In this document: positions 1-41,317 of the stretch, in pieces
How positions within the stretch are numbered: the first letter of the stretch is position 1
Layout: each line of letters begins with the position of its first letter
From: Escherichia phage vB_EcoS_HSE2
Sequence record: MG252615.1
Reading direction: 5' to 3' (one strand)
Length of the DNA stretch: 41,317 bases
Translations under genes and position numbers: made by a program
Notes under the pieces: generated by a model
What the model was told of the DNA's origin: nothing
Databases searched by the model: none
What the model saw: only the letters and a program-made list of their open reading frames with translations

Positions 1-71
1 TCAGTTGCGCATGGTGGTAACGGAAATGGCGTACAAGTATCTTGGTAACGGTGTTTTTGACTCCGTAAGAA
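1..71. repeat. Window-end overlap, copy 1 (identical to 41247..41317); indicates a circular or permuted genome, unit length 41,246 bp
   Basis: First 71 nt match the last 71 nt exactly; the repeat lies inside a continuous coding frame. Confidence 0.85.
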
Positions 72-1093
72 CGCCAAACACACAGGCCGTACAGTCTCTG
101 ATTCGCCTTGCCCGCGACCCGGATGTCGGAGCATTAAATCTGACAACAGCAAATATGGATAAGCTGTTGGCTGTGCAAAACGAAATTGAGAGTTATTTTG
201 GTAGCGCATCCGCCGGCGAGTTTTGCTATACGTTTGATGACTACAAAACTACGATGCAGGACATAGTAACTACGATAGCGGAAGCAATTTTCTGCACCCC
301 ATATCGGAGAGGCGCTGACATTCTTCTTGACTTTGAACGCCCGCGGATTGGTCCCGAGATGGTATTTACCCACCGCAGCAAAACTACCGCTACGGAGAAG
401 TGGACACGCACGTTTAACGACGCTCAGGTATACGATAGTCTCAAGTTCTCTTACATCGACCCAGATACTAACGTCAAAGAGACAATCAGCATCCCAGCCG
501 AAGGTGGGGTTAATACTGAAACGTACGATTCTAAAGGTATCCGTAACTATCGACAGGCATACTGGGCTGCATACCGCCGCTATCAGAAAAACCTGTTGAA
601 GAAGGTGACAGTATCATTCACGGCGACAGAAGAAGGGATTTTTGCAATGCCTGGACGAGCAGTAAGTGTGGTTAAAGGGTCGCGTATGGCCCCACAGGAT
701 GGTTATGTTATCGCCGTTAATGGCCTTACTCTGACGTTATCACAACCGGTTAAGTTCACACCAGGAGACGACCATTCACTCATCCTTAAGAAGCGTGATG
801 GCGGAGTTCAGAGTGTTGCAGTTGTGCCGGGAAGTCACGACCGTGAAGTGATTATGTTATCTGCGCCGCAAGAGGCAATTTACACAGGGAATAGCGCGCT
901 AAAAACTGAGTTTTCATTCGGCAACGAAGCAAGGCATAATGCTCAGATGATTCTTGTTTCTACAGTTGACCCCGGGGATGACAGAACAGTTAAGATTACC
1001 GGTATTAACTACGAAGCGGATTTCTACAAATACGACGGCGTCGCGCCTTTCGGCAGCGGTTTCTCCGACGGATTCAGCAATGGTTTTAGTTAA
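2..1093 (+). CDS. Tail tip / host-specificity protein (lambda J-like), C-terminal part; same ORF as 39775..41317 across the junction
   Basis: Frame open from window start to stop at 1091-1093 and in phase with the ORF that runs off the window end; position after the K-like tail assembly gene. Confidence 0.6.
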   Translation, partial: QLRMVVTEMAYKYLGNGVFDSVRTPNTQAVQSLIRLARDPDVGALNLTTANMDKLLAVQNEIESYFGSASAGEFCYTFDDYKTTMQDIVTTIAEAIFCTPYRRGADILLDFERPRIGPEMVFTHRSKTTATEKWTRTFNDAQVYDSLKFSYIDPDTNVKETISIPAEGGVNTETYDSKGIRNYRQAYWAAYRRYQKNLLKKVTVSFTATEEGIFAMPGRAVSVVKGSRMAPQDGYVIAVNGLTLTLSQPVKFTPGDDHSLILKKRDGGVQSVAVVPGSHDREVIMLSAPQEAIYTGNSALKTEFSFGNEARHNAQMILVSTVDPGDDRTVKITGINYEADFYKYDGVAPFGSGFSDGFSNGFS

Positions 1094-1105
1094 AGAGGAC
1101 TCTAT

Positions 1106-3313
1106 ATGTCAAGCGGATGCGGTGACGTTTTAAGCCTGGCGGATTTACAGACCGCCAAGAAACACCAGATTTTCGAAGCTGAGGTTATCACCGGTAAATC
1201 CGGCGGCGTTGCTGGTGGCGCTAATATTGATTACGCGACAAATCAGGTTACCGGACAGGCACAAAAGACGCTACCGGCTGTTATTGCGGACGCCAACGCG
1301 GATTTCGACGCCCAGATTCTGAACATGGGGTTTACTCGCGTCGGAACCTTTGCAGCAGGCGCAACACTTACCAATCCGCGCCAGACTCTGCTGTGGGACG
1401 TTGCCGATGGGGGCGACGGCCAGGAATACGGATGGAGCGGCGCGTTCCCGAAAGTCGTACCCGCGGCCAGCACCCCGGCATCAACTGGTGGAATTTCTGT
1501 TGGAGCTTGGATTAGCCGATTCGACCCTGAATTACGCATTGCTGTGCGCGAAGTCTTGCGCCGCTCCTACGCCGAGACTGGATATAATCTGGTTGCTGGC
1601 AGCTTCGAGGCTGGTGGCACGGTAACGACCGCCACCGATGTGCTGCTATATGAATCGAAAGGCAAAGCCTACTCCTACTCCGGCACTCTGCCGCACACTG
1701 TTGCGGCTGGCTCCACCCCCAGCGCAGAGCCGGAGGTGTGGCTTGATAGGAGCGATGAGTTAAACGCCGTCAAACAAGTTGGGGCTGTATCTATCGCAAC
1801 AATTAACACTTCCATCGCTGGAATGGCGGATGGCGAGCTAACAATACCCCCCGGTGAATACGCAATCAACGGCGATGTGATAATCCAGTTGAAGAACAAC
1901 GAAAGCACTACCGGGCCTTTTGGGTCGTTTCGCTTAAATGCCGAAGGGGTCCGGTTTACAGGTAGCGGAAATATTATTGTCGATAGCTGCAAGAGACTGA
2001 CTATTGTCGGTATCGATGCGCCAAATCACAATCTTATTTTGCGCGGTTGCTGGTGGAGCAACTTCGAAGGGATGCGATTTAAATACCTAATGCTCGCTGA
2101 TGTGGCGGGAACTGCATTTACAAGCAACTACTGGTGTCAGTGGACAAACTGCCAATTCCAATCCATTAAAACTGGCGCGGCTTCAACGTTCAATAATAAG
2201 TTTGATTGGTATTCATGCTCAATGCGGGGTAACGCAAACCAAGGTTTTTCTGGCCCAGCAGACTATGCATTCGAGTTCAACGCTAACGCAAACGCACAAG
2301 CATGGGTTTTCTGGGGAGGGGATATTAGTTATCACAATATTGCTGTTTACAATGTTGGCGCTGGAAACACAAATGGAGACATTGAGTTGACGTTAGACGG
2401 GACGTATTTCGACACGCTGACCCCCGCTCCAATCAATCGCGCTAGAAGCAGAGTTCAAACAAAGAAGTGTCACTACTCAAACAGTACAACAAGCCTTCCG
2501 AACTCTGCAAAAATGCAGGCTGTTGCTCGCGGCGGGCAGGATATGTTTCGCCAAGACCGCTCCGCCGGTTGGGCGCAATTCTCAGCCATCAACTTCATCC
2601 CTGATGGGGATTTCCGCGTAGGTCTTCCGACTTATGCCGGAGCTGGACGTCCTATCGGAGCATCTGGTGGCGCGGTGATCACCGAAGCGTCCGGTGCAAT
2701 ATCCGGCAGATATCTGAACATCAATCAAGCTGGAACAAGTGGCACCACTCGATTTAGGCCGGTGCCGCTCCCGTTCACAGGCAGATACACCGCAGCAATA
2801 ATCATCCGCAATGCCGACCCTGGAGCTAGAACAATCCGCCTTGGTTTTAACAATCTTTACGAAGTCGCAGAGATTAGCAACACGGACTGGACTTTCTGGA
2901 CTCTGACGGTGGGTGCAGACATTGCAGCAGGGCAGCAGCCAGACATCCAAATCCTGACAAATGACGCAACCCCGTTCAACGTTGATGTTTGCTATGCCGC
3001 AGTAACATTTGGTGAGGGTGGGCAGCCCATGGTGGCGGCCCCAGCAGTTAGTGAGCTACTTGGGTCTGTGTCGTACAATCCGCCGAGTATGGCGACTGGG
3101 ACGGGTGCTAGCACGACAATTACAGTAAACGGTGCGGAGCTTGGTGATTTCGCTATCCCCAGTTTCGGGATAGACCTGCAAGGCATTCAAATGTGGGCTC
3201 AGGTAACCAGCGCAAATACCGTTACTGTGTTTTTCAGAAATGAAACAGGGGCGACGATAGATTCGTTGTCATCAACATTGCGAGTACGTGTAGTGAAGGC
3301 CACGTATGTCTAA
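1106..3313 (+). CDS. Tailspike / tail fiber receptor-binding protein (735 aa)
   Basis: Large ORF after the J-like gene; AGAGGA Shine-Dalgarno; Gly/Asn/Thr-rich repetitive middle typical of beta-helix spikes; followed by a strong terminator. Confidence 0.6.
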   Translation: MSSGCGDVLSLADLQTAKKHQIFEAEVITGKSGGVAGGANIDYATNQVTGQAQKTLPAVIADANADFDAQILNMGFTRVGTFAAGATLTNPRQTLLWDVADGGDGQEYGWSGAFPKVVPAASTPASTGGISVGAWISRFDPELRIAVREVLRRSYAETGYNLVAGSFEAGGTVTTATDVLLYESKGKAYSYSGTLPHTVAAGSTPSAEPEVWLDRSDELNAVKQVGAVSIATINTSIAGMADGELTIPPGEYAINGDVIIQLKNNESTTGPFGSFRLNAEGVRFTGSGNIIVDSCKRLTIVGIDAPNHNLILRGCWWSNFEGMRFKYLMLADVAGTAFTSNYWCQWTNCQFQSIKTGAASTFNNKFDWYSCSMRGNANQGFSGPADYAFEFNANANAQAWVFWGGDISYHNIAVYNVGAGNTNGDIELTLDGTYFDTLTPAPINRARSRVQTKKCHYSNSTTSLPNSAKMQAVARGGQDMFRQDRSAGWAQFSAINFIPDGDFRVGLPTYAGAGRPIGASGGAVITEASGAISGRYLNINQAGTSGTTRFRPVPLPFTGRYTAAIIIRNADPGARTIRLGFNNLYEVAEISNTDWTFWTLTVGADIAAGQQPDIQILTNDATPFNVDVCYAAVTFGEGGQPMVAAPAVSELLGSVSYNPPSMATGTGASTTITVNGAELGDFAIPSFGIDLQGIQMWAQVTSANTVTVFFRNETGATIDSLSSTLRVRVVKATYV

Positions 3314-3360
3314 TTTAGCTCAAGCGGAATGGCATCAAGTTGCTGGATAAGAACTATTTA

Positions 3361-3387
3361 AAACTAAGGCCCCGAACGGGGCCTTTT
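3361..3387. terminator. Bidirectional rho-independent terminator at the convergent junction of tailspike and early operon
   Basis: Stem AAGGCCCC/GGGGCCTT with 4-nt loop, T-run after and A-run before. Confidence 0.7.
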
Positions 3388-3526
3388 CTCTACTCTTCGG
3401 ATAACTTCTCCAGTACAAACGCCAGTTGCGCATTAGCGGCATCTCTCTGTTGCCGTAGTCGTAGAACCTCCTCCTCAAGTTCCTTGATACGTTTTTGCAA
3501 TGCCGGAATCGGGGCTATGATGTTCA

Positions 3527-3718
3527 TCATTCGAACTCCATAAAATCACCATTTACCGACTCTGTGTAAATTAGTCCTGTTCTATCATCGTAACACGCGC
3601 CCCAACGATTGGCGGTGTTATCCATCACCACGAATTGCCCGCCACCCTTGTACTCCGCGACGTAATAATTACCTTCATCGAAAACACCTATAGTAGAACT
3701 TACGCAAAACAGTTTCAT
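3527..3718 (-). CDS. Hypothetical protein (63 aa), last gene of leftward early operon
   Basis: ORF with ATGA overlap to the upstream helicase gene. Confidence 0.4.
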   Translation of the reverse strand: MKLFCVSSTIGVFDEGNYYVAEYKGGGQFVVMDNTANRWGACYDDRTGLIYTESVNGDFMEFE

Positions 3719-5145
3719 TTCTTACCTCGTCTCTTCATGTAATTAAGCAACTCTTCTTGGACAGATTTCTTCTCGTCTGTACGCGCGGCAACAACCTCGT
3801 CCAGCGTGTCTTTAGCAACGATATGATACAGGAACACCGGGCGCTCGTGGCCCGCCTGTTTCTGGCGTACCGGGCCTATACGCTCGACAACCTGCAAATA
3901 GTGCTCAAGGTTCCAGCCTTGCGAAATAAACGCCAGATGATGTCCGCCGTCCTGTAAATTCAAACCATGGCCGGCTGACGCGGGGTGCACGCATAGGATT
4001 TCGATTTCGCCACGGTTCCACGCTTCCATCTGCTTATTGCCCTTCGCGCCTTTTGCAAAAGCCTGTGCCTGAGGGAATCGCTTAAGGATGCGCTCCAGTT
4101 CGTGCTTAAACTGATAGGCTACCAGTAACGGCGCACCCTGCAACTCCTCGGCAATGGACTCCAGCGCGTCCAGTTTCGTGTCGTGCACTTTCTCCCAGTC
4201 TTTGGTTGCCTCACCGTCTGGCCCCGACACATATACGGCACCGGAGGCAATCTGCAAACACTTTGACGTCTTCGCCGCCGCGTTAGCCGCTTCAACTTCT
4301 CCGCTCTCCAGTTCCGCGAATAACTTCTCCTCCATATCGATGTACGCCTGACGCGCCTTCTTCGGCAGGTCGATTTCAACCTGCACTATAATAGGCGCTT
4401 CACATCCGAACCACTCAGCGGCGTCAATCGTGAGACTAATGTCCTTCATCTTCTGGTGGATCTCATTATCTGCACCAGGACGCGCATGATACTCCCGCGC
4501 CATCGCCGACTTACCTTTTTGCACAGAGTTGAACCAGCGGTCGGTGAACGCAGTGTACGATGAACCGAGGCGCTCGCCAGCGTCGATAAACCAGTTCTGG
4601 CCCCACAGGTCTTTGAGGCCGTTAGGCGACGGTGTACCAGTCAGGTTGATAAAACGCTTAACCTTTCCGAACGCCACTTTACTTAGCGCCTTCGCCCTCT
4701 TGCTACCGCCAGACCGGCTACGGAATGATTTAAGCTTCGTGCTTTCATCGGCAACAATAACAGTAAAAGGCCAGTCGTCTTTGCCATAGTAGTCAATCAG
4801 CCACTCGATAACTTCGTAGTTCGTGCATACCACGTTAGCGTCCGACTCCAGCGCCGCGATGCGGCGCTTCTCCGAACCAGTTGCGTCTACGACACTCAGA
4901 CAAGGGAAATTCCAACGTGCCTGTTCCGCGGGCCATGTGCCAGACGCAACTCGCAGCGGGGCGAGGATTAACACTCGGTCGTCGTCATTAAGTTGCCCAT
5001 TACGGAACAGTCGATTGAGAACCCACATTGTCGACGAGGTCTTGCCGCCGCCCATACCGCACCAGATATTGCAACGTGGGTGCTGTAGCATAAACGACGT
5101 CATGAGCTTCTGGTACTCTCGACGGATAAATTTAGACATAATCAA
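3715..5145 (-). CDS. Superfamily 2 (SNF2/DEAD-like) DNA helicase
   Basis: Walker A GMGGGKT near N-terminus, DExx box (IVADEST), helicase C-terminal region. Confidence 0.7.
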   Translation of the reverse strand: MIMSKFIRREYQKLMTSFMLQHPRCNIWCGMGGGKTSSTMWVLNRLFRNGQLNDDDRVLILAPLRVASGTWPAEQARWNFPCLSVVDATGSEKRRIAALESDANVVCTNYEVIEWLIDYYGKDDWPFTVIVADESTKLKSFRSRSGGSKRAKALSKVAFGKVKRFINLTGTPSPNGLKDLWGQNWFIDAGERLGSSYTAFTDRWFNSVQKGKSAMAREYHARPGADNEIHQKMKDISLTIDAAEWFGCEAPIIVQVEIDLPKKARQAYIDMEEKLFAELESGEVEAANAAAKTSKCLQIASGAVYVSGPDGEATKDWEKVHDTKLDALESIAEELQGAPLLVAYQFKHELERILKRFPQAQAFAKGAKGNKQMEAWNRGEIEILCVHPASAGHGLNLQDGGHHLAFISQGWNLEHYLQVVERIGPVRQKQAGHERPVFLYHIVAKDTLDEVVAARTDEKKSVQEELLNYMKRRGKK

Positions 5146-5336
5146 CCCTTAACGTAGAGCACCAGCTCTTTACGCCCAAACGCCGTAACGTTGCCGGTTA
5201 CATCTTCAATAACCAGTTTACCGTTCGACTCTACGTACACCGTATCAACGGCAACAGGGCGACGGGTCTTAACGTTGAAAATCATGTCGCCCGGTACGAT
5301 GTCGCGTGCTGGTTTGCGGTCATATTCGTGTTTCAT
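5142..5336 (-). CDS. Hypothetical protein (64 aa)
   Basis: ORF directly downstream of the early promoter at 5370..5398; overlaps helicase start. Confidence 0.4.
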   Translation of the reverse strand: MKHEYDRKPARDIVPGDMIFNVKTRRPVAVDTVYVESNGKLVIEDVTGNVTAFGRKELVLYVKG

Positions 5337-5366
5337 TTCTCAATTCCTTATATTGTTGGTGTGTGA

Positions 5367-5651
5367 CTAACTATAATAGCTCGCTATTAGGGTGTCAACC
5401 TGTTTAAACGAACCGACGACAAAAACATTCGCACCACGTTTACGCATCCGCTCGTGCTCGCGTAACTGGTGCGGGTCAGGCTTCGTGTTTTCGTCTTTCT
5501 TAACCTCGACGAACCAGACGATGCCGCCTGGGAGAATTGCCAGCAGGTCGGGGGCGCCGGAACGTCCTTCGTAGGAGAGCTTACGAACGAGGCCGCCAAT
5601 GGCCTCGAATCGCTCTTTTGCGTATTTCTGAATCTTGCCTTCCGGGGTCAT
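5367..5651 (-). CDS. VRR-NUC domain nuclease (PD-(D/E)XK fold)
   Basis: GAPDLL...VWFVEVKK motif pattern, about 94 aa. Confidence 0.6.
   Translation of the reverse strand: MTPEGKIQKYAKERFEAIGGLVRKLSYEGRSGAPDLLAILPGGIVWFVEVKKDENTKPDPHQLREHERMRKRGANVFVVGSFKQVDTLIASYYS
5370..5398 (-). promoter_or_regulatory. Sigma70-type early promoter with palindromic operator in spacer
   Basis: Minus strand TTGACA, 17-nt spacer, TATAGT; spacer carries AATAGC-TC-GCTATT (plus-strand 5375..5388). Confidence 0.6.
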
Positions 5652-5810
5652 CAGTCCGTTACCTTACACAAAACGGCGACACCTAAAAACACGGCTACGA
5701 TTACCATAATAACGGTAAGCATTGTCATAATATGCACCCCTCACGTTTCGTATGCTCAATCCCGCAGCGCGGACAGATTCGGTAGTCTTCTTCGTAGAAC
5801 CAGTAAATTT

Positions 5811-5942
5811 TCATTCCATCACCCACAGATAAATTGCGATGAACATGCCCAATACGGCTGCCATCATGCCGTATTGGCCCTCGTGACAGTAGACACCGGC
5901 AGCAAATCCCGCCAGTACCGCGATAATCAGTTTACTTGGCAT
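5811..5942 (-). CDS. Small hydrophobic membrane protein (43 aa)
   Basis: Hand-translated MPSKLIIAVLAGFAAGVYCHEGQYGMMAAVLGMFIAIYLWVME; GGAGA Shine-Dalgarno; below ORF-track size cutoff. Confidence 0.3.
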   Translation of the reverse strand: MPSKLIIAVLAGFAAGVYCHEGQYGMMAAVLGMFIAIYLWVME

Positions 5943-8136
5943 AACGCTTCATCTCCGCGCCTTCTGCTACAAGAGGGAACCCATCGGCCCACTCCGGCAA
6001 TGCGCACATTAATTTTTCCAGTTCAGCCACCGTATACTCAGGGGTGTCTGGAGTTTCACATACCAGTTCATCGTGTACCGAAAGCACGATTGGATACCCG
6101 CCGCCCTCAACATTAATCATCGCATACGCAAGTAAATCACGGCACAGCGCCTGAACAATGTTTTCGCAGGCTTTGCCGCCGTGTGTGTACAGGGTAGTCC
6201 ATTGGCGGGTTAACTGGTTTTCGCCTTGGTACTTGATTCGCACATTCGTGTTTACCCGTCCGTCTTCGTCTGTTTCCTTTGTCACACTAACACCGATTCC
6301 AGGATACGAGAGGACGCGACCTGACGGCAACTCCATGCATAACCACCAACCAGGAACCTTCCTGCCGGATGAATCAAATTCTACCGTACGCCATATGCGG
6401 ATAGCCCTTCCCCCCTTCCTGCGCAAGTGTGCTCCCGCCCAAAATTCACGACCAGGATTACGAACAGCGGCTAAAATTCCGTCTTTAAGGTCGCGCCAGA
6501 ACGCTACTGTTTCGGGGTGTGACTCGCGCCACATACGCTTGATTGCGTCACATGTGCGCCACACTTTCTTATCAAGAATATACGATGGTCTGTCATCCTT
6601 TTCACCCGGATGCGGCGGTCGCTTTGCTTCCTGAATACGCGCCCACTCATACCCACGTGCGGTAGCGGCCCAGATGTGGTCGGGGAATGTACCGTCCATT
6701 GTTTTTGCCATCTCAATAAGGTCAAGACCTAAGTTTTTAGCGAACGTAACGAACGCTCCGACGCCCCCCTCATAGCCGAGGCCAAGCTCGCAGGCCTTGC
6801 CTATCTGTCTGATTTCCTTGAAGTTTTTCTTAATATCGTCGGGGTCCATGCCGAACATCTTACCTGCGGTTACGCAGTAAATATCCAGCCCTGCACGGAA
6901 CGTATCGAGCGCAGTTTCTTCTCCCGCCAGCCACGCTAAACCACGGCCTTCGACGTTAGAGTAATCGGCGACGACAAACTTATGTCCGGCTTCCGGGATA
7001 ATGCAGCTACGAACCGTAGATGCCGTTAGCTTGGCTACATCAAAACGGCGATGCGCTCGGCCCTTAAGTAACGCTGAAATGCCTTTATCCAGTTCATCAT
7101 CGTGATAGTAACCGCGCGCCAGGTTCTGCGGCTGGAAGCCTTTACCCGCCCATCGCAGAGTACGTTTTGCCCCGCCGTACTGCAAGCAACCGCGGCGTCG
7201 GTCGTCCGATGAGCGGCCTAACAGTAGCGGGTTATATTTCGTTGATGCTGTGGATGCCGCCCCGAGGCGCATTTCGATAATCGTGCGCGCGTCGTCCGGT
7301 AAATCATCGTCGGCCAGCAGGTCATTCAGCGTTGACTTCTGTGCGTTGTGGATTCGGTGCGCAGGAGCCAGTTCACGCAGAATTGGCAGGAAGTCTTTAC
7401 CGGTAAGCGAGCCGCCGTATTTGCGTTGGGCTTCTTCCTGTAACTGCGCTTTGTGTTTCTCCACGGCTTCAATCGCGGCTTCCGCCAGTGCAACGTCAAC
7501 CTTAAACCCGCGGTCATTGATTAACTGGTCCAGTTCCAGTACACGGTCCTCGAACTCAGAGTTACCCCAACGCGGCAGCTTATGGAATACTTCACGCATC
7601 GCAGTGATGTCGCTCACGGCGTACTTGATGAACAGCGCCCACTCGTCCGGGTGTGTTTCAGCGGTGTAGCGGCGGATTTTGTAGTTCTTCGGTGTTGGTT
7701 TAGAGAAACGCTGAATCAGCGCCTTGCCGCGTTTGTCTTTCGCGTTGTCTGCGGACACGCCCAGCACTTCGCACAAGGCATCAAGAGAACCCGGCAGCGC
7801 GTGGCGAAACGCCCAAATCATCGTATCAATAGTGTTGCTTACCGGTATATCGAAGCCCCAGCAGTGTTTCATGATTAGGCGATCGAACATTGAACCGTTG
7901 TGCCACGCCATCTTAATACGGCTGTTTGGCTTCACCAGGCGGCGTAACGCGCGGTGCAAATCTCCAGGCATGTCGCTGCCGTCGGTGCAATCCCATACCT
8001 GCACAGGTTCGTCGTCAAAAGCGTATGTGCAGATAAGCACTTCGGTTGACGGGTGTTCAGCGTAAGCGTAGGAACCGACTTTCTTTAAATCTATGCCGCT
8101 GTAGGTTTCAAAGTCTAAGTAAAGCAATGTGTTCAT
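5932..8136 (-). CDS. DNA polymerase, family A, with N-terminal 3'-5' exonuclease domain
   Basis: Exo motif LDFETYS; polymerase motifs DYSNVEGR (A), KxxxKxxNFGxxYG-like (B), VHDEL (C); ATG at 8136 overlaps upstream stop (ATGA). Confidence 0.85.
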   Translation of the reverse strand: MNTLLYLDFETYSGIDLKKVGSYAYAEHPSTEVLICTYAFDDEPVQVWDCTDGSDMPGDLHRALRRLVKPNSRIKMAWHNGSMFDRLIMKHCWGFDIPVSNTIDTMIWAFRHALPGSLDALCEVLGVSADNAKDKRGKALIQRFSKPTPKNYKIRRYTAETHPDEWALFIKYAVSDITAMREVFHKLPRWGNSEFEDRVLELDQLINDRGFKVDVALAEAAIEAVEKHKAQLQEEAQRKYGGSLTGKDFLPILRELAPAHRIHNAQKSTLNDLLADDDLPDDARTIIEMRLGAASTASTKYNPLLLGRSSDDRRRGCLQYGGAKRTLRWAGKGFQPQNLARGYYHDDELDKGISALLKGRAHRRFDVAKLTASTVRSCIIPEAGHKFVVADYSNVEGRGLAWLAGEETALDTFRAGLDIYCVTAGKMFGMDPDDIKKNFKEIRQIGKACELGLGYEGGVGAFVTFAKNLGLDLIEMAKTMDGTFPDHIWAATARGYEWARIQEAKRPPHPGEKDDRPSYILDKKVWRTCDAIKRMWRESHPETVAFWRDLKDGILAAVRNPGREFWAGAHLRRKGGRAIRIWRTVEFDSSGRKVPGWWLCMELPSGRVLSYPGIGVSVTKETDEDGRVNTNVRIKYQGENQLTRQWTTLYTHGGKACENIVQALCRDLLAYAMINVEGGGYPIVLSVHDELVCETPDTPEYTVAELEKLMCALPEWADGFPLVAEGAEMKRYAK

Positions 8137-8411
8137 AGTCCGTACCACGTCTGATAGTCTGCTTCTGTTAGATGGTCGTCGCGTTCTGGTTTCTTGTTTT
8201 TACCACGTTCTATTATTTCCGCCCGAGTCCGGTCTGGGTCTGTGTCCTCTATTAAGTGTTTATGTTCCTCGCATGCATAGTGTTTATACCAGTCTCGTAC
8301 CTTGTAAGCGGGAGGGTATTTAGTCATCCAAATTGCTCTAACTTTTTTACCTTCTGCCTTGCAAAATTTGCAGTAGGTGACGTGTCTGTATCTCTTAAGT
8401 TCCGCTGCCAT
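8133..8411 (-). CDS. Hypothetical Cys/His-rich protein (92 aa)
   Basis: CKFC and CEEH pairs suggest a zinc-binding fold. Confidence 0.45.
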   Translation of the reverse strand: MAAELKRYRHVTYCKFCKAEGKKVRAIWMTKYPPAYKVRDWYKHYACEEHKHLIEDTDPDRTRAEIIERGKNKKPERDDHLTEADYQTWYGL

Positions 8412-8427
8412 TATTTTCGACCCTTAG

Positions 8428-8450
8428 TAAAAAGGCCCTTCATTGGGCCT
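8428..8450 (-). terminator. Intrinsic terminator/attenuator after the SSB-like gene
   Basis: Stem AGGCCC/GGGCCT with 6-nt loop, then T-run on the minus strand. Confidence 0.5.
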
Positions 8451-8470
8451 TAGTTAAATTGATTCAGATA

Positions 8471-9097
8471 TTAGCGGCGGCGACGTTCGCGGCGCGGTGC
8501 TTCATCTTCTTCGTCGTCTTCCAGGTCATTGACGCTTGCAGCGACTTTAGAACCCCCGAACGCTTTACCCTCACCAACGTATTTAATTGCCAGCAGGTTA
8601 ACCCCGAGGACTTTGTATTTCTGGCTGAACCAGATTTCGACGCTTACGTTAGCAACGCAGCCGCTGTAAACCTGTTCGCCTTCAATCTGTTCGCCGTCTA
8701 CGTTGAAGTCCTGTTCTACCTGAGTCTCACCTTTTTTAGAGGTTACAATCAGTGGCTGTTTCTGTGCCTTTGCTTTGAAGTAGAAGCCTTCCGGGAAGTC
8801 TTCAAACGGATTGTCGCGCTCGGCGATGTCTTTAATCGCGCATTTATCCATGTGCTTACCTTCGCCGTAGTTGGACTTCATCCACTTCTCGGCGGCGGCT
8901 GCACCTAATGCTTCTTCAACTACAGCGTAGACTGTGTCGTAGAGCGCATCGATTTGCGCGTGGTCAGACGGCAGGATGATAGTTGCGCTATACTGACCTT
9001 TAGTGATTGAGCCATCATCGTTTTCACGGTCTTTTTCGCGTTCGAATACGTTAACCCAAGCAGTGTTTACTTTACGCAGATTTAATTTCAGTCCCAT
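8471..9097 (-). CDS. Putative ssDNA-binding protein (phage SSB-like, acidic C-terminal region)
   Basis: About 208 aa, acidic stretch DLEDDEEDE near C-terminus, placed inside the replication module; fold not verified. Confidence 0.4.
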   Translation of the reverse strand: MGLKLNLRKVNTAWVNVFEREKDRENDDGSITKGQYSATIILPSDHAQIDALYDTVYAVVEEALGAAAAEKWMKSNYGEGKHMDKCAIKDIAERDNPFEDFPEGFYFKAKAQKQPLIVTSKKGETQVEQDFNVDGEQIEGEQVYSGCVANVSVEIWFSQKYKVLGVNLLAIKYVGEGKAFGGSKVAASVNDLEDDEEDEAPRRERRRR

Positions 9098-9150
9098 CTT
9101 GATTTCTCGCTTTTAAGTTTACTCCGGGAACCGCCCGGCCAGTGATTAGA

Positions 9151-9179
9151 ACTATAATAGCTTACTATTCAGGTGTCAA
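9151..9179 (-). promoter_or_regulatory. Sigma70-type early promoter with palindromic operator in spacer
   Basis: TTGACA, 17-nt spacer, TATAGT on minus strand; spacer has AATAGC-TT-ACTATT (9156..9169). Confidence 0.6.
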
Positions 9180-9183
9180 CACT

Positions 9184-9675
9184 TTATTTGCCGTGGTTTT
9201 CGTGGAAACCGTACTTAACTTCTGCAGCCTTTCTCGCGGCTATTGCGTCGTCGATAGTTTCGAAACGTCCGAGATGAATTACTCGCTTCTTAACTTTTAT
9301 CTCAGCTCGCCATTTTCCGCGGCTTTTATCAAACCTAACACCCGTCACACCGGACGTGTTGTTGCGAGCTAAAGATAAATTACGGCTGTTCTCTTTTCGG
9401 GTTGTTTTCCTCAAATTAGAAAGAAGATTATTTTCTCGATTATGGTCGATATGGTCTATCTCCTCTCCGGGTTGAAGTTTATTTTCAGGCTTCATCATAT
9501 CCCATATAATTCTATGCGCCTGAAATGTCCTTCCGTGTAAACGGACGCACACATAACCCCAATTACGAACAGCAGCAACTTCGCTCCCGGCGGGCGCGCG
9601 ATTGCTGTTAGTTACGCGCCAATATAACTTACCAGTGTTGGTGTCATACCTAAAATAATCTCCCCATTTAATCAT
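9184..9675 (-). CDS. HNH homing endonuclease with C-terminal AP2 DNA-binding domain
   Basis: HNH motif IDHIDHNRENN...N; AP2-like GVTGVRFDKSRGKWRAEIKV...HLGRFETIDDAIAARKAAEVKYG; ATGA overlap with upstream gene. Confidence 0.75.
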   Translation of the reverse strand: MIKWGDYFRYDTNTGKLYWRVTNSNRAPAGSEVAAVRNWGYVCVRLHGRTFQAHRIIWDMMKPENKLQPGEEIDHIDHNRENNLLSNLRKTTRKENSRNLSLARNNTSGVTGVRFDKSRGKWRAEIKVKKRVIHLGRFETIDDAIAARKAAEVKYGFHENHGK

Positions 9676-10928
9676 TCCAAATCCTCCTCTGTTACCCCTT
9701 TCCACTCAGGTCGTTTGTCGTCTGCTGCGGCGATTGTCGGTCGACCAGGATTACGGATAATGAATTCCGTCAGTTCTTCTTCTGGGATAACTTTCACGGC
9801 TGCTGTAGGGGTAATGATTGACTTAGCCATAACTTTATCTCCAAATTTAGCAATAACTGCCTCTGGGTCCGCCCAGGAGCGATTGCCACCCCGCCCTTCA
9901 ACCAGTTTGTACCCCGGCACTTTCTTACCGGAATGCAACGCAGTAGCCATAGCTTTTTCAACCTTGTCGATGTGCTGGCGCAACAACGGCAACTTCTCAT
10001 ACTCAGCTACTAGTTGCTCCGGCGTAAGCTCAAGTGCAAAGTCGTCCTCCAGTTCTTCCGCCAGCACAGAATTAACCGTCTTTGTACGCGCGGCGCATTG
10101 TTCTGAGAACCGACACCACTGACAACCATCGACCGACGGTTTGAAATCCGACGCTTTAAGGTTCTTCTTACCGCGGAAATAAGCATCAAGCGCTAACAGC
10201 GCGCGTTTCTGTGCGAACTTAGCGAACAGTTCCAGACCTTCAACCGAGATGTCCCACTCCGACGCACCGCCCGCGTATGGCTGGAAGATGACCAGACGAA
10301 CCACGGTGATGTTATAACGTCTCTTGAGTCGGCGATAAACACCAAGAGCGTAAAGCATGAGCTGCTTGTTTTCTTTCGCTTCGACACGATGCCGTCCAGT
10401 TTTCAGGTCGCCGATAATGAGCATGTGCTCGTCGGAGTTAGCCAGTTCCCGCACGGCAACAAGGTCAGCCGTTCCGAACGTCTCAACGCCTTCGTACCCT
10501 GGGTGCAATACCTCAGTAAGATTGACGCGCATTTCCAGCTTGGCGTATGTCGCTACATCGATAATCGCTTTGCAGTAGTCGGTGTACTTTCGCACCTGTT
10601 CAATCATGTCCGCCGTAATCAGTACCGCACCTTTCATCGGGCTGATAAGCGCCTTAATCTGGCCTTTACCCTCATCCAGCACGTAAGTACCGACTTCGCG
10701 CTCTAACGGCAACGCAGTTCCGCGAATATAAGCGTTGAGGTGGACCTCCGCTATTGTGTGGCACGCGGTCCCTGTAACGGCGGATTTACCAGACGTGTTG
10801 GGGATATCTTTTTCGCATGCCAGTGATGCAGCACAACTCAGCCACTTTTTAGCACCTGACGGCGACAGTAAGGCGTGCACGTCATTATTGCCGCCGCGTT
10901 CTTTTAAAATCATGCCCTGTTCTCCCAC
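9672..10928 (-). CDS. PD-(D/E)XK nuclease, Cas4/RecB-like, with 4-Cys cluster
   Basis: DLKTGRH...E.K...QLMLYALG nuclease motifs; N-terminal Cys plus C-terminal CQWCRFSEQC. Confidence 0.6.
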   Translation of the reverse strand: MGEQGMILKERGGNNDVHALLSPSGAKKWLSCAASLACEKDIPNTSGKSAVTGTACHTIAEVHLNAYIRGTALPLEREVGTYVLDEGKGQIKALISPMKGAVLITADMIEQVRKYTDYCKAIIDVATYAKLEMRVNLTEVLHPGYEGVETFGTADLVAVRELANSDEHMLIIGDLKTGRHRVEAKENKQLMLYALGVYRRLKRRYNITVVRLVIFQPYAGGASEWDISVEGLELFAKFAQKRALLALDAYFRGKKNLKASDFKPSVDGCQWCRFSEQCAARTKTVNSVLAEELEDDFALELTPEQLVAEYEKLPLLRQHIDKVEKAMATALHSGKKVPGYKLVEGRGGNRSWADPEAVIAKFGDKVMAKSIITPTAAVKVIPEEELTEFIIRNPGRPTIAAADDKRPEWKGVTEEDLE

Positions 10929-11182
10929 TGGTCAATTAGATGTCTGGTCTGGTGCTGGCAATGCATAGCCCAGCTATACATCGACTCGAAGACATAAAAG
11001 TCAGGTTTTGCGAAAGTCGTGCGCTTAATCTGCGACACGTGACGGCCTATATCTTTAGGCCGCGGTACTTTGCCTAAGTACGCCATCTCTTCCATCTGGT
11101 GCGCACCGGACGGCGCACGCAATAGCCATAGCGCCTCTGTGTTATCCCGCCTGTCTACGGCGCGATAGAGTTGGTAAATCAT
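10910..11182 (-). CDS. Hypothetical protein (90 aa)
   Basis: ORF in early operon. Confidence 0.4.
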   Translation of the reverse strand: MIYQLYRAVDRRDNTEALWLLRAPSGAHQMEEMAYLGKVPRPKDIGRHVSQIKRTTFAKPDFYVFESMYSWAMHCQHQTRHLIDQWENRA

Positions 11183-11225
11183 ATTTCCGACCCTCAGTTA
11201 AAGCGGCCCGAAGGCCGCCAGATAG

Positions 11226-11726
11226 TTATTCTTCTTCGAAATACTTGTTCTTGATCGCCGTCAGGCGTTCCAGGTACTCTGCCAGGTCTTCATCTTTAAT
11301 CGCGGCAATCTTCATCTTCTTACCGGTGAACTCTTCCAGCAGTTCGTCAGAATCGTCGCACGCGGCATCGCTTGGACCTTCGTTAATCGCATCGTCGATA
11401 GCCTGAATCTGGTCCCGAAGAGACTGGTAATCGACTTCTTCTTTCTCTTCTTCCGGCTCTGGCGTAGGCTCCTCTGCTTTAGCTTTACGCGGCTTGCGTT
11501 TAGGCTTCTCGTCTTCCGCCGGTTTAGTGTCGACGATGTTTTCACCTTCGACCGGGATTTCTTTTGTTGCTTCTTCGGTGCACTCGGCTACCGCTTCTTT
11601 GGCATACACTACCGTCTCTACTTCCAGCGGCGCGGCAACCTGAACAACCTGTTTCACACTGTTCGCAGCAATCAGTTCATGCGCAACTACGAAACGTTCC
11701 AGTAATTTCAGAAATTGTTCTAACAT
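11226..11726 (-). CDS. Highly acidic, low-complexity early protein (166 aa), first gene after the early promoter
   Basis: Glu/Asp-rich with PEPEEEKEE and C-terminal FEEE; promoter-proximal position. Confidence 0.5.
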   Translation of the reverse strand: MLEQFLKLLERFVVAHELIAANSVKQVVQVAAPLEVETVVYAKEAVAECTEEATKEIPVEGENIVDTKPAEDEKPKRKPRKAKAEEPTPEPEEEKEEVDYQSLRDQIQAIDDAINEGPSDAACDDSDELLEEFTGKKMKIAAIKDEDLAEYLERLTAIKNKYFEEE

Positions 11727-11757
11727 TTGTTTCTCTCCTCTCGTTTGGTATGGGCTA

Positions 11758-11786
11758 ACTATAATAGCGAACTATTCACATGTCAA
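11758..11786 (-). promoter_or_regulatory. Sigma70-type early promoter with palindromic operator in spacer
   Basis: TTGACA, 17-nt spacer, TATAGT; spacer has AATAGC-GA-ACTATT (11763..11776). Confidence 0.6.
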
Positions 11787-11790
11787 TGGG

Positions 11791-11819
11791 TTTTTCTAAA
11801 ATAATTAATATGGTACTAT
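11791..11819 (+). promoter_or_regulatory. Putative promoter of the XRE regulator gene with operator-like palindrome
   Basis: -10 TACTAT at 11814..11819, weak A/T-rich -35; AATATG-GT-ACTATT at 11807..11820; divergent from the early promoter. Confidence 0.4.
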
Positions 11820-11850
11820 TCGCATATCAACTAACTAAGGAGTAATTGAT

Positions 11851-12066
11851 ATGCAACCCTCTGAACTAGGCATCCGTGTAGAACAACGCCGCAAAGAACT
11901 CGGCATCTCCCAGCGCCGTCTGGCTGTCCTGACCGGCGTTTCCCAGGGCGCAATTAACCAGCTGGCACTTGGGGTAACTCAGGATGTCCGCCCGGCGACG
12001 CTGTTTAAACTGGCGGAAGTGCTGCAAGTAGACGCTAAGTGGCTGGCGTTGGGTGAAGGGGCTTAA
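11851..12066 (+). CDS. XRE-family helix-turn-helix transcriptional regulator (Cro-like, 71 aa)
   Basis: HTH signature ELGISQRRLAVLTGVSQGAINQL; AAGGAG Shine-Dalgarno; lone plus-strand gene inside minus-strand block. Confidence 0.75.
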   Translation: MQPSELGIRVEQRRKELGISQRRLAVLTGVSQGAINQLALGVTQDVRPATLFKLAEVLQVDAKWLALGEGA

Positions 12067-12081
12067 CGCCCCCTTTCTTTT
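12056..12081 (+). terminator. Intrinsic terminator overlapping the XRE stop codon
   Basis: Stem GGGGC/GCCCC with loop TTAAC, followed by TTTCTTTTT. Confidence 0.6.
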
Positions 12082-12084
12082 TAC

Positions 12085-14322
12085 CTATTCCAAATCCTCC
12101 TCTGTCACCACCAGCATTTCATTCGGTTCGTATATTGTCTTCGGCCTTAATCTATCCCCTATTCTTTCGGGTATACGATATGTTCTCGGTACTACTTCGC
12201 CGTTAGCATCGCAACCAAGCATTAGTTCTCCGTCTTTCAGCATTTTATCAAGATGGGTGTTAGTCACAGAAAAGTCACCGGAACGAGCCACTATCTGCTG
12301 CTGAGTAAAACCGCGACCTGTATCATCCGACTGTTGCAGGTCTTCCAGTGCCGAAAGTATTGACTCCTTCCTTACTTCATCCCTGCCGCGTTTAACTTCT
12401 TCCTTTACTTTTTCTTTACCTTTATCAGATAGCCCTTCTTCCCGCTCTTTCTCCTCGTCGGTCTTGAACGGTTCGAAACCCCACGGCATCAGCACAAGTG
12501 CCTTATGCGGCTCAGGAAGGTCCAGGTTTACGATTGTACCGTATTCCTCCGTGCTGCCCAGGAACTCAACCGCGCGGTATTCTTTCGGCGGCGGGGCTTC
12601 ACGGAACTGTACAGACTCAAGCACCATGCCGACGGTTTTCTGTTGAGGCCCGTGCTTAAATTTCGAGTGGTATACGTTTATCTGGCGGTCGGTAGCGCGT
12701 TCGATTGTCAGCTCGACGTCGACACCTGCATACAGTGCCCCGCTGCCACGGGCTTTCTTTCCACCCTTCGGCGTATGGTGGACAACGCCCACCGCGGCTT
12801 TAGTCGCATCACGTACTTCTTTCAGGATGGCGATAACTTTACCCATACCGATTGCCGTGGACGAACTGTTCTCGTCGAACTTATCAATCGTCAGGGCTAG
12901 CGTCTGGTTAAGGGTATCAAACGCGACCACCCCAATTGGCTCATCGCCAGCAGTTTCACGCATTAACTTAATCAGGCTTTTCAGTTTTCCGACTTCGCCC
13001 ATATCGATAACATGTACATAATCTTTACCTTCCTCGCCATATTTAGCCGCTAGCGCATCAATACGTGTACGTGTAGCTGCACCGCCTTCGCCATCGATAT
13101 AGAAATGGTGGCAACGCTGGGTATCCGCCCCTGCAAACCGGTATCCGGCGGCGCTCAGGTACATCATCCCCAGCGTATAGAATGATTTGTACGTACCAGA
13201 TTCACCGACAATATCCCATATGCAATCTGACGGCATGTAACCTTCTACTACGAAATCAGCCTTTACCGGTTCCGGTAGCTCGTCCTCTTCTGAGCCCTCG
13301 TCTTCCAGGTCGTCGAGGCTGCATGAAACAGATTCACGCGCACCCCATCCGATAGCCTCGGCGACTTCACTGAACGGCAGTCCGGTCGCATCACACGCGT
13401 ATTTCCACACTTCTTTCGGGGGCATTCCTTCGGTCGCGGCAATGTCGGTGTCGTGAATCATGGTTACGTTCGGCGCTTCGTATCCCTCGCGCGGGAAACA
13501 TAACAGGAAGTCGTCCGGGCGTGGTGTCGGGTCGCTGTAGTTTTCTGCGTGTTCTGGCGTAGCTGGCATCTTAAGGCCACGCGGCGTCATGATGCCGCCG
13601 TACTCGAATGCCAGTGCTTCAAACGCATCTGTAAACGCGGTGCGCAGTTCTTCCGGTATCTGGTAATCAGATGCGCTGCTGATGTCAACGGCTGGGACGC
13701 CTTCCAGTAACTCATCAGGGTCAATCAGGTCGTTGCGGCGCGACCAGATAACGGTAGCGCCGACAGGAGGCAAGTACATCGGCTGCGAAAGAGTGAACCC
13801 GCTGCGGTCGGCACCCATGCCTTTGAAGAAGTGCTCCAGTAATCCATGGCGAACACGGATGATGTTGCCGCCTTCGACCGGGCGGGCCAGCGGCATGACG
13901 ACGCGAAAGCGCGGGGCTTCGTCTGTGTGTGATGCCGTGGTATAGAGGCACATCGCCCGCCGGCTGCGCTTAACCAGGCGCACAGCTTCCTGATACTCTT
14001 CCAGGGTTGCACTGTCAAAGTCCAGGTACGCCAGCGACGATTTGCTTACAGACGCGTCGCAGCGATAGAAAAAGCCTTTACGCGCTTGCTTAAAGTCACC
14101 TGTTTCCGGGTCTTTTACGGTGCTGTGCGTAGAGTCGCACGCAGCGGTGATGTAACCAGGTGCGGTCTTCGGGTTAATTCCGTCACGGACAGCATCAAGC
14201 GGCTGGATTAAATCTTTCAGGTCGTCCAGCGTTGCCGTGTGTGTGGTTCTGACGTTTATATCCTTTTTCTCGGCCCGCGCGTTGCGACGAGACCACGAGT
14301 AGGATAAAATTACATCGGACAT
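12085..14322 (-). CDS. Primase-helicase (N-terminal primase-like region, C-terminal RecA-like ATPase)
   Basis: 745 aa; Walker A-like GESGTYKS and RecA/DnaB-like core in C-terminal half; replication-module position. Confidence 0.65.
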   Translation of the reverse strand: MSDVILSYSWSRRNARAEKKDINVRTTHTATLDDLKDLIQPLDAVRDGINPKTAPGYITAACDSTHSTVKDPETGDFKQARKGFFYRCDASVSKSSLAYLDFDSATLEEYQEAVRLVKRSRRAMCLYTTASHTDEAPRFRVVMPLARPVEGGNIIRVRHGLLEHFFKGMGADRSGFTLSQPMYLPPVGATVIWSRRNDLIDPDELLEGVPAVDISSASDYQIPEELRTAFTDAFEALAFEYGGIMTPRGLKMPATPEHAENYSDPTPRPDDFLLCFPREGYEAPNVTMIHDTDIAATEGMPPKEVWKYACDATGLPFSEVAEAIGWGARESVSCSLDDLEDEGSEEDELPEPVKADFVVEGYMPSDCIWDIVGESGTYKSFYTLGMMYLSAAGYRFAGADTQRCHHFYIDGEGGAATRTRIDALAAKYGEEGKDYVHVIDMGEVGKLKSLIKLMRETAGDEPIGVVAFDTLNQTLALTIDKFDENSSSTAIGMGKVIAILKEVRDATKAAVGVVHHTPKGGKKARGSGALYAGVDVELTIERATDRQINVYHSKFKHGPQQKTVGMVLESVQFREAPPPKEYRAVEFLGSTEEYGTIVNLDLPEPHKALVLMPWGFEPFKTDEEKEREEGLSDKGKEKVKEEVKRGRDEVRKESILSALEDLQQSDDTGRGFTQQQIVARSGDFSVTNTHLDKMLKDGELMLGCDANGEVVPRTYRIPERIGDRLRPKTIYEPNEMLVVTEEDLE

Positions 14323-14380
14323 GTTGTATTTCCTTCAGCAAGTAATTTGGCCTCGGCGTTCACCGCGTCGGGGCTTTCTT

Positions 14381-14614
14381 TTATTCCAGGTCTTCTAAAG
14401 TGGCTGCCATTCCGCGAACTTCTGCAACGGCGCTATATTTCCCGCCAACGTTTTTCACGACACCGGATTTAACCAGCACCTTTAACGACCCCTCAATAAT
14501 GGCGGAACTATAGTACTTAAAATAACTACGACGCAAGTCGATAACGCTGCACGACCCTTTTTTACGCGTCAACGAAACGACCGCCGTAAATACGCGTAAC
14601 TGGAACTCGGTCAT
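14381..14614 (-). CDS. Small winged-helix-like protein (77 aa) ending in TLEDLE
   Basis: ORF between HTH gene and primase; C-terminal motif shared with two other replication proteins. Confidence 0.45.
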   Translation of the reverse strand: MTEFQLRVFTAVVSLTRKKGSCSVIDLRRSYFKYYSSAIIEGSLKVLVKSGVVKNVGGKYSAVAEVRGMAATLEDLE

Positions 14615-14781
14615 TTTACATTCTCCTTAATCCACGCCTCTACTTTCTCCGGGTCAAATGTACCTGGCTGCCGGCGCCCCATAATGCGGATACAACAATC
14701 CGGGAACTTACCGCTCTTTAACCAGTTATTCAGCGTGCGACGAGTAACCCCGATACGCTCTGCTACCTCGTTCTGTGTCAT
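14611..14781 (-). CDS. Small HTH DNA-binding protein (AlpA/excisionase-like fold), first gene of the primase operon
   Basis: MTQNEVAERIGVTRRTLNNWLKSGKFP; GAGG Shine-Dalgarno 8 nt before ATG at 14781. Confidence 0.55.
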   Translation of the reverse strand: MTQNEVAERIGVTRRTLNNWLKSGKFPDCCIRIMGRRQPGTFDPEKVEAWIKENVK

Positions 14782-14813
14782 TCTCAAACCCTCATTATCA
14801 GTTAACGAAACCA

Positions 14814-14842
14814 AGTATACATTGCGAATAATGGGAAATCAA
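14814..14842 (-). promoter_or_regulatory. Sigma70-type promoter for the primase operon
   Basis: Minus strand TTGATT, 17 nt, TATACT. Confidence 0.5.
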
Positions 14843-14857
14843 ACATAATTGCACCTA

Positions 14858-14886
14858 TTGACATTATGAAAATCTTCGTTTAAGAT
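14858..14886 (+). promoter_or_regulatory. Sigma70-type promoter pointing into the noncoding region
   Basis: TTGACA, 17 nt, TAAGAT; divergent from the 14814..14842 promoter. Confidence 0.45.
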
Positions 14887-15129
14887 GCTTCTATATCTTA
14901 GTTACTTTGATTCCTGTTCACCTTGTAAGAATGTTTAACCCGTGCGTCAAGCAAAGGGTTAAACACAGGCTTACTGAACATGAGAATTATCGTAACTTTC
15001 CTTCCTAAGTATCTCCGGTTGCCCTGGGCAAGCTCTATTCTCATCGGCGGCATATCTCTTAAGTATCTGATTTTCTTAATGTGCCGTAGATTCGCAACCG
15101 TAAAAATGTAACGATTATTGGGCAGGCTT

Positions 15130-15153
15130 AAGGCCTGCCCTTTAGTTACCAAG
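15130..15153 (+). terminator. Hairpin terminator-like element in noncoding region
   Basis: Stem GGGCAGGC/GCCTGCCC, loop TTAAG, then TTTAGTT. Confidence 0.4.
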
Positions 15154-15222
15154 TAATAAGAATAAAGGCACAACACTACCTGAAGAATCACAACGGCAAC
15201 GTAACCATTTTCAATGAATCTC

Positions 15223-15251
15223 TTGCACACCCCAACATAATAGGTTACTAT
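15223..15251 (+). promoter_or_regulatory. Middle-class promoter (conserved 30-nt family) with operator palindrome
   Basis: TTGCAC-ACCCCAACATAATAGGT-TACTAT; palindrome AATAGG-TT-ACTATT (15239..15252). Confidence 0.6.
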
Positions 15252-15370
15252 TCACTTATCGAGGCGAGGCAGGGAGCCAACCTTTAATAAGGTCAGTAGC
15301 GGCGACGAGCATACGAAGAGTCGATAAGCCCGGTAAGCAGAACCTAAATTAACTAAGAGAGAAAAGCTGG

Positions 15371-15688
15371 ATGAAAAAGTTAATCGCAGCAGTAGCAATT
15401 TTATTTTCAGTAAACGCAACGGCAGTGGATATGGATGCATGTGAAGCATTCGCGGATATTACTAAATGGGTTGGAGTGCAGCGTGATATGGGGATTAGTC
15501 AGTCTACTATTTATATGGAACTGCTGGATATTACCTCGAAGAAGAACACAAGCAAAGAAGTTAAAAAACTTCTTAATACAACCGCTTTTAGCGCGACAAA
15601 AATAGCATTTGCGTTGAGCGATAAGTCGCCAGGGGAACTTTATACATGGACATACAACGAATGTGTAAAACACAACGGCAGCGAATAA
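15371..15688 (+). CDS. Secreted/periplasmic protein with signal peptide (105 aa)
   Basis: N-terminal MKKLIAAVAILFSVNATA signal-like sequence; first gene after the middle promoter. Confidence 0.5.
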   Translation: MKKLIAAVAILFSVNATAVDMDACEAFADITKWVGVQRDMGISQSTIYMELLDITSKKNTSKEVKKLLNTTAFSATKIAFALSDKSPGELYTWTYNECVKHNGSE

Positions 15689-15727
15689 TGATGCTCGTGC
15701 CGACGACTCTGAGGGAGGTTGCCGTGA

Positions 15728-15919
15728 ATGAGAATTCGAATAACTGATGTCGATTATATGCGCCTGCGCGATGGCGACTATTTGTCGCTTAGTTACTGGG
15801 GCGTTGCCGTAGGGGATGAATTTAATGTCACCCGCGCCTATCCAGATATGTTCATTATCAAATGCAACGCTGGGTATGTAGTTGTGTACCCAAGTGAATG
15901 CGAAGTTCTGGAGGACTAA
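15728..15919 (+). CDS. Hypothetical protein (63 aa)
   Basis: ORF with GGGAGG upstream. Confidence 0.4.
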   Translation: MRIRITDVDYMRLRDGDYLSLSYWGVAVGDEFNVTRAYPDMFIIKCNAGYVVVYPSECEVLED

Positions 15920-15922
15920 GTT

Positions 15923-16066
15923 ATGAGAGAAGCATTCGAACGGTGGGCTGTCGTCGAGGGTCTGCCGGTTAACAAAGGTTCAAAGAAAGAGTACCTGAAC
16001 GTTAAGACGCGTCTGGCGTGGCGGGCGTGGAAAGCTGGTGTGCAAGCTGTGATGAATACGAGGTGA
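15923..16066 (+). CDS. Hypothetical protein (47 aa)
   Basis: Hand-translated ORF in the same operon. Confidence 0.3.
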   Translation: MREAFERWAVVEGLPVNKGSKKEYLNVKTRLAWRAWKAGVQAVMNTR

Positions 16067-16069
16067 TTT

Positions 16070-16270
16070 ATGAGTAAGTGGATTAAGTGTAGTGAGCGGA
16101 TGCCCGCTCCTTTCTCTCATGTACTTGTGACTGATGGGGGAGAGGTTGAGATTAAATGGTTCGATGATGATTCGGATGAGTGGGATAGTTGGGATGAATT
16201 CAACTCTGTCATAGACAACGAGGATATAACGCACTGGAGGAAATTGCCTAAACCGCCGAAACTGGTGTAA
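16070..16270 (+). CDS. Hypothetical protein, possibly DUF551-like (66 aa)
   Basis: Acidic Trp-rich C-terminal region with THWRKLP. Confidence 0.4.
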   Translation: MSKWIKCSERMPAPFSHVLVTDGGEVEIKWFDDDSDEWDSWDEFNSVIDNEDITHWRKLPKPPKLV

Positions 16271-16405
16271 CAGGTCAATAGGTTACTATTTGACTGAGTG
16301 ACTTACGCTGCTACACAGCAGCGTACAACTTTAGATTAGTGTCGTCAAAAAGCGACACTTTCACCGAACGCAACAATAGAAGCGATTATTGCAGGAGATG
16401 CAACA

Positions 16406-16576
16406 ATGAAACTGAATGACATCGTGACCTGGGCCGGTAGAAACGGAGAAAAGCGATTCGGGCTTATTGTTGCGTCAGACGGCAACAAGTACCGTGTTAT
16501 GCGATGGCGTCAGTGGGCGCGACGCCCGAGGTACTACTGGATTCGCAGTGAACGATTATCTTTAAAACACCAATAA
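16406..16576 (+). CDS. Hypothetical basic protein (56 aa)
   Basis: Hand-translated ORF preceded by GGAGA. Confidence 0.35.
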   Translation: MKLNDIVTWAGRNGEKRFGLIVASDGNKYRVMRWRQWARRPRYYWIRSERLSLKHQ

Positions 16577-16583
16577 AATTTAC

Positions 16584-16612
16584 TTGCACACTAAGATAGA
16601 ATAGGCTACTAT
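16584..16612 (+). promoter_or_regulatory. Middle-class promoter with operator palindrome
   Basis: TTGCAC, 17-nt spacer, TACTAT; AATAGG-CT-ACTATT (16600..16613). Confidence 0.6.
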
Positions 16613-16643
16613 TCATTTACACAAACGAGAAGAGAGACAGAAG

Positions 16644-16811
16644 ATGAAAGCAGTAACTAAAGATGAGTTTTTCAGCACAGTAGAAGGTCTTATGTATCAC
16701 ATGGTTATTAATGCGGGTACGCCAGAGTCTATCTACATAGATAGCGGTAATAATCTTGTCGCTAAAGCAACATGGGGTTACCCGGAAACTTTGTATGAGG
16801 TTGCGCAATGA
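16644..16811 (+). CDS. Hypothetical protein (55 aa)
   Basis: Hand-translated ORF; ATGA overlap to next gene. Confidence 0.35.
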   Translation: MKAVTKDEFFSTVEGLMYHMVINAGTPESIYIDSGNNLVAKATWGYPETLYEVAQ

Positions 16812-17035
16812 CCCCCGCAAAAGCACGTGCGCTGTTACGCCGCAAGGGGATTCTCGATGAGGTGGACATCCTTGTAGAGAGATACGGCATCCACATGATA
16901 GGTCGCCAGTCGAAAGGTGATATGCGTTGGATGGCGGGTATCCCTGGTACGCCAGGCGTGTCATACGGCGACACATTAACCCATGCGGTCCATACTTACA
17001 TTATTGAGTCGGTGTTAGGAGAAACCAATGAGTAA
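16808..17035 (+). CDS. Hypothetical protein (75 aa)
   Basis: ORF track. Confidence 0.4.
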   Translation: MTPAKARALLRRKGILDEVDILVERYGIHMIGRQSKGDMRWMAGIPGTPGVSYGDTLTHAVHTYIIESVLGETNE

Positions 17036-17384
17036 CAAAAACGAAGTATTCAAGTACCTGATTGACCGGCTACGGCAGCAGGTAATTAACAACCCATACA
17101 AACAACAGTGTGAAGACCTGGCGCATGAGGTGCAGTCACTTAAGAATCAGTTACGTGATGCTTCGGTGCAGATTAAGGAGCTACATCTGGCGCTGGTTAA
17201 GGCTGCCGGTGATGTAGAGGCTTACAAACTTATCCGCAAGGGTGGGTACGTCAATGGCGGTCGGCGATATGTAGTAGGTGAGCACGGGCTGGAGCAATCC
17301 GGTTGCCAAATAGGTGAGCATGATTGGGTGTTAGACGCCGACGAGGATTATTTTGTGTGCCGCAGATGTGGGGAAACGACATGA
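17028..17384 (+). CDS. Hypothetical coiled-coil protein with C-terminal CxxC zinc ribbon (118 aa)
   Basis: Heptad-like region and CRRCGE. Confidence 0.4.
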   Translation: MSNKNEVFKYLIDRLRQQVINNPYKQQCEDLAHEVQSLKNQLRDASVQIKELHLALVKAAGDVEAYKLIRKGGYVNGGRRYVVGEHGLEQSGCQIGEHDWVLDADEDYFVCRRCGETT

Positions 17385-17584
17385 CCAGCATCTTATTTAT
17401 ATGGGTACTGTCCGCGGGCCAGATGCAACTCGCGGCAGCAGAAACGTTTTACTCGATGGAGGCGTGCCAGTCAGCGGCACGTGCCGCAGAGAACGCGCAC
17501 TTTCTGTTTCAGGGTGATAAGCCCAACGATTCAGAGGTACGCGCTATCTGCTCACTTAAGCGACTTGGTAAACAGGAGAAGTGA
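17381..17584 (+). CDS. Hypothetical small protein with hydrophobic N-terminus (67 aa)
   Basis: ATG at 17381 overlaps upstream stop (ATGA). Confidence 0.35.
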   Translation: MTSILFIWVLSAGQMQLAAAETFYSMEACQSAARAAENAHFLFQGDKPNDSEVRAICSLKRLGKQEK

Positions 17585-17586
17585 TT

Positions 17587-17841
17587 ATGGTACAGAGATA
17601 TAACGCTTCATATAACGACTATTATGAAAACGATGCCGGTGAGTTTGTAAGTTATGAAGACTATGCGAAACTCGAAGCAGATTTTAAGGCGTACAAAGCC
17701 TCTGCTTACATGGTTGCAGAGCAGTATGCGGGGGTGATTAAGGAACTCGAAGCCGAGTTACAGAAATACAAAGACCAGTTCCCGGATTACGTCGAGTGCG
17801 CGAACTGTGGGTCAGTTACACATGTGGAAGAGGTGGAGTGA
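17587..17841 (+). CDS. Small Zn-ribbon protein, paralog A (MVQRY...YEDYAKLEA)
   Basis: AGGAGAA Shine-Dalgarno; shares N-terminal motif and a 15-nt start-region repeat with the next gene. Confidence 0.45.
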   Translation: MVQRYNASYNDYYENDAGEFVSYEDYAKLEADFKAYKASAYMVAEQYAGVIKELEAELQKYKDQFPDYVECANCGSVTHVEEVE

Positions 17842-18044
17842 TGGTACAGAGATATGAAAACGACCACGGCGATATGTTTCAGGCCACGGAAGGTGATTTT
17901 GTCCGCTATGAAGATTACGCAAAACTTGAGGCCGCCGTTATCGCATTACTCGTGGATATAAATCGACGCTACCCGGGTGAAGGATTTAAGTGCCCGTTAA
18001 TACTTAAACTTGCGGAGATTGTGGAACATGAGCCTCGCAACTGA
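17841..18044 (+). CDS. Small protein, paralog B (MVQRY...YEDYAKLEA)
   Basis: Starts with the same ATGGTACAGAGATAT as paralog A. Confidence 0.45.
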   Translation: MVQRYENDHGDMFQATEGDFVRYEDYAKLEAAVIALLVDINRRYPGEGFKCPLILKLAEIVEHEPRN

Positions 18045-18309
18045 CATCCTGAAACGAAGCGGCCTTGCGCCGCTGTCGCCTAAAGTTAAGACGCGAGCGC
18101 GTAACGCAACTTACAATGAACTGGCAGAACGGCGTAAAGCTGTCCGCGCCTGTGGATTCCAGAACGGGAAGGCCGTGAATCTCGGTGAGTTTAAAACACA
18201 GGAACGCGCAGCTATCGCTAATCGGCTATTTAATTACTGGAAATCGCTGGGGTACGATGATATTCCAACGAAACCGCAGAGACGACAATACATCTGGAGA
18301 CATAAATAA
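18028..18309 (+). CDS. Hypothetical basic protein
   Basis: ORF track; start site uncertain (18010 or 18028). Confidence 0.35.
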   Translation: MSLATDILKRSGLAPLSPKVKTRARNATYNELAERRKAVRACGFQNGKAVNLGEFKTQERAAIANRLFNYWKSLGYDDIPTKPQRRQYIWRHK

Positions 18310-18384
18310 ACCGTTATTAAGATAATTCTTACACGTGGTATCCTCCAGTTACCGCATACTTAATACGCACCTGGAGGATTCATC

Positions 18385-18693
18385 TTGGATAAATTTACTG
18401 AAACAGTGACAGGCTGGCTTCTCGCTGCCGCACTCGCCGGTGGGGTAATAGGACTAAGGCAACATAAGTCCGTTATTTCTGGCCCCATCGACGGCTTCTG
18501 CTTTATCGCAACTGGCTTCACCTGCGCCGTGTTTGGCGCACCTCTTGCCGCCCAATGGTTCGGCATTACGGGTGAGCGTGAGATAGCCGGCCTCGGATTT
18601 ATCATCGCTATTCTCTGGATGCCTATCTATTCCCGCCTCTCTGGTATCGTTGCCGGAGAATACATCGCACGCCGAGGGGGTACAGATGAATGA
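18385..18693 (+). CDS. Putative holin (three hydrophobic segments, TTG start)
   Basis: GGAGGA then 6 nt then TTG; three predicted TM-like stretches; just upstream of endolysin. Confidence 0.45.
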   Translation: MDKFTETVTGWLLAAALAGGVIGLRQHKSVISGPIDGFCFIATGFTCAVFGAPLAAQWFGITGEREIAGLGFIIAILWMPIYSRLSGIVAGEYIARRGGTDE

Positions 18694-18958
18694 GTTATTC
18701 TGGTTCGGCGGTATGCTGGCAATCGGAGGCACATCGCTGTTTAATGTGTACCACCCCAGCGTGGACGACGGGCTGTTTGGTCGGGTGCTCTATATCCTGA
18801 CCGCTATCGTCTGCGTCGCCGGATGCATCCACCTGTTACAGGGCAGCATGTCCCCGACGTTGCCTGAGACATTAATCACATTAGTTGCGCTGCGTCAGAT
18901 TCGCCAGGCGTGGCTGTCGTATGGAGGACATAAGCGTGTCTCGAAATATTTCAGATAA
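18686..18958 (+). CDS. Putative holin/antiholin membrane protein (two hydrophobic segments)
   Basis: GAGGGGG Shine-Dalgarno; hydrophobic; overlaps both neighbours. Confidence 0.45.
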   Translation: MNELFWFGGMLAIGGTSLFNVYHPSVDDGLFGRVLYILTAIVCVAGCIHLLQGSMSPTLPETLITLVALRQIRQAWLSYGGHKRVSKYFR

Positions 18959-19421
18959 TGGATTGCATTTTACCGCTGCGTTCGAGGGGTTCCGTGGAAC
19001 CGCGTATCGCGCGACACCGAACGAGAAGTACCTGACTATAGGCTATGGTCACTACGGACCTGACGTAACGCCCGGCAAGACCATCACCCCAGGGCAGGGT
19101 CTCCTGCTACTGAATCGCGATATGGCTAAGGCTGTAGCTGCGGTTGACGCTGCGGCGCACCATTCACTGACACAGGCGCAGTTCGACGCTGTTTGCGACC
19201 TGGTGTATAACGCGGGCGCCGGTGTGATTGCAGCTACCACCGGCACGGGTAAGGCACTGCGTTCTGGTGATACTGCAACACTGCGGGCTAAGCTGGCACT
19301 GTTCATCAACCAGAACGGCAAACCACTACTTGGCCTACGTCGCCGTACAGCCGGGCGGCTGGCATTGTTCAACGGTAAACCGTGGCAAGAGGCGGAGGCT
19401 ATTGGGAGGGCCGTTAAATGA
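18936..19421 (+). CDS. Endolysin, T4-lysozyme-like (glycoside hydrolase family 24)
   Basis: Catalytic region FEGFRG..Y...T.GYGH characteristic of phage lysozymes; GGAGGA before GTG 18936. Confidence 0.8.
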   Translation: MSRNISDNGLHFTAAFEGFRGTAYRATPNEKYLTIGYGHYGPDVTPGKTITPGQGLLLLNRDMAKAVAAVDAAAHHSLTQAQFDAVCDLVYNAGAGVIAATTGTGKALRSGDTATLRAKLALFINQNGKPLLGLRRRTAGRLALFNGKPWQEAEAIGRAVK

Positions 19422-19498
19422 CAGAGTTTGACTTCATTTTCCTGGCTATTGGAGCTGGTGCGATTTGGGGTGTGATTGACGCTCTCCGTAAAGGTTGA
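19418..19498 (+). CDS. Tiny hydrophobic peptide (26 aa) overlapping endolysin stop
   Basis: Verified by hand: MTEFDFIFLAIGAGAIWGVIDALRKG; ATGA overlap. Confidence 0.3.
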   Translation: MTEFDFIFLAIGAGAIWGVIDALRKG

Positions 19499-19562
19499 CA
19501 CCTAAGACTAATCCGACGATACTTAAATCACCTCCTGTTCCATCCCTCTGCTCTCCAGTTTT

Positions 19563-19594
19563 ATCCCGGCCCTGACCCAGCCGGGATTTTTTTT
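19563..19594 (+). terminator. Rho-independent terminator after the lysis genes
   Basis: Stem ATCCCGGC/GCCGGGAT followed by an 8-T run. Confidence 0.75.
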
Positions 19595-19616
19595 ATCTAT
19601 TTTCTGTAATGACTAG

Positions 19617-19645
19617 TTGACTATTACCTACGACCCTACTATATT
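19617..19645 (+). promoter_or_regulatory. Sigma70-type promoter for the small-gene chain
   Basis: TTGACT, 17 nt, TATATT. Confidence 0.55.
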
Positions 19646-19678
19646 TACTTCATAGACAACGAGAACGGAGTAGAGAAG

Positions 19679-19828
19679 ATGAAAATCACAGATATCGAAG
19701 CATTCAAAGACGCACAACTGATGGCTCGCATCGCCGTTAGTAACCTGAGCAACAGTATTCCAGCGGACGCGTTCTGGTTCGCTGCGATGCAGACACTAAA
19801 AGCAGCTTATGCAGGAGAGAAGAAATGA
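19679..19828 (+). CDS. Hypothetical small protein (49 aa)
   Basis: Codon-by-codon check; ATGA coupling to next ORF. Confidence 0.4.
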   Translation: MKITDIEAFKDAQLMARIAVSNLSNSIPADAFWFAAMQTLKAAYAGEKK

Positions 19829-19977
19829 CAGTCTATGTCGTAGAAGGGCGTAACGAATATGAAGACCCCGAGGTATTGGGTGTGTTCGGTGCCGAGAAAT
19901 CGGCGAAGCACTTTGTTGACATGGAACAGGGCACTTACGACTTTTTCTCAGTTACAGAATGGGAGGTACAACAATGA
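19825..19977 (+). CDS. Hypothetical small protein (50 aa)
   Basis: Codon-by-codon check; ATGA coupling. Confidence 0.4.
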   Translation: MTVYVVEGRNEYEDPEVLGVFGAEKSAKHFVDMEQGTYDFFSVTEWEVQQ

Positions 19978-20132
19978 GTGAACACGGTGAAGTAAGTCAA
20001 CCATTACGAGTAGGGCGTAAAGTCAGTCACACCCCGTTCCCGACACGCGAGGAACTGATGAAACGTAACAGTTTCCCCGGGCCGGACAAGAACAAGTATC
20101 TCAATCGCATGTGGGGAGAGCGTAAAGAATGA
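19974..20132 (+). CDS. Hypothetical small protein (52 aa)
   Basis: ATGA coupling. Confidence 0.4.
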   Translation: MSEHGEVSQPLRVGRKVSHTPFPTREELMKRNSFPGPDKNKYLNRMWGERKE

Positions 20133-20302
20133 CTAACAACGAATATGAGAAAGCATGCGTCGAATCCGCGACCGGTGAATCTGAAATAGCGTGGATTGAC
20201 GCCAACATCGAGCACTACCTACGGCAAGTAGACATCCTTATGGAACGACGCCGTGAACTGATTAACCGCATCAACCTGAACAAAGGTGATACTAATGCCT
20301 AA
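20129..20302 (+). CDS. Hypothetical small protein (57 aa)
   Basis: ATGA coupling. Confidence 0.4.
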   Translation: MTNNEYEKACVESATGESEIAWIDANIEHYLRQVDILMERRRELINRINLNKGDTNA

Positions 20303-20534
20303 AATCACAATCGCGTCACTCGAGCGCCGTATTATGGTGCTTGAGTCAGAGAAACAGACGTTAGGCGGGCAACTGTCAATTAACGGTGAGTTTCAACTGG
20401 AGGCGTTTAAGTTGTTGCTTGAGCGCATGAAAGCGGACGAAAAGCCTTGCGTACATGACTACTACCTACATGTGGTTGGTGGACTACGTAGAGCAACGTG
20501 CATTAAGTGCGGTGAAACGTATGGGGTCGCCTGA
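20295..20534 (+). CDS. Hypothetical coiled-coil protein with CxxC...C.KC zinc ribbon (79 aa)
   Basis: ORF track; overlapping start. Confidence 0.4.
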   Translation: MPKITIASLERRIMVLESEKQTLGGQLSINGEFQLEAFKLLLERMKADEKPCVHDYYLHVVGGLRRATCIKCGETYGVA

Positions 20535-20703
20535 GCCAGTAGTTATCGATGGCGTCCTGTGGAAACCTTACTCGGTTAACCACATCGACGCCGACGGGAA
20601 GAAGTTCAGCTTCTACATTTTTGCAATTAGCCGTGAGCACGCCGCCTGTGTGGTAGATGATATACGAGAAACGGCGTGGCTTGGTGATGAGATAGTGGGG
20701 TGA
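20521..20703 (+). CDS. Hypothetical small protein (60 aa)
   Basis: ORF track; start chosen at internal ATG. Confidence 0.35.
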   Translation: MGSPEPVVIDGVLWKPYSVNHIDADGKKFSFYIFAISREHAACVVDDIRETAWLGDEIVG

Positions 20704-20705
20704 GT

Positions 20706-20876
20706 ATGTTCAGTGACATTAACGCAGCAATCGAAGAAGCAATCTGGCGTCGCTACAACGGCGAGCAGCAACGGCACTTTTGCCTTGTGCAACGTGGGAA
20801 CATGATTGCCGTAGTGCAGGACCGCGATAACAAATATCCGAATGCGATGTGGACAACGAGGAATTTCTTAGGATGA
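20706..20876 (+). CDS. Hypothetical small protein (56 aa)
   Basis: Hand-translated; ATGA coupling to next. Confidence 0.35.
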   Translation: MFSDINAAIEEAIWRRYNGEQQRHFCLVQRGNMIAVVQDRDNKYPNAMWTTRNFLG

Positions 20877-21109
20877 TTACCAGCATTCCGAACCTGATTA
20901 AAGAATTTGGCACGATGGCGGAGACATGCCGACAAACCGGCATCAACGAAATGACGATTGCGAAGTACAGCAAAGACGTTGACTGCGAGCGCCACGTAAT
21001 TTATAACAACCGTCTTATGACGCACGTTAAGACAAGCCCGGTGTTATTCACGCGCCGGGGCATCACTAAAACTGAGCAACGTATTGCTAAAGAGGAGAGT
21101 GGGGAATGA
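20873..21109 (+). CDS. Hypothetical protein with HTH-like segment (78 aa)
   Basis: AETCRQTGINEMTIAKYSKD resembles a helix-turn-helix. Confidence 0.4.
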   Translation: MITSIPNLIKEFGTMAETCRQTGINEMTIAKYSKDVDCERHVIYNNRLMTHVKTSPVLFTRRGITKTEQRIAKEESGE

Positions 21110-21255
21110 TTGAATTTGATGATGTTTTATTTGAGGAATACCGCGGAACGGTGTTTTTGACTGTGATGTACGGTGTTTACTCAAAGTCCTTTAACGGGTT
21201 TTCGAAAGCAGATTGCATAAATCAATTACTGCAATGGGTGGTAAGCCGAAAATAG
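21106..21255 (+). CDS. Hypothetical small protein (49 aa)
   Basis: Hand-translated; ATGA coupling; followed by terminator. Confidence 0.35.
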   Translation: MIEFDDVLFEEYRGTVFLTVMYGVYSKSFNGFSKADCINQLLQWVVSRK

Positions 21256-21264
21256 CCACACCAC

Positions 21265-21287
21265 AAGCCCTCTACGGAGGGCTTTTC
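21265..21287 (+). terminator. Rho-independent terminator
   Basis: Stem AAGCCCTC/GAGGGCTT, loop TACG, then TTTT. Confidence 0.65.
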
Positions 21288-21382
21288 TGTACATCCCGCC
21301 CAATTCCCTTATATAATCCCTTTAGACGCGTAGGGCGCGTCTGGTGCGCTCTGATGGTCAGACGCATATGCAAGGGGATTCT

Positions 21383-21928
21383 ATGAAGCTGAAACTTAAG
21401 CAGCCATCGCCAGAGGTGGTGCAAGCTGCACATGAAGAAGCTGTTAGCGCAAACCGTCGCCGTAAACGACCGCGCGGCAAACAGAGTCTTTATCAATCAT
21501 CCCGTAATTCCGCCGCGTTGTGGGACCCGGGCTATTGCGATGCATTAATCAAGTTCTTCGACCGCACGTCATGGGAACTTGTGCCTACATCTAAGGGTGA
21601 CGAACGTCCGCTGATTCAGGATAAACCGCCGTCACTGGCCCGCTTCGCCTTGCACATCGGCGTCACTATCCCGATTATTAAGCTGTGGCTGCGTGAGATT
21701 CCCGCATTTGCCGAAGCCTATGAAACAGCGCAGGCACTTGAAGAGGCATACTTCACCGAGACAGGCGCGGCGGGTATCTCTGCTACGTTTGCCGCAGCTA
21801 AGCTAGGCCTTAGCAAAGAGAAACCAGTTGAATCCACCGAAGAAACAGCACCGACTGAGATTGTTTTCAGTGTTGCAGAGCCTGTAGGTAAAATCGTAAC
21901 AACGAATATGGGCGAGGTAGAGGAATGA
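21383..21928 (+). CDS. Putative terminase small subunit
   Basis: Immediately upstream of, and overlapping, the large terminase; AAGGGGA Shine-Dalgarno; basic N-terminal region. Confidence 0.5.
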   Translation: MKLKLKQPSPEVVQAAHEEAVSANRRRKRPRGKQSLYQSSRNSAALWDPGYCDALIKFFDRTSWELVPTSKGDERPLIQDKPPSLARFALHIGVTIPIIKLWLREIPAFAEAYETAQALEEAYFTETGAAGISATFAAAKLGLSKEKPVESTEETAPTEIVFSVAEPVGKIVTTNMGEVEE

Positions 21929-23175
21929 GTATTCAGCTATCGGCCCCGCAGGCATTGTTCCTGAATTGTGATAACAAGTACAAGGCCTACGTCGGCGGCT
22001 TCGGAAGTGGCAAGACATTTGTTGGCTGCCTTGACCTGCTTACGTTTATGCTCAAGCACCCAAGTACGCGCCTGGGCTACTTCGGCCCGACCTATCCCGC
22101 CATCCGTGACATCTTCTACCCAACATTCGAGGAAGCGGCTAACCTGCTCGGCCTTGATGTGCTGGTTAAATCCGGCGACAAAGAGGTTGTGGTTACGCGC
22201 GGTAAGACTGTGCTCGGGACCGTTATCTGCCGTTCGATGGATAACCCGGGGTCTATCGTTGGTTTCAAAATCGCTGCGGCAGTCGTCGATGAGCTGGACG
22301 TATTGAGCCGTGAAAAAGCTGAACTGGCGTGGAACAAAATTGTGGCCCGTATGCGTCTGGTTATCCCCGGCGTAACTAACCACATCTCTGTCACCACGAC
22401 ACCGGAAGGGTTCAAGTTCGTCTATGCCAAGTTCAAAGAGAACCCGACGCCGAGTTACTCGATGGTGCAGGCTTCTACACACGAGAACGCGCGATTCCTG
22501 CCGCCTGACTACATTAGCTCACTGACCGAGACTTACCCCGCGCAACTGATTAACGCGTACCTGAACGGTGAGTTCGTTAACCTGACATCCGGCAGCGTGT
22601 ATTATGCGTATGACCGTCGCAAGCACCGCAGCAAAGAGACAATTCAACCGGGCGATACACTGTACATCGGGCAGGACTTCAACGTTACGAAGAACGCCAG
22701 CGCCGTGTATGTGCAACGTAAAGACGGCTGGCACGCGGTGGCAGAACTGAAAGGCCTGTTCGATACGCCGGACACCGTGCGCGTAATTACAGAGAAGTGG
22801 AAGTCACAAGGCCACCGCATCGTCGTTTACCCGGATGCCAGCGGCAAGAACCGCAAGACTAACTCGGCGTCAATCTCTGATATTGCGTTACTACAGCAGG
22901 CAGGGTTTGATGTTCGCGCTAAATCTGCCAACCCCCCGGTTAAAGACCGTGTTTTAGCGGTGAATACCGCGCTGGAAAAAGGTAAGCTGTGGATTAACGA
23001 CCACTTATGCCCTGAGATAGCGAAGACGCTGGAACAGCAGGCATACGACGATAACGGAGAGCCAGCTAAAGACGGCGTCATTGACCATATGGCGGATGCT
23101 CTCGGCTATCCTGTAGTTTACGAGATGCCGGTGGTTAAACCAGTAATCAACATCCCGGTGACTTTCGCACTTTAA
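21925..23175 (+). CDS. terL: Terminase large subunit
   Basis: Walker A GGFGSGKT, Walker B VVDELD, C-terminal nuclease-like acidic residues. Confidence 0.85.
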   Translation: MSIQLSAPQALFLNCDNKYKAYVGGFGSGKTFVGCLDLLTFMLKHPSTRLGYFGPTYPAIRDIFYPTFEEAANLLGLDVLVKSGDKEVVVTRGKTVLGTVICRSMDNPGSIVGFKIAAAVVDELDVLSREKAELAWNKIVARMRLVIPGVTNHISVTTTPEGFKFVYAKFKENPTPSYSMVQASTHENARFLPPDYISSLTETYPAQLINAYLNGEFVNLTSGSVYYAYDRRKHRSKETIQPGDTLYIGQDFNVTKNASAVYVQRKDGWHAVAELKGLFDTPDTVRVITEKWKSQGHRIVVYPDASGKNRKTNSASISDIALLQQAGFDVRAKSANPPVKDRVLAVNTALEKGKLWINDHLCPEIAKTLEQQAYDDNGEPAKDGVIDHMADALGYPVVYEMPVVKPVINIPVTFAL

Positions 23176-23186
23176 GAGGACAACAA

Positions 23187-24680
23187 ATGGTTTCCGCAAA
23201 CATTAACGCAGGGCAAGGGCAGAACGTTAAAACCCGCCACCGCCAGTACGAAGAGTATTTCCCTAAGTGGCAGAAGGTGCGACATGCGCTTTCTGGCGAC
23301 CTGACATCGTATCTACGTGACGTCGGTAAGAATGAGCCGGACCCGGTTTACGGTCGCCAGCGTCAGGCTGAATACGAAGCGGGGGCAATTTGCTACAACT
23401 TCACCAAGCGAACGCTTTCAGGCATGGTCGGCAGCGTAATGCGCAAAGACCCCGAGATGATTATTCCGTCTCAGATGGAATACCTGACCACTAACTGTGA
23501 CGGGTCGGGCGTTGGCCTGTGGCAGCACGCACAGGATACTCTGTATGAGATTGATGCTGTTGGTCGCGGTGGTTTGCTGGTTGACGCCCCCGCGGTAGAA
23601 GTAGCTACCATGGCAGAGCAAAACGAGGGTTTACTAAACCCAACAATCGCTTTCTACACCGCAGAGAACATCATCAACTGGCGTCTCCAGCGCGTCGGGT
23701 CTGTTAATCGTGTGGTTATGGTTGTATTGCGTGAGGAATACGAGTACACCGATGGCGCGGATGAGTTCAGCCCCAACTACGGCGAGCAATACCGAGTCCT
23801 TGATATTTTCGAAGGCCAGTATCGCCAGCGTCTGTACCGCTTTAACCAGAAAGGTGCACTGATGGAAGGTGGCTATATCGAAATATTCCCGAAACTCGGT
23901 AATATTCCGGTCGGGGTGATTCCGTTCACATTCATTGGTGCAGGGAATAACGACTCAACCCCTGACGATGCACCTTTGCTGCCGTTGGCTGAACTAAACA
24001 TAGGACATTTCCGCAACAGCGCAGACAATGAGGAGTCCAGTTTCGTTGTAGGTCAGCCAACTCTGTTCATCGCCCCGGGTGAGAACATGAGCATGGAACA
24101 GTGGAAAGAAGCCAACCCACACGGCGTGCGCATGGGGTCGCGTTCAGGCCATAACATTGGTTACGGCGGCAATGCGTTTCTGGTCCAGGCCGGTGAGAAC
24201 AACCTAGCCAAGCAGAACATGTTGGATAAAGAGAACCAGGCAATCCAGATTGGTGCACAGCTTATTACCCCGACGCAGCAAATCACCGCGGAATCGGCAC
24301 GCCTGCAACGTGGTGCCGACACGTCCGTTATGGCGACAATTGCACGTAACGTAAGCATGGCGTATACCGATGCGCTGAAGTGGGTTGCTGGTATGCTTGG
24401 GCTTAGTGACGGCACTGAAATTGAGTTCAAACTGAACATGGAGTTCTTCCTGCAACCAATGACCGCCCAGGACCGCGCTCAGTGGATGGCGGACATTAAC
24501 GCCGGCTTGCTACCCGCCACCGCTTATTATGCTGCGTTGCGTAAGGCCGGTGTAACTGACTGGACCGACGAGGATATTCAGAACGCTATCGAAGACGCGC
24601 CGCTGCCGTTAGGTGCAAATACTCAGGTAGCGGGGGAGATTCCGCCGTCGGCGCAGCAACAAGATACCATTCAGCGGTAA
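23187..24680 (+). CDS. Portal protein
   Basis: About 497 aa directly after terL; conserved gene order. Confidence 0.7.
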   Translation: MVSANINAGQGQNVKTRHRQYEEYFPKWQKVRHALSGDLTSYLRDVGKNEPDPVYGRQRQAEYEAGAICYNFTKRTLSGMVGSVMRKDPEMIIPSQMEYLTTNCDGSGVGLWQHAQDTLYEIDAVGRGGLLVDAPAVEVATMAEQNEGLLNPTIAFYTAENIINWRLQRVGSVNRVVMVVLREEYEYTDGADEFSPNYGEQYRVLDIFEGQYRQRLYRFNQKGALMEGGYIEIFPKLGNIPVGVIPFTFIGAGNNDSTPDDAPLLPLAELNIGHFRNSADNEESSFVVGQPTLFIAPGENMSMEQWKEANPHGVRMGSRSGHNIGYGGNAFLVQAGENNLAKQNMLDKENQAIQIGAQLITPTQQITAESARLQRGADTSVMATIARNVSMAYTDALKWVAGMLGLSDGTEIEFKLNMEFFLQPMTAQDRAQWMADINAGLLPATAYYAALRKAGVTDWTDEDIQNAIEDAPLPLGANTQVAGEIPPSAQQQDTIQR

Positions 24681-24688
24681 GTTCACAT

Positions 24689-24712
24689 ATAGCCCCGAAA
24701 GGGGCTTTCTTA
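24689..24712 (+). terminator. Hairpin terminator/attenuator after portal
   Basis: Stem AGCCCC/GGGGCT with GAAA loop, then TTCTT. Confidence 0.5.
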
Positions 24713-24716
24713 TAGT

Positions 24717-25793
24717 ATGCTATTAACTTTAGCGCCACAGGGTTTATCTATGAGCTTACTTACATCCCTAATCAGCCACCAGATTTGGCTGCAACGCACC
24801 GCATCCGGCGAAGTGAAAGACCTCGCACCGTTCGTCCAGGAGATGCGGGACGAAATAAAACGGCAGGTGCTGTTATTTGGCGACGACGGGCGAAGCACCG
24901 CGCGACTGAATAAACTGTTACGCGACCTCGAAGAAGCACTGGCAGGACTTACCGGTGACTGGCAAACAAAACTGACAGAAGACCTTAAGGAACTGGTGGC
25001 ATATGAGGCTGAGTGGAACGTAAAGACGCTGACGGCTAACGTTAACGCGGAATTTGTTACGCCTACCGCAGAACAGGTGTGGGCCGCTGCCGAGTTTCAA
25101 CCCTTATCGTTAAGCGACAAACCTGTCGACTTCACCAAGCTGATGTCTGGCTGGGGTGAAACCGAAGTCGCGCGCCTTGTAACCGGCGTTAAGATGGGCT
25201 TCGTACAAGGCCAAACCACACGGCAGATTGTTAAGAATGTCGTAGGCGCTGGTGGGCTGGCGGACATTTCAGAACGCAACGCGGCTACAGTAATCCGCAC
25301 TGCGCTGTCCCACGTATCCAACGAAGCCCGCAACGAGACGTACCGCCAGAACGACGACATCATCGAGAAATACGAATGGGTGTCAACTCTGGACAGCCGT
25401 ACAAGCACGATTTGCAGAGCCAGGGACGGGATGACGTGGGAAATTGGTAAAGGGCCAATGCCCCCCGCCCATCCGAATTGTCGAAGTACCACTGCACCAG
25501 TAATCAGTTCCGAGTTCGACTTCCTCGATAAAGGCGCAAAACGCGCGGCTAAGGGCGCAGAAGGCGGTACTCAGGTAAGCGCAGACACCACTTACTACGA
25601 GTTCCTGAAACAACAACCAGCATGGTTTCAGGATGAAGCACTCGGCCCTGTTCGCGGTAAGATTTTCCGTAACAGCGGTATATCGCCGGAAGAGTTTCGC
25701 GTAATATCTGTAGATGGTTTCGGGAATCCACTGACACTTAAGCAGATGGCGGAACTCGATAAACGTGTTGCTGAATATCTGAAAGGGGATTAA
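24717..25793 (+). CDS. Head morphogenesis protein (Mu F / SPP1 gp7-like)
   Basis: Conserved DSRTS..C...HPNCR segment typical of this family; start may be the internal ATG at 24750. Confidence 0.65.
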   Translation: MLLTLAPQGLSMSLLTSLISHQIWLQRTASGEVKDLAPFVQEMRDEIKRQVLLFGDDGRSTARLNKLLRDLEEALAGLTGDWQTKLTEDLKELVAYEAEWNVKTLTANVNAEFVTPTAEQVWAAAEFQPLSLSDKPVDFTKLMSGWGETEVARLVTGVKMGFVQGQTTRQIVKNVVGAGGLADISERNAATVIRTALSHVSNEARNETYRQNDDIIEKYEWVSTLDSRTSTICRARDGMTWEIGKGPMPPAHPNCRSTTAPVISSEFDFLDKGAKRAAKGAEGGTQVSADTTYYEFLKQQPAWFQDEALGPVRGKIFRNSGISPEEFRVISVDGFGNPLTLKQMAELDKRVAEYLKGD

Positions 25794-26254
25794 TGATGGG
25801 CTTTTTCAAAGTAACTGATGTACCGTCACGCCGCGTAGTCCAGTACGCCCGCGTGTCTGGTTCTGGCGAGAACGTGGTGTTTATTGAAGATGAAAGTGTA
25901 CTGGGATCACCTGTAGACGATATGCCGTTTGCAGACAAGACCGGTATCGCGCTACCAGCGGCGGGTATGCTTTATGAGATTCCGTATCTGGCGGACGCTG
26001 GCGACGTGTATTTCTCTGTGCAGCCGCAGGGCGCTGAACTGGCGGACGGCAGCGCAACCATCACTGTAGACGTTAAGGCTGGCAAAGCACCATATGCGTT
26101 GACCTGGTACAAAGACGGGAAGGAAGTGGTAAACGCCCCGGAAGAGGCTCTGTCTCTGACGGTTAACGCGGTGGGTGAATACTTCGTTAAAGTCACCGAT
26201 GCCGATGGGGTAGAGGCCGTCAGTAAAGCGGCGAAGGTTACTAAGCCGGAATGA
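25793..26254 (+). CDS. Structural protein with C-terminal Ig-like domain
   Basis: C-terminal YALTWYKDGKEV...EYFVKVTDADG resembles bacterial Ig-like folds. Confidence 0.45.
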   Translation: MMGFFKVTDVPSRRVVQYARVSGSGENVVFIEDESVLGSPVDDMPFADKTGIALPAAGMLYEIPYLADAGDVYFSVQPQGAELADGSATITVDVKAGKAPYALTWYKDGKEVVNAPEEALSLTVNAVGEYFVKVTDADGVEAVSKAAKVTKPE

Positions 26255-26255
26255 T

Positions 26256-26285
26256 AAAAAGCCCCGCTATGGGGCTTTATTTTTA
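26256..26285. terminator. Bidirectional intrinsic terminator
   Basis: Stem AAAAGCCCC/GGGGCTTTT, loop GCTAT, A-run before and T-run after. Confidence 0.7.
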
Positions 26286-26354
26286 TATGAACATCGCGGT
26301 GATAGCCGCAGCCGATACCCACAAAACAAAATAAAACATCACACTATTTGTCAT
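26283..26354 (-). CDS. Hydrophobic peptide (23 aa), third gene of lipoprotein cassette
   Basis: Verified by hand: MTNSVMFYFVLWVSAAAITAMFI; ATGA overlap with lipoprotein stop. Confidence 0.25.
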   Translation of the reverse strand: MTNSVMFYFVLWVSAAAITAMFI

Positions 26355-26695
26355 TTGCATTTCTCGTCGTATGTTTGTTGTAACTGCGACAGACGATTAC
26401 CGGCTGTCATCTCGTCCATAGAAGGCCCGGCGCCCGTGTCCATAAAGAACAGCGGAACAATCAGGAATGCGCCTGTAACACCGAGTACAACGTTAGTACC
26501 TATTTGCTTATTAACACGGTGCGTAGCGTTGGCTTGAGCTTGTTTTGTCGTGGCGATTCTCGATAGTAACTGATTACATGTTGCCGTTGTATCCCCTGCC
26601 TGATAAACCTGTAAAGCCGGGTCTGGCAACGACCTTACGCAACCACTCAAACAAACGGCTACAACACCCGCTACTGCTAATTTAATATATTTCAT
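26351..26695 (-). CDS. Lipoprotein (114 aa) in a moron cassette; candidate superinfection-exclusion / receptor-masking factor
   Basis: Signal peptide with lipobox L-S-G-C; opposite strand to flanking head genes; own promoter and terminator. Confidence 0.55.
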   Translation of the reverse strand: MKYIKLAVAGVVAVCLSGCVRSLPDPALQVYQAGDTTATCNQLLSRIATTKQAQANATHRVNKQIGTNVVLGVTGAFLIVPLFFMDTGAGPSMDEMTAGNRLSQLQQTYDEKCK

Positions 26696-26793
26696 AGTTC
26701 ACCATTACCCGTGTCAATTTCACCAATACCACTACAAGCCCAAAGAAACATCACCGCATCAACTGCAATTACTACTGAAATAACGACTAACAT
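26692..26793 (-). CDS. Small transmembrane peptide (33 aa), first gene of lipoprotein cassette
   Basis: Verified by hand: MLVVISVVIAVDAVMFLWACSGIGEIDTGNGEL; GAGGAGG Shine-Dalgarno; ATGA overlap. Confidence 0.3.
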   Translation of the reverse strand: MLVVISVVIAVDAVMFLWACSGIGEIDTGNGEL

Positions 26794-26820
26794 GACGGCC
26801 TCCTCGGTTCGATAGAATGA

Positions 26821-26849
26821 ATAGTACCCTATTATATTGGGGTGCGCAA
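26821..26849 (-). promoter_or_regulatory. Middle-class promoter driving the lipoprotein cassette
   Basis: Minus strand TTGCGC-ACCCCAATATAATAGGG-TACTAT; 30-nt core identical to the promoter at 35165..35193. Confidence 0.6.
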
Positions 26850-26915
26850 ACTATTTGTTTATGTATTCCAGTTATTCCACCAAATTGTAAATATTGGAAT
26901 AAACTATTCGAATAG

Positions 26916-26944
26916 TTGACTTTTCACCAAAAATGTGCTAAGCT
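26916..26944 (+). promoter_or_regulatory. Sigma70-type promoter preceded by 16-bp palindrome AACTATTCGAATAGTT
   Basis: TTGACT, 17 nt, TAAGCT; palindrome at 26902..26917. Confidence 0.45.
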
Positions 26945-27150
26945 CCACCTGAGCTTGTGAAGTATGAACAAGCGACCGCGGCGTGGCAGGTAACGGAGCC
27001 GGACGTTAAGTCCGAGTGTAGTTACGCTGACGCGTTCGGAAGGGCCATACTCTATTGCTTGTGTAAAAAGTAACTGGTTTACTGAGATTACGCCGTTTCT
27101 ATGTTTAAATGATAAGGACTAGCGCCCCGCTTTATGGCGGGGCTTTACTT
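26945..27150 (+). ncRNA. Candidate small RNA or structured leader (about 200 nt) between promoter and terminator-like hairpin
   Basis: No ORF longer than 9 codons; starts after the 26916..26944 promoter and ends at hairpin 27124..27143 plus U-rich tail. Confidence 0.3.
27121..27150 (+). terminator. Terminator-like hairpin just upstream of the spanin RBS
   Basis: Stem GCCCCGC/GCGGGGC, loop TTTATG, then TTTACTTAT. Confidence 0.45.
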
Positions 27151-27167
27151 ATCGAGAAAGGAGAAAC

Positions 27168-27554
27168 ATGAATCTTAAAGCAACTGTCGTAGCGGGAGCA
27201 TGTTTCATCATCCTGGCTTACGCACACGGCATCTACCAGTACCGCAGCGGCTGGAACGAAGGCCGGGCGAATCTCGTTTCGCAGCAACAGCAGGAAGCAC
27301 AGGCTGAGTTAGCGAAGAAAACACAACGGCAGCAGCAGGACGAATCAAAGGCCGCAGCCGCTGGCAACGAAGGCAAGACGAAATCAGAGGTGATTACCCG
27401 TGAAGTCGTTAAGTACATTAAAACACCTGGCCGTAGCGTGTGCACTTTTGACGATGCTCGCGTCCTGCTCAAGTCCCGCGCCGTCGCAAACGCCAATTCC
27501 ATCCCCGGATACGACGATGATGCAGCCGCCGTGCAAACTGGCGCCGCCAAGTAG
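27168..27554 (+). CDS. i-spanin (Rz-like)
   Basis: N-terminal TM segment followed by Gln/Ala-rich coiled-coil periplasmic region; embedded lipoprotein ORF in +1 frame. Confidence 0.6.
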   Translation: MNLKATVVAGACFIILAYAHGIYQYRSGWNEGRANLVSQQQQEAQAELAKKTQRQQQDESKAAAAGNEGKTKSEVITREVVKYIKTPGRSVCTFDDARVLLKSRAVANANSIPGYDDDAAAVQTGAAK

Positions 27555-27663
27555 CGACGCGGACGAGGATTTGGCTATCGACGTTCAGAACGCCGAATGT
27601 GTGCGGCAACTGAGGCTGAAAGTGTTCATGCTGCAGGATTACGTGAGGAATATTCTGGAATAG
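27400..27663 (+). CDS. o-spanin (Rz1-like outer-membrane lipoprotein), overlapping Rz
   Basis: Lipobox L-A-S-C followed by Pro-rich mature region; starts inside Rz in another frame and extends beyond its stop. Confidence 0.55.
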   Translation: MKSLSTLKHLAVACALLTMLASCSSPAPSQTPIPSPDTTMMQPPCKLAPPSSDADEDLAIDVQNAECVRQLRLKVFMLQDYVRNILE

Positions 27664-27742
27664 TTGCCTTGCATGTTGGAATAATTTATTCTTGACATGT
27701 AAATCCGGGTGGCCCGGGTTCCAACGTCCAGGGGACATACTG

Positions 27743-28369
27743 ATGAGCGAAGAAGTGAAAGACGAAACTATCGAACAACAAGAGACTAAGACCACGTTTA
27801 CCAAAGAAGAAGTTGACGCGCTGGTATCCGGTCTTAAAGCTAACAACGAGAAACTCTTGTCTGAAAAGAAAGCTGCTGCCGCTGCCGCTAAAGAAGCCGC
27901 AGATGCGAAGCTGAAAGCCGAACAGGAACGCGCAAAACAGAACGGCGAACTTGAGGCATTCGAGAAAACGTTGCGCAGTCAGTATGAGCCAGTACTCGCC
28001 GAGAAAGACGGTAAGATTAGCAAAATGGCTGAGCGTATCCTCGGCGCAGAACGTAAATCAGTTATCAGCCAGTTGTCTGGCATGTTGATTGATGAGAGCG
28101 CAGCAGATATCATCGCTATGATGGTCAAGACCGAATTTGACGGCGATGACGTTGTGACCAAGTTCACAGGTGCAGACGGTAATGTCATCACCACCGACGC
28201 AGAGCAATTTAAAAAGTATCTGCGTGAGCACAAAGCATTTTCGCATCTGATTAAAGCAGATGCAGCAACCGGCGGCGGGGCTTCCGGTAACAAGAATTCT
28301 ACTGGCGGGGCCGGTGGTGCGGACGTAATCCAGCAAAAACTTAACGCCAAATACGGCAAACGAGGATAA
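27743..28369 (+). CDS. Scaffolding protein
   Basis: Ala/Lys/Glu-rich helical protein immediately upstream of major capsid gene; AGGGGA Shine-Dalgarno. Confidence 0.55.
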   Translation: MSEEVKDETIEQQETKTTFTKEEVDALVSGLKANNEKLLSEKKAAAAAAKEAADAKLKAEQERAKQNGELEAFEKTLRSQYEPVLAEKDGKISKMAERILGAERKSVISQLSGMLIDESAADIIAMMVKTEFDGDDVVTKFTGADGNVITTDAEQFKKYLREHKAFSHLIKADAATGGGASGNKNSTGGAGGADVIQQKLNAKYGKRG

Positions 28370-28375
28370 CAGAAT

Positions 28376-29344
28376 ATGTCTCTGTCAGATATGAAGGTTT
28401 ATAACGACGACATCGTCGGTACTACTATCGAACTTCTTGGCCAGAAAACTGACCAGTTTAACGCAGCCTCCGGTGGTGCAATTGTACTGTCTACCGCTTC
28501 ATGGCGCGGTGACTTCTCCCGTGAGTCTTTCTTTAACCAGATTGCCTCCGCTAAACGCCGCGTCGACCGTTACGCCGCTATCGCGTCTCAGGCAGCTACC
28601 GCGCTGACTCAGGGCGAGCATGTAGGCGTTAAAGTCGCTGGCGGCTTCGGACCGGTACTGTTCGAGCCTGCGCAAATGACCTGGCTTAACGAAGACCCGG
28701 CAAGCGCGATTCGTGCTATTTCCGAAGGCTTCTCTGACGCGCTGTTAGCTGACCAGCTTAACACTGCTGTTGGTGCCGCTGTTGCCGCGGTCTCCGGTCA
28801 GACAGCACTGGTTAACGATGTATCTGCATCCGCAGGCCTGTCTCTGAACGTGTTGAACAACAGCCACGCTAAATTCGGCGACCAGTCTCAGTTGCTGATT
28901 ACCGACATCATGACCGGCGCTGCTTACCACACTCTGGTGGACAAAGCGCTGACCAACGCAAACCAGTTGTTCGTTGCCGGTAACGTTATGGTTGTTGATG
29001 TCCTCGGTAAGCGTTATGTAATCTCCGACATCCCTGCACTATACGAAGCTGGTACCCCGAACAAGACTAAGGTCCTGTCCGTAGTTGCAAACGGAATCAT
29101 CGTAGATAATGCTTCTGACATTATCAGCAACATTGACACCAGCAACGGTAACACCCGCATCCAGACCACCTGGCAGGCGGACTACAGCTTCGGCCTGAAA
29201 CTGAAAGGCTATAGCTGGGATGTTACCAACGGCGGTAAATCTCCGCTGGATGCAGAACTGTTCACTGCGTCCAACTGGGACAAAGCTGTTGCCGAGAACA
29301 AGCACACCCTCGGTACTCTGGCAATCGCCGACGCAGACCTGTAA
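28376..29344 (+). CDS. Major capsid protein
   Basis: 322-aa ORF between scaffold and a strong terminator; position and size fit an HK97-fold capsid. Confidence 0.7.
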   Translation: MSLSDMKVYNDDIVGTTIELLGQKTDQFNAASGGAIVLSTASWRGDFSRESFFNQIASAKRRVDRYAAIASQAATALTQGEHVGVKVAGGFGPVLFEPAQMTWLNEDPASAIRAISEGFSDALLADQLNTAVGAAVAAVSGQTALVNDVSASAGLSLNVLNNSHAKFGDQSQLLITDIMTGAAYHTLVDKALTNANQLFVAGNVMVVDVLGKRYVISDIPALYEAGTPNKTKVLSVVANGIIVDNASDIISNIDTSNGNTRIQTTWQADYSFGLKLKGYSWDVTNGGKSPLDAELFTASNWDKAVAENKHTLGTLAIADADL

Positions 29345-29363
29345 CACGGTTAGTAGTAAAAAC

Positions 29364-29386
29364 AAAGGGGCTTCGGCCCCTTTTTA
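29364..29386 (+). terminator. Rho-independent terminator (UUCG tetraloop hairpin)
   Basis: GGGGC-TTCG-GCCCC flanked by AAA/TTTTT. Confidence 0.7.
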
Positions 29387-29401
29387 CTAGGAGAAATTAA
29401 A

Positions 29402-29569
29402 GTGGAAATTAAATACGTACCAATGCCGATTACCGTTGAGCAGAAGCGAGAATATAACCGTCAGGGGTTCCGTGTGGTAGATGCTCGTTTCGCGCCAGAA
29501 GGTGCCGTGGTAGAATCGACTAAAGAAGAGACACCACGCCGCCAGCGCCGGGTTAAATCAGAGGAATAA
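29402..29569 (+). CDS. Hypothetical protein (55 aa, GTG start)
   Basis: AGGAGA 7 nt upstream of GTG; basic C-terminus. Confidence 0.35.
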   Translation: MEIKYVPMPITVEQKREYNRQGFRVVDARFAPEGAVVESTKEETPRRQRRVKSEE

Positions 29570-29572
29570 TTT

Positions 29573-30085
29573 ATGCCGCTAATCGTGGAAACGGGGGCAA
29601 TCGTCCCGAATGCCGACAGTTACGTTAGTCTGGCTGACGCCCGCGCGTTAGCGGCTAATTATGGCCTTGAGCTACCTGCGGATGGTACCGCCGCCGAAGT
29701 CGCCTTGCGCAACGGCGCAACTTATGTCGGGCTTGCGGAACCGCAGATGTGTGGTCGTCGTGTATCCGCCGAACAGTCTCTGGCATATCCTCGCACCGGG
29801 GTAACGTTAAACGGATTCCCGGTAGCGGATAATGTTATCCCGAAACAGGTAATTCTTGCGCAGGTAATCGCCTCCGCCACATATGGCGCGGGCACGGAAG
29901 TGCGGGCCAACTCTGACGGGCGTTCCGTGCAGACTGAGCGTGTTGAGGGCGCAGTAACAGTGACATACTTCAACAACGGCAGCAGTGGCGCTACAACCGC
30001 GATTACCGCTGCGGACGACGCCTTACGCCCGTTACTGTGTGGTGGTCTTAACAATGGCTTCTCATTTAATGTGTACCGGGGTTAA
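29573..30085 (+). CDS. Putative head-tail connector/adaptor protein
   Basis: Gene order after capsid; size 170 aa. Confidence 0.45.
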   Translation: MPLIVETGAIVPNADSYVSLADARALAANYGLELPADGTAAEVALRNGATYVGLAEPQMCGRRVSAEQSLAYPRTGVTLNGFPVADNVIPKQVILAQVIASATYGAGTEVRANSDGRSVQTERVEGAVTVTYFNNGSSGATTAITAADDALRPLLCGGLNNGFSFNVYRG

Positions 30086-30087
30086 AA

Positions 30088-30702
30088 ATGGCGAAGACTA
30101 AATCAGAGATGTTCACCCTCATCGGCGCGAATCTCCCCGATAACACCAACGGTGCCATCACACCCGCGAAGCTACGCGAGGTAATGACGCAGATGGCGGA
30201 CTCACCTATTTACGCCACTCCCGGTGTTAAAGAGGTTGAAGTTCTCCGCGCAGCGTCGACCGTGATACAAGTGCCCACCGCAACGAACACGGCGTTGCAG
30301 TTAACTTTTGGCTCCGCTCAGGGCAGCGCGTCTGACCCGGTAATGATTAATGCCGCGGGGCTGGTCACATTCAACGCCGCAGGTAACTACGCCGTTCGCA
30401 TCAAGTTACAGGCTGGTCGTACAGGGGCAAGTGGCACGTCCATACTGTTATCGCGCATTCTCCTTAACGGTGCTCAGTACGGCTCGCCCGCCGCCACGAA
30501 ACTGGTAAGCGCGGACACCACAATCCCGATTGAGTCCCGCGTAGTTATTAACCCCACCGCGGGCCAGACGTTTGCCGTTCAGATTATGCGAGATAGCGCC
30601 GGAAGCAACTTCGGAGGCGTATACCCGCAAGCGGCTACCGTAACCGCATGGGGTACAGCGCCGTCCGCATTACTGGTTATCTCTAGACTGGAGGCCGCCT
30701 GA
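30088..30702 (+). CDS. Hypothetical structural protein (204 aa)
   Basis: Gene order in head/neck module. Confidence 0.4.
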   Translation: MAKTKSEMFTLIGANLPDNTNGAITPAKLREVMTQMADSPIYATPGVKEVEVLRAASTVIQVPTATNTALQLTFGSAQGSASDPVMINAAGLVTFNAAGNYAVRIKLQAGRTGASGTSILLSRILLNGAQYGSPAATKLVSADTTIPIESRVVINPTAGQTFAVQIMRDSAGSNFGGVYPQAATVTAWGTAPSALLVISRLEAA

Positions 30703-31061
30703 TGAGCACCGCTTTCAGTAAACGTATGCAGGGCGTTGGTACACGCCTGTTAACCAAATTCGGTAGCACAGTATCTCTTGTTCGTGCTGGCTCTAAAGTG
30801 TGGGATGAAGTTCTCGGTGAGTACGTCTGGTCCGACGATGAAGTGCTGCCGTTGAAGGCCGTTCCGGTTCCGGTAAACGCTGGGCTGGTGAACGGTACGA
30901 CGATTCAGGCTGGTGACATGATTGTTAAAGCGGATTACAGCGTCGTTCCGAAGATGGAAGACAAGGTGCAATTCGGCGGCGAGCAATGGTCTGTTGTCGC
31001 CATTGAGAAGAAGATGGTTAACGATGATGTCGTGGCCTACTTTATCCAGGTGAGAAAATGA
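30702..31061 (+). CDS. Putative head-tail joining (head closure) protein
   Basis: Gene order and size (119 aa). Confidence 0.4.
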   Translation: MSTAFSKRMQGVGTRLLTKFGSTVSLVRAGSKVWDEVLGEYVWSDDEVLPLKAVPVPVNAGLVNGTTIQAGDMIVKADYSVVPKMEDKVQFGGEQWSVVAIEKKMVNDDVVAYFIQVRK

Positions 31062-31453
31062 GTTTCGCGCTTGATGTCTCTAAGTTCGTGGAAAAGGCGA
31101 AGAAGAATCCCGAGAAGGTGATGCGTCAGGTGTCTATCAAGCTGTTTTCCGCTATCATAAAGGCGAGTCCGGTGGATACAGGCCGCTTTCGTATGAACTG
31201 GATGGCATCTGGCGGTACTCCTGCTTCCTGGATTACGGACGCCACCGATAAATCAGGAAATACGGCAGCCGGAAACGCTACAAGTTTCGTGCTGAAAGCC
31301 GCTGACTGGCACGAGTTCACGCTGACAAATAATCTACCGTATGCGCAACGGCTGGAGTATGGTTGGTCGCAACAGGCCCCCGCCGGGGTTGTCAGGACTA
31401 ACGTGTCCCGCTTCCAGCAACTCATTAACGAAGAAGCCAACAAGGTGAAATGA
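31058..31453 (+). CDS. Neck/tail-completion protein (HK97 gp10-like)
   Basis: Motif PVDTGRFRMNW typical of this family. Confidence 0.5.
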   Translation: MSFALDVSKFVEKAKKNPEKVMRQVSIKLFSAIIKASPVDTGRFRMNWMASGGTPASWITDATDKSGNTAAGNATSFVLKAADWHEFTLTNNLPYAQRLEYGWSQQAPAGVVRTNVSRFQQLINEEANKVK

Positions 31454-31866
31454 TGGGCTACTTTGAGGACTTAACAAAAGCGTTCGATGTGCCGCTGGTA
31501 GCATTCGGGGCTGCAAACAGCATCAAGGTTGCGCTTGAAAACATCGACGCGCCGACGTCAACCGATACGCCGTATCTGGCAAGTTACATGTTGCTGGCAG
31601 ATACCGAGCAGGCGGATTTGTTCTTCACGGAACAACGCTCAGGTGTTTATCAGGTCGACATTAACTACGCATCGGTGAAAGGTAGCGCGCCAATCAATAA
31701 AATGGCAGACTTACTTAACACGGCGTTTAAAGCAGGTAAGTCATTTTCGCGTAACGACATCTGCGCCGAGGTTCAATCGGTTAGCCTGGGGCCGCTGATT
31801 GTAGAAAACGGATGGGCCAAACGACCATTGTCAATTAACTTTATTGCATTCACCAAGAGGCTGTGA
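31450..31866 (+). CDS. Putative tail terminator protein
   Basis: Gene order immediately upstream of major tail protein. Confidence 0.4.
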   Translation: MMGYFEDLTKAFDVPLVAFGAANSIKVALENIDAPTSTDTPYLASYMLLADTEQADLFFTEQRSGVYQVDINYASVKGSAPINKMADLLNTAFKAGKSFSRNDICAEVQSVSLGPLIVENGWAKRPLSINFIAFTKRL

Positions 31867-33035
31867 ATATGGCTACAACTCCTTTTAAGGGCGCGAATAC
31901 CGCGCAATTCTATGTGGCGGAAGTGACCCCCGGCGTAACACCAAGTAACCCGGTATGGTCGCCGCTGCGTAACACAGGCGGCGTTCCTGCCATCACCCGT
32001 GACACGCTGACCTCCAACGAACTGGACGGCAGCCGCGAAACTACATCCATCCGCACCGGTAACAAGCAGGTTAGCGGTGAATATGCTATTGAGCTTAGCT
32101 CGAAAAGCCAGGATGACTGGCTAGCCGGGGCTTTAGGCTCTACGTGGCAGGCTGGCGTATCTCTGTCAGGGCTATCGATTACCGTCGCACCGGCTGGCAA
32201 GACGTTCACACGCGCTACCGGCAGTTTTATCACTGACGGAGTTGGGGTAGGCGACCTGATTGCGTTTACCGACTTAACAGGCGATAACGCAAAACCATTT
32301 ATTGTTACTGCAGTAACGGATACGGTTGTTACTGGTGCAGGCATCCAACACACCCTGACCACCGGGACAAAAACTAGTAAGGCTAAAACTGGCGACACGT
32401 TGGAAACCGGTAACGCGTGTAAGACGTTCTCTATCCTTACCTGGTACAAAGGCCAGTGCGGCGGTACTGATGCGTACACGTTAACCAAAGGCGTGGAAGT
32501 TTCTGGTTTTACCATCGAACAGGCTGTTAACGCGATGGTAACTGGCAGCTTCCCATTCATCGGTCGCAGTCAGGAGATTCTCACCACGCCGCCGACCGGT
32601 TCCAACTTCTCATCTGTTACTTTTGGTGATGAGCCGTTCTCTTCGGTTGACGTTTCCGTATTCGATGGTTCTACACCGTTGCGTTGCGACAGCCTAACCA
32701 TCACCAACGACAACAGCGCGTCCGCACAGTTCGAACTCGGCAACACTAACGTTGCGTTTGTGGAGCGTAGCCGCGCAGCTAACACCTTTTCCATCTCCGG
32801 TAAGTTGTACGACATGGCGATGATTCAGAAGTTTATCAACGAGCAACAGGTTGAGATTAACTCTATTCTGGCGGGGGTAAACGGGGCTATGTCTTTCAGC
32901 CTGAAACGCGCAGAGCTTACGGCGGTTACGCCAGAAATATCTGGCCCGGAATCAATTACCCAAAGTATAGAAGGGCAGTCCACAGGCAACCAGTATCAGT
33001 CGTCTATCGTAATTCAACGTATTAGTTACGTATAA
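31863..33035 (+). CDS. Major tail (tube) protein
   Basis: 390-aa Thr/Gly/Ser-rich ORF followed by strong terminator; upstream of chaperone and tape-measure genes. Confidence 0.6.
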   Translation: MNMATTPFKGANTAQFYVAEVTPGVTPSNPVWSPLRNTGGVPAITRDTLTSNELDGSRETTSIRTGNKQVSGEYAIELSSKSQDDWLAGALGSTWQAGVSLSGLSITVAPAGKTFTRATGSFITDGVGVGDLIAFTDLTGDNAKPFIVTAVTDTVVTGAGIQHTLTTGTKTSKAKTGDTLETGNACKTFSILTWYKGQCGGTDAYTLTKGVEVSGFTIEQAVNAMVTGSFPFIGRSQEILTTPPTGSNFSSVTFGDEPFSSVDVSVFDGSTPLRCDSLTITNDNSASAQFELGNTNVAFVERSRAANTFSISGKLYDMAMIQKFINEQQVEINSILAGVNGAMSFSLKRAELTAVTPEISGPESITQSIEGQSTGNQYQSSIVIQRISYV

Positions 33036-33062
33036 AACTAAGGCCCCGAAAGGGGCCTTTTC
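33036..33062. terminator. Bidirectional terminator, near-identical to the one at 3361..3387
   Basis: AAGGCCCC-GAAA-GGGGCCTT plus T-run; A-rich upstream. Confidence 0.7.
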
Positions 33063-33293
33063 TCACTCATCAATGTTACTCCTGTATTCTCGTAACTTCT
33101 CCAGGCTTTCAATTGCTTCTGCTAAGTCGGTTCCAGTGTCCTTGTGCCCTCGAAGGCCCATACACAATAGCTTCTTCAATGCGTGCTGTAACGCAGGGTC
33201 GCGGATGTCGAAAGCACGTAGCACATCGTAAACGTCTACAGTCATAGTGCTGCCGTGAGTGTTTGTCATTGTGCGGTTGTATTTTGAAGTCAT
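33063..33293 (-). CDS. Hypothetical protein (76 aa), last gene of leftward cassette
   Basis: ORF track. Confidence 0.4.
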   Translation of the reverse strand: MTSKYNRTMTNTHGSTMTVDVYDVLRAFDIRDPALQHALKKLLCMGLRGHKDTGTDLAEAIESLEKLREYRSNIDE

Positions 33294-33306
33294 AAATCAC
33301 TTTTCC

Positions 33307-33777
33307 CTACTCATGGTTTTCATGGAAACCGTATTTACTCTCGGCGGCTTTACGCGCAGCAACCGCTACATCAAAATCGTCGTAAAGCCCTAAATGCACT
33401 TGTTTGTAGTTAACTTTTATAAACGCGCGCCACTTACCCGCGGCTTTGTGGAAACTTACGCCTGTAGCCCCGGATTTATTTATCTTTCGCATAGTTTTAT
33501 TTTTACTGTTCCCTGTATTGTCGGTGGCGCGTAGATTTTCTATTCTATTGTCTAGCCTGTTATGGTTTATGTGGTCTATTTGAGTTTTCCTGTCTAAGTT
33601 GCATTTATTATAAAGACACCATGCTATGCGGTGGACATACACTGTTTTACCACCCATACCGCAGCACAGATAACCTCTTACACCAACCGTACCAACCTCA
33701 GCACCAGTAGATAACCTGGTAACCCTCCCAGTCTCAGGGCAGTATTTAAATTGTTTTGAAACATCAAGATATTTCAT
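33307..33777 (-). CDS. HNH homing endonuclease with AP2 domain (paralog of 9184..9675)
   Basis: HNH motif IDHINHNRLDNRIEN; AP2-like GATGVSFHKAAGKWRAFIKV...AARKAAESKYGFHENHE. Confidence 0.75.
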   Translation of the reverse strand: MKYLDVSKQFKYCPETGRVTRLSTGAEVGTVGVRGYLCCGMGGKTVYVHRIAWCLYNKCNLDRKTQIDHINHNRLDNRIENLRATDNTGNSKNKTMRKINKSGATGVSFHKAAGKWRAFIKVNYKQVHLGLYDDFDVAVAARKAAESKYGFHENHE

Positions 33778-34904
33778 CTTAGCATCTCCGGTGAGATTGA
33801 AAGCCTACCTACTTCCCCGAACTCTGAACTATAGGTTATGACATTAGCGGACCTCTTAGACATCCACCCGCCGCGAGAAGCATATGCATCTTTCGCCGCG
33901 AGAGTGCGATGCTGCTCCACTACCATATTCCTACTTTCTACGATCTTTTGGTGGTGGAGATGCCCAACATGTGCATAACTGTACTCGCTTTCGCCGAATG
34001 CTTTTCTGAACTTAGCTATCATAATGGGTTCGACCACCTCAAACCGGCATTTATGCCCGTGTGTAAAGAACAGAGTCGTTTTGCCGTGTTGCACCATCTT
34101 GTAAACATCCGGCGACGTATCGACGAACACACGCGGCTCATTGTCATATAGCGTGCTGAACATCTCAGCTAACCAAATCATTCCGCTTTCGTCGTGGTTA
34201 CCTTGAACGATTAAAAGTTTTACTGTGTGATGCTTAACCAGCGCCATATCGACAACACGACGCACCATACGAATCATGTAGCGAACTAGTTTCTGATAGC
34301 GAGTATCGGCGTCTAACACATGACGCGACTCAGGGGTAACGGCATCAAGACTATCGAAGTGCGCGAAGTCTCCTAGCAGATTAATAACTCCTGTTCCCGC
34401 GTCCGGTGCTTTCTGAAACGCCGCGTCGAACCATCGAGAGAACAGGTCTTCTGCAATCTTCATGTCCCAGTCGTCGCCGCTCTCGTCTGCCCATGCAAGC
34501 ATACCGAGATGGAAATCAGACACAGTGTAAAGATTGAGAAGTTTATCGTCGCGTTTGGCGCGAGTCGCTTTAACAGGCGCAACAGGTGTAATCTCTGACT
34601 TCATGCCTTCAATTACGGCTTTCATCAACTCGACCTGACGTTCAGCATCGGTGTCAGTCTTAACCCATTGCAACTTAGTGTTGCCGAACTCGTCCACCAG
34701 GGACGACGTGCCTTTAATCTTGTAGCCGTCCGGCACAAGGTGACTAACGTCGCGCCCGTGGCCTACACCTTTCTTAGCCAGCTTCGCTTTACGGATACGA
34801 ATAACGCGGTCTGAGATGCCGTATTTACGGGCGATATCAATAATCTTCATCCCGGCGTTCAATTCTTCCTGTAACTGTTCGTCGGTTATTTTCTTCTGGG
34901 CCAT
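33774..34904 (-). CDS. Calcineurin-like metallophosphoesterase with N-terminal HTH domain
   Basis: Phosphoesterase motifs DFHLG, GDFAHFD, GNHDE, THGH, GHLHH in canonical order; N-terminal IIDIARKYGISDRVIRIRKAKL helix-turn-helix; GAGGAAG Shine-Dalgarno. Confidence 0.65.
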   Translation of the reverse strand: MAQKKITDEQLQEELNAGMKIIDIARKYGISDRVIRIRKAKLAKKGVGHGRDVSHLVPDGYKIKGTSSLVDEFGNTKLQWVKTDTDAERQVELMKAVIEGMKSEITPVAPVKATRAKRDDKLLNLYTVSDFHLGMLAWADESGDDWDMKIAEDLFSRWFDAAFQKAPDAGTGVINLLGDFAHFDSLDAVTPESRHVLDADTRYQKLVRYMIRMVRRVVDMALVKHHTVKLLIVQGNHDESGMIWLAEMFSTLYDNEPRVFVDTSPDVYKMVQHGKTTLFFTHGHKCRFEVVEPIMIAKFRKAFGESEYSYAHVGHLHHQKIVESRNMVVEQHRTLAAKDAYASRGGWMSKRSANVITYSSEFGEVGRLSISPEMLR

Positions 34905-34942
34905 GCTTACTTCCTCGTGTTTAGGATTTGTCTTATAGTAGC

Positions 34943-35149
34943 CTACTTCTCTTTCACGTTCGAGTTGCAAGCCCAGATTAAAATAAATACCCACGGCAGC
35001 AGAACCCAGCCAAGAAACAGGTTAGCCATGAATATAGCTAACTTCGCTTTATGGTTACGGAAGTACGCAACCAGGAAAGGTGCGAAATAAGCGAGCAGTG
35101 CAAACAGAATTAAGGAAACTGGTAAACTGGACATTTTAAACCCCTTCAT
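34943..35149 (-). CDS. Superinfection-immunity-like small membrane protein (Imm family-like)
   Basis: Two TM segments with R.H..KLAIF..NLFLGW...PW...LIWA, matching my recollection of the Imm-superinfection family consensus. Confidence 0.55.
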   Translation of the reverse strand: MKGFKMSSLPVSLILFALLAYFAPFLVAYFRNHKAKLAIFMANLFLGWVLLPWVFILIWACNSNVKEK

Positions 35150-35164
35150 TGTTGGTGTAAGTGA

Positions 35165-35193
35165 ATAGTACCCTATTATATTGGGGTGTGCAA
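35165..35193 (-). promoter_or_regulatory. Middle-class promoter driving the Imm/phosphoesterase/HNH cassette
   Basis: Minus strand TTGCAC-ACCCCAATATAATAGGG-TACTAT; transcription start only about 9 nt before the Imm ATG. Confidence 0.6.
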
Positions 35194-35301
35194 GTAATGT
35201 GATAGAATAATTTTGCGCCTAGTGTCGCACATGAAAAGCGGGTGGTTCCCGTCTGGCGCATTTACCATTAACCTGTAACCTCTTAACCAAAGGATTAAAG
35301 A

Positions 35302-35718
35302 ATGAAACTTTCTGATTTTTATTACGAAGCTGAGGCAGAAAAAGGCGCCCGTATGCCGATCCCACTGAAAGACGGCACCGATTCAGGGGAGTGGCTGAAC
35401 GTTGTTTCACCGGAGGCAGACGTTGCGGTTAAAGCCATGCGTGCATTTACCCTGGCGTACCGCGCGTCGTTAGGTAAACTGAAGCCGCTTCGTGATAAAT
35501 GCGAGGAACTGAAAGATTTCTCGGAATATAACATTAAGATGGAAGACGCCGCGACGGACCTTAACCGCCAGTTAGCACTTGAACTGGTTAACGGTTGGAG
35601 TCTCGACGATGAATTTAATAAAGAGAACCTGAATACTCTTTTTTCACAATATAAACGCCTCGCTGAACACGTTGTTGTTTTCCACAACGAACAGCTTCAC
35701 CAATTGCAGGAAAAGTAG
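35302..35718 (+). CDS. Tail assembly chaperone (G-like)
   Basis: Acidic 138-aa protein upstream of tape measure with overlapping downstream ORF in -1 frame. Confidence 0.5.
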   Translation: MKLSDFYYEAEAEKGARMPIPLKDGTDSGEWLNVVSPEADVAVKAMRAFTLAYRASLGKLKPLRDKCEELKDFSEYNIKMEDAATDLNRQLALELVNGWSLDDEFNKENLNTLFSQYKRLAEHVVVFHNEQLHQLQEK

Positions 35719-36083
35719 ACGCGTTGCTCCAGTTTGCCCGTTGGAACTTCATAGCCCGCCACAAACGGCGGGAGTTTGACAGTATTGCCGACGGGCATAA
35801 AGCCGCGCTAATTGCTATGGGGGTTATGCAAGATGCGCCGGAAGCAACGCAGGACACCGGGCCGGAATGCCCCCCTGAACTATTAACCACCTTCGAGAAG
35901 TACCGGGAAATCAAATTTACCCGCCGAGTGGATGACGATGGCATCAAGATGTACCCGCGCGAACAGTTAAGATGGTCGGATTTAGTGGCATACAGCACCG
36001 TTTCAGGCCAGAATATAGGCATGTTTGAATCTGACATCATCATGAGCTTAGACGCTATTTTCGAGGGTAGAAACGATGGCTGA
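35667..36083 (+). CDS. T-like extension reached by probable -1 frameshift from the chaperone (GT product)
   Basis: -1 frame open from 35667, overlapping the last 17 codons of the G-like ORF and ending at the tape-measure start. Confidence 0.4.
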   Translation, partial: TRCCFPQRTASPIAGKVDALLQFARWNFIARHKRREFDSIADGHKAALIAMGVMQDAPEATQDTGPECPPELLTTFEKYREIKFTRRVDDDGIKMYPREQLRWSDLVAYSTVSGQNIGMFESDIIMSLDAIFEGRNDG

Positions 36084-38412
36084 TGTAGCTAGTTTAGTTG
36101 TAAAAGTATCAGAGCAAGGCGCGAAAGCTACATCAGACCGTCTTGATAACCTTTCCAAGTCTGCAAAGGTAGCCGGAGCTGCGGTAGCGGGCCTCGCTTC
36201 CATCGTCGCCGCTACCGCTTACAAGGCCGCACAGGAACTGGTAGAATCCCAACGGCAACTGGACAAGATGTCCGCCAGCCTGAAAACACTAACCGGAAGC
36301 ACGCAGGGTGCAAGACAGGCGTTAAGCATCCTGCAAGACTTCGCGCGCGACACTCCGTATGGCCTTGAACAGGCGGTAGAGGGATTCCGTAAACTTGTGG
36401 CGCTTGGTCTTACACCGTCAGAAGAAGCGTTGCGTTCCTACGGAAACACCGCCGCTGCTATGGGTAAAGACCTGAATCAGATGATTGAGGCGGTTGCAGA
36501 CGCTAGTACTTTTGAATTTGAGCGCCTTAAAGAATTTGGTATCAAGGCCAAACAGAACAAAAACGATGTTGAATTTACATTCCAGGGTACTACTACGGTA
36601 GTTAAGAAGAGCGCTGCCGACATCGAGCAATACCTGCTCAACATCGGTAACGTAAACTTCGCGGGGGCTATGGCGGACCAGGCCAACACACTTAACGGGG
36701 CCATCGCCAGTGCCAGCGACTCATGGTCGCAGTTAAAAATGACACTGGCTACCAGTCTTGATGTTGGTGCGCTCGCCGAACCTATCCGATACATCGATGA
36801 TTTAATCCAGGAACTTAACGCACAGGTTGCATCCGGTGAACTTGCCGCAGAGATGCGTATGTGGGGTGACATCGCGTCGGAAGTAGGAAGCGCAATAGAG
36901 ATGTCATTCGACGCGGCATTTGGTTTCGTGGGTGATGCGATAAACGGGCTAAATGAGCTTTGGGATTTTAGCAGCAAAAGTATCACGGATAGCGGCGAAC
37001 AAACGGCGACAACCATAGCGGAATCAGCCGCCGATGCGCTCGATTTCATCGCGGAAGAATTTACCGCGATGGAGCGCTTCTTTGAGGATATGGTTAAAGG
37101 GGCGCAGGATGCCGGTCGGCTGGTTAAGGCCGCCTTCACACCAGGGGAATCCGTAGACGTAGCAAAAAATATTAACTTCCAGCTGGGGATGGCACTGGAT
37201 ACTCAGCGCGACGTTGCGGACCTGACACGTAAAAGTTTCCGCGAACAGGTGGAGGCTCAGCAAAATATCGTCGCGCTTAAACGCGCAGCGTATGACATCG
37301 ACAAAGAAGCCGCTAAGGAAGAAGGGCTTAGTAAATTTAAGGTAACTGGTACCGGCGGCGGATCTGAAGATGATAGCGCGGGTGCAAAAGCCGCTAAGAA
37401 AGCAGCGGATGCGTTCGAGCGCCAGAAGAAAGCCGCGGAGGATTTCTACTATCAGTCAATTCATCTCAATGATGACGTATTCCAGAAAATAGAAGCCAAC
37501 CAGGAACAGCAGTTAACCAAGCTACAGGAGTTTTACGGCAATCAGCTTCTTAGCGACCAGCAGTACGAAAACGCCAAGACGCAGATTATGCTGGAAGCGG
37601 ACACTGCTCGCCAGGAGGAACTCGCTAAACGAGAGAAAGAACGGCAGGAAAAGAACCAGAAAGGTGACGACTTCATGGCTCAGATTATGGGCCAGAACGC
37701 TACTGAGCTTGAGCTTCTCGACATCCAGGAACAGCAGAAACTGGCTGTAGCAGATAAATACCGCGAACAGGGTCTGATTAACGAGGAACAGTATCAGGCG
37801 GCGCTTAACGCCATCAACGAGCAGTACGCCACGAAACGTGCGGATGCTTTAGGTAGTTCTTTCGGTGACATGGCGGCTAACGCTAAAACAGCATTTGGCG
37901 AGGCGTCCACCGCGTATAAAGCGTTCGCTATTGCTCAGGCCACAATCGCCACGTACACATCGGCTATTGAGGCGTATAAGTCAACGGCTGCTATCCCTGT
38001 TGTCGGCCCATTCCTGGCTCCGGTTGCCGCGGCTACCGCCGTTGCTGCGGGGCTGGCTAATATCGCCAAAATCCGCTCGGCGCGTGAACAGGGCGGTCAG
38101 TTATCCGCGGGTCAGATGTCAACTATAGCGGAACGTGGTAAGCCAGAAGTTATCATGCCCGCGGGTGCATCGCGTGTGCGCACCGCGCAGCAGATGAAAG
38201 AAATCATGGGGCAAAACGGCGGCCAGTCCGGCGGTGATAACGTGACAATCGTCAACAACACCACCGGACGCGTTGATTCTGCCGTAACAGAACGTGACGA
38301 CGAAGGGCGGTTACGTATTATAATCAGTGAAACAGTAGCGTCGCAGTTACAGGATAACAACTCACCGATTTCTAAAGCTCGCCGCTCTACTCGCGGTCAG
38401 CCGGGGTACTAA
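36076..38412 (+). CDS. Tail tape measure protein
   Basis: 778 aa, Ala/Gln/Glu-rich helical repeats; canonical position. Confidence 0.85.
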   Translation: MADVASLVVKVSEQGAKATSDRLDNLSKSAKVAGAAVAGLASIVAATAYKAAQELVESQRQLDKMSASLKTLTGSTQGARQALSILQDFARDTPYGLEQAVEGFRKLVALGLTPSEEALRSYGNTAAAMGKDLNQMIEAVADASTFEFERLKEFGIKAKQNKNDVEFTFQGTTTVVKKSAADIEQYLLNIGNVNFAGAMADQANTLNGAIASASDSWSQLKMTLATSLDVGALAEPIRYIDDLIQELNAQVASGELAAEMRMWGDIASEVGSAIEMSFDAAFGFVGDAINGLNELWDFSSKSITDSGEQTATTIAESAADALDFIAEEFTAMERFFEDMVKGAQDAGRLVKAAFTPGESVDVAKNINFQLGMALDTQRDVADLTRKSFREQVEAQQNIVALKRAAYDIDKEAAKEEGLSKFKVTGTGGGSEDDSAGAKAAKKAADAFERQKKAAEDFYYQSIHLNDDVFQKIEANQEQQLTKLQEFYGNQLLSDQQYENAKTQIMLEADTARQEELAKREKERQEKNQKGDDFMAQIMGQNATELELLDIQEQQKLAVADKYREQGLINEEQYQAALNAINEQYATKRADALGSSFGDMAANAKTAFGEASTAYKAFAIAQATIATYTSAIEAYKSTAAIPVVGPFLAPVAAATAVAAGLANIAKIRSAREQGGQLSAGQMSTIAERGKPEVIMPAGASRVRTAQQMKEIMGQNGGQSGGDNVTIVNNTTGRVDSAVTERDDEGRLRIIISETVASQLQDNNSPISKARRSTRGQPGY

Positions 38413-38415
38413 TTA

Positions 38416-38910
38416 ATGAGCGATTTGAGATTCCCTATGTCCCTTCGCCCGATAGTGTCGAAGGGGTACTCCCAGACAAGGGGGAGTAATATCTGGCGCA
38501 CCGAGGTTCAGGGTGGCTTACCCCGGCAGGGGCGAGACACGTACTTTGAACCAGTGCCTATTAGTGTAACGCTTGTCGTGTCTTCTCTCGGGCGCCAGGC
38601 GTTTTATAGCTTCCTGAATCACATAGATGGCGGCGCATCGTCTTTCATAATGCCGCATGATACAGGTATGGGCATCGAGGACCACCAGGTACTCATCACA
38701 TCGACTATTAGTGACAGCACCGACGACGGCAAGAACTGGGTAATCTCGTTCACCGCAACAGCAGAACGCACAGCGATTCAGGAAGACACATGTCTTACGA
38801 AGAATCTGCCGGATTTGTTCGGCTGCTATGGGGATTGCTTAGGCGGATTCCTTAAAGCATACGGAACCGCGCAATCAACGTTTCCACGTATTTGGGACCC
38901 AATGCAATGA
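38416..38910 (+). CDS. Minor tail protein (lambda M-like)
   Basis: Gene order after tape measure. Confidence 0.55.
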   Translation: MSDLRFPMSLRPIVSKGYSQTRGSNIWRTEVQGGLPRQGRDTYFEPVPISVTLVVSSLGRQAFYSFLNHIDGGASSFIMPHDTGMGIEDHQVLITSTISDSTDDGKNWVISFTATAERTAIQEDTCLTKNLPDLFGCYGDCLGGFLKAYGTAQSTFPRIWDPMQ

Positions 38911-39422
38911 GCCAGGAATCAGTAGAAGCCGCATATCGTCGTAAACTGGCGTCTAACCCAGACGGCGAACTGGATTACATTACTCTTGAAATAACGCACC
39001 CGCTTCTCTCAAAGCGGTGGTTGCTCGTGCGCGGGACGTCTGACCTTACCGCTACGCTTGAGACTGGCGAAACCGTTACGTTCGAAGCAACCCCTATGGA
39101 CGCCAAGAACGCCGCGAACAATAATGACATGGACCAGACAGCTTCATTCTCACTGCCGGATGTTCTTAACATTCTCGATGAAGAGATGGACCGCATCCCC
39201 TACAGCAATACCGAGCTGCCTAAATTCATATTCCGCCGTTATGTAAGCACAGACCTGTCGTACCCGTGCGACGGCCCGGTGGTGTACGAGTTGCAGACGT
39301 TGACGCAAGAAAAAGGAGTGTTCACCGCAGAGACCGGAACGCCTATGCTCAACCAACGGCAGACAGGAATCCTGATGACGCCAGAAGAAATTCCGCTGCT
39401 GCGCGGGGTACTTTTGTCATGA
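38907..39422 (+). CDS. Minor tail protein (lambda L-like)
   Basis: Gene order; ATGA coupling. Confidence 0.55.
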   Translation: MSQESVEAAYRRKLASNPDGELDYITLEITHPLLSKRWLLVRGTSDLTATLETGETVTFEATPMDAKNAANNNDMDQTASFSLPDVLNILDEEMDRIPYSNTELPKFIFRRYVSTDLSYPCDGPVVYELQTLTQEKGVFTAETGTPMLNQRQTGILMTPEEIPLLRGVLLS

Positions 39423-39784
39423 GTATCACGGACTATACGGGTATCCCTTATGACTTCCGTCGTTACAATTGTTGGCATCACGTGCGCAGGGTACGCGGCG
39501 ATGTTGGCCTGCCTACGCCAACCTTCGATGTAACATCACCAACTGCGATAGCCTCGGCGTTTGACGCAGGGCACTCCGACCCGAAAGGTCTGGAACGCGC
39601 CACCAGTCCGCAGAATTATGACGCCGTGTTGCTGGGCACTTATCACAGATGGCGTGTAGTGTGGCACGCTGGCGTGTATTATGACGGTATGGTAAGCCAC
39701 TGCGAGTTGGCGTCCAGACAAGTGCGCCTTGACCGACTGGACGATTTACGTGACACATATCAGGAGATTGAATTTTGGCGATAG
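39419..39784 (+). CDS. Tail assembly protein (lambda K-like, NlpC/P60-type)
   Basis: Cys-His segment YNCWHHV; gene order between L-like and J-like. Confidence 0.5.
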   Translation: MSITDYTGIPYDFRRYNCWHHVRRVRGDVGLPTPTFDVTSPTAIASAFDAGHSDPKGLERATSPQNYDAVLLGTYHRWRVVWHAGVYYDGMVSHCELASRQVRLDRLDDLRDTYQEIEFWR

Positions 39785-41317
39785 TCATCCACTACACCCG
39801 CAACGAAGACGGGACATTCACACAAAAACGGCATAACGACTCGCCGCTGAATTTCGTCGTAAACCATATCCCTGATGGTGTGCCGTTCCGCGTTTTCCTC
39901 GAAGAGATAGGGGAGGATAACGACGTAACAGAAGATTTTGACGCATTAAAACAGGACGCCGTTTTTCACGTCCTGGAAGGTGCCGGCGGCGGTGTTATCA
40001 AAGGTGTGATGAAAGTGTTCAGCATAATCCTTAAACCGCTGGCTAAATTACTTACACCGTCAACGAAGGGTGCGTCTAACAATCTCGCTAACCAGCAAGC
40101 AGACTCCCCGAACAACAGTCTGACAGACAGGAATAACAAAGCTCGCCCATACGAGCGAACTTATGACATCTGCGGCCGCGTGCAGACGATACCCAATAAC
40201 CTTATGACCACTTATAAGGTTTTCGATAACGCAGGTCGTATCATCGAGTACGGCTACTATGATGCCGGTCGCGGGTATCTGGATGTTAAAGCAGAAGACA
40301 TCACCGACGGCGACACCAAAGTCCAGGAGATAACCGGAACTTCTGTTGCCGTGTATGCCCCGTACACATCACCCAATAACACAAGCTCCCCGCAAATTCT
40401 TGTCGGCGAACCTATCGGACAAGGGTTGTATATAACAATAGCGTCCAATGAAGTAGATGGTGTGGTTCTAAAAGCACCTAATGACCTGGCTAATAATGTT
40501 GGTAATTCTTCGCGTGCCAGACTTGTGGGGGCAACAGGGACCGTAACGGACCCTACAGGCGACTCGGCTTTTAATACATACATATCCCCGGGGGACCAGG
40601 CCACTTTTACGTGGATACGTCCGGAAGGTGGGGGTAACCTTGACGGAGTCTACACAGTATTAAGTGTGGACGAGTTCCAGATAACGGTAGATGCTTCACC
40701 AAAACTATCTGAGTGGCAGACCTTACCGGACCGCGGCGGCGGAATCCGCGAAGGGTACGTTACGGCAGATAAAGCGGCGACTATTGGCCCGACTGATACA
40801 TATAGCGCTAGCCTGACGGATTGGGTATCCCTTAACCGAATCCCGGTGGAACGTGTAGTTGCTAATTTCGCCGCCGCGAATGGGATGTTTAAGGATGACG
40901 GCAACAAACAAAGCGCATCGGCAACGATAGAAGTTCAGTACCAGCTAATTGGCGACGGCGGGGGTGCTTACGGCCCAATCTACACCAAACAGGGAACTAT
41001 TTCCGGCAGAAGCAGCGATTACACTGGGGTTACTGTCTACGCTGACCTTCCTGTTAAATCTAAGGTACGTGTTCGCTGCCGTCGTGTATCTGGCACTGAC
41101 CGCGACTTCTCCGGAACAGTGTCAGATGAAGTTTCGTACATAAATCTGTACGGGCAGTCTGTTGACCGAACCCCTCATTATGGCAACCGAACGACCGTGC
41201 ATTCCGCGCGCAAGCAGACGCCACGAGCCGCAGAGGTTAAGCAACCTCAGTTGCGCATGGTGGTAACGGAAATGGCGTACAAGTATCTTGGTAACGGTGT
41301 TTTTGACTCCGTAAGAA
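39775..41317 (+). CDS. Tail tip / host-specificity protein (J-like), N-terminal part; continues at 2..1093
   Basis: AGGAG 8 nt before TTG 39775; frame checked codon by codon to the window end with no stop. Confidence 0.6.
   Translation, partial: MAIVIHYTRNEDGTFTQKRHNDSPLNFVVNHIPDGVPFRVFLEEIGEDNDVTEDFDALKQDAVFHVLEGAGGGVIKGVMKVFSIILKPLAKLLTPSTKGASNNLANQQADSPNNSLTDRNNKARPYERTYDICGRVQTIPNNLMTTYKVFDNAGRIIEYGYYDAGRGYLDVKAEDITDGDTKVQEITGTSVAVYAPYTSPNNTSSPQILVGEPIGQGLYITIASNEVDGVVLKAPNDLANNVGNSSRARLVGATGTVTDPTGDSAFNTYISPGDQATFTWIRPEGGGNLDGVYTVLSVDEFQITVDASPKLSEWQTLPDRGGGIREGYVTADKAATIGPTDTYSASLTDWVSLNRIPVERVVANFAAANGMFKDDGNKQSASATIEVQYQLIGDGGGAYGPIYTKQGTISGRSSDYTGVTVYADLPVKSKVRVRCRRVSGTDRDFSGTVSDEVSYINLYGQSVDRTPHYGNRTTVHSARKQTPRAAEVKQPQLRMVVTEMAYKYLGNGVFDSVR
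41247..41317. repeat. Window-end overlap, copy 2 (identical to 1..71)
   Basis: Exact 71-nt identity with window start. Confidence 0.85.

Follow-up and report, generated by a model that had tools for sequence, protein, structure and literature searches.

In phage λ, the late leader comprises the promoter PR′, a 194-nt "6S" transcript, and the terminator tR′, which together lie upstream of S, R, Rz, and Rz1 and are read through with the help of Q; we know of no conserved structure or role for the 6S leader RNA itself. The put RNA of phage HK022 causes antitermination in cis and independently of protein factors, via the zinc-binding domain of the RNA polymerase β′ subunit. HK022 carries two related put copies of about 70 nt, each consisting of two stem-loops and located 3′ of the promoter of a terminator-containing operon (PMC9378689). 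Phages of the Guernseyvirinae (Kagunavirus, Jerseyvirus, and Cornellvirus) are among the Escherichia coli and Salmonella phages most often isolated for therapy and biocontrol, and their regulation is essentially undescribed; the one Kagunavirus RNA-seq paper, a time course of vB_Eco_K1B4, gives gene-level classes only (PMC12645636). Here, we describe a leader from this group for which we found no earlier description in the literature. Its kind, a promoter-proximal leader/terminator cassette, is known; its RNA family and exact activity are, as judged from sequence comparisons, new.

The window analyzed, the 41,317-nt record MG252615.1 (Escherichia phage vB_EcoS_HSE2), is a Kagunavirus (Guernseyvirinae) genome. 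The locus resembles λ PR′-6S-tR′ in that a candidate promoter is followed by ~200 gene-free nt (26951 to about 27150), an intrinsic terminator-like hairpin, and lysis genes (Rz at 27168), with morphogenesis genes further 3′, and in that the terminator would have to be overridden for late expression. It differs in that the RNA fold is conserved, which is not known of the λ leader, and in that the holin and endolysin genes of this genome type are located elsewhere. Upstream of the leader lie a Hoc-like head decoration gene (25793-26254), a bidirectional terminator 3′ of that gene (26258-26278), and a pair of minus-strand genes (26351-26793) that diverge from the leader. The first genes 3′ of the leader encode the spanins, which were assigned from profile matches and from annotation in relatives: the i-spanin Rz (27168-27554, plus strand; PHROG 2536, E = 1.5e-54), whose ATG at 27168 is preceded by the Shine-Dalgarno sequence AAGGAG (27158-27163), and the overlapping o-spanin Rz1 (about 27517-27663, plus strand; PHROG 5672, E = 4.5e-30). 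Scaffold and major capsid genes follow. From Rz1 to the end of the capsid gene, no terminator-like hairpin was called, and the operon headed by the leader may extend as far as the scaffold and capsid genes. Over the 1 kb surrounding the leader, Shigella phage phiSD1 and Escherichia phages BUCT823 and SZH-1 show 98-99% identity to the window; 299 phage records match this 1 kb, all of them Guernseyvirinae-type siphoviruses of Escherichia and Salmonella. A tRNA/tmRNA scan gave no match.

The candidate σ70-type promoter (26916-26944, plus strand) consists of a -35 element TTGACT (26916-26921), a 17-nt spacer, and an extended -10 element TGcTAAGCT (26936-26944), with a predicted transcription start at G26951. 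It is the sole match of its kind in the window. A generic promoter scan misses it because the -10 hexamer fits at only three of six positions, a weakness for which the TG extension is predicted to compensate. Three clades keep the TGn extension together with a hexamer of the form TAnnCT (TAAGCT, TACGCT, and TAACCT), and the authors of phage fBC-Eco01 independently predicted both the promoter and the terminator of this leader. Operator-like repeats occupy 26864-26901, with TATTCCA at 26864 and 26873 and inverted TGGAATA at 26895-26901, and are followed by the 16-bp palindrome AACTATTCGAATAGTT (26902-26917), recovered as a self-match, which contains two inverted TATTC half-sites and overlaps the first two bases of the -35 element. 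A first-pass annotation of the window had pointed out this promoter, the palindrome, and three ATTCCA/TGGAAT motifs, and we found all of them in place. The TATTCCA motif is present in 12 copies in the window compared to 4.1 expected (0 of 100 shuffles reached 12) and clusters only at the leader promoter and at 27656-27683, before the scaffold gene. Copies are retained around the homologous promoter in Jerseyvirus and phiEap-2-type phages; the perfect palindrome is confined to the Kagunavirus type, and degenerate forms occur in leader L029, Jerseyvirus, and phiEap-2.

The 5′ part of the predicted transcript falls within a conserved RNA module (26948-27063, plus strand), which scored 122.9 bits against our covariance model R1 and is the only match to that model in the window. 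The module begins with P1, a 5′-terminal hairpin (26953-26973; GCUUGU/ACAAGC with a 9-nt loop) found both in single-sequence folds and by RNAalifold of the Kagunavirus copies, and continues with P2, a long irregular plus-strand hairpin (26976-27039) closed by CCG/CGG and topped by an apical stem CGGAC/GUCCG. It ends in a mostly unpaired segment, GGAAGGGCC-N5-CUAUUG (27038-27057), that is conserved in alignments and marks the 3′ limit of the duplicated module described below; GGAAGGG is kept in nearly all clades. In all clades P1 begins no more than about 3 nt from the predicted 5′ end, and it has equivalents of different sequence in Jerseyvirus (ACGCU/AGCGU) and in the phiEap-2 type (GUUC/GAAC). 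Single-sequence folds gave the same layout, P1 and P2 followed by AAGGGCC, for five Kagunavirus variants, Jerseyvirus, and two phiEap-2-type phages.

Comparative evidence for this fold came from several alignments. For 13 Kagunavirus-type sequences, RNAalifold recovered P1 and all three segments of P2 at -22.5 kcal/mol; among these Kagunavirus copies, two positions were occupied by three types of pair and the apical pairs varied. In an alignment fitted to model R1, on which the covariation statistics rest, 84.7% of cells were paired compared to 29-41.5% in slid-partner controls, 14 of 29 pairs varied on both sides (5 of 500 shuffles reached this number), and the covariation score was 0.223 versus 0.03-0.06. 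All six pairs of the P2 apical stem showed changes on both sides. Thus, the covariation in relatives that the first-pass annotation had suggested looking for was found. RNAalifold of the all-clade alignment recovered only the apical helix (-2.1 kcal/mol), and support across clades therefore comes from the model-fitted alignment and the single-sequence folds. Conserved G-U pairs make the P1-P2 fold specific to the plus strand; the folding z-score of the whole leader was modest (-2.3) and that of the opposite strand was similar (-2.0). R1 retrieved every known copy, at 20-139 bits, and in 0.7 Mb of unrelated viral and bacterial DNA produced no score above 15 bits except for two true copies. On this model-based evidence, P1-P2 is a conserved, covarying structured RNA with a fold that recurs in three diverged clades. 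An alternative helix between AAGUAUG in the P1 loop and CAUACU (27047-27052) appears in the minimum-energy fold, but the relatives' variants CAUAGU, CAUAGG, and CAUAUU are uncompensated and the helix is missing from the second copy; we rejected it. Rfam release 15 gave no match at gathering score across the whole window; at 26700-27300 the best E-value was 1.1, with scores of 11-16 bits compared to thresholds of 35-120, and nine homologous loci from all clades gave no match at E <= 0.1.

The module is followed by an A/U-rich linker (27064-27110, plus strand), in which 27069-27083 is predicted to form a small hairpin and GAUUACGCCGU occurs as a motif; the K1, K2b, and Jerseyvirus leaders share GAUU(N)GCCGU. 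The linker leads into P5, an extended plus-strand stem-loop (27111-27153) in which a lower helix (GAUAAG/CUUAUC) and UAG/UUA flank a GC-rich, terminator-like hairpin, GCCCCGCU-UUAU-GGCGGGGC (27124-27143; -16.5 kcal/mol). This hairpin, which ends 14 nt before the Rz Shine-Dalgarno sequence, closes a 4-nt loop with eight pairs, of which seven are G-C; 5 U occur among the first 8 bases of its tail, UUUACUUAUC. A GC-rich hairpin and U-rich tail just before Rz, as reported in the first-pass annotation, are therefore present, and the combination of GC-rich stem-loop and U-rich tract in the window is that expected of an intrinsic terminator; ARNold also predicted the fBC-Eco01 counterpart. The U-rich tail (27144-27152) doubles as the 3′ strand of the P5 lower helix.

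Comparison across clades separates the stem from the tail. The tails are poor in U in Jerseyvirus (UUAGCGUAU) and in the phiEap-2 type (UGUUACG), with 3 U in 8 bases in both, so that these hairpins do not qualify as intrinsic terminators. In every clade, and in the 14858-15165 cassette described below, the GC-rich hairpin caps a longer stem formed by pairing flanks, the lower helix of which is GAUAAG/CUUAUC in the window, UAUACG/CGUAUA in Jerseyvirus, GUAAU/GUUAC in the phiEap-2 type, and GUAAC/GUUAC at 15108-15152. The GC stem itself has undergone compensatory changes (C-G to U-A in L026, C-G to G-C in Jerseyvirus, and G-C to A-U in L044). A usable U-tract is found in the Kagunavirus type only, and thus the conserved feature is a long stem just 5′ of the Shine-Dalgarno sequence. 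Intrinsic termination at 27124-27143 is plausible and may not be the ancestral or conserved role of P5.

Transcription of the spanin genes is predicted to pass through this hairpin, because transcription from upstream would meet the 26258-26278 terminator and the opposing genes and because no promoter lies between the hairpin and Rz. If Rz and Rz1 are reachable only in this way, then the hairpin would have to be leaky or overridden. The first-pass annotation had offered an attenuator as one explanation, which our folds speak against: no anti-terminator fold that competes with the hairpin appeared among the minimum-energy or centroid structures. Pairing between the 5′ end of the leader and the sequence just before the Shine-Dalgarno, suggested by RNAalifold with apparent compensatory changes, was at chance level by duplex energy, as in 5 of 6 representatives the duplex did not surpass those formed by shuffled 5′ ends (0.05-0.96 of shuffles were as good). 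The shared ACTTATCGAG is accounted for by homology to the transcribed start of a repeated TTGCAC..TACTAT promoter family.

The leader is widespread and strongly conserved. In 172 of 180 phage records the 270-bp leader is at least 95% identical, contrary to the lack of conservation that the first-pass annotation had listed as grounds for dropping its proposal, and it remains 93-95% (93.5-95.5%) identical where spanin nucleotide identity is 68-85% (L035, L036, L038, and L049). Roughly 460 records contain a leader of this family: 180 of Kagunavirus type, 269 of Jerseyvirus type, and about 13 of phiEap-2/Cornellvirus type. The Jerseyvirus leader is a diverged homologue at the same location, with ACCGCGG, UUCGGAAGGGCC, UAUUGCUU, GAUU.GCCGU, and the hairpin as common elements. 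A still more diverged version containing CGGAAGGG is carried by Enterobacter phage phiEap-2, Salmonella phages GRNsp27 and FSL SP-031, and Hafnia phage TS33.

Many sister Kagunaviruses carry a second copy of the promoter and module, although the window does not, R1 matching it only once. This copy lies about 11.6 kb upstream on the same strand and combines a near-identical promoter (24-28 of 29 bases) with P1-P2 through GUCUAUUG. It directly follows a divergently transcribed, excisionase-like regulator gene and heads a long rightward block of small early genes, holins, endolysin, terminase, and portal, with no spanin downstream and no canonical terminator after it. Compensatory changes in P2 distinguish two sub-types of the second copy from the one at the spanins. 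At the equivalent site, 14858-15165, the window has a different leader of the same layout: a TTGACA-17-TAAGAT promoter, about 230 ORF-free nt, and a -17.1 kcal/mol hairpin with the tail UUUAGUUACC. The hairpins of this cassette and of the spanin leader are the top-ranked plus-strand terminator-like sites in 14500-34000. Phage Jersey also carries a cassette of the 14858-15165 type and has only one copy of the P1-P2 module, which lies within a co-directional gene block.

Because module and promoter recur together without spanins, the module belongs to the promoter and is not spanin-specific. The first-pass annotation had proposed a candidate sRNA or a riboregulatory leader that would be a means of timing spanin action. 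We retain its core, a noncoding transcription unit with a terminator-like hairpin before Rz, to which we add a conserved, covarying structure, and abandon the spanin timing, as the module is duplicated at another operon that lacks spanins, the operon here may reach the capsid genes, and the folds showed no anti-terminator to compete with the hairpin. The leader looks like a general "start-of-operon" cassette rather than a device dedicated to the spanins.

Several features of the module recall put. Both are promoter-proximal, contain two stem-loops, and are followed by a terminator-like hairpin; the distance from the predicted transcription start to the module is about 3 nt at most, and hairpins lie at 27124 and downstream. 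Many sister Kagunaviruses have two copies, each 3′ of the promoter of a long terminator-containing operon, as in HK022, but the window and Jersey have one each. No N or Q protein was recognized among the early-region ORFs scanned. In contrast to put, the module is about 90-115 nt rather than about 70 nt, and it resides in a virulent siphovirus at a late/structural operon, with a single copy in the window. R1, run with filters off on HK022 24000-34000, gave a best score of 6.2 bits (E = 2.8), and the leader is therefore not a member of the put family, R1 having found nothing in the HK022 early region. Membership in the nut/rrn type appears to fail as well. The boxA consensus (CGCUCUUA / GCUCUUUA) beside a boxB hairpin was not found, and GCTCTT does not occur in 26951-27167; CUCUAUUG resembles boxA weakly, and the nearest sequence, ACUCUAUUG (27049-27057), varies in its first three bases among relatives. 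PHROG searches recognized no antiterminator or RNA-binding protein, the Q family included, among 20 early-region ORFs, and no Q gene is annotated in phages EM1 and Jersey.

The structure, conservation, and duplication of the leader, its absent coding signal, and the surrounding gene layout are direct observations. The reading that we prefer, in which we place middling confidence, is that the region is a noncoding, cis-acting promoter-leader-hairpin cassette that gates a late operon. The σ70-type promoter, with its weak, TG-extended -10 element and flanking TATTCCA repeats, would start transcription near 26951 and probably needs a phage regulator. The first ~115 nt of the transcript would fold into P1 and P2, followed by single-stranded GGAAGGGCC..CUAUUG. 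About 60 nt further, P5 would form, and its GC-rich tip and UUUACUUAU tail, 25 nt ahead of the Rz ATG, would work as an intrinsic terminator that leaks, so that some polymerases would stop at P5, leaving an RNA of about 200 nt, and others would read through to Rz/Rz1 and possibly the head genes. P1-P2 most likely acts on its own transcript or on the transcription complex: like HK022 put or λ nut, it could help polymerase past the hairpin and past terminators further on, or could alternatively stabilize the 5′ end of the mRNA. Promoter activity, termination, read-through, and any antiterminating or stabilizing activity are in this scheme what we infer from the sequence. By analogy with put, it is conceivable, though we think it unlikely, that P1-P2 is a put-unrelated, promoter-proximal RNA that reprograms E. 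coli/Salmonella RNA polymerase, alone or with a small phage protein; that virulent Guernseyvirinae would thereby have a second, independently evolved system of RNA-based processive antitermination for their long rightward operons, in roughly 460 phages, is an equally tentative suggestion.

One competing explanation is that the leader encodes a small protein. The first-pass annotation stated that the region contains no ORF over 9 codons, which holds for ATG starts only, as a 38-codon GTG ORF exists at 26957-27073 (plus strand); a 20-codon ATG ORF spans 27109-27171. Relatives have a 36-codon ATG ORF that GenBank labels a hypothetical protein, counterparts are so annotated in fBC-Eco01 and phiWAO78-1 and, at a different position, as Jersey gp08, and the ORF is present in most Kagunavirus copies with a common stop despite an internal single-base indel. 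These points would favor a peptide encoded by the 36-38-codon ORF, but the pattern of variation is not that of a gene. In 32 distinct leaders of the Kagunavirus type, codon positions 1, 2, and 3 contribute variable columns about equally (11, 12, and 9 of 36 each), with no third-position excess, and substitutions are compensatory in the RNA stems and alter the amino acids. Single-base indels fall within the ORF, and consequently the start codon and N-terminal frame differ between relatives; the longest ORFs in the L029, Jerseyvirus, and phiEap-2-type leaders are in other frames and at other positions, so the frame is not kept across clades. In addition, the GTG start lacks a Shine-Dalgarno sequence and sits in the P1 loop, and the ORF has no PHROG match. 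We therefore judged the 38-codon ORF to be noncoding; the small-protein explanation appears already largely refuted, and we regard it as extremely improbable. The 36-38-codon "genes" of this region should not be called in annotation.

The remaining alternatives accept a noncoding RNA and differ in what it does. A stand-alone sRNA, in which the ~200-nt RNA acts in trans by base pairing or by titrating a protein and read-through into Rz is incidental, would account for the promoter and terminator-like hairpin that enclose about 200 nt and for the covarying structure, and the unpaired, conserved GGAAGGGCC could serve as its seed or protein-binding site. A discrete sRNA, as the first-pass annotation envisaged, is possible in the Kagunavirus type, but the Jerseyvirus and phiEap-2/Cornellvirus-type leaders lack a usable U-tract (unless P5 is a processing site that frees the leader in those clades), and the second copy has no canonical terminator after it. 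Spanin expression, moreover, requires read-through of the hairpin, the U-tail has only three consecutive U, unlike that of typical Hfq-dependent sRNAs, and complementarity to the phage is at most 11 nt, which is the chance level; we consider this explanation rather unlikely. A second role for P5 is suggested by its resemblance, as a long interrupted stem 5′ of a ribosome-binding site with the hairpin P1 at the 5′ end, to leaders of the T7 R-site, λ N, and ompA type. A 5′-terminal stem-loop shields E. coli mRNAs from RNase E, as in the ompA leader, and the leader could by analogy set mRNA half-life and translation, with P5 as an RNase III-type processing site and P1 as a 5′ stabilizer. P1 indeed lies almost at the predicted 5′ end in all clades, about 3 nt from it at most, and P5 keeps about 17 bp in every clade, even without a U-tract, while the sequence of its lower helix varies. 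However, 17 bp with interruptions is short for RNase III, and P2 and the GGAAGGGCC motif have no counterpart in these systems and would be left unexplained; we consider a processing or stabilizing leader quite improbable. That the locus is a replication origin or primer transcript, for which the T4 and T7 origins and ColE1 RNA II are precedents, strikes us as very unlikely. A promoter and G-rich structured RNA followed by A/T-rich DNA would fit, and such a role would explain why promoter and RNA are inherited as a unit and were duplicated jointly at points where gene orientation diverges, as is the case for both copies. Covariation that includes strand-specific G-U pairs nevertheless points to a folded RNA rather than a DNA site or R-loop, the single copy in phage Jersey lies inside a co-directional block, and neither iterons nor an adjoining initiator gene were seen.

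With copies in roughly 460 genomes, no Rfam entry, and frequent mislabeling as a hypothetical protein, this covarying RNA offers a handle on late-operon control in these phages. If the module is put-like, it would represent a second RNA-only or RNA-centered means of controlling polymerase elongation and a compact part for synthetic biology. If the cassette instead works as a leaky terminator, it would explain how the dosage of spanins and head genes is set downstream of the mobile minus-strand insert in the structural operon, which that insert interrupts.

Outside phage records the leader is nearly absent. None of 5,426 complete E. coli genomes matched, and one "plasmid" match was to a 44-kb, Kagunavirus-sized record. 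A pattern search of 185,579 species genomes gave 18 matches, of which just two were real, both in short phage-like contigs; all three of these matches look like phage DNA, in misfiled records or contaminant contigs. R1 found no match in Vibrio phages with related capsids, in Pantoea phage AH01, or in Salmonella phage Shemara; AH01 and Shemara have a different structured 5′ part joined to the same 3′ part as the phiEap-2 type. Scans of viral contigs with the loose patterns ACCGCG..TYCGGAAGG and TTATTCCAGTTATTCC served as negative controls, and among the matches listed most were chance occurrences; a few second copies came in by accident.

The window contains a second cassette (14858–15165), at the head of its long rightward operon, with a layout matching that of the spanin leader, the ORF-free stretch upstream of Rz/Rz1. 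This cassette consists of a TTGACA-17-TAAGAT promoter followed by ~230 ORF-free nt and a strong hairpin (15120–15140; −17.1 kcal/mol) with the tail UUUAGUUACC. At the equivalent site, sister Kagunaviruses have a paralogous copy of the P1–P2 module, the conserved 5′ RNA of the spanin leader that comprises hairpin P1 and the long irregular hairpin P2, and phage Jersey has a cassette of the same type as the window. Within the leaders bearing the second module copy, a (CTCA)n microsatellite differs in length between phages, from 3 to 7 units (L299, ~540–560; L300, ~540–575; L301, ~540–560). In Escherichia phage BEU33, the module (L302, 419–529) is truncated and rearranged, with the downstream promoter region fused to P1 and the beginning of P2, and scores only 37 bits with R1, the covariance model for the P1–P2 module; this arrangement looks like a recombination scar.

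In Pantoea phage AH01 (L296, ~1000–1315) and Salmonella phage Shemara (L297, ~1000–1310), the leaders located 5′ of the spanin genes share their 3′ part with the diverged phiEap-2-type leaders and have a different 5′ part, which is highly structured too and forms a long hairpin with an apical GGCC-GUAA-GGCC. Because a different 5′ part is thus joined to a phiEap-2-type 3′ part, the leaders of the subfamily Guernseyvirinae look modular.

A promoter-like repeat, TTGCRCAC-N14-TACTATTCAYT, occurs four times in the window, at 15223(+), 16584(+), 26849(−), and 35193(−), and corresponds to the "phage promoter" consensus published for the relative fBC-Eco01 (PMC9825357). The copy at 26849 faces leftward into minus-strand genes, and 26810–26944 therefore constitutes a divergent promoter region. 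The leader is separated from the head decoration gene by a minus-strand insert (26268–26817), which is hypervariable among relatives (17–34% column identity). In the window, this insert encodes a 114-aa lipoprotein-like protein (PHROG 13472), which has a signal peptide with LSGC, and a hydrophobic peptide of 33 aa; at the same position, phage EM1 has a DNA methylase and phage Jersey has no insert.

The intergenic stretch 5′ of the scaffold gene (27656–27715) contains two TGGAATA repeats, the hairpin CCGGGTGGCCCGG, and a TTGACA without a recognisable −10 element. This stretch is 96–100% identical in most relatives, whereas the adjoining scaffold gene, which has two alleles among relatives, is only ~63% identical in most.

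The leader RNA was also found in three records not labelled as phage: a 6.2-kb 'Bacillota MAG' contig (L310; 97 bits with R1), a 738-bp 'Taishania pollutisoli' scaffold (L319; 62 bits with R1), and the 44-kb plasmid record CP088689.1 (96% identity). All three probably derive from Guernseyvirinae phages, the DNA having been mis-binned, carried over as a contaminant, or submitted under a plasmid label.

Follow-up and report, generated by a model that had tools for sequence, protein, structure and literature searches.

The genome of Escherichia phage vB_EcoS_HSE2 (MG252615.1), a Kagunavirus of the subfamily Guernseyvirinae, carries an overlapping gene pair which, judged from its sequence, is a two-component spanin by function class and a member of the Jersey family by sequence. 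We put the probability that the two proteins act in lysis as modelled below, with the Rz1-like o-spanin made from an internal GTG, at about 93%. The window referred to here is the whole stretch of DNA that was analysed, 41,317 nt in length. A preliminary description of the window had read the locus as an i-spanin gene with an overlapping lipoprotein ORF, and this reading is supported by the analysis. Its coordinates were also exact, with the Rz1-like gene starting inside Rz in the +1 frame and running 109 nt beyond it (27555..27663). The pair matches the published description of its family throughout and is, in this sense, already known.

The features of the locus are collected in Table 1. The i-spanin ORF begins with ATG and encodes 128 aa, while the o-spanin ORF begins with GTG and encodes 87 aa. 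The two starts are offset by 232 nt, (27400-27168) mod 3 = 1, which places the o-spanin in the +1 frame relative to Rz with a shared stretch of 155 nt. Because a TGA at 27391-27393 closes the +1 frame upstream, the GTG at 27400 is the first possible start of the o-spanin. Alternatives further downstream in the same frame, TTG or ATG, would leave just 6 or 4 residues ahead of the lipobox Cys. The Shine-Dalgarno sequence of the i-spanin gene is kept among relatives as AGGAG or GGGG, and AGGAG is the ribosome-binding site given for the i-spanin gene in the supplement of Kongari et al. 2018 (PMC6139136).

Table 1. Positions of the spanin genes, their upstream elements and the other lysis genes within the window
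Feature	Position	Strand	Basis or remark
Array of TATTCC/GGAATA half-sites	26863-26914		Contains the palindrome CTATTCGAATAG
Promoter-like site TTGACT-17 nt-TGcTAAGCT	26916..26944	+	Read from the sequence; conserved in Kagunavirus and Jersey-type relatives
Structured leader RNA (predicted), ~113 nt	26945..27057	+	Short hairpin P1, followed by a long irregular one (P2-P3-P4) and an invariant UUCGGAAGG
GC-rich hairpin, 8 bp, 7 of them G-C	27124..27143	+	End lies 24 nt ahead of the Rz start codon; resembles a terminator, but the U tract (UUUACUUAUC) is poor
Shine-Dalgarno AGGAG, i-spanin gene	27159..27163	+	4 nt before the ATG; read from the sequence
i-spanin (Rz-like) gene	27168..27554	+	ORF, phrog_2536, similarity to Jersey
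Shine-Dalgarno GAGGTGAT, o-spanin gene	27387..27394	+	Within Rz codons 74-76; 5-nt spacer to the GTG
o-spanin (Rz1-like) gene	27400..27663	+	ORF, PHROG matches, K1H annotation, similarity to Jersey, open in related loci
o-spanin signal peptide (predicted), 22 codons, MKSLSTLKHLAVACALLTMLAS	27400..27465	+	Pattern match, hydropathy
Lipobox L-A-S-C	27457..27468	+	Cys23 is TGC 27466-27468, the predicted lipid-modified first mature residue
Doubly coding stretch, 155 nt	27400..27554	+	Rz codons 78-128 and Rz1 codons 1-52
o-spanin 3' part outside Rz	27555..27660	+	Codes for Cys67 and for the conserved C-terminal helix, at about residues 55-86
Two holin genes	18385..18693 and 18650..18958	+	Extents as listed ORFs; phrog_2359 (E 3.4e-29), phrog_2508 (E 6.4e-34); phiSD1 annotation
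Endolysin gene	18885..19421	+	Listed ORF, true start probably internal; phrog_33703 (E 2.3e-47), phrog_7 (E 6.6e-40)

An i-spanin is expected to have a single N-terminal transmembrane domain followed by a helical periplasmic domain, and both are predicted for the Rz-like protein from hydropathy and from an AF2 model. The protein has a single hydrophobic stretch, with a maximal Kyte-Doolittle 19-residue mean of 1.72 at residues 5-23. In the AF2 model a helix spans residues 3-64 with pLDDT 75-88, and the remainder is of low confidence. The AF2 models of the two spanins were made from single sequences, have an overall pLDDT of 61 and 63, and were used for secondary structure only. The translation contains two poly-Q runs (QQQQ at 39-42 and QQQ at 55-57) and two cysteines, at residues 12 and 92, of which C92 would be the periplasmic one in the predicted topology.

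For an o-spanin, the expected feature is an outer-membrane lipoprotein signal without Asp at position +2, and this was found by pattern match. The N-terminus reads MKSLSTLKHLAVACALLTMLAS-CSSPAPSQTPIPSPD, with K2 and K8 in the n-region, a hydrophobic core and the lipobox LASC ending in Cys23. The mature part opens with CSS, so that the +2 residue is Ser and not Asp. A check of the lipoprotein signal, as proposed in the preliminary description, thus found n-region, h-region, LAS-C23 and the +2 Ser in place, and the sequence matches the PROSITE PS51257-type lipoprotein pattern. The Pro-rich region said to follow the lipobox is equally evident, with 9 Pro among the first 32 of 65 mature residues. 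Cysteines are found at 14, 23, 45 and 67; C45 and C67, together with C92 of Rz, are predicted to be the periplasmic cysteines available for disulfides, and their conservation can be seen in the related loci compared below. The AF2 model of Rz1 has a signal helix at 3-23, followed by a Pro-rich, disordered stretch (24-54) and a second helix (55-86; pLDDT 76-89). Because this last helix falls in the part encoded outside Rz, the conserved and structured portion of Rz1 is probably the portion that does not share its DNA. The overlap thus shows an arrangement in which the predicted Pro-rich linker of Rz1 shares DNA with the C-terminal part of Rz and the conserved Rz1 helix lies beyond it.

Over 2.1 kb around the spanins, identity is 99% with Shigella phage phiSD1 and Escherichia phage BUCT823, and K1H is one of many phages at about 96%. 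In the RefSeq record of K1H, CDSs of 387 nt and 264 nt occupy the same relative positions. Both carry the annotation "Rz-like spanin", to which "overlapping gene" is added as a note for the second. In phiSD1, the o-spanin is called from an internal ATG as a 147-nt CDS of 48 aa, and BUCT823 is unannotated. Both proteins match PHROG profiles of Rz-like spanins, the i-spanin phrog_2536 (E 1.5e-54) and the o-spanin phrog_5672 (E 4.5e-30) and phrog_1267 (E 2.2e-18). Compared with phage Jersey, the i-spanin is 64% identical (E 5e-58) and the o-spanin also 64% (E 3e-36), and one of the related loci used below (L043) encodes exactly the Jersey i-spanin as printed in the Kongari supplement. In the census of Kongari et al. 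2018 (BMC Bioinformatics 19:326, PMC6139136), "Jersey" is the largest overlapped spanin family, with 27 members that include Jersey, SETP3, SE2, K1G, K1H and K1ind1-3. Our assignment to this family uses the similarity of both proteins, the 155-bp overlap, the poly-Q runs and the Cys45/Cys67 pair of the o-spanin.

Membership in the lambda or P2 spanin sequence families was rejected, no Pfam or NCBIfam model being above threshold. A Pfam scan of both proteins gave no spanin match even at E up to 1, including PF03245 (Phage_lysis) and PF06085 (Rz1), and an NCBIfam scan gave no spanin family above threshold. The P2 LysC-type Rz1 model (NF038368) scored 13.3 bits (E 0.068), below its 27-bit cut-off. 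BLASTP detected no similarity to lambda Rz, and only a compositional match of 11/38 (E 0.017) to lambda Rz1.

The spanin genes lie about 8 kb downstream of those for the holins and the endolysin; their neighbours are a Hoc-like head-decoration gene on one side and the scaffold gene on the other. Proteins of this class reach across the periplasm and are presumed to fuse both membranes (PMC5295617, PMC6139136). In the model to which our probability refers, Rz would be anchored in the inner membrane via its N-terminal helix (residues 5-23), with the rest of the protein in the periplasm. Rz1 would be translated independently from GTG 27400 by means of its own ribosome-binding site, GAGGTGAT, and would then be exported, lipidated on Cys23 and cleaved by signal peptidase II. 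Because the +2 residue is Ser, it would be sorted to the outer membrane. By analogy with lambda Rz/Rz1 and T4 PseT.3/PseT.2, the periplasmic domains of Rz and Rz1 would bind each other across the periplasm. Covalent homodimers could form via the periplasmic cysteines, C92 in Rz and C45 and C67 in Rz1, as in lambda and T4. With the peptidoglycan gone through the action of holins and endolysin, these complexes would, again following lambda and T4, fuse the inner and outer membranes, and the cell would burst.

A different role for the same two proteins has to be considered. They could form an envelope-spanning complex that does not serve, or does not only serve, outer-membrane disruption, and that acts for example in superinfection exclusion or in envelope remodelling during assembly. 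The genes are unlinked from holin and endolysin, they lie between head genes, and they have their own conserved promoter-leader module upstream, all of which would suit such a role. In the literature on the Jersey spanin family we found no experiment on lysis phenotype, lipid labelling or a mapped translation start, and because of this the spanin function itself rests on inference. However, spanins are normally required by phages of Gram-negative hosts, and no other spanin candidate was noticed in the ORF list near the endolysin, nor is one annotated there in phiSD1. All structural hallmarks of two-component spanins are present in the pair. The lack of linkage also has precedent: the T4 genes pseT.3 and pseT.2 are not near t and e (PMC6139136), and the unlinked arrangement has been noted in Kagunavirus papers. 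We consider a role instead of, or in addition to, outer-membrane disruption to be very unlikely.

In the model, the +1 frame is translated from the GTG inside Rz. An open frame in a single sequence is, by itself, no more than mildly unusual. When the synonymous codons of an unchanged Rz protein are redrawn or permuted, the probability that the +1 frame is open across the overlap is 0.07-0.23, and that of 35 further open codons past Rz is ~0.19. The combination of a start, a K/R, a lipobox and an open frame, in either alternative frame, was reached in 313 of 200,000 codon-redrawn Rz genes (0.16%).

The comparative evidence argues decisively for a coding +1 frame. A scan of viral contigs provided 48 loci with Rz relatives of 62-98% identity, 47 of which have the same geometry. 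The +1 ORF is open in all 47, and the o-spanin start stays at one fixed nucleotide, as GTG in 42 and as ATG in five; the change from GTG to ATG is at the same time an R78H change in Rz. A GAGG precedes this start in 46 of the 47 overlapped loci. The lipobox Cys is present in every one of them, at the same codon as in the window or at a neighbouring one. ORF, start, Shine-Dalgarno sequence and Cys are thus all retained down to 62% Rz identity. In Jersey-type relatives, lipobox position -2 is Asn (LLNG-C), which falls outside the PROSITE-type pattern. A single locus, L039, has an AGG at the old start position; there the old frame contains a stop and the GAGG is absent. Its Rz is shorter, at 118 aa, and the start of its o-spanin has moved to another ATG, close to where Rz ends, so that the signal peptide is a different one, MNKLFLSAVIIGITG-C.

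Selection in the two frames was assessed from pN/pS and from nucleotide diversity by codon position in 40 unique sequences from the related loci. By these measures the Rz1 frame of the 109-nt extension is clearly coding, with pN/pS 0.10 versus 1.09 and 2.52 in the other two frames. Diversity at its codon positions 1, 2 and 3 is 0.088, 0.034 and 0.250, the third being ~7x the second. In the part that belongs to Rz only, pN/pS is 0.30 in the Rz frame. The +1 frame there, our control for how a non-coding frame looks when it lies over a gene, has 1.07. In the mature-Rz1 part of the overlap both frames are constrained, with pN/pS 0.59 for Rz1 and 0.51 for Rz. Synonymous diversity of Rz falls from 0.32 to 0.18 in this part, a drop that is the expected mark of double coding.

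The signal-peptide part (27400-27468) behaves differently, with pN/pS 0.33 for Rz versus 1.72 for Rz1. Wobble changes in Rz become mostly A/V, L/S and T/M swaps in Rz1, by which hydrophobicity is kept. In this part Rz1 retains its start, its hydrophobic character and the Cys, and the sequence itself varies. Over the first 23 Rz1 codons the constraint is, as read from these substitutions, physico-chemical and not sequence-specific. The preliminary description had both frames coding over the whole of 27400..27554. This is right, with the nuance that in the signal-peptide part only Rz is under purifying selection at the amino-acid level. How the overlap is shared is shown by the same alignments, with a sequence-tolerant Rz1 signal peptide opposite the conserved Rz segment REVVKYIKTPGRSVCTFD. 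A direct repeat between the Rz transmembrane DNA (27188-27217) and the Rz1 signal-peptide DNA (27432-27461), which match at 70%, suggested an origin by duplication; this is not claimed, as by our own estimate ~1 such chance match is expected per 1.6 kb.

The value of 1.72 is also what a non-coding frame would give, and it suits the proposal that the +1 frame is translated only from the ATG pair at 27517/27520 (MMQPPCK...). The product would then be a cytoplasmic or soluble protein of 47-48 aa with no lipoprotein signal, and 27400-27516 would encode Rz only. The 147-nt "spanin" CDS of phiSD1 is annotated from that ATG, and the 47 positions of the phrog_5672 profile derive from short calls of this kind. 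However, gene callers routinely truncate or miss overlapped o-spanins (Kongari 2018, PMC6139136), and the 48-aa call in phiSD1 is the kind of miscall of which the spanin census warns. Against a start at the internal ATG only, the frame is open from 27400 in 47/47 overlapped relatives, with a GTG or ATG fixed at that position behind a GAGG and a lipobox Cys always present, and the chance of a lipoprotein signal of this kind is 0.0016. The exchange of GTG for ATG goes along with R to H in Rz, and the mature overlap upstream of the internal ATG has pN/pS 0.59 versus 1.07 in the control. Taken together, these observations make translation from the internal ATG only highly improbable, and we infer that Rz1 is translated from the GTG at 27400. 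That the +1 ORF is an unexpressed by-product of Rz codon choice and an open intergenic stretch has next to no probability, for although openness in a single sequence is common enough (0.07-0.23 for the overlap, 0.19 for the extension), the extension has pN/pS 0.10 with a third-position diversity about 7x the second, and ORF, start, Shine-Dalgarno sequence and Cys are conserved to 62% Rz identity.

For the spanins themselves, the analysis adds little: family, overlapped layout and even the overlap length of 155 nt have been published, and RefSeq relatives have both genes annotated. Its practical use is in annotation, where the correct call for the o-spanin in this genome would be the GTG-initiated CDS 27400..27663. 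The locus is also a worked example of shared constraint, in which a tolerant signal peptide is placed opposite conserved Rz sequence and the conserved helix is kept outside the overlap.

The region upstream of the pair is of a different kind. The ~300 nt before Rz are non-coding and conserved, and they remain so in Jersey-type phages, where Rz identity drops to 62-66%; promoter, leader and GC-rich hairpin are kept throughout the subfamily. The promoter-like site listed in Table 1 scores below the threshold of a simple consensus promoter scan; a putative promoter at this site would drive the leader and the spanin genes. The GC-rich hairpin shows a compensatory change from C-G to G-C in Jersey-type phages. 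A small ORF inside the leader (26957..27073, 38 aa) was rejected as a gene, as an 11-column gap in Jersey-type phages breaks its frame. ARAGORN reported no tRNA or tmRNA. No Rfam family matched anywhere in the 41,317-nt stretch at gathering scores, and in a search of 26800-27800 at E up to 10 the matches were only at chance level (best E 1.5).

The structure of the leader is supported by several comparisons. Independent minimum free energy folds gave the same topology in six of eight variants, and the leader matches a model of the element, R1, at 116.6 bits. Pairing is possible in 90.3% of cells versus about 35% with slid partners among 26 sequences, and 10 pairs are changed on both sides, which was reached in 3 of 500 shuffles; the alignment of the 26 leader sequences was fitted to the model, and these figures therefore lean towards structure. 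When RNAalifold was applied to all leader variants as aligned by MAFFT, the consensus was weak because the inner stems were misaligned, and the single-sequence folds and the model-based alignment were used in its place. The leader module was found at 223 places in 180 phage records, with more than one in some records, and what is annotated beneath it is mostly nothing or "hypothetical protein". In three related Kagunavirus contigs, a second copy of promoter and leader, 79% identical, opens the other rightward operon, some 11.6 kb upstream. These copies were exposed by a search of viral contigs with the pattern ACCGCGG-N(40-68)-TTCGGAAGG, which was too permissive, most of its 120 loci being chance hits. 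In the present genome a second leader copy was not found, and the equivalent site (14858-15140) has an unrelated promoter, leader and hairpin.

A possible role for the leader can be derived from phage HK022, whose putL and putR elements it resembles in architecture only: it is promoter-proximal, has two stem-loops with bulges and occurs in two copies in some genomes. Model R1 had no match at E up to 1 in the HK022 and lambda sequences, and for this reason no homology to put RNA can be claimed. If the analogy holds, the leader would act in cis and without a protein factor, like HK022 put RNA, such that RNA polymerase reads through the GC-rich hairpin and later intra-operon terminators. We regard this proposal as speculative and rather unlikely; the leader may instead be a small RNA that acts in trans, a late leader that depends on a protein, or a 5' structure that stabilises the mRNA. 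Were it put-like, RNA-mediated antitermination, and not a Q- or N-like protein, would determine when and how strongly the spanin and late structural genes are expressed in the Guernseyvirinae. The spanin pair would then be the first cistron behind an undescribed regulatory module of promoter, leader and GC-rich hairpin. Phage-encoded cis-acting antitermination RNAs are known from very few systems, and the leader is therefore worth a separate look.

Among known spanins, the pair is closest to its own family. Jersey spanin genes overlap by 155 bp, and the family has two poly-Q stretches in the i-spanin, conserved Cys45 and Cys67 in the o-spanin and a conserved C-terminal o-spanin helix (Kongari 2018, PMC6139136). 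The present pair shares the gene sizes (128 and 87 aa), the +1 frame and the length of the overlap, as well as the i-spanin poly-Q runs, the two o-spanin cysteines and the predicted helix. Between its o-spanin and the one in K1H we counted 8 differences over 87 positions (about 91% identity). The pair departs from the family in allelic detail only, the lipobox being MLAS-C with the Cys at codon 23 here, and TLSA-C with the Cys at codon 22 in K1H. Both alleles are valid lipoboxes and both are common among close relatives, with MLAS-C in 15 loci and TLSA-C in about 17. The difference stems from a cluster of substitutions at about 27450-27468 that also changes Rz residues 95-101, DDARVLL here versus DPERVQL in K1H. 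The FSL_SP-031 type, represented by locus L039, has homologous periplasmic domains in both spanins, but less overlap and a new o-spanin start.

With lambda Rz/Rz1 the pair shares its general plan, in which one stretch of DNA encodes an inner-membrane type II protein and, in the +1 frame, an outer-membrane lipoprotein. A Pro-rich o-spanin, periplasmic Cys residues in both proteins and the presumed last step of lysis are also common to the two systems. Lambda Rz1, however, is fully embedded in Rz, whereas the o-spanin gene here extends 109 nt beyond it. Mature lambda Rz1 has 40 residues versus 65 here, and lacks the C-terminal helix that is predicted for the present protein. Lambda Rz and Rz1 directly follow S and R, whereas here some 8 kb separate the spanins from holins and endolysin. 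In this last respect the pair is like T4 PseT.3/PseT.2, which is not linked to holin or endolysin and has an o-spanin with a predicted C-terminal helix and two periplasmic Cys residues; the T4 genes, however, are separated with no overlap, whereas those of the present pair overlap.

Directly 5' of Rz, the i-spanin gene, positions 26863-27143 of the window are occupied by a conserved module that carries no annotation. The module, in which a promoter-like site is followed by a structured leader RNA and a GC-rich hairpin, was found in 180 phage records. The leader RNA shows compensatory base changes across Kagunavirus, the genus of this phage, and the Jersey-type phages (relatives of phage Jersey), and no Rfam family was matched to it. 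The module may be an antitermination element resembling put, the cis-acting antitermination RNA of HK022, or else it may function as a small RNA or as the leader of a late operon.

In some Kagunavirus relatives the promoter and leader are duplicated, with a second, 79%-identical copy located ~11.6 kb upstream, where it heads the other rightward operon. This second copy is absent from the window. The matching site (14858-15140) holds a module which, though unrelated, has the same layout and ends in a hairpin.

Features of the window and of loci on related viral contigs
Feature	Location	Strand	Remarks
Promoter-like site, TTGACT-17-TGcTAAGCT	26916-26944		upstream of Rz; conserved
Structured leader RNA, ~113 nt	26945-27057		upstream of Rz
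GC-rich hairpin	27124-27143		upstream of Rz
Promoter-like site, TTGACA-17-TAAGAT	14858-14886		module at second-copy site
Non-coding leader, about 230 nt	within 14858-15140		module at second-copy site
Hairpin, GGGCAGGC-TTA-AGGCCTGCCC	15120-15140		end of module at second-copy site
Two promoter-leader copies	L128, 11808-11922 and 143-256	minus	related contig
Second promoter-leader copy	L063/L126 and L114/L130		related contigs
Strong GC-rich hairpin	24691-24706		between portal and head-morphogenesis genes
Strong GC-rich hairpin	26258-26278		after Hoc-like gene; bidirectional
Strong GC-rich hairpin	29364-29383		after major capsid gene
Strong GC-rich hairpin	33040-33059		after major tail gene
114-aa predicted lipoprotein gene, MKYIKLAVAGVVAVCLSG-C	in insert, 26351-26793	minus	phrog_13472 (unknown function)
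33-aa hydrophobic peptide gene	in insert, 26351-26793	minus

TATTCC/GGAATA half-sites are arrayed at 26863-26914 and again at 27645-27697, the latter around the end of Rz1, the o-spanin gene, where the sequence at the stop region reads GGAATATTCTGGAATAG. The window contains the 16-mer TTGGAATAAnnTATTC exactly two times, against a chance expectation of 0.2: at 26894, just 5' of the leader promoter, and at 27676, just 3' of the Rz1 stop and adjoining a TTGACA. A regulator of the phage may bind at the arrays and the two 16-mer copies. Strong hairpins also lie between the structural genes; if these are partial terminators, the genes downstream would require read-through.

The spanin genes themselves vary among relatives. 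Two lipobox forms are found in close relatives, MLAS with the Cys at codon 23 (the window) versus TLSA with the Cys at codon 22 (phage K1H), and the cluster of substitutions that separates them, at 27450-27468, also alters Rz residues 95-101. At the related locus L039 (1501-2090), the two genes overlap less. Rz there encodes 118 aa, and the o-spanin has a new ATG near the Rz end and an unrelated signal peptide; the former o-spanin start position reads AGG, with a stop in the former frame. This pair is similar to the FSL_SP-031 "separated" members treated by Kongari et al. (PMC6139136).

A two-gene insert separates the Hoc-like gene from the spanin leader; it is also carried by phiSD1, BUCT823, SZH-1, fBC-Eco01 and Golestan. 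Alignment to K1H-type phages ends at about 26820-26864, and the K1H annotation has nothing from the Hoc-like gene to Rz. Upstream of the insert genes, GAATAGTACCCTATTATATTGG (26819-26840) fits the motif tgAATAGTa-ccTATTat-T, a repeated motif that the fBC-Eco01 paper (PMC9825357) counts seven times and ascribes to a phage RNA polymerase; a similar sequence, AATAGGTTACTATTCA, is found at about 15238. No RNA polymerase appears in the annotation of the Shigella phage phiSD1, which is 99% identical to the window in this region. The layout of the insert, a lipoprotein gene near the spanins, is similar to that of lambda, in which the bor lipoprotein gene adjoins Rz, and on this likeness the insert could be a superinfection-exclusion moron.

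What the first reader, a model, noticed from the sequence alone, without database searches (positions are those of the whole stretch)
33063..35193. Leftward four-gene cassette inside the tail module: Imm-like membrane protein, HTH-metallophosphoesterase, HNH-AP2 endonuclease, small protein
Between the major tail gene and the tail chaperones, four genes run on the opposite strand from their own conserved promoter (35165..35193) and stop at a bidirectional terminator (33036..33062). The first product looks like a superinfection-immunity membrane protein. The second joins an N-terminal helix-turn-helix to a complete calcineurin-like phosphoesterase motif set (DFHLG, GDFAHFD, GNHDE, GHLHH). The pairing suggests a phage-carried exclusion module: a membrane block plus a DNA-directed phosphoesterase or nuclease against incoming DNA. 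Alternatively the enzyme could hydrolyse nucleotide second messengers of host defence. The HNH gene suggests the cassette is mobile.
Basis: partly seen in the sequence, partly recalled or inferred. Interest (0 to 1): 0.8.

Follow-up and report, generated by a model that had tools for sequence, protein, structure and literature searches.

The report
Conserved accessory operon in phage tail module
The four leftward genes are real, but they are a standard, already-annotated accessory operon of Kagunavirus/Jersey-like coliphages, made of independent, swappable parts rather than a coordinated two-part exclusion device.

Summary
Four minus-strand genes lie between the tail tube gene and the tail chaperones, with their own promoter and a bidirectional terminator. 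Homology confirms all four: Imm (PF14373), HTH-metallophosphoesterase (MPE, PHROG 704, all catalytic motifs), an HNH/AP2 endonuclease, and a 76-aa protein.

The window is a Kagunavirus-like phage. GenBank phage EC3-1 carries the same four genes, already annotated, at 90.7% identity.

Comparison with relatives argues against the proposed "membrane block plus nuclease" module:
- **MPE:** it is the fixed core of the operon. Homologs occur in 2,042 phage records, including T1 gp16, and outside this subfamily they have no Imm and no tail context.
- **Imm slot:** variable. 34 of 50 subfamily loci have Imm; 16 have unrelated small secreted or one-TM proteins.
- **Slot after MPE:** also variable (p76, a PNKP-type phosphatase plus kinase, or HNH).
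- **HNH gene:** a clean 484-bp free-standing homing-endonuclease insertion with an apparent co-conversion tract in the MPE 3' end. The HNH is mobile; the cassette is not.

MPE function remains unproven. The fold matches Mre11/PolD-DP1 nucleases and a cyclic-nucleotide phosphodiesterase equally well. The family-wide HTH favours a DNA substrate.

Seen in passing: a shared palindromic promoter element, and a covarying int-alpA-like leader RNA upstream of the chaperone gene.

The parts
33040..33059 (.). Bidirectional intrinsic terminator. It ends both the tail tube transcript (+) and the leftward operon (-).
   Evidence: 8-bp GC-rich stem with a 4-nt loop, T-runs on both strands. Annotated as paired terminators in phage Sciku.
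33063..33293 (-). p76, a 76-aa soluble protein of unknown function (PHROG 2452). It is the commonest occupant of the variable slot downstream of the MPE.
   Evidence: PHROG 2452 at E 2e-36. 35 homologs, all small and unnamed. AF2 pLDDT 87.8, a beta-hairpin plus three helices, no PDB fold match. No hydrophobic segment.
33294..33777 (-). 484-bp insertion carrying a free-standing HNH_3/AP2 homing endonuclease gene (CDS 33307-33777, 156 aa).
   Evidence: HNH_3 at E 8e-10, PHROG 99 at E 7e-56. Clean presence/absence against Bas74 and L009, exactly between the MPE stop and the p76 start.
33774..34064 (-). 3' end of the MPE gene (last ~290 nt): a distinct allele linked to the HNH insertion, a putative co-conversion tract or target region.
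   Evidence: 96-100% identical between the two phages carrying this HNH. Eleven of the twelve other relatives compared are 65-81% identical here against about 90% upstream; the twelfth (L008) shares the allele over most of the tract and diverges only in the last ~110 nt.
33774..34904 (-). HTH-metallophosphoesterase, 376 aa, the conserved core gene of the operon (PHROG 704, T1 gp16 family). HTH at aa 8-44 (nt 34773-34883); MPE domain at aa 119-376.
   Evidence: PHROG 704 at E 4e-163. Invariant catalytic residues. AF2 pLDDT 93.6. Foldseek hits to PolD DP1, Mre11 and Rv0805. HTH Pfam hits across family members.
34943..35134 (-). Imm-like two-TM inner-membrane protein (63 aa from the ATG at 35134; the ORF extends to 35149). 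It occupies the variable first slot.
   Evidence: PF14373 at 48.3 bits. PHROG 1039 at E 5e-23. Two hydrophobic segments at aa 1-26 and 31-58. 100% identical to the K1G protein.
35165..35193 (-). Leftward sigma-70-type promoter TTGCAC-N17-TACTAT, overlapping the palindrome AATAGTACCCTATT (35164-35177).
   Evidence: Motif recurrence. Conserved as TTGCAx-N17-TAnTAT in Kagunavirus and Jerseyvirus relatives. The palindrome is present at this position in all 45 Guernseyvirinae loci that matched.
35200..35276 (+). Divergent partner: an extended -10 promoter TGaTAGAAT (35200-35208) and a structured 5' leader (35212-35276, int-alpA-like) for the chaperone/tape-measure operon. It shares the control region with the cassette.
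   Evidence: TG and TAGAAT are kept while the middle base varies in 44 distinct relatives. Rfam RF02996 at 28.3 bits, below GA 35.8. Covariation.

Best explanation
This is the standard leftward accessory operon that all Guernseyvirinae (Kagunavirus and Jersey-like phages) carry between the tail tube gene and the tail chaperones. It is transcribed by host RNA polymerase from a promoter with the same palindromic element as the promoters of the replication and early-gene operons, so it is probably expressed with those genes and not with the flanking tail genes.

The operon has one fixed gene and two swap-in slots.

Fixed gene: an N-terminal helix-turn-helix fused to a binuclear metallophosphoesterase (PHROG 704, the family of phage T1 gp16). 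I infer that it is a metal-dependent phosphodiesterase brought to DNA by its HTH. It would act as a nuclease in phage DNA metabolism, either processing replication or recombination intermediates or breaking down host DNA.

First slot: here it holds a T4-Imm-family two-TM inner-membrane protein, which most likely blocks DNA entry by superinfecting phages. In relatives the slot holds unrelated small envelope proteins.

Slot after the MPE: here it holds a free-standing HNH homing endonuclease that inserted between the MPE and p76. It spreads by cutting HNH-less alleles near the MPE 3' end. The slot also holds p76, whose function is unknown.

The parts work independently.

Shown: gene identities, architecture, slot variability, the HNH insertion and the promoter motif.
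Inferred: expression timing, DNA as the MPE substrate, and Imm exclusion activity.
For: - Same four-gene arrangement already annotated in phage EC3-1 (100% coverage, 90.7% identity).
- Operon position conserved in all 50 subfamily loci.
- Slot 1: Imm allele A in 17, Imm allele B in 17, non-Imm secreted or one-TM proteins in 16.
- Slot 2: p76 only in 16; HAD_PNKP phosphatase plus P-loop kinase in 17; HNH variants in 7.
- MPE homologs in 2,042 phage records (Drexlerviridae including T1 gp16, Dhillonvirus, Vibrio and Campylobacter phages) and 4,618 clusters at 50% identity. Imm homologs occur in only 367 records, nearly all Guernseyvirinae.
- Catalytic residues invariant, and the HTH conserved family-wide.
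- Confident model (pLDDT 93.6) whose best solved-structure matches include the PolD DP1 exonuclease and Mre11 nucleases.
- Motif II is GDFAH, a His three residues after the Asp, as in eukaryotic and archaeal Mre11 'GDLFH' (the Mre11 motif is from my own knowledge).
- HNH is a clean 484-bp indel with a linked divergent MPE 3' allele. A different HNH (37-42% identity) sits in the same junction in other relatives.
- The palindrome promoters sit upstream of the minus-strand genes in the part of the window whose relatives are annotated as DNA polymerase and helicases, and upstream of the small-ORF cluster.
- GC drops to 0.45-0.49 across the cassette against about 0.52 in the flanks.
Against: - No experiment exists for any member of PHROG 704. 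No paper was found.
- Foldseek ranks the cyclic-nucleotide phosphodiesterase Rv0805 (E 6e-8) alongside the nucleases (E 4-5e-8), all at low TM-scores (0.35-0.48). The fold therefore does not identify the substrate.
- There is no Rad50/SbcC-like partner and no Mre11 capping domain.
- Early or middle timing rests only on the promoter motif. The one Kagunavirus transcriptome is coarse. It places Imm in the temporal class of the polymerase and methylase genes but labels that class 'late'.
- Imm exclusion has been shown only for T4 Imm, not for this 63-aa protein.
Confidence: 0.6

Rival explanations
1. One reading: Imm and the HTH-MPE form one superinfection-exclusion module. The membrane protein blocks entry, and the nuclease destroys any DNA that gets in.
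For: The two genes are adjacent, share a strand and are co-transcribed from one promoter. They are paired in 34 of 50 subfamily loci. The HTH suggests DNA binding.
Against: In 16 of 50 close relatives the MPE is kept while Imm is replaced by unrelated proteins. In 29 of 29 sampled loci outside the subfamily the MPE is present without Imm; tblastn finds the MPE in 2,042 phage records but Imm in only 367. A nuclease aimed at incoming DNA would need to tell it from the phage's own DNA, and no such mechanism is evident. No PADLOC hit.
Confidence: 0.06
2. The MPE is a counter-defence enzyme that hydrolyses nucleotide second messengers (CBASS, Pycsar, Thoeris or type III CRISPR signals). It would be functionally analogous to Acb1 or Apyc1 but built on an MPE fold like the class III phosphodiesterases.
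For: Rv0805, a cyclic-nucleotide phosphodiesterase, is among the top structural matches (E 6e-8). Wide distribution in virulent phages would fit a general counter-defence role.
Against: The N-terminal DNA-binding HTH is conserved across the family, which is unexpected for a small-molecule hydrolase. No specific similarity to any known anti-signalling enzyme was found. The match to Rv0805 is at superfamily level only (TM 0.35).
Confidence: 0.1
3. The MPE is a nucleic-acid end-healing phosphoesterase. It would work with the PNKP-type 3'-phosphatase and P-loop kinase to repair broken tRNA or DNA ends, for example after attack by host anticodon nucleases.
For: The MPE is immediately followed by a HAD_PNKP phosphatase (PF25109, E 6e-19) and a P-loop kinase in 17 of 50 subfamily loci, and again in Webervirus KL and in L065. 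Clostridium thermocellum Pnkp uses an MPE domain for end healing (my own knowledge).
Against: The phosphatase and kinase are absent from this window and from 33 of 50 relatives. In T1 the pnk gene is far from gp16. No ligase is present.
Confidence: 0.12
4. The MPE degrades host chromosomal DNA early in infection and so silences host defence genes, as reported for the mycobacteriophage A10ZJ24 Gp48 MPE.
For: A phage MPE with all five motifs, expressed early, damages host DNA and is needed to overcome host defences (PMC12287305). T1 is known to degrade host DNA (my own knowledge).
Against: Similarity to the Gp48/Bxb1 gp47 family is at superfamily level only (hhalign probability 8%). This overlaps with, and is a special case of, the best explanation.
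Confidence: 0.12

Closest known systems
The same operon in published Kagunavirus and Jerseyvirus genomes (EC3-1, K1G, Bas74 SonjaBuckley, Sciku, NTEC3)
   Same: Same position, strand, promoter region, terminator and gene set. EC3-1 has the identical Imm-MPE-HNH-p76 order, already annotated as superinfection immunity protein, calcineurin-like phosphoesterase, HNH endonuclease and hypothetical protein.
   Different: About 9% nucleotide divergence. Other relatives lack the HNH or carry other genes in the two slots.
Phage T4 Imm (Pfam PF14373, superinfection immunity protein)
   Same: Small hydrophobic inner-membrane protein. The full-length Pfam domain matches above the curated threshold. The phage Sciku annotation notes BLASTp similarity to T4 Imm.
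   Different: Only 63 aa, with a variable N-terminal TM segment. No experimental exclusion data. Encoded by a siphovirus with a different DNA-delivery apparatus.
Mre11/SbcD and PolD-DP1 metallophosphoesterase nucleases
   Same: Same fold and the same five metal-binding motifs. These are the best solved-structure matches.
   Different: No Rad50/SbcC partner, no capping domain, an added N-terminal HTH and beta-hairpin region. TM-scores are only 0.39-0.48 and sequence-level PDB hits are insignificant.
Mycobacteriophage cluster A MPE (Bxb1 gp47, A10ZJ24 Gp48)
   Same: A phage-encoded MPE with all five motifs, expressed early. Gp48 damages host DNA (PMC12287305). gp47 is needed for phage DNA replication and acts as a recombination directionality factor (my own knowledge).
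   Different: 255 aa with no HTH. Only superfamily-level similarity.
Free-standing HNH homing endonucleases of T-even, T1 and T5-like phages
   Same: Intergenic insertion next to a conserved gene, presence/absence polymorphism among close relatives, and a divergent flanking allele. T1 and a Vibrio phage also have an HNH right after their MPE gene.
   Different: Cleavage site and homing have not been demonstrated.

Membership tests
Pfam PF14373 Imm_superinfect (T4 Imm family) | Match to the family model above the curated gathering score | tested here: met
   48.3 bits against 27.9, covering model positions 2-42 of 42. PHROG 1039 at E 5e-23.
Pfam PF14373 Imm_superinfect (T4 Imm family) | Small membrane protein with hydrophobic transmembrane segments | tested here: met
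   Two segments (aa 1-26 and 31-58) with Kyte-Doolittle mean of at least 1.6 over 19 residues, separated by RNHKAK.
Pfam PF14373 Imm_superinfect (T4 Imm family) | Blocks DNA entry by superinfecting phage | not testable with these tools
   Needs plating and DNA-injection assays.
Calcineurin-like metallophosphoesterase superfamily | Five motifs: DxH, GD, GNH[DE], H, GHxH | tested here: met
   D130, H132, G178, D179, N236, H237, H282 and H317 are invariant, and H315 is conserved in at least 90% of 86 homologs.
Calcineurin-like metallophosphoesterase superfamily | MPE fold | tested here: met
   AF2 pLDDT 93.6. 125 PDB matches at E<=1e-3; all those listed are MPE-fold proteins.
Calcineurin-like metallophosphoesterase superfamily | Pfam model above the gathering score | tested here: inconclusive
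   Metallophos_2 scores 25.7 bits against 27. Only 13-16 of 86 family members reach E<0.01. The family is a divergent branch.
PHROG 704 ('DNA repair exonuclease', T1 gp16 family) | Full-length profile match | tested here: met
   E 4e-163, residues 3-375 on profile positions 1-389 of 390. T1 ST16 is annotated the same way.
Mre11/SbcD nucleases | Rad50/SbcC-type ATPase partner encoded alongside | tested here: not met
   No such gene in the operon or in any relative's flanks.
Mre11/SbcD nucleases | C-terminal capping domain after the nuclease domain | tested here: not met
   In the model the MPE domain runs to the C-terminus (aa 119-376), and the extra domains are N-terminal.
Class III cyclic-nucleotide phosphodiesterases (Rv0805/CpdA) | Specific hydrolysis of cyclic nucleotides | not testable with these tools
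   Only fold-level similarity (E 6e-8, TM 0.35).
Free-standing homing endonuclease gene | HNH catalytic domain | tested here: met
   HNH_3 at 38.7 bits against 24.8. PHROG 99 at E 7e-56.
Free-standing homing endonuclease gene | Precise presence/absence polymorphism between close relatives, with a divergent flank | tested here: met
   484-bp indel at the MPE-stop/p76-start junction. A linked 3' MPE allele.
Free-standing homing endonuclease gene | AP2 DNA-binding domain | tested here: inconclusive
   AP2 scores 19.9 bits against a gathering score of 33.3. The paralog at 9184-9705 scores 30.1.
Two-gene exclusion module (Imm plus nuclease acting together) | Consistent co-occurrence of the two genes | tested here: not met
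   34 of 50 loci within the subfamily and 0 of 29 outside it. 2,042 records have the MPE against 367 with Imm.
Rfam RF02996 int-alpA RNA (leader at 35212-35276) | Score at or above the gathering threshold | tested here: not met
   28.3 bits here and 25.5-33.5 bits in 7 of 7 relatives, all below 35.8.
Rfam RF02996 int-alpA RNA (leader at 35212-35276) | Three-helix structure supported by covariation | tested here: met
   94.4% of cells paired against 31-57% in slid controls. Four pairs have changes on both sides. Based on 13 distinct sequences, so a small sample.

The most novel reading that the evidence does not exclude
The HTH-metallophosphoesterase (PHROG 704, T1 gp16 family, more than 2,000 phage genomes, no experimental data) could be a new class of host-takeover or counter-defence enzyme. 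It might be a DNA-tethered nuclease that destroys host or competing DNA, or a hydrolase of immune signalling nucleotides. The gene slot in front of it would then be a dedicated swap-in locus for superinfection-exclusion proteins.
Probability: 0.2. Interest if true: 0.55.

Novelty: already known. Interest (0 to 1): 0.22.

Why it matters
As it stands this is an ordinary, already-annotated feature of a well-sampled phage subfamily. The proposed Imm-nuclease partnership is contradicted by comparative genomics.

The residual value lies elsewhere:
- The MPE family is one of the more widespread phage proteins with no experimental function, and T1 offers a tractable model for studying it.
- The first slot is a natural catalogue of candidate exclusion proteins for therapeutic Kagunavirus and Jerseyvirus phages.
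- The compact divergent control region, with its shared palindrome and structured leader RNA, may hold the early-to-late switch of these phages.

Tried and rejected
- **PDB sequence searches:** with the MPE alone and with an 86-sequence profile, only insignificant hits.
- **PADLOC:** no defence-system match for Imm, MPE or p76. NCBIfam found nothing useful.
- **BFVD fold search:** only uncharacterised viral proteins.
- **p76:** no Pfam, PDB sequence or PDB fold match. The idea that it is a truncated remnant of a longer gene was dropped, because homologs are standalone proteins, most of them 61-127 aa, and Bas74 has p76 directly after the MPE.
- **MPE HTH as the binder of the AATAGnnnnCTATT palindrome:** no support. 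The palindrome is absent from T1, Dhillonvirus and the other non-Guernseyvirinae MPE loci.
- **Homology to Bxb1 gp47 / A10ZJ24 Gp48:** superfamily level only.
- **Alternative leftward promoter ATCACA-N17-TATAAT:** set aside, because it is not conserved in Jerseyvirus relatives while TTGCAx-N17-TAnTAT is.
- **Literature:** searches for the MPE in Guernseyvirinae or Drexlerviridae found nothing.
- **Transcriptome:** the one Kagunavirus paper and its supplements do not resolve the timing of the MPE gene.
Full report
**What the window is.** The region, and the whole window, match Kagunavirus and Jerseyvirus phages (Guernseyvirinae). 391 phage records match the 2.7-kb region. The best, Escherichia phage EC3-1, covers 100% at 90.7% identity. 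The first 25 kb match the same group, over genes annotated there as DNA polymerase I, helicases, portal and terminase.

**Checking the observation.**
- Four minus-strand ORFs lie at 34943-35149, 33774-34904, 33307-33777 and 33063-33293.
- They sit between a Phage_tube_2 tail tube gene (31863-33035) and two tail assembly chaperone ORFs (35302-35718, 35724-36083).
- The first product matches Imm_superinfect PF14373 above the curated threshold (48.3 against 27.9 bits) and PHROG 1039. It has two hydrophobic segments.
- The second matches PHROG 704 end to end (E 4e-163). It matches Metallophos_2 only weakly (25.7 against 27 bits).
In an alignment of 86 homologs down to 31% identity, D130, H132, G178, D179, N236, H237, H282 and H317 are invariant.
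- The third product is HNH_3 plus a weak AP2 match. The fourth is PHROG 2452 with no Pfam hit.
- A GC-rich hairpin at 33040-33059 has T-runs on both strands.

So the anatomy is confirmed. One correction: Imm probably starts at the ATG at 35134. It has an AAGGGG Shine-Dalgarno sequence, gives the 63 aa annotated in EC3-1, and the ATG at 35149 would lie too close to the predicted transcript start.

**The promoter.**
- On the minus strand, 35193-35165 reads TTGCAC-N17-TACTAT. It overlaps a palindrome, AATAGTACCCTATT (35164-35177).
- The 23-nt motif recurs at 15233-15255 and 26817-26839 with at most 2 mismatches, against 0 expected. The palindrome core recurs about 9 times against 0.1 expected.
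- With flanks shown, two promoter layouts share the palindrome. TTGACA-N17-TATAGT occurs on the minus strand at 5375, 9156 and 11763, upstream of the minus-strand ORFs there, in the part of the window whose relatives are annotated as replication genes.
- TTGCAC-N17-TACTAT occurs at 15239(+), 16600(+), 26820(-) and 35164(-).
- A published Kagunavirus genome paper found the same consensus seven times and called it a 'phage promoter' (PMC9825357).
- The leftward promoter is kept as TTGCAx-N17-TAnTAT in 44 distinct relatives, including Jerseyvirus. The alternative found by the scan tool (ATCACA-N17-TATAAT) is not.
- I infer that the cassette belongs to the regulon of the non-structural genes. This is not shown.
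- The only transcriptome available is coarse. It groups Imm with the polymerase and methylase genes rather than with the tail genes.

**Comparative anatomy, which decides the interpretation.** I collected 79 loci that encode an MPE homolog and typed their neighbours by tblastn.
- In all 50 loci with the Guernseyvirinae context, the MPE sits between the chaperone and tail tube genes on the opposite strand.
- The gene in front of it varies. There are two Imm alleles (17 loci each). The other 16 loci have no Imm. The ORFs in that slot in six of them are unrelated small proteins with a signal peptide or a single TM segment and no PF14373 match; one is PHROG 14165.
- The genes behind it vary too:
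  - p76 alone: 16 loci.
  - A HAD_PNKP 3'-phosphatase plus a P-loop kinase: 17 loci.
  - HNH-containing versions: 7 loci.
  - Other small proteins make up the rest.
- In the 29 loci outside the subfamily, the MPE has neither Imm nor tail genes beside it.
- Examples from GenBank records: it lies before the lysis genes in Drexlerviridae, including T1 gp16. It lies before the terminase in Dhillonvirus. It occupies other contexts in Vibrio and Campylobacter phages.
- By tblastn the MPE occurs in 2,042 phage records. Imm occurs in 367, nearly all Guernseyvirinae.
- A library of 50%-identity representatives holds 4,618 MPE relatives.

The MPE is therefore a widely conserved phage gene with its own role. 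Imm is one of several interchangeable occupants of an adjacent slot. The pairing that motivated the 'exclusion module' reading is not a conserved association.

**The HNH gene.**
- Aligned with Bas74 and an IMG/VR relative, the window and EC3-1 carry a clean 484-bp insertion (33294-33777). It lies exactly between the MPE stop codon and the p76 start codon.
- The last ~290 nt of the MPE gene are 96-100% identical between the two phages that carry this HNH. Eleven of the twelve other relatives compared are only 65-81% identical there, against about 90% for the rest of the gene. The twelfth, L008, shares the allele over most of the tract and diverges only in the last ~110 nt.
- That is the pattern expected of a co-conversion tract next to a homing endonuclease gene.
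- A different HNH (37-42% identity) occupies the same junction in three other relatives.
- T1, a Vibrio phage and L076 also have an HNH directly after their MPE gene.
- So the HNH is mobile and appears to target this conserved gene. It says nothing about mobility of the cassette, which is fixed in the subfamily.

**What the MPE does.**
- The AlphaFold model is confident (pLDDT 93.6). It shows a three-helix HTH (aa 8-44), a beta-hairpin/helix region (61-103) and an MPE domain running to the C-terminus.
- Many family members hit Pfam HTH families (HTH_1, HTH_8, Sigma70_r4_2, GerE), so the DNA-binding head is family-wide.
- Foldseek against the PDB gives PolD DP1 exonuclease (E 4e-8), Mre11 (5e-8) and the cyclic-nucleotide phosphodiesterase Rv0805 (6e-8). 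All have low TM-scores, so the fold does not pick a substrate.
- There is no Rad50-like partner and no capping domain, so it is not an Mre11/SbcD orthologue.
- The mycobacteriophage MPE that damages host DNA (PMC12287305) is related only at superfamily level.
- Weighing the conserved HTH, an Mre11-like GDxxH motif II (the Mre11 motif is from memory) and frequent neighbours in nucleic-acid metabolism, I commit to a DNA-directed phosphodiesterase or nuclease acting in phage DNA metabolism or host DNA breakdown. My confidence in that step is moderate.
- Signal-nucleotide hydrolysis, end-healing with the PNKP-type phosphatase, and the joint exclusion model are kept as rivals at lower weight.

**p76.** Its homologs are standalone proteins, most of them 61-127 aa, without names. 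The model is a beta-hairpin plus three helices (pLDDT 87.8) with no PDB sequence or fold match. Its function stays unknown.

**Side findings.**
- The 150-bp region between Imm and the chaperone gene is a divergent control region.
- On the plus strand, TGaTAGAAT (35200-35208) keeps TG and TAGAAT in relatives while the middle base varies. This is the signature of an extended -10 promoter.
- Right at the predicted 5' end lies a three-helix RNA (35212-35276). It gives a sub-threshold Rfam int-alpA hit here and in 7 of 7 relatives.
- That RNA shows covariation: 94% of cells paired against 31-57% in slid controls, with four pairs changed on both sides.
- This conserved DNA explains the 37-aa 'hypothetical protein' annotated there in some genomes.
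- A second leftward gene with the same promoter type, at 26351-26695, encodes a lipoprotein with a C-terminal hydrophobic segment.

**Verdict.** The cassette is a known, already-annotated feature. The mechanistic link proposed between its first two genes is not supported.

Noticed in passing
window 5375, 9156, 11763, 11807, 15239, 16277, 16600, 26820, 35164 (14-nt cores): The palindrome AATAGnnnnCTATT is embedded in about 9 promoter-like sites, against 0.1 expected. It comes in two layouts, TTGACA-N17-TATAGT and TTGCAC-N17-TACTAT. It looks like the operator of an unidentified dimeric phage regulator that controls the non-structural operons. It is absent from T1 and Dhillonvirus loci that carry the MPE.
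   Followed up: partly
window 35200-35276 (+): An extended -10 promoter (TGnTAGAAT, middle base free in relatives) is followed by a covarying three-helix leader RNA upstream of the tail chaperone gene. It gives recurrent sub-threshold Rfam int-alpA hits (25.5-33.5 bits, GA 35.8). The palindrome centre lies about 44 nt upstream of the predicted start, so one bound regulator could shut the leftward promoter and help the rightward one. That idea is untested.
   Followed up: partly
window 35179-35274 (-): The 37-aa 'hypothetical protein' annotated here in EcoPhCCP1, Bas74 and others overlaps the promoters and the leader RNA. It is probably conserved regulatory DNA rather than a gene.
   Followed up: partly
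window 26351-26695 (-): A second leftward gene sits inside the rightward structural module and is driven by the same TTGCgC-N17-TACTAT promoter type. It encodes a 114-aa lipoprotein (lipobox LSGC) with a C-terminal hydrophobic segment (PHROG 13472, unknown function). It is another candidate exclusion or envelope protein.
   Followed up: partly
window 9184-9705 (-): A second HNH_3/AP2 endonuclease paralog, 48% identical to the one in the cassette, lies among the minus-strand genes of the replication region.
   Followed up: no
L002 1938-2992; L006 3367-4433; 17 of 50 subfamily loci: In relatives the slot after the MPE holds a HAD_PNKP 3'-phosphatase plus a P-loop kinase (annotated dNMP kinase). 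In the 50 loci surveyed this pair never occurs together with p76. The same trio of MPE, phosphatase and kinase recurs in Klebsiella Webervirus KL.
   Followed up: partly
L015 4610-4936; L041 1752-2114; L042 4596-4919; L030 ~4670-4962: In relatives without Imm, the first slot carries unrelated small proteins with signal peptides or a single TM segment. This makes the slot a hot spot for envelope-targeted accessory proteins.
   Followed up: partly
window 35302-35718 and 35724-36083 (+): The second chaperone ORF is in the -1 frame relative to the first, and PHROG 15027 spans both. This is the usual programmed-frameshift arrangement of siphovirus tail chaperones.
   Followed up: no
L081 (phage T1) 40822-42510; L007 4953-6750; L076 5001-6600: An HNH endonuclease gene lies immediately downstream of the MPE gene in T1 (ST16/ST15), a Vibrio phage and another viral contig. 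This suggests that homing endonucleases repeatedly target this conserved gene.
   Followed up: partly
window 33001-35000: GC content drops to 0.45-0.49 across the cassette, against about 0.52 in the flanking tail genes, and GC skew is negative, matching the opposite coding strand.
   Followed up: no

What the first reader, a model, noticed from the sequence alone, without database searches (positions are those of the whole stretch)
35667..35718. Probable programmed -1 frameshift joining tail chaperone G-like and T-like frames; no canonical slippery heptamer
The -1 frame is open from 35667 and overlaps the last 17 codons of the G-like gene before continuing to the tape-measure start. The only near-slippery site is G-GAA-AAG (35709..35715) directly before the G stop. 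It would need a tolerated mismatch in the P site.
Basis: partly seen in the sequence, partly recalled or inferred. Interest (0 to 1): 0.4.

Follow-up and report, generated by a model that had tools for sequence, protein, structure and literature searches.

The report
Tail chaperone frameshift at last codon
This phage almost certainly makes a longer tail-assembly chaperone by slipping back one base on the final lysine codon of the short form, next to its stop codon; the trick is well known, this slip site is unusual, and close relatives are already annotated this way.

Summary
The G-like ORF (35302..35718) ends CAG GAA AAG TAG. The -1 frame is open from 35667 to 36083 and overlaps the tape-measure start at 36076.

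- In 69 related loci (17 clusters at 80% T identity or less, down to 37%), T-frame homology always begins at the GTA/ATA codon overlapping G's stop.
- G always ends NNA_AAG_TAR. In one distant clade it ends A_AAA_AAA_TAR.
- 11 of 17 clusters have no ATG/GTG/TTG in the first ~30 conserved T codons, so T cannot initiate independently.
- The codon 5' of AAG varies (GAA, GCA, TCA, GTA, GGA) but always ends in A.

The selected element is therefore the A_AAG tetramer next to a stop codon, not a two-tRNA heptamer. The most likely mechanism is a single tRNA-Lys re-pairing from AAG to AAA. Whether the stop codon stimulates the slip is not tested.

No conserved downstream RNA structure or upstream Shine-Dalgarno-like element was found.

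The exact ...LQEK|VDALL... fusion is already in RefSeq for 96.7%-identical phages. Two genome announcements disagree about the same junction sequence.

Verdict: a real, ordinary kind of recoding with a non-canonical but known type of site. Interest is low to moderate.

The parts
35302..35718 (+). G-like tail assembly chaperone ORF. 138 aa, ATG start, AAGGA ribosome-binding site 7 nt upstream, stop TAG at 35716-18.
   Evidence: ORF. Pfam Phage_TAC_4, E=3.3e-8, above cut-off; phrog_15027 and phrog_313, tail assembly chaperone.
35712..35715 (+). A_AAG slippery tetramer: the last base of GAA plus the terminal Lys codon AAG of G. This is the proposed -1 shift site. The heptamer context G_GAA_AAG is 35709..35715.
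   Evidence: Invariant as A_AAG (64 loci) or A_AAA (5 loci) in 69 loci and 17 clusters. The base 5' of AAG is always A, although the codon encodes E, A, S, V, G or K. A_AAG is the most shift-prone tetramer in E. coli (PMC4066793; PMC5009743).
35716..35718 (+). Zero-frame stop codon TAG directly abutting the slip codon. Candidate kinetic stimulator (a slow A-site event).
   Evidence: A stop follows AAG/AAA immediately in 69 of 69 loci: TAG 63, TAA 6, TGA 0. In lambda, five sense codons separate G_GGA_AAG from the stop. The stimulatory role is inferred, not shown.
35715..36083 (+). T-like segment in the -1 frame. 122 codons beginning GTA (Val), stop TGA at 36081-83. It is translated only as the C-terminal part of GT. 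The predicted CDS is join(35302..35715, 35715..36083), 260 aa.
   Evidence: Pfam Phage_TAC_18, E=1.6e-18; homology starts at residue 1 (V.AL...W) in all relatives. 11 of 17 clusters have no start codon in the first ~30 codons; the equivalent 260-aa fusion of a 96.7%-identical phage is RefSeq YP_010748927.1.
35724..35726 (+). TTG (Leu4 of the T segment), used by some annotators as an independent start for a 119-aa 'hypothetical protein'. Probably not a start.
   Evidence: It is CTG in most other clusters. The nearest AGGA ends 12 nt upstream.
35735..35797 (+). Predicted stem-loop 19 nt downstream of the slip codon. Stable in this phage, but not supported as a frameshift stimulator.
   Evidence: -34.2 kcal/mol, z = -3.9; no covariation, and pairs are lost in distant relatives; family consensus structure of only -1.3 kcal/mol.
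36076..38412 (+). Tape measure protein gene. Its ATG overlaps the T stop (ATGGCTGA).
   Evidence: phrog_1538, E=2.4e-205; the overlap is conserved in all relatives.

Best explanation
The window is a Kagunavirus-like (Guernseyvirinae) E. coli siphophage. Its tail assembly chaperone is made in two forms from one mRNA.

Most ribosomes read G (35302..35715) and terminate at TAG 35716-18, giving a 138-aa protein.

A minority slip back one nucleotide on the last sense codon. The single E. coli tRNA-Lys (anticodon mnm5s2UUU) detaches from AAG (35713-15) and re-pairs with AAA (35712-14). The next codon read is then GTA (35715-17), and translation continues in the -1 frame to 36083. The product is a 260-aa GT fusion, ...HQLQEK-VDALLQFARW....

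The selected cis element is the tetranucleotide A_AAG immediately followed by a UAG/UAA stop. The 5' codon only has to end in A.

I favour slippage of peptidyl-tRNA-Lys in the P site while the slowly decoded stop codon occupies the A site (a -1 'shifty stop'). A-site slippage of Lys-tRNA on an NNA_AAG hexanucleotide is an equally product-compatible variant.

By analogy with lambda G/GT, the G part binds the tape-measure protein and the T part recruits the tail-tube protein.

Shown here: the anatomy, the family-wide conservation, the lack of start codons, and nucleotide-level selection on A_AAG.
Inferred: that slippage happens, its efficiency, which ribosomal site slips, the role of the stop codon, and the protein functions.
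For: 1. Both frames are bona fide tail-chaperone coding sequence, and a PHROG profile spans the fusion.

2. In 27 + 68 IMG/VR loci and 4 GenBank loci, T-frame homology begins exactly at the codon overlapping G's stop. G identity goes down to 43% and T identity down to 37%. G ends NNA_AAG_TAR everywhere, and A_AAA_AAA_TAR in the most distant clade.

3. In some relatives the -1 frame opens only 12-16 nt before G's stop, which confines the shift to the last few codons.

4. 11 of 17 clusters have no ATG/GTG/TTG in the first ~30 T codons, although these residues are conserved: V1, A3, L4, W10, F21-D-S-I24 are invariant.

5. The base before AAG lies in the untranslated part of the -1 frame and is a synonymous third position in G. 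It is A in 69 of 69 loci, across codons for six amino acids. This is selection on the nucleotide, not the protein.

6. One relative differs by a single base and has lambda's canonical G_GGA_AAG at the same place (L087). Another clade has A_AAA_AAA. A more distant Phage_TAC_4-like gene ends A_AAA_AAC_TGA.

7. A_AAG is the best tetramer in E. coli, which has a single tRNA-Lys. NNA_AAG sites are used by B. subtilis cdd and IS1222.

8. The window encodes no tRNA that could alter this.

9. Independent annotators reached the same junction. QNO11663.1 / YP_010748927.1 is an exact match to the ...LQEK|VDALL... fusion, and the alternative ...LQGK... junction is absent from the collection. Shelanagig and Shemara carry a CDS noted as 'frameshift product'.
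Against:
- A_AAG alone gave only about 0.15% frameshifting in E. coli reporters without a stimulator (PMC4066793).
- I found no conserved stimulatory RNA structure and no conserved upstream Shine-Dalgarno-like element (by eye on the contexts). Efficiency therefore has to come from the stop codon or local context, which is untested.
- The stop's adjacency could be inherited rather than functional. The loci are phylogenetically related, so the counts overstate independence.
- In this phage's own lineage a TTG lies 6 nt after the stop, so some independent T synthesis cannot be excluded.
Confidence: 0.8

Rival explanations
1. This is the first reader's version: tandem two-tRNA -1 slippage on the near-canonical heptamer G_GAA_AAG. 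tRNA-Glu in the P site re-pairs from GAA to GGA (two Watson-Crick pairs plus a central G-U), while tRNA-Lys in the A site re-pairs from AAG to AAA. The product is identical to that of the best explanation.
For: - G_GAA_AAG is the commonest form: 9 of 17 clusters, 51 of 69 loci.
- It is one base away from lambda's G_GGA_AAG, which occurs in relative L087.
- PRFect lists a 'twofour' motif class among -1 sites of actinophages. That it corresponds to XXYYYYZ is my inference, not shown by the passages read.
Against: - Seven of 17 clusters have N_GCA_AAG, G_TCA_AAG or G_GTA_AAG (one further cluster has the canonical A_AAA_AAA). In these the P-site tRNA cannot re-pair in the -1 frame, yet the junction is otherwise identical.
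- P-site re-pairing is therefore dispensable for the family. At most it boosts efficiency in this lineage.
Confidence: 0.3
2. There is no frameshift. T is made as a separate 119-aa protein by initiation or termination-reinitiation at TTG 35724, 6 nt after G's stop, as several GenBank records annotate it.
For: - A TTG exists at 35724, with an AGGA 12 nt upstream.
- XY1, EC3-1 and others annotate a 119-aa CDS there. That exact protein is in the databases as 'hypothetical protein'.
- Shashou's authors saw no canonical slippery sequence.
Against: - The TTG is CTG in most other clusters.
- 11 of 17 clusters have no start codon for ~30 codons, although residues upstream of any start (V1, A3, L4, W10...) are invariant.
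- Homology begins three codons before the TTG, exactly at the stop overlap.
- The A before AAG is under nucleotide-level selection that this model does not explain.
Confidence: 0.07
3. The frame change is made at the RNA level, by transcriptional slippage of RNA polymerase on the A run, rather than by the ribosome.
For: The most distant clade has a run of seven A's at the junction (GCAAAAAAATAR). That is borderline for polymerase slippage.
Against: - The window and most relatives have only four or three A's (GGAAAAG, GCAAAG). From general knowledge this is far below the roughly 7-9 needed for efficient slippage.
- The conserved feature is in-frame A_AAG plus a stop, which is a ribosomal signature.
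Confidence: 0.02

Closest known systems
Phage lambda G/GT tail assembly chaperone -1 programmed frameshift (Levin, Hendrix & Casjens 1993; Xu, Hendrix & Duda 2004, 2013, 2014; cited in PMC5009743)
   Same: - Two overlapping ORFs lie immediately upstream of the tape-measure gene.
- The downstream ORF is in the -1 frame.
- The shift is near the 3' end of G on a ...A_AAG Lys codon.
- There is no evident RNA stimulator.
- T's stop overlaps the tape-measure start.
- The predicted products are a short G and a G-T fusion.
   Different: - Lambda's site is the canonical G_GGA_AAG, with five sense codons before the TGA stop. Here it is G_GAA_AAG, or N_GCA_AAG and similar in relatives, with zero codons before a TAG/TAA stop.
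- The proteins belong to other Pfam families (Phage_TAC_4 and Phage_TAC_18).
- Three reverse-strand genes separate the tail-tube gene from G.
- The fusion protein has not been demonstrated here.
NNA_AAG hexanucleotide / A_AAG tetranucleotide -1 frameshift sites (Licznar et al. 2003; B. subtilis cdd A_CGA_AAG; IS1222 G_CGA_AAG; IS3 A_AAG; as reviewed in PMC5009743 and PMC4066793)
   Same: - One tRNA-Lys shifts from AAG to AAA.
- The P-site codon does not need to re-pair.
- The host has a single tRNA-Lys(UUU).
- Low-level shifting is suited to making a minor product.
   Different: - The IS3 example relies on a downstream pseudoknot; from memory, IS1222 and cdd also use an upstream SD-like element or downstream structure. 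No conserved one was found here.
- Here the motif always abuts the zero-frame stop. From memory, the cdd site lies about 9 nt before its stop.
'Shifty stop' P-site slippage (Weiss et al. 1987; prfB CUU_UGA +1; antizyme)
   Same: A slip-prone codon is immediately followed by a stop codon. Slow termination would give peptidyl-tRNA time to re-pair.
   Different: - The known natural cases are +1 and use a nearby SD-like or other stimulator.
- Here the shift is -1.
- Dependence on release factor is untested.
- The adjacent AGGA (35708-11) is not conserved, and from general knowledge its spacing is wrong for -1 stimulation.

Membership tests
Lambda-type G/GT tail assembly chaperone frameshift | Two overlapping ORFs located between the major tail (tube) gene and the tape-measure gene | tested here: met
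   G is 35302..35718, the T frame runs to 36083, and the tape-measure gene starts at 36076. Caveat: the tube gene (31863..33035, Phage_tube_2) is separated from G by three reverse-strand genes.
Lambda-type G/GT tail assembly chaperone frameshift | The downstream ORF is in the -1 frame and has no conserved initiation signal of its own | tested here: met
   It is in the -1 frame. 11 of 17 clusters have no start codon in the first ~30 conserved codons, and the window's TTG is CTG elsewhere.
Lambda-type G/GT tail assembly chaperone frameshift | Canonical X_XXY_YYZ slippery heptamer in the overlap | tested here: not met
   The window has G_GAA_AAG, and the only other motif is T_TTC. Canonical heptamers occur at the same position only in L087 (G_GGA_AAG) and L092-96 (A_AAA_AAA).
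Lambda-type G/GT tail assembly chaperone frameshift | G and T parts are homologous to tail assembly chaperone families | tested here: met
   Pfam Phage_TAC_4 (34.2 bits vs cut-off 21.1) and Phage_TAC_18 (67.1 vs 27). phrog_15027 spans both. A fold-level test failed: the AlphaFold model of G had pLDDT 51, and there was no PDB sequence match.
Lambda-type G/GT tail assembly chaperone frameshift | G and GT are both made, in a fixed ratio of about 30:1; both are needed for tail assembly and absent from virions | not testable with these tools
   Needs protein-level and genetic experiments.
NNA_AAG / A_AAG single-tRNA -1 frameshift sites | In-frame A_AAG with an open -1 frame downstream | tested here: met
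   A_AAG is at 35712..35715 and the -1 frame is open to 36083. It is conserved in 64 of 69 loci, with A_AAA in 5.
NNA_AAG / A_AAG single-tRNA -1 frameshift sites | The host decodes AAA and AAG with a single tRNA-Lys (mnm5s2UUU), and the phage supplies no tRNA-Lys(CUU) | tested here: met
   Nearest relatives infect E. coli. E. coli has one tRNA-Lys (PMC5009743). There are no tRNA genes in the window. The host is inferred from relatives.
NNA_AAG / A_AAG single-tRNA -1 frameshift sites | A flanking stimulator (upstream SD-like element or downstream hairpin/pseudoknot), as in the IS3 example and, from memory, in IS1222 and cdd | tested here: not met
   The window's hairpin at 35735..35797 starts 19 nt downstream and shows no covariation or conservation. 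No Rfam frameshift element was found. No conserved SD-like element is seen 10-14 nt upstream (by eye on the contexts).
Shifty-stop (P-site slippage at a stop codon) | A stop codon immediately 3' of the slip codon | tested here: met
   AAG_TAG in the window. 69 of 69 relatives have TAG or TAA directly after AAG/AAA.
Shifty-stop (P-site slippage at a stop codon) | Frameshift efficiency depends on the stop codon and on release-factor activity | not testable with these tools
   Needs reporter assays with stop-to-sense changes and RF1 titration.

The most novel reading that the evidence does not exclude
The zero-frame stop codon is itself the conserved stimulator. Across Guernseyvirinae-like phages, GT would be made by a -1 'shifty stop': peptidyl-tRNA-Lys slips from AAG to AAA while an RF1-read UAG/UAA (never UGA in 69 loci) waits in the A site. 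The GT:G ratio would then be set by the competition between RF1 termination and slippage. That would be a -1 counterpart of the prfB-type +1 shift, needing no heptamer and no RNA structure. The conserved GCG-YTG bases 6-11 nt downstream might contribute as sequence context.
Probability: 0.3. Interest if true: 0.5.

Novelty: new member of a known kind. Interest (0 to 1): 0.3.

Why it matters
Practical value: this settles an annotation inconsistency.
- The same CAG GAA AAG TAG junction is called a frameshift in some GenBank/RefSeq records and papers (fFiEco03, Shelanagig, Shemara).
- In others (Shashou, XY1, EC3-1, Tsm2) it is called 'no canonical slippery sequence / hypothetical protein', or given a truncated ORF.
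- T homologues were found in 493 phage records. The slip-site rule NNA_AAG_TAR, seen in every sampled locus except one distant clade (A_AAA_AAA_TAR), could correct such records; automated predictors may under-call this motif if they weight canonical heptamers heavily.

Conceptual value: this is a clean natural family in which the 5' codon varies freely while A_AAG plus a stop is fixed. That makes it a good system for testing whether a stop codon can stimulate -1 single-tRNA slippage.

It does not change the understanding of tail assembly.

Tried and rejected
- **Downstream RNA stimulator.** The window folds into a stable stem-loop at 35735-35797. Pair counts over 11 diverged sequences show no covariation and loss of pairing. 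RNAalifold on 17 cluster representatives gives only -1.3 kcal/mol. Rejected as a conserved element.
- **Rfam scan of 35200-36300.** No frameshift element was found. The only hit is an int-alpA-like match upstream of G.
- **Upstream SD-like stimulator.** The AGGA at 35708-11 overlaps the site and is absent from the GCA/TCA/GTA lineages (by eye on the contexts). Rejected.
- **Alternative slip site T_TTC at 35679-82.** It is not conserved and is blocked by a -1 stop in close relatives.
- **Alternative junction ...LQGK...** This sequence is not in the protein collection.
- **The search for homologous proteins with the fused protein.** It gave only 5 hits and nothing useful for the junction.
- **AlphaFold model of G from a 4-sequence alignment.** pLDDT was 51 and pTM 0.34. 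That is too poor for a fold search, so none was run.
- **PDB sequence searches with G and the T profile.** No significant match.
- **Scan of bacterial genomes with the T profile.** It found one locus only, a Jerseyvirus-like contig. This gave no prophage or host-range information.
- **Licznar et al. 2003.** The paper could not be retrieved. It is cited through reviews.

Full report
**What the window is**

The region 35250-36150 is 99% identical to Escherichia phage BUCT823. It is 94-98% identical to many Kagunavirus (Guernseyvirinae) E. coli siphophages and 80-90% identical to Salmonella Jerseyvirus phages. The local gene order is as follows:

| Feature | Coordinates | Strand |
|---|---|---|
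| Tail tube gene (Phage_tube_2) | 31863..33035 | + |
| HNH/AP2 endonuclease | 33307..33777 | - |
| Metallophosphoesterase | 33774..34994 | - |
| Superinfection-immunity-like protein | 34943..35149 | - |
| G-like chaperone | 35302..35718 | + |
| T-like frame | to 36083 | + |
| Tape measure gene | 36076..38412 | + |

**Checking the observation**

- G ends ...CAA TTG CAG GAA AAG TAG, with the stop at 35716-18.
- The -1 frame has a TGA at 35664-66 and is then open from 35667 to the TGA at 36081-83. That gives a 52-nt overlap with G.
- The -1 frame ends inside the tape-measure start (ATGGCTGA).

Both frames are real coding sequence.
- G matches Pfam Phage_TAC_4 and the -1 frame matches Phage_TAC_18, both above the curated cut-offs.
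- The 259-position PHROG profile phrog_15027 ('tail assembly chaperone') matches G over positions 1-138 and the -1 frame over positions 135-259. The profile was therefore built from fused proteins.

The site is unlikely to be chance. In-frame A_AAG is rare in this genome (36 in 14,120 codon pairs; 0.04 expected in the overlap). G is the only one of 66 ORFs of 100 aa or more that ends with A_AAG plus a stop.

There is also an in-frame T_TTC at 35679-82.

**Comparative evidence for a frameshift and for its position**

I collected loci from three sources:
- 27 IMG/VR loci found with G.
- 68 IMG/VR loci found with a T-segment profile.
- Several GenBank loci.

They span G identity down to 43% and T identity down to 37%. 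They fall into 17 clusters at 80% T identity.

In every locus the T homology starts at query residue 1. That residue is the GTA (or ATA) codon whose last two bases are the first two bases of G's stop codon.

In every locus G ends NNA_AAG_TAR. The exception is the most distant clade, where it ends A_AAA_AAA_TAR.

The -1 frame opens at very different distances upstream, from 12 to 208 nt. In some relatives it opens only 12-16 nt before G's stop. The shift must therefore occur in the last few codons.

In close relatives a -1 TGA lies downstream of the T_TTC motif, which excludes that motif as the site.

Eleven of 17 clusters have no ATG, GTG or TTG in the first ~30 codons of the T segment, yet those codons encode invariant residues (V1, A3, L4, W10, F21-D-S-I24). 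The window's TTG at 35724 is Leu4 and is CTG in most clusters. T therefore cannot in general be initiated independently. It has to be reached from G.

**What the selected element is**

Among 17 cluster representatives, the positions AAA[G/A]TA around the junction are invariant. Neighbouring third-codon positions show only 30-55% identity.

The A preceding AAG is a synonymous third position in G, and it lies in the part of the -1 frame that is not translated. It is nevertheless A in 69 of 69 loci. The codon containing it varies:

| Codon 5' of AAG/AAA | Loci |
|---|---|
| GAA | 51 |
| GCA | 10 |
| AAA | 5 |
| TCA | 1 |
| GTA | 1 |
| GGA | 1 |

This is nucleotide-level selection for A_AAG. With GCA, TCA or GTA the P-site tRNA has no -1 re-pairing potential, so a two-tRNA heptamer is not the conserved requirement.

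The window's G_GAA_AAG would allow tRNA-Glu two Watson-Crick pairs plus a G-U on GGA. That may add efficiency in this lineage. One relative (L087) has lambda's canonical G_GGA_AAG at the same place by a single base change. A more distant Phage_TAC_4-like gene (L030) ends A_AAA_AAC_TGA, again with the slip site abutting the stop.

**Mechanism**

The literature background is as follows.
- A_AAG is the most shift-prone tetramer in E. coli. It gives up to 5.6% frameshifting with a pseudoknot, but only about 0.15% with no stimulator (PMC4066793).
- E. coli has a single tRNA-Lys that reads both AAA and AAG (PMC5009743).
- NNA_AAG sites are used naturally in B. subtilis cdd and in IS1222.
- Single-tRNA slippage is described both as P-site slippage next to a slowly decoded codon and as A-site slippage on A_AAG (PMC10861913).

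In this family the codon after AAG is a stop in 69 of 69 loci: TAG 63, TAA 6, never TGA. In lambda, five sense codons separate G_GGA_AAG from the stop.

I found no other stimulator.
- The window's stable stem-loop (35735-97; -34.2 kcal/mol, z = -3.9) starts 19 nt downstream of the slip codon. It is neither conserved nor covarying.
- There is no Rfam frameshift element.
- There is no conserved SD-like element upstream (by eye on the contexts).
- The phage encodes no tRNA.

The best-supported model is therefore a -1 slip of tRNA-Lys from AAG to AAA at the last sense codon. It probably happens while the stop codon waits in the A site. GTA is read next, giving ...LQEK-VDALL... and a 260-aa GT protein.

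Which ribosomal site slips, how efficient the slip is, and whether the stop stimulates it are all inferences. The adjacency of the stop could simply be inherited.

**Comparison with what is known, and novelty**

Functionally this is the lambda G/GT arrangement. It meets that family's positional, frame and homology criteria, but not the canonical-heptamer criterion. The site belongs to the known NNA_AAG class, but without that class's usual RNA or SD stimulators.

The recoding event itself is already in public annotation.
- The exact 260-aa fusion with the EK|V junction is QNO11663.1 / YP_010748927.1, from fFiEco03 and fPoEco01, which are 96.7% identical here.
- Shelanagig (Jerseyvirus) and Shemara (Cornellvirus) carry a CDS noted as 'tail assembly chaperone frameshift product'.

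Other records treat it differently.
- Some annotate a separate 119-aa protein.
- One annotates a truncated ORF starting from the internal Met (Tsm2).

The published statements also conflict. The Shelanagig announcement says the slippery sequence is present (PMC6763656). The Shashou announcement says there is 'no canonical slippery sequence' (PMC6776780). Shelanagig has the same CAG GAA AAG TAG junction as the window, and Shashou is 96.7% identical over this region, though I did not read its junction directly.

I found no experimental demonstration and no description of the family-wide A_AAG-plus-stop rule, but my literature search was limited.

**Verdict**

This is a new member of a known kind, already partly annotated. 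Interest is 0.3.

The most novel reading still open is that the stop codon is the conserved stimulator of a -1 'shifty stop'. I give that a probability of about 0.3.

Noticed in passing
window 35212..35276 (+), intergenic region upstream of the G start at 35302: A structured RNA resembling Rfam RF02996 (int-alpA RNA) matches the full model at 28.3 bits, below the gathering score of 35.8 (E = 2e-4 to 2e-3). The same element sits at the same place upstream of G in diverged relatives: L009 scores 36.6 bits, above threshold, and L025, L026, L028 and L029 score 27-34 bits. RNAalifold finds a three-stem fold in which 6 of 15 pairs show compensatory changes. Its function is unknown. It may be a leader or regulatory element of the chaperone/tape-measure operon in lytic Guernseyvirinae.
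   Followed up: partly
window 35721..35726 (GCG TTG; T-frame codons 3-4): The synonymous third positions of these two codons are 94-100% conserved across 17 clusters (GCG CTG/TTG). Neighbouring third positions are only 30-55% conserved. This may be a sequence-level 3' context 6-11 nt after the slip codon. No conserved pairing partner was found.
   Followed up: partly
window 33307..35149 (- strand): Three reverse-strand genes are inserted between the tail tube gene and the chaperone genes: an HNH/AP2 endonuclease, a metallophosphoesterase (phrog_704, 'DNA repair exonuclease') and a small superinfection-immunity-like protein. This breaks the usual tube-G-T-TMP contiguity. A simple sigma-70 scan found no + strand promoter between 35150 and 35301.
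   Followed up: no
window 36076..36083: The T stop and the tape-measure start overlap as ATGGCTGA. This is conserved in all relatives examined, which suggests translational coupling of the tape-measure gene to ribosomes finishing GT or to upstream translation.
   Followed up: no
L100 (NZ_JACVEL010000023.1, Taishania pollutisoli assembly, 13-kb contig): This is the only bacterial-genome hit to the T profile. It is 86% identical to the window's T segment and has the same junction sequence as Salmonella phage Shelanagig, a Jerseyvirus. It sits in a Bacteroidota assembly, so it is probably phage contamination rather than a prophage.
   Followed up: no
L103 (Serratia phage Tsm2, MW082583.1), locus 703..966: The T segment is annotated as a truncated ORF starting at the conserved internal Met (codon ~35). 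G ends TCG GCA AAG TAG, and the conserved T codons upstream are left unannotated. This is an example of mis-annotation caused by the non-canonical site.
   Followed up: no

Follow-up and report, generated by a model that had tools for sequence, protein, structure and literature searches.

What does it mean that a phage genome sequence ends on the very nucleotides with which it begins, and that it does so in the middle of a gene? The DNA considered here, the record of Escherichia phage vB_EcoS_HSE2 (MG252615.1), was analysed over its whole length of 41,317 nt, and we refer to this stretch as the window. A preliminary description had observed that bases 1-71 equal bases 41247-41317 and had read this as an overlap left by circular assembly and not as a true terminal repeat. 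The two copies, both taken on the plus strand, are indeed identical at 71/71 positions (100%) and reach the two extremities exactly; when the whole window was tested, prefix and suffix agreed at this one length only. Each copy begins with TCAGTTGCGC and ends with CCGTAAGAA, and the probability of such a match by chance (about 4^-71) is negligible. A repeat finder returned this pair as the sole long exact direct repeat in the window, the next family measuring 39 nt at 74% identity. Removal of one copy from the 41,317 nt leaves a unit genome of 41,246 bp, a size inside the range of its relatives (40.6-45.6 kb). Scans of the window for tRNAs and Rfam families gave no matches. In exact searches, a 101-nt pattern across the junction was absent from the viral contigs searched, and a 30-nt pattern was absent from the viral, metagenome and genome collections searched.

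Does the unit genome close into a circle? Its sequence runs collinear with that of the complete phiSD1 phage genome around the whole circle, with about 70% of the bases identical overall (70.5%), which bears out the proposal that the window holds one full genome plus 71 nt. Window positions 37558-41240 correspond to phiSD1 2478-6160 and positions 1-1270 to phiSD1 6167-7436; at the junction itself, window 41246 falls on phiSD1 6166 and window 1 on phiSD1 6167, which are consecutive. In megablast comparisons of the tail region (38000-41317), identity was 97.3% to SZH-1, 96.7% to BUCT823, and 91-92% to vB_kpnM_D1 and phiSD1. The first 25 kb align with many members of the genus Kagunavirus at about 87-94% identity across 62-78% of their length; a genus test on this portion gave 72% coverage at 89.7% identity, and a coverage of 80% or more was reached by no record. 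Assignment to Kagunavirus calls for roughly 70% or more nucleotide identity genome-wide together with a shared gene order, and the window falls within the genus at the border of this range; SZH-1 is classified in Kagunavirus. Judged by these alignments, the window is the complete genome of a virulent Kagunavirus-type (Guernseyvirinae) siphovirus coliphage; the Kagunavirus group consists of virulent siphoviruses that infect E. coli and its relatives. The phage probably represents a distinct, new species-level mosaic of this well-known and well-sampled genus, because the first 25 kb find no counterpart at that coverage and identity to phiSD1 is about 70% overall.

The junction lies within a gene for a predicted central tail fibre or tail tip protein. 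When the ends are joined, an open frame extends from 39772 to a stop codon at 1091-1093. Its likely start is a TTG codon at 39775, located 8 nt past a putative ribosome-binding site (AGGAG, 39762-39766) and overlapping the stop codon of the upstream gene (39782-39784). The 5' part of the gene (39775..41246, plus strand) contributes 1472 nt and the 3' part (1..1093, plus strand) 1093 nt including the stop, which together make 2565 nt, or 854 aa plus stop, exactly the single ORF of about 854 aa that had been claimed to run over the junction. Both SZH-1 and phiSD1 are annotated with an uninterrupted tail protein CDS of the same length, 2565 nt, and the joined product aligns with the SZH-1 tail protein (URG18186) without gaps and at equal length, 840 of 855 codon positions being identical when the stop is counted (98%). 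The first 71-nt copy (1..71) extends from the third base of codon 491, a codon composed of 41245-41246 and base 1, to the first base of codon 515. Profile matches pass over this site as well: phrog_31307 matches residues 1-270, and phrog_469 ('tail protein') matches residues 287-842, straight over the junction at codon 491. A further match, of phrog_31 ('central tail fiber J') to residues 573-835 (E=2.5e-21), makes the label 'J-like' acceptable as a statement of remote homology, with the Pfam domain FNIII-A_GpJ scoring below threshold (21 bits against a cutoff of 27).

The surroundings of this gene form a tail module, all on the plus strand. A putative tape measure gene (36076-38412) is matched by Pfam TMP_3 at 35.7 bits, below the 41-bit cutoff, and is followed by three distal tail genes 5' of the J-like gene (approximately 38437-38910, 38907-39422 and 39419-39784), for which Pfam DUF1833, phrog_384 and phrog_329 were recorded; the boundaries of the tape measure and distal tail genes were set by comparison with the annotation of SZH-1 and phiSD1. 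Directly 3' of the J-like gene lies a predicted tailspike gene (1106..3313, 735 aa; Pfam Tail_spike_N, E=1.9e-20). Its product is 99.9% identical to that of BUCT823 and 99.0% identical to that of SZH-1 at the amino acid level, and among the relatives compared it is common to these two phages only. The gene content further lists a major capsid protein (28376-29344). Exact look-ups placed the capsid protein on a single sequence, a Logan contig of 1.65 kb, and returned nothing identical to the tailspike or the large terminase protein.

Are the 71 nt then present once or twice in the phage? A circularised junction piece (38000..41246 joined to 1..5000) aligned with SZH-1 in one HSP of 8,245 nt at 96% identity, and when both 71-nt copies were left in this piece, the alignment broke into two HSPs, both of which included the same 71 nt of SZH-1. 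For a junction-centred probe of 600 nt, the alignments with BUCT823 (98.2%), vB_kpnM_D1 (93.6%) and phiSD1 (84%) were free of gaps. Since the junction alignments contain no gaps, these relatives must carry the 71 nt once. Moreover, 71 is not a multiple of 3, and two copies in tandem would therefore truncate the J-like ORF: in such a construct, it stops at codon 520, six codons past the junction.

The records of related phages provide a second line of evidence. That of phiSD1 in GenBank has an exact prefix-suffix overlap of its own, 141 nt long and located at the equivalent of about 35.0-35.16 kb of the window, and that of SXAU_B4 has an end overlap of 87 nt at the equivalent of about 33.0 kb. 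The record ends of BUCT823, D1, BEU35 and BCH953P1 map to the equivalents of about 17.07, 34.95, 26.08 and 21.81 kb, respectively; many further relatives have records that conventionally begin at terS or terL, and defined ends are stated in none of the records. Three overlaps of three lengths at three sites within one phage group are, as far as these records tell, the product of assemblers, unlike physical ends, which would be conserved. Because overlap lengths and positions differ and record ends are scattered, the 71-nt repeat is best explained as an artefact of assembly or representation rather than as a physical end. We thus agree with the preliminary description on this point: the repeat lies in the middle of a conserved gene, is single in relatives, would shift the frame if doubled, and has counterparts of other lengths at other sites in phiSD1 and SXAU_B4. 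From what the alignments indicate, the second copy (41247..41317) is a redundant representation artefact, and an ordinary one, not a real terminal repeat. We infer that its length reflects a k-mer or overlap setting of the assembler, being odd like the k values of de Bruijn assemblers, even though, to our knowledge, neither SPAdes nor MEGAHIT uses 71 as its default final k. Comparable identical contig ends of 77 bp, with genes spanning the ends, have been described for phage contigs from SPAdes (PMC9409062).

How is the DNA packaged, if the sequence closes on itself? Headful packaging had been considered likely on the grounds that both terminase subunits are present. The genes are readily located. 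The predicted small subunit TerS (21344..21928, plus strand; 194 aa, GTG start) matches phrog_3064 ('terminase', E=1.2e-72) and equals the annotated TerS of phiSD1 in length; searches against Pfam and NCBIfam gave no match to it. It overlaps by 4 nt the start of the large subunit TerL (21925..23175, plus strand; 416 aa; Pfam Terminase_6N, Terminase_6C and Terminase_3), which is followed by a portal protein gene (23187..24680, plus strand; 497 aa; Pfam DUF4055; phrog_145 portal, E=2e-147). Yet TerS and TerL are present in every tailed phage, including those with cohesive (cos) ends and those with direct terminal repeats (DTR). The argument from the two subunits consequently fails, because cos and DTR phages encode both of them too. 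Headful packaging nevertheless stands as probable on other grounds, namely the relationships of TerL and the data available for relatives.

The end overlap by itself does not discriminate between packaging modes; it shows merely that reads bridge the ends. Contigs of the cos-type Chi-like phages Se_F2 and Se_F6b also have genes across their ends (PMC9409062), and contigs with terminal repeats also result from DTR or cos genomes undergoing replication (PMC9610469). This leaves room for a reading in which the overlap is an artefact and packaging is not headful. Fixed ends would then be located elsewhere, either as cos sites or as a DTR collapsed by the assembler, and the contig would have closed because some reads came from concatemers, from replicative circles or from cos ends joined by ligation. 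One result on a relative counts for headful packaging and yet, being purely negative, leaves some room for this reading: the Kagunavirus phage fBC-Eco01, whose TerL is 99.0% identical to that of HSE2 at the amino acid level, showed no obvious termini in PhageTerm (PMC9825357). In the literature on direct determination of termini in named Kagunavirus members, this negative result was the only entry found; for a siphophage of about 43 kb and 51% GC in a study that mentions Kagunavirus, the termini are given as 'not determined'.

Data from the wider subfamily point against fixed ends. The TerL of HSE2 is 54% identical in amino acid sequence to Jerseyvirus TerL proteins, including those of the K-series from Kenya, and the Jerseyvirus group from Kenya, represented by K47, has been judged headful on the basis of PhageTerm, an EcoRV pattern that corresponds to a circular map, and a broad band in PFGE (PMC10783031). 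The ends of the Guernseyvirinae phage Se_F1 are redundant, random and permuted (PMC9409062), another Guernseyvirinae phage, Shashou, is pac-type by prediction, and there is evidence of circular permutation for the Jerseyvirus phages RA112, RA124 and RA140. The scattered or conventional starting points of the relatives' records, described above, likewise argue against defined ends.

We also compared a TerL profile built from 32 sequences with nine reference terminases from the phage collection. SPP1, P22, T4 and ES18 are headful phages; T7 (gp19) has a short DTR, and lambda (gpA) and HK97 (gp2) have cos ends. By hmmsearch, the profile matched SPP1 G2P (1.2e-6), P22 gp2 (1.7e-5), T4 gp17 (1.4e-3) and ES18 gp2 (5e-3); T7 gp19 (E=0.058, -1.7 bits) and Mu gp28 were not significant, and lambda gpA and HK97 gp2 were unmatched. 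No DTR-type relationship of TerL was thus found, T7 being the sole DTR representative compared. In HHalign, the probability was low for all nine references, with SPP1 at the top (13%) and T7 gp19 at 1.1%. The NCBIfam model TIGR01547 (PBSX-family large terminase) scored 54 bits on TerL against a cutoff of 105, and neither phmmer with TerL nor the 32-sequence profile matched a terminase in the PDB. An AlphaFold model of TerL (pLDDT 79.7) found its best full-length Foldseek match in the PDB with D6E TerL (E=2e-22), followed by Sf6 gp2 and T4 gp17. These matches to a predicted model confirm the TerL fold and discriminate little between packaging types, because all TerL proteins share this fold. 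Typing by reference terminases is thus suggestive only. Taken with the data on relatives, these sequence relationships make headful packaging very probable if the overlap is an artefact, and we consider fixed ends elsewhere in the genome unlikely.

A second alternative holds that the 71 nt are a genuine short DTR, that virion DNA measures 41,317 bp with fixed ends inside the J gene, and that the gene becomes whole again only when recombination between the repeats has turned the DNA into circles or concatemers. The shape of the contig, bounded on either side by an exact direct repeat, formally fits this idea, and its consequences would be unusual: late tail-gene expression would be coupled to the joining of genome ends, an intact J gene becoming available only once the injected DNA has circularised or formed concatemers. 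Such a repeat would, however, interrupt an essential and conserved structural gene, and it would do so at a position not common to relatives, whose ends lie elsewhere and whose own overlaps (87 and 141 nt) occupy other sites. Known DTRs are found at genome ends that are non-coding or coincide with gene boundaries, and they are usually longer than 100 bp, which also counts against a repeat of this kind. With a TerL that shows no significant similarity to the short-DTR terminase of T7 and an almost identical TerL in fBC-Eco01, a phage in which no termini were seen, we regard a true terminal repeat as very improbable. Still harder to credit is a real tandem duplication within the J gene of a longer molecule, be it a concatemer or an integrated copy, from which the window was cut at both copies, since beyond the existence of two copies nothing speaks for it, and the truncation of J at codon 520 by a duplication whose length is not divisible by 3, the presence of one copy only in relatives, the spacing of exactly one genome length with copies exactly at the window ends, and a phage genome without flanking host DNA all speak against it. 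An origin of the window from a prophage or plasmid was considered separately and rejected, given the absence of host flanks and the collinearity around the circle with genomes of isolated phages.

How might an artefact of this kind arise from a population of packaged genomes? We consider it very likely that the window is one contig that closes on itself with a 71-nt assembly overlap, and that headful packaging is the probable cause. The phage would replicate to concatemers, as the families involved suggest, and packaging by TerS and TerL would begin in or close to a putative pac region. The motor would then fill the head to slightly more than one genome length, whereupon TerL would cut irrespective of sequence. 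Because cutting would disregard sequence, successive headfuls would be permuted and each molecule would be terminally redundant, giving rise to a population without a fixed end. Reads from such a population would cover every junction, and the assembly graph would form a cycle, to be written out from an arbitrary opening point with a short overlap. We envision that the assembler travelled around a sequence without a unique end and came to a halt once 71 nt had been read a second time; the breakpoint of the contig would have come to lie inside the 854-aa J-like gene by accident, and the 71 nt would be single in the true genome. That the reads close on themselves would thus most probably be owed to headful packaging.

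The practical consequences concern curation. Trimming the last 71 nt would yield the unit genome of 41,246 bp, in which the J-like gene should either be annotated as one CDS of 854 aa over the origin or be made contiguous by re-opening the sequence at terS (21344). If neither is done, gene callers will split the tail gene into two truncated ones, and small errors will enter the genome length and the gene count. The records of phiSD1 and SXAU_B4 indicate that at least two public relatives still carry untrimmed overlaps. On the positive side, a terminal direct repeat of a contig, commonly labelled 'DTR', is used to flag viral contigs as complete, and the 71-nt overlap is useful evidence of genome completeness in this sense. 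For phage biology there is nothing new in these observations, as closing contigs and headful packaging are standard in Guernseyvirinae.

The features of the window can be set against four known systems. The first is the terminal k-mer overlap of contigs from de Bruijn assemblers, which it resembles in the exact repeat at both contig ends and in the arbitrary mid-gene site, and also in that trimming one copy yields a closed, complete genome. With the headful phages P22, SPP1, Sf6 and ES18 and with Jerseyvirus, HSE2 has in common the order terS-terL-portal; among the references, its TerL is significantly similar only to terminases of the headful type, and the nearest folds are those of D6E, Sf6 and T4, but the similarity in sequence is remote, with an identity of at most 23%.

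The J-like gene, for its part, invites comparison with lambda gpJ. It is preceded by the tape measure gene and by three small genes for distal tail proteins, of which one is gpL-like (DUF1833) and one gpK-like (NlpC/P60), in an order that resembles lambda H-M-L-K-J, and the phrog_31 match to residues 573-835 adds to the likeness. The lambda J protein comprises 1,132 aa, whereas the J-like protein has 854 aa and the Pfam GpJ FNIII-A domain remains below threshold in it. A further difference is the separate downstream tailspike of HSE2, and it is probably this tailspike that carries receptor recognition. The last system is Kagunavirus itself, as exemplified by SZH-1, BUCT823, fBC-Eco01 and K1G. 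Here the agreement extends over genome size, gene order and nucleotide identity, and includes the placement of a tailspike gene after a J-like gene for a central fibre, which has been described for this genus in the BASEL paper (PMC11990801). HSE2 departs from these phages in the probable mosaic make-up of its genome, of which the first 25 kb are covered to 80% or more by no record, in its overall identity of about 70% to phiSD1, and in a tailspike that it shares with BUCT823 and SZH-1 only.

The small palindrome AATAG-N4-CTATT occurs eight times in the window, against 0.02 copies expected by chance, and nine times in the related phage phiSD1, against 0.04 expected. The window copies lie at 5375-5388, 9156-9169, 11763-11776, 15239-15252, 16277-16290, 16600-16613, 26820-26833 and 35164-35177. 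Three of them, read on the minus strand, fall inside the spacer, 17 nt long, of sigma-70 promoters close to the consensus, TTGACA-N17-TATAGT (5398-5370, 9179-9151 and 11786-11758); these promoters precede the gene blocks for helicase, DNA polymerase and exonuclease. A longer conserved box, GTGAATAGTAnCCTATTATnTTGGGGTGnGCAA, is common to the palindromes at 15239 (in minus-strand reading), 26820 and 35164; no obvious -35 element accompanies it, and the copy at 16600 carries a more diverged version. Two boxes of this type precede the late operons for head and tail. The palindrome looks like a repeated promoter/operator element that is the target of a phage-encoded regulator.

What might bind these sites? 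A 71-aa ORF on the plus strand (11851-12066) has, judged by eye, what looks like a helix-turn-helix sequence of the XRE/Cro type, and its equivalent in phiSD1 is annotated as a 'repressor'. Some 65 nt separate this ORF from the palindrome-bearing promoter at 11786-11758, and its transcription runs away from that promoter. In this virulent phage, its product is a candidate AATAG-N4-CTATT-binding factor.

Near-identical hairpins of high GC content, each leading into a run of T (GGCCCCGAA[C/A]GGGGCC-TTTT), are found 3' of the tailspike gene (3359-3390) and of the tail tube gene (33033-33064), and a related copy is present in inverted orientation at 8425-8455. All three are probably shared intrinsic terminators at module boundaries, and they might act bidirectionally. 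A minus-strand block (33307-34994), with the tail tube gene on one side and the tail chaperone genes on the other, opposes the direction of the structural operon. It contains a minus-strand ORF of 406 aa (33774-34994), whose equivalent is annotated as a 'phosphatase' in SZH-1; the phiSD1 annotation is 'DNA repair exonuclease'.

Assembly overlaps, 141 nt and 87 nt long, have been left untrimmed in public 'complete genome' records of two relatives: in phiSD1 (PQ571306) bases 1-141 equal 41932-42072, and in vB_EcoS-K1_SXAU_B4 (OQ696342) the last 87 nt equal the first 87 nt. The stated genome lengths are overlong by 141 nt and 87 nt, respectively.

The large terminase subunit of the window, TerL (21925-23175), is at least 95% identical to that in 73 phage records, including fBC-Eco01, DUEC01, fTaEco01 and phiEc4, whereas identity is only about 54-55% to TerL of the Guernseyvirinae E. 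coli phages vB_EcoS_SCS92 and ZCEC5 and of Jerseyvirus. SCS92 nevertheless has a nucleotide identity of about 87% across most of the first 25 kb of the window. Next in similarity are the TerL proteins of marine Pseudoalteromonas and Vibrio phages, at 56-58%. Inside the genus, the terminase is mosaic.

At the nucleotide level, phiSD1 offers no match to the part of the tailspike that binds the receptor (window 1271-3405). At the protein level, the tailspike (gene 1106-3313) is shared at 99% identity or above with BUCT823 and SZH-1 only; an Aeromonas phage protein is the next best match at 45%, and the likeness of K1ind tailspikes, about 42%, is limited to the first ~270 residues. The tailspike is a swapped host-range module, and in possessing one this phage is typical of its group.
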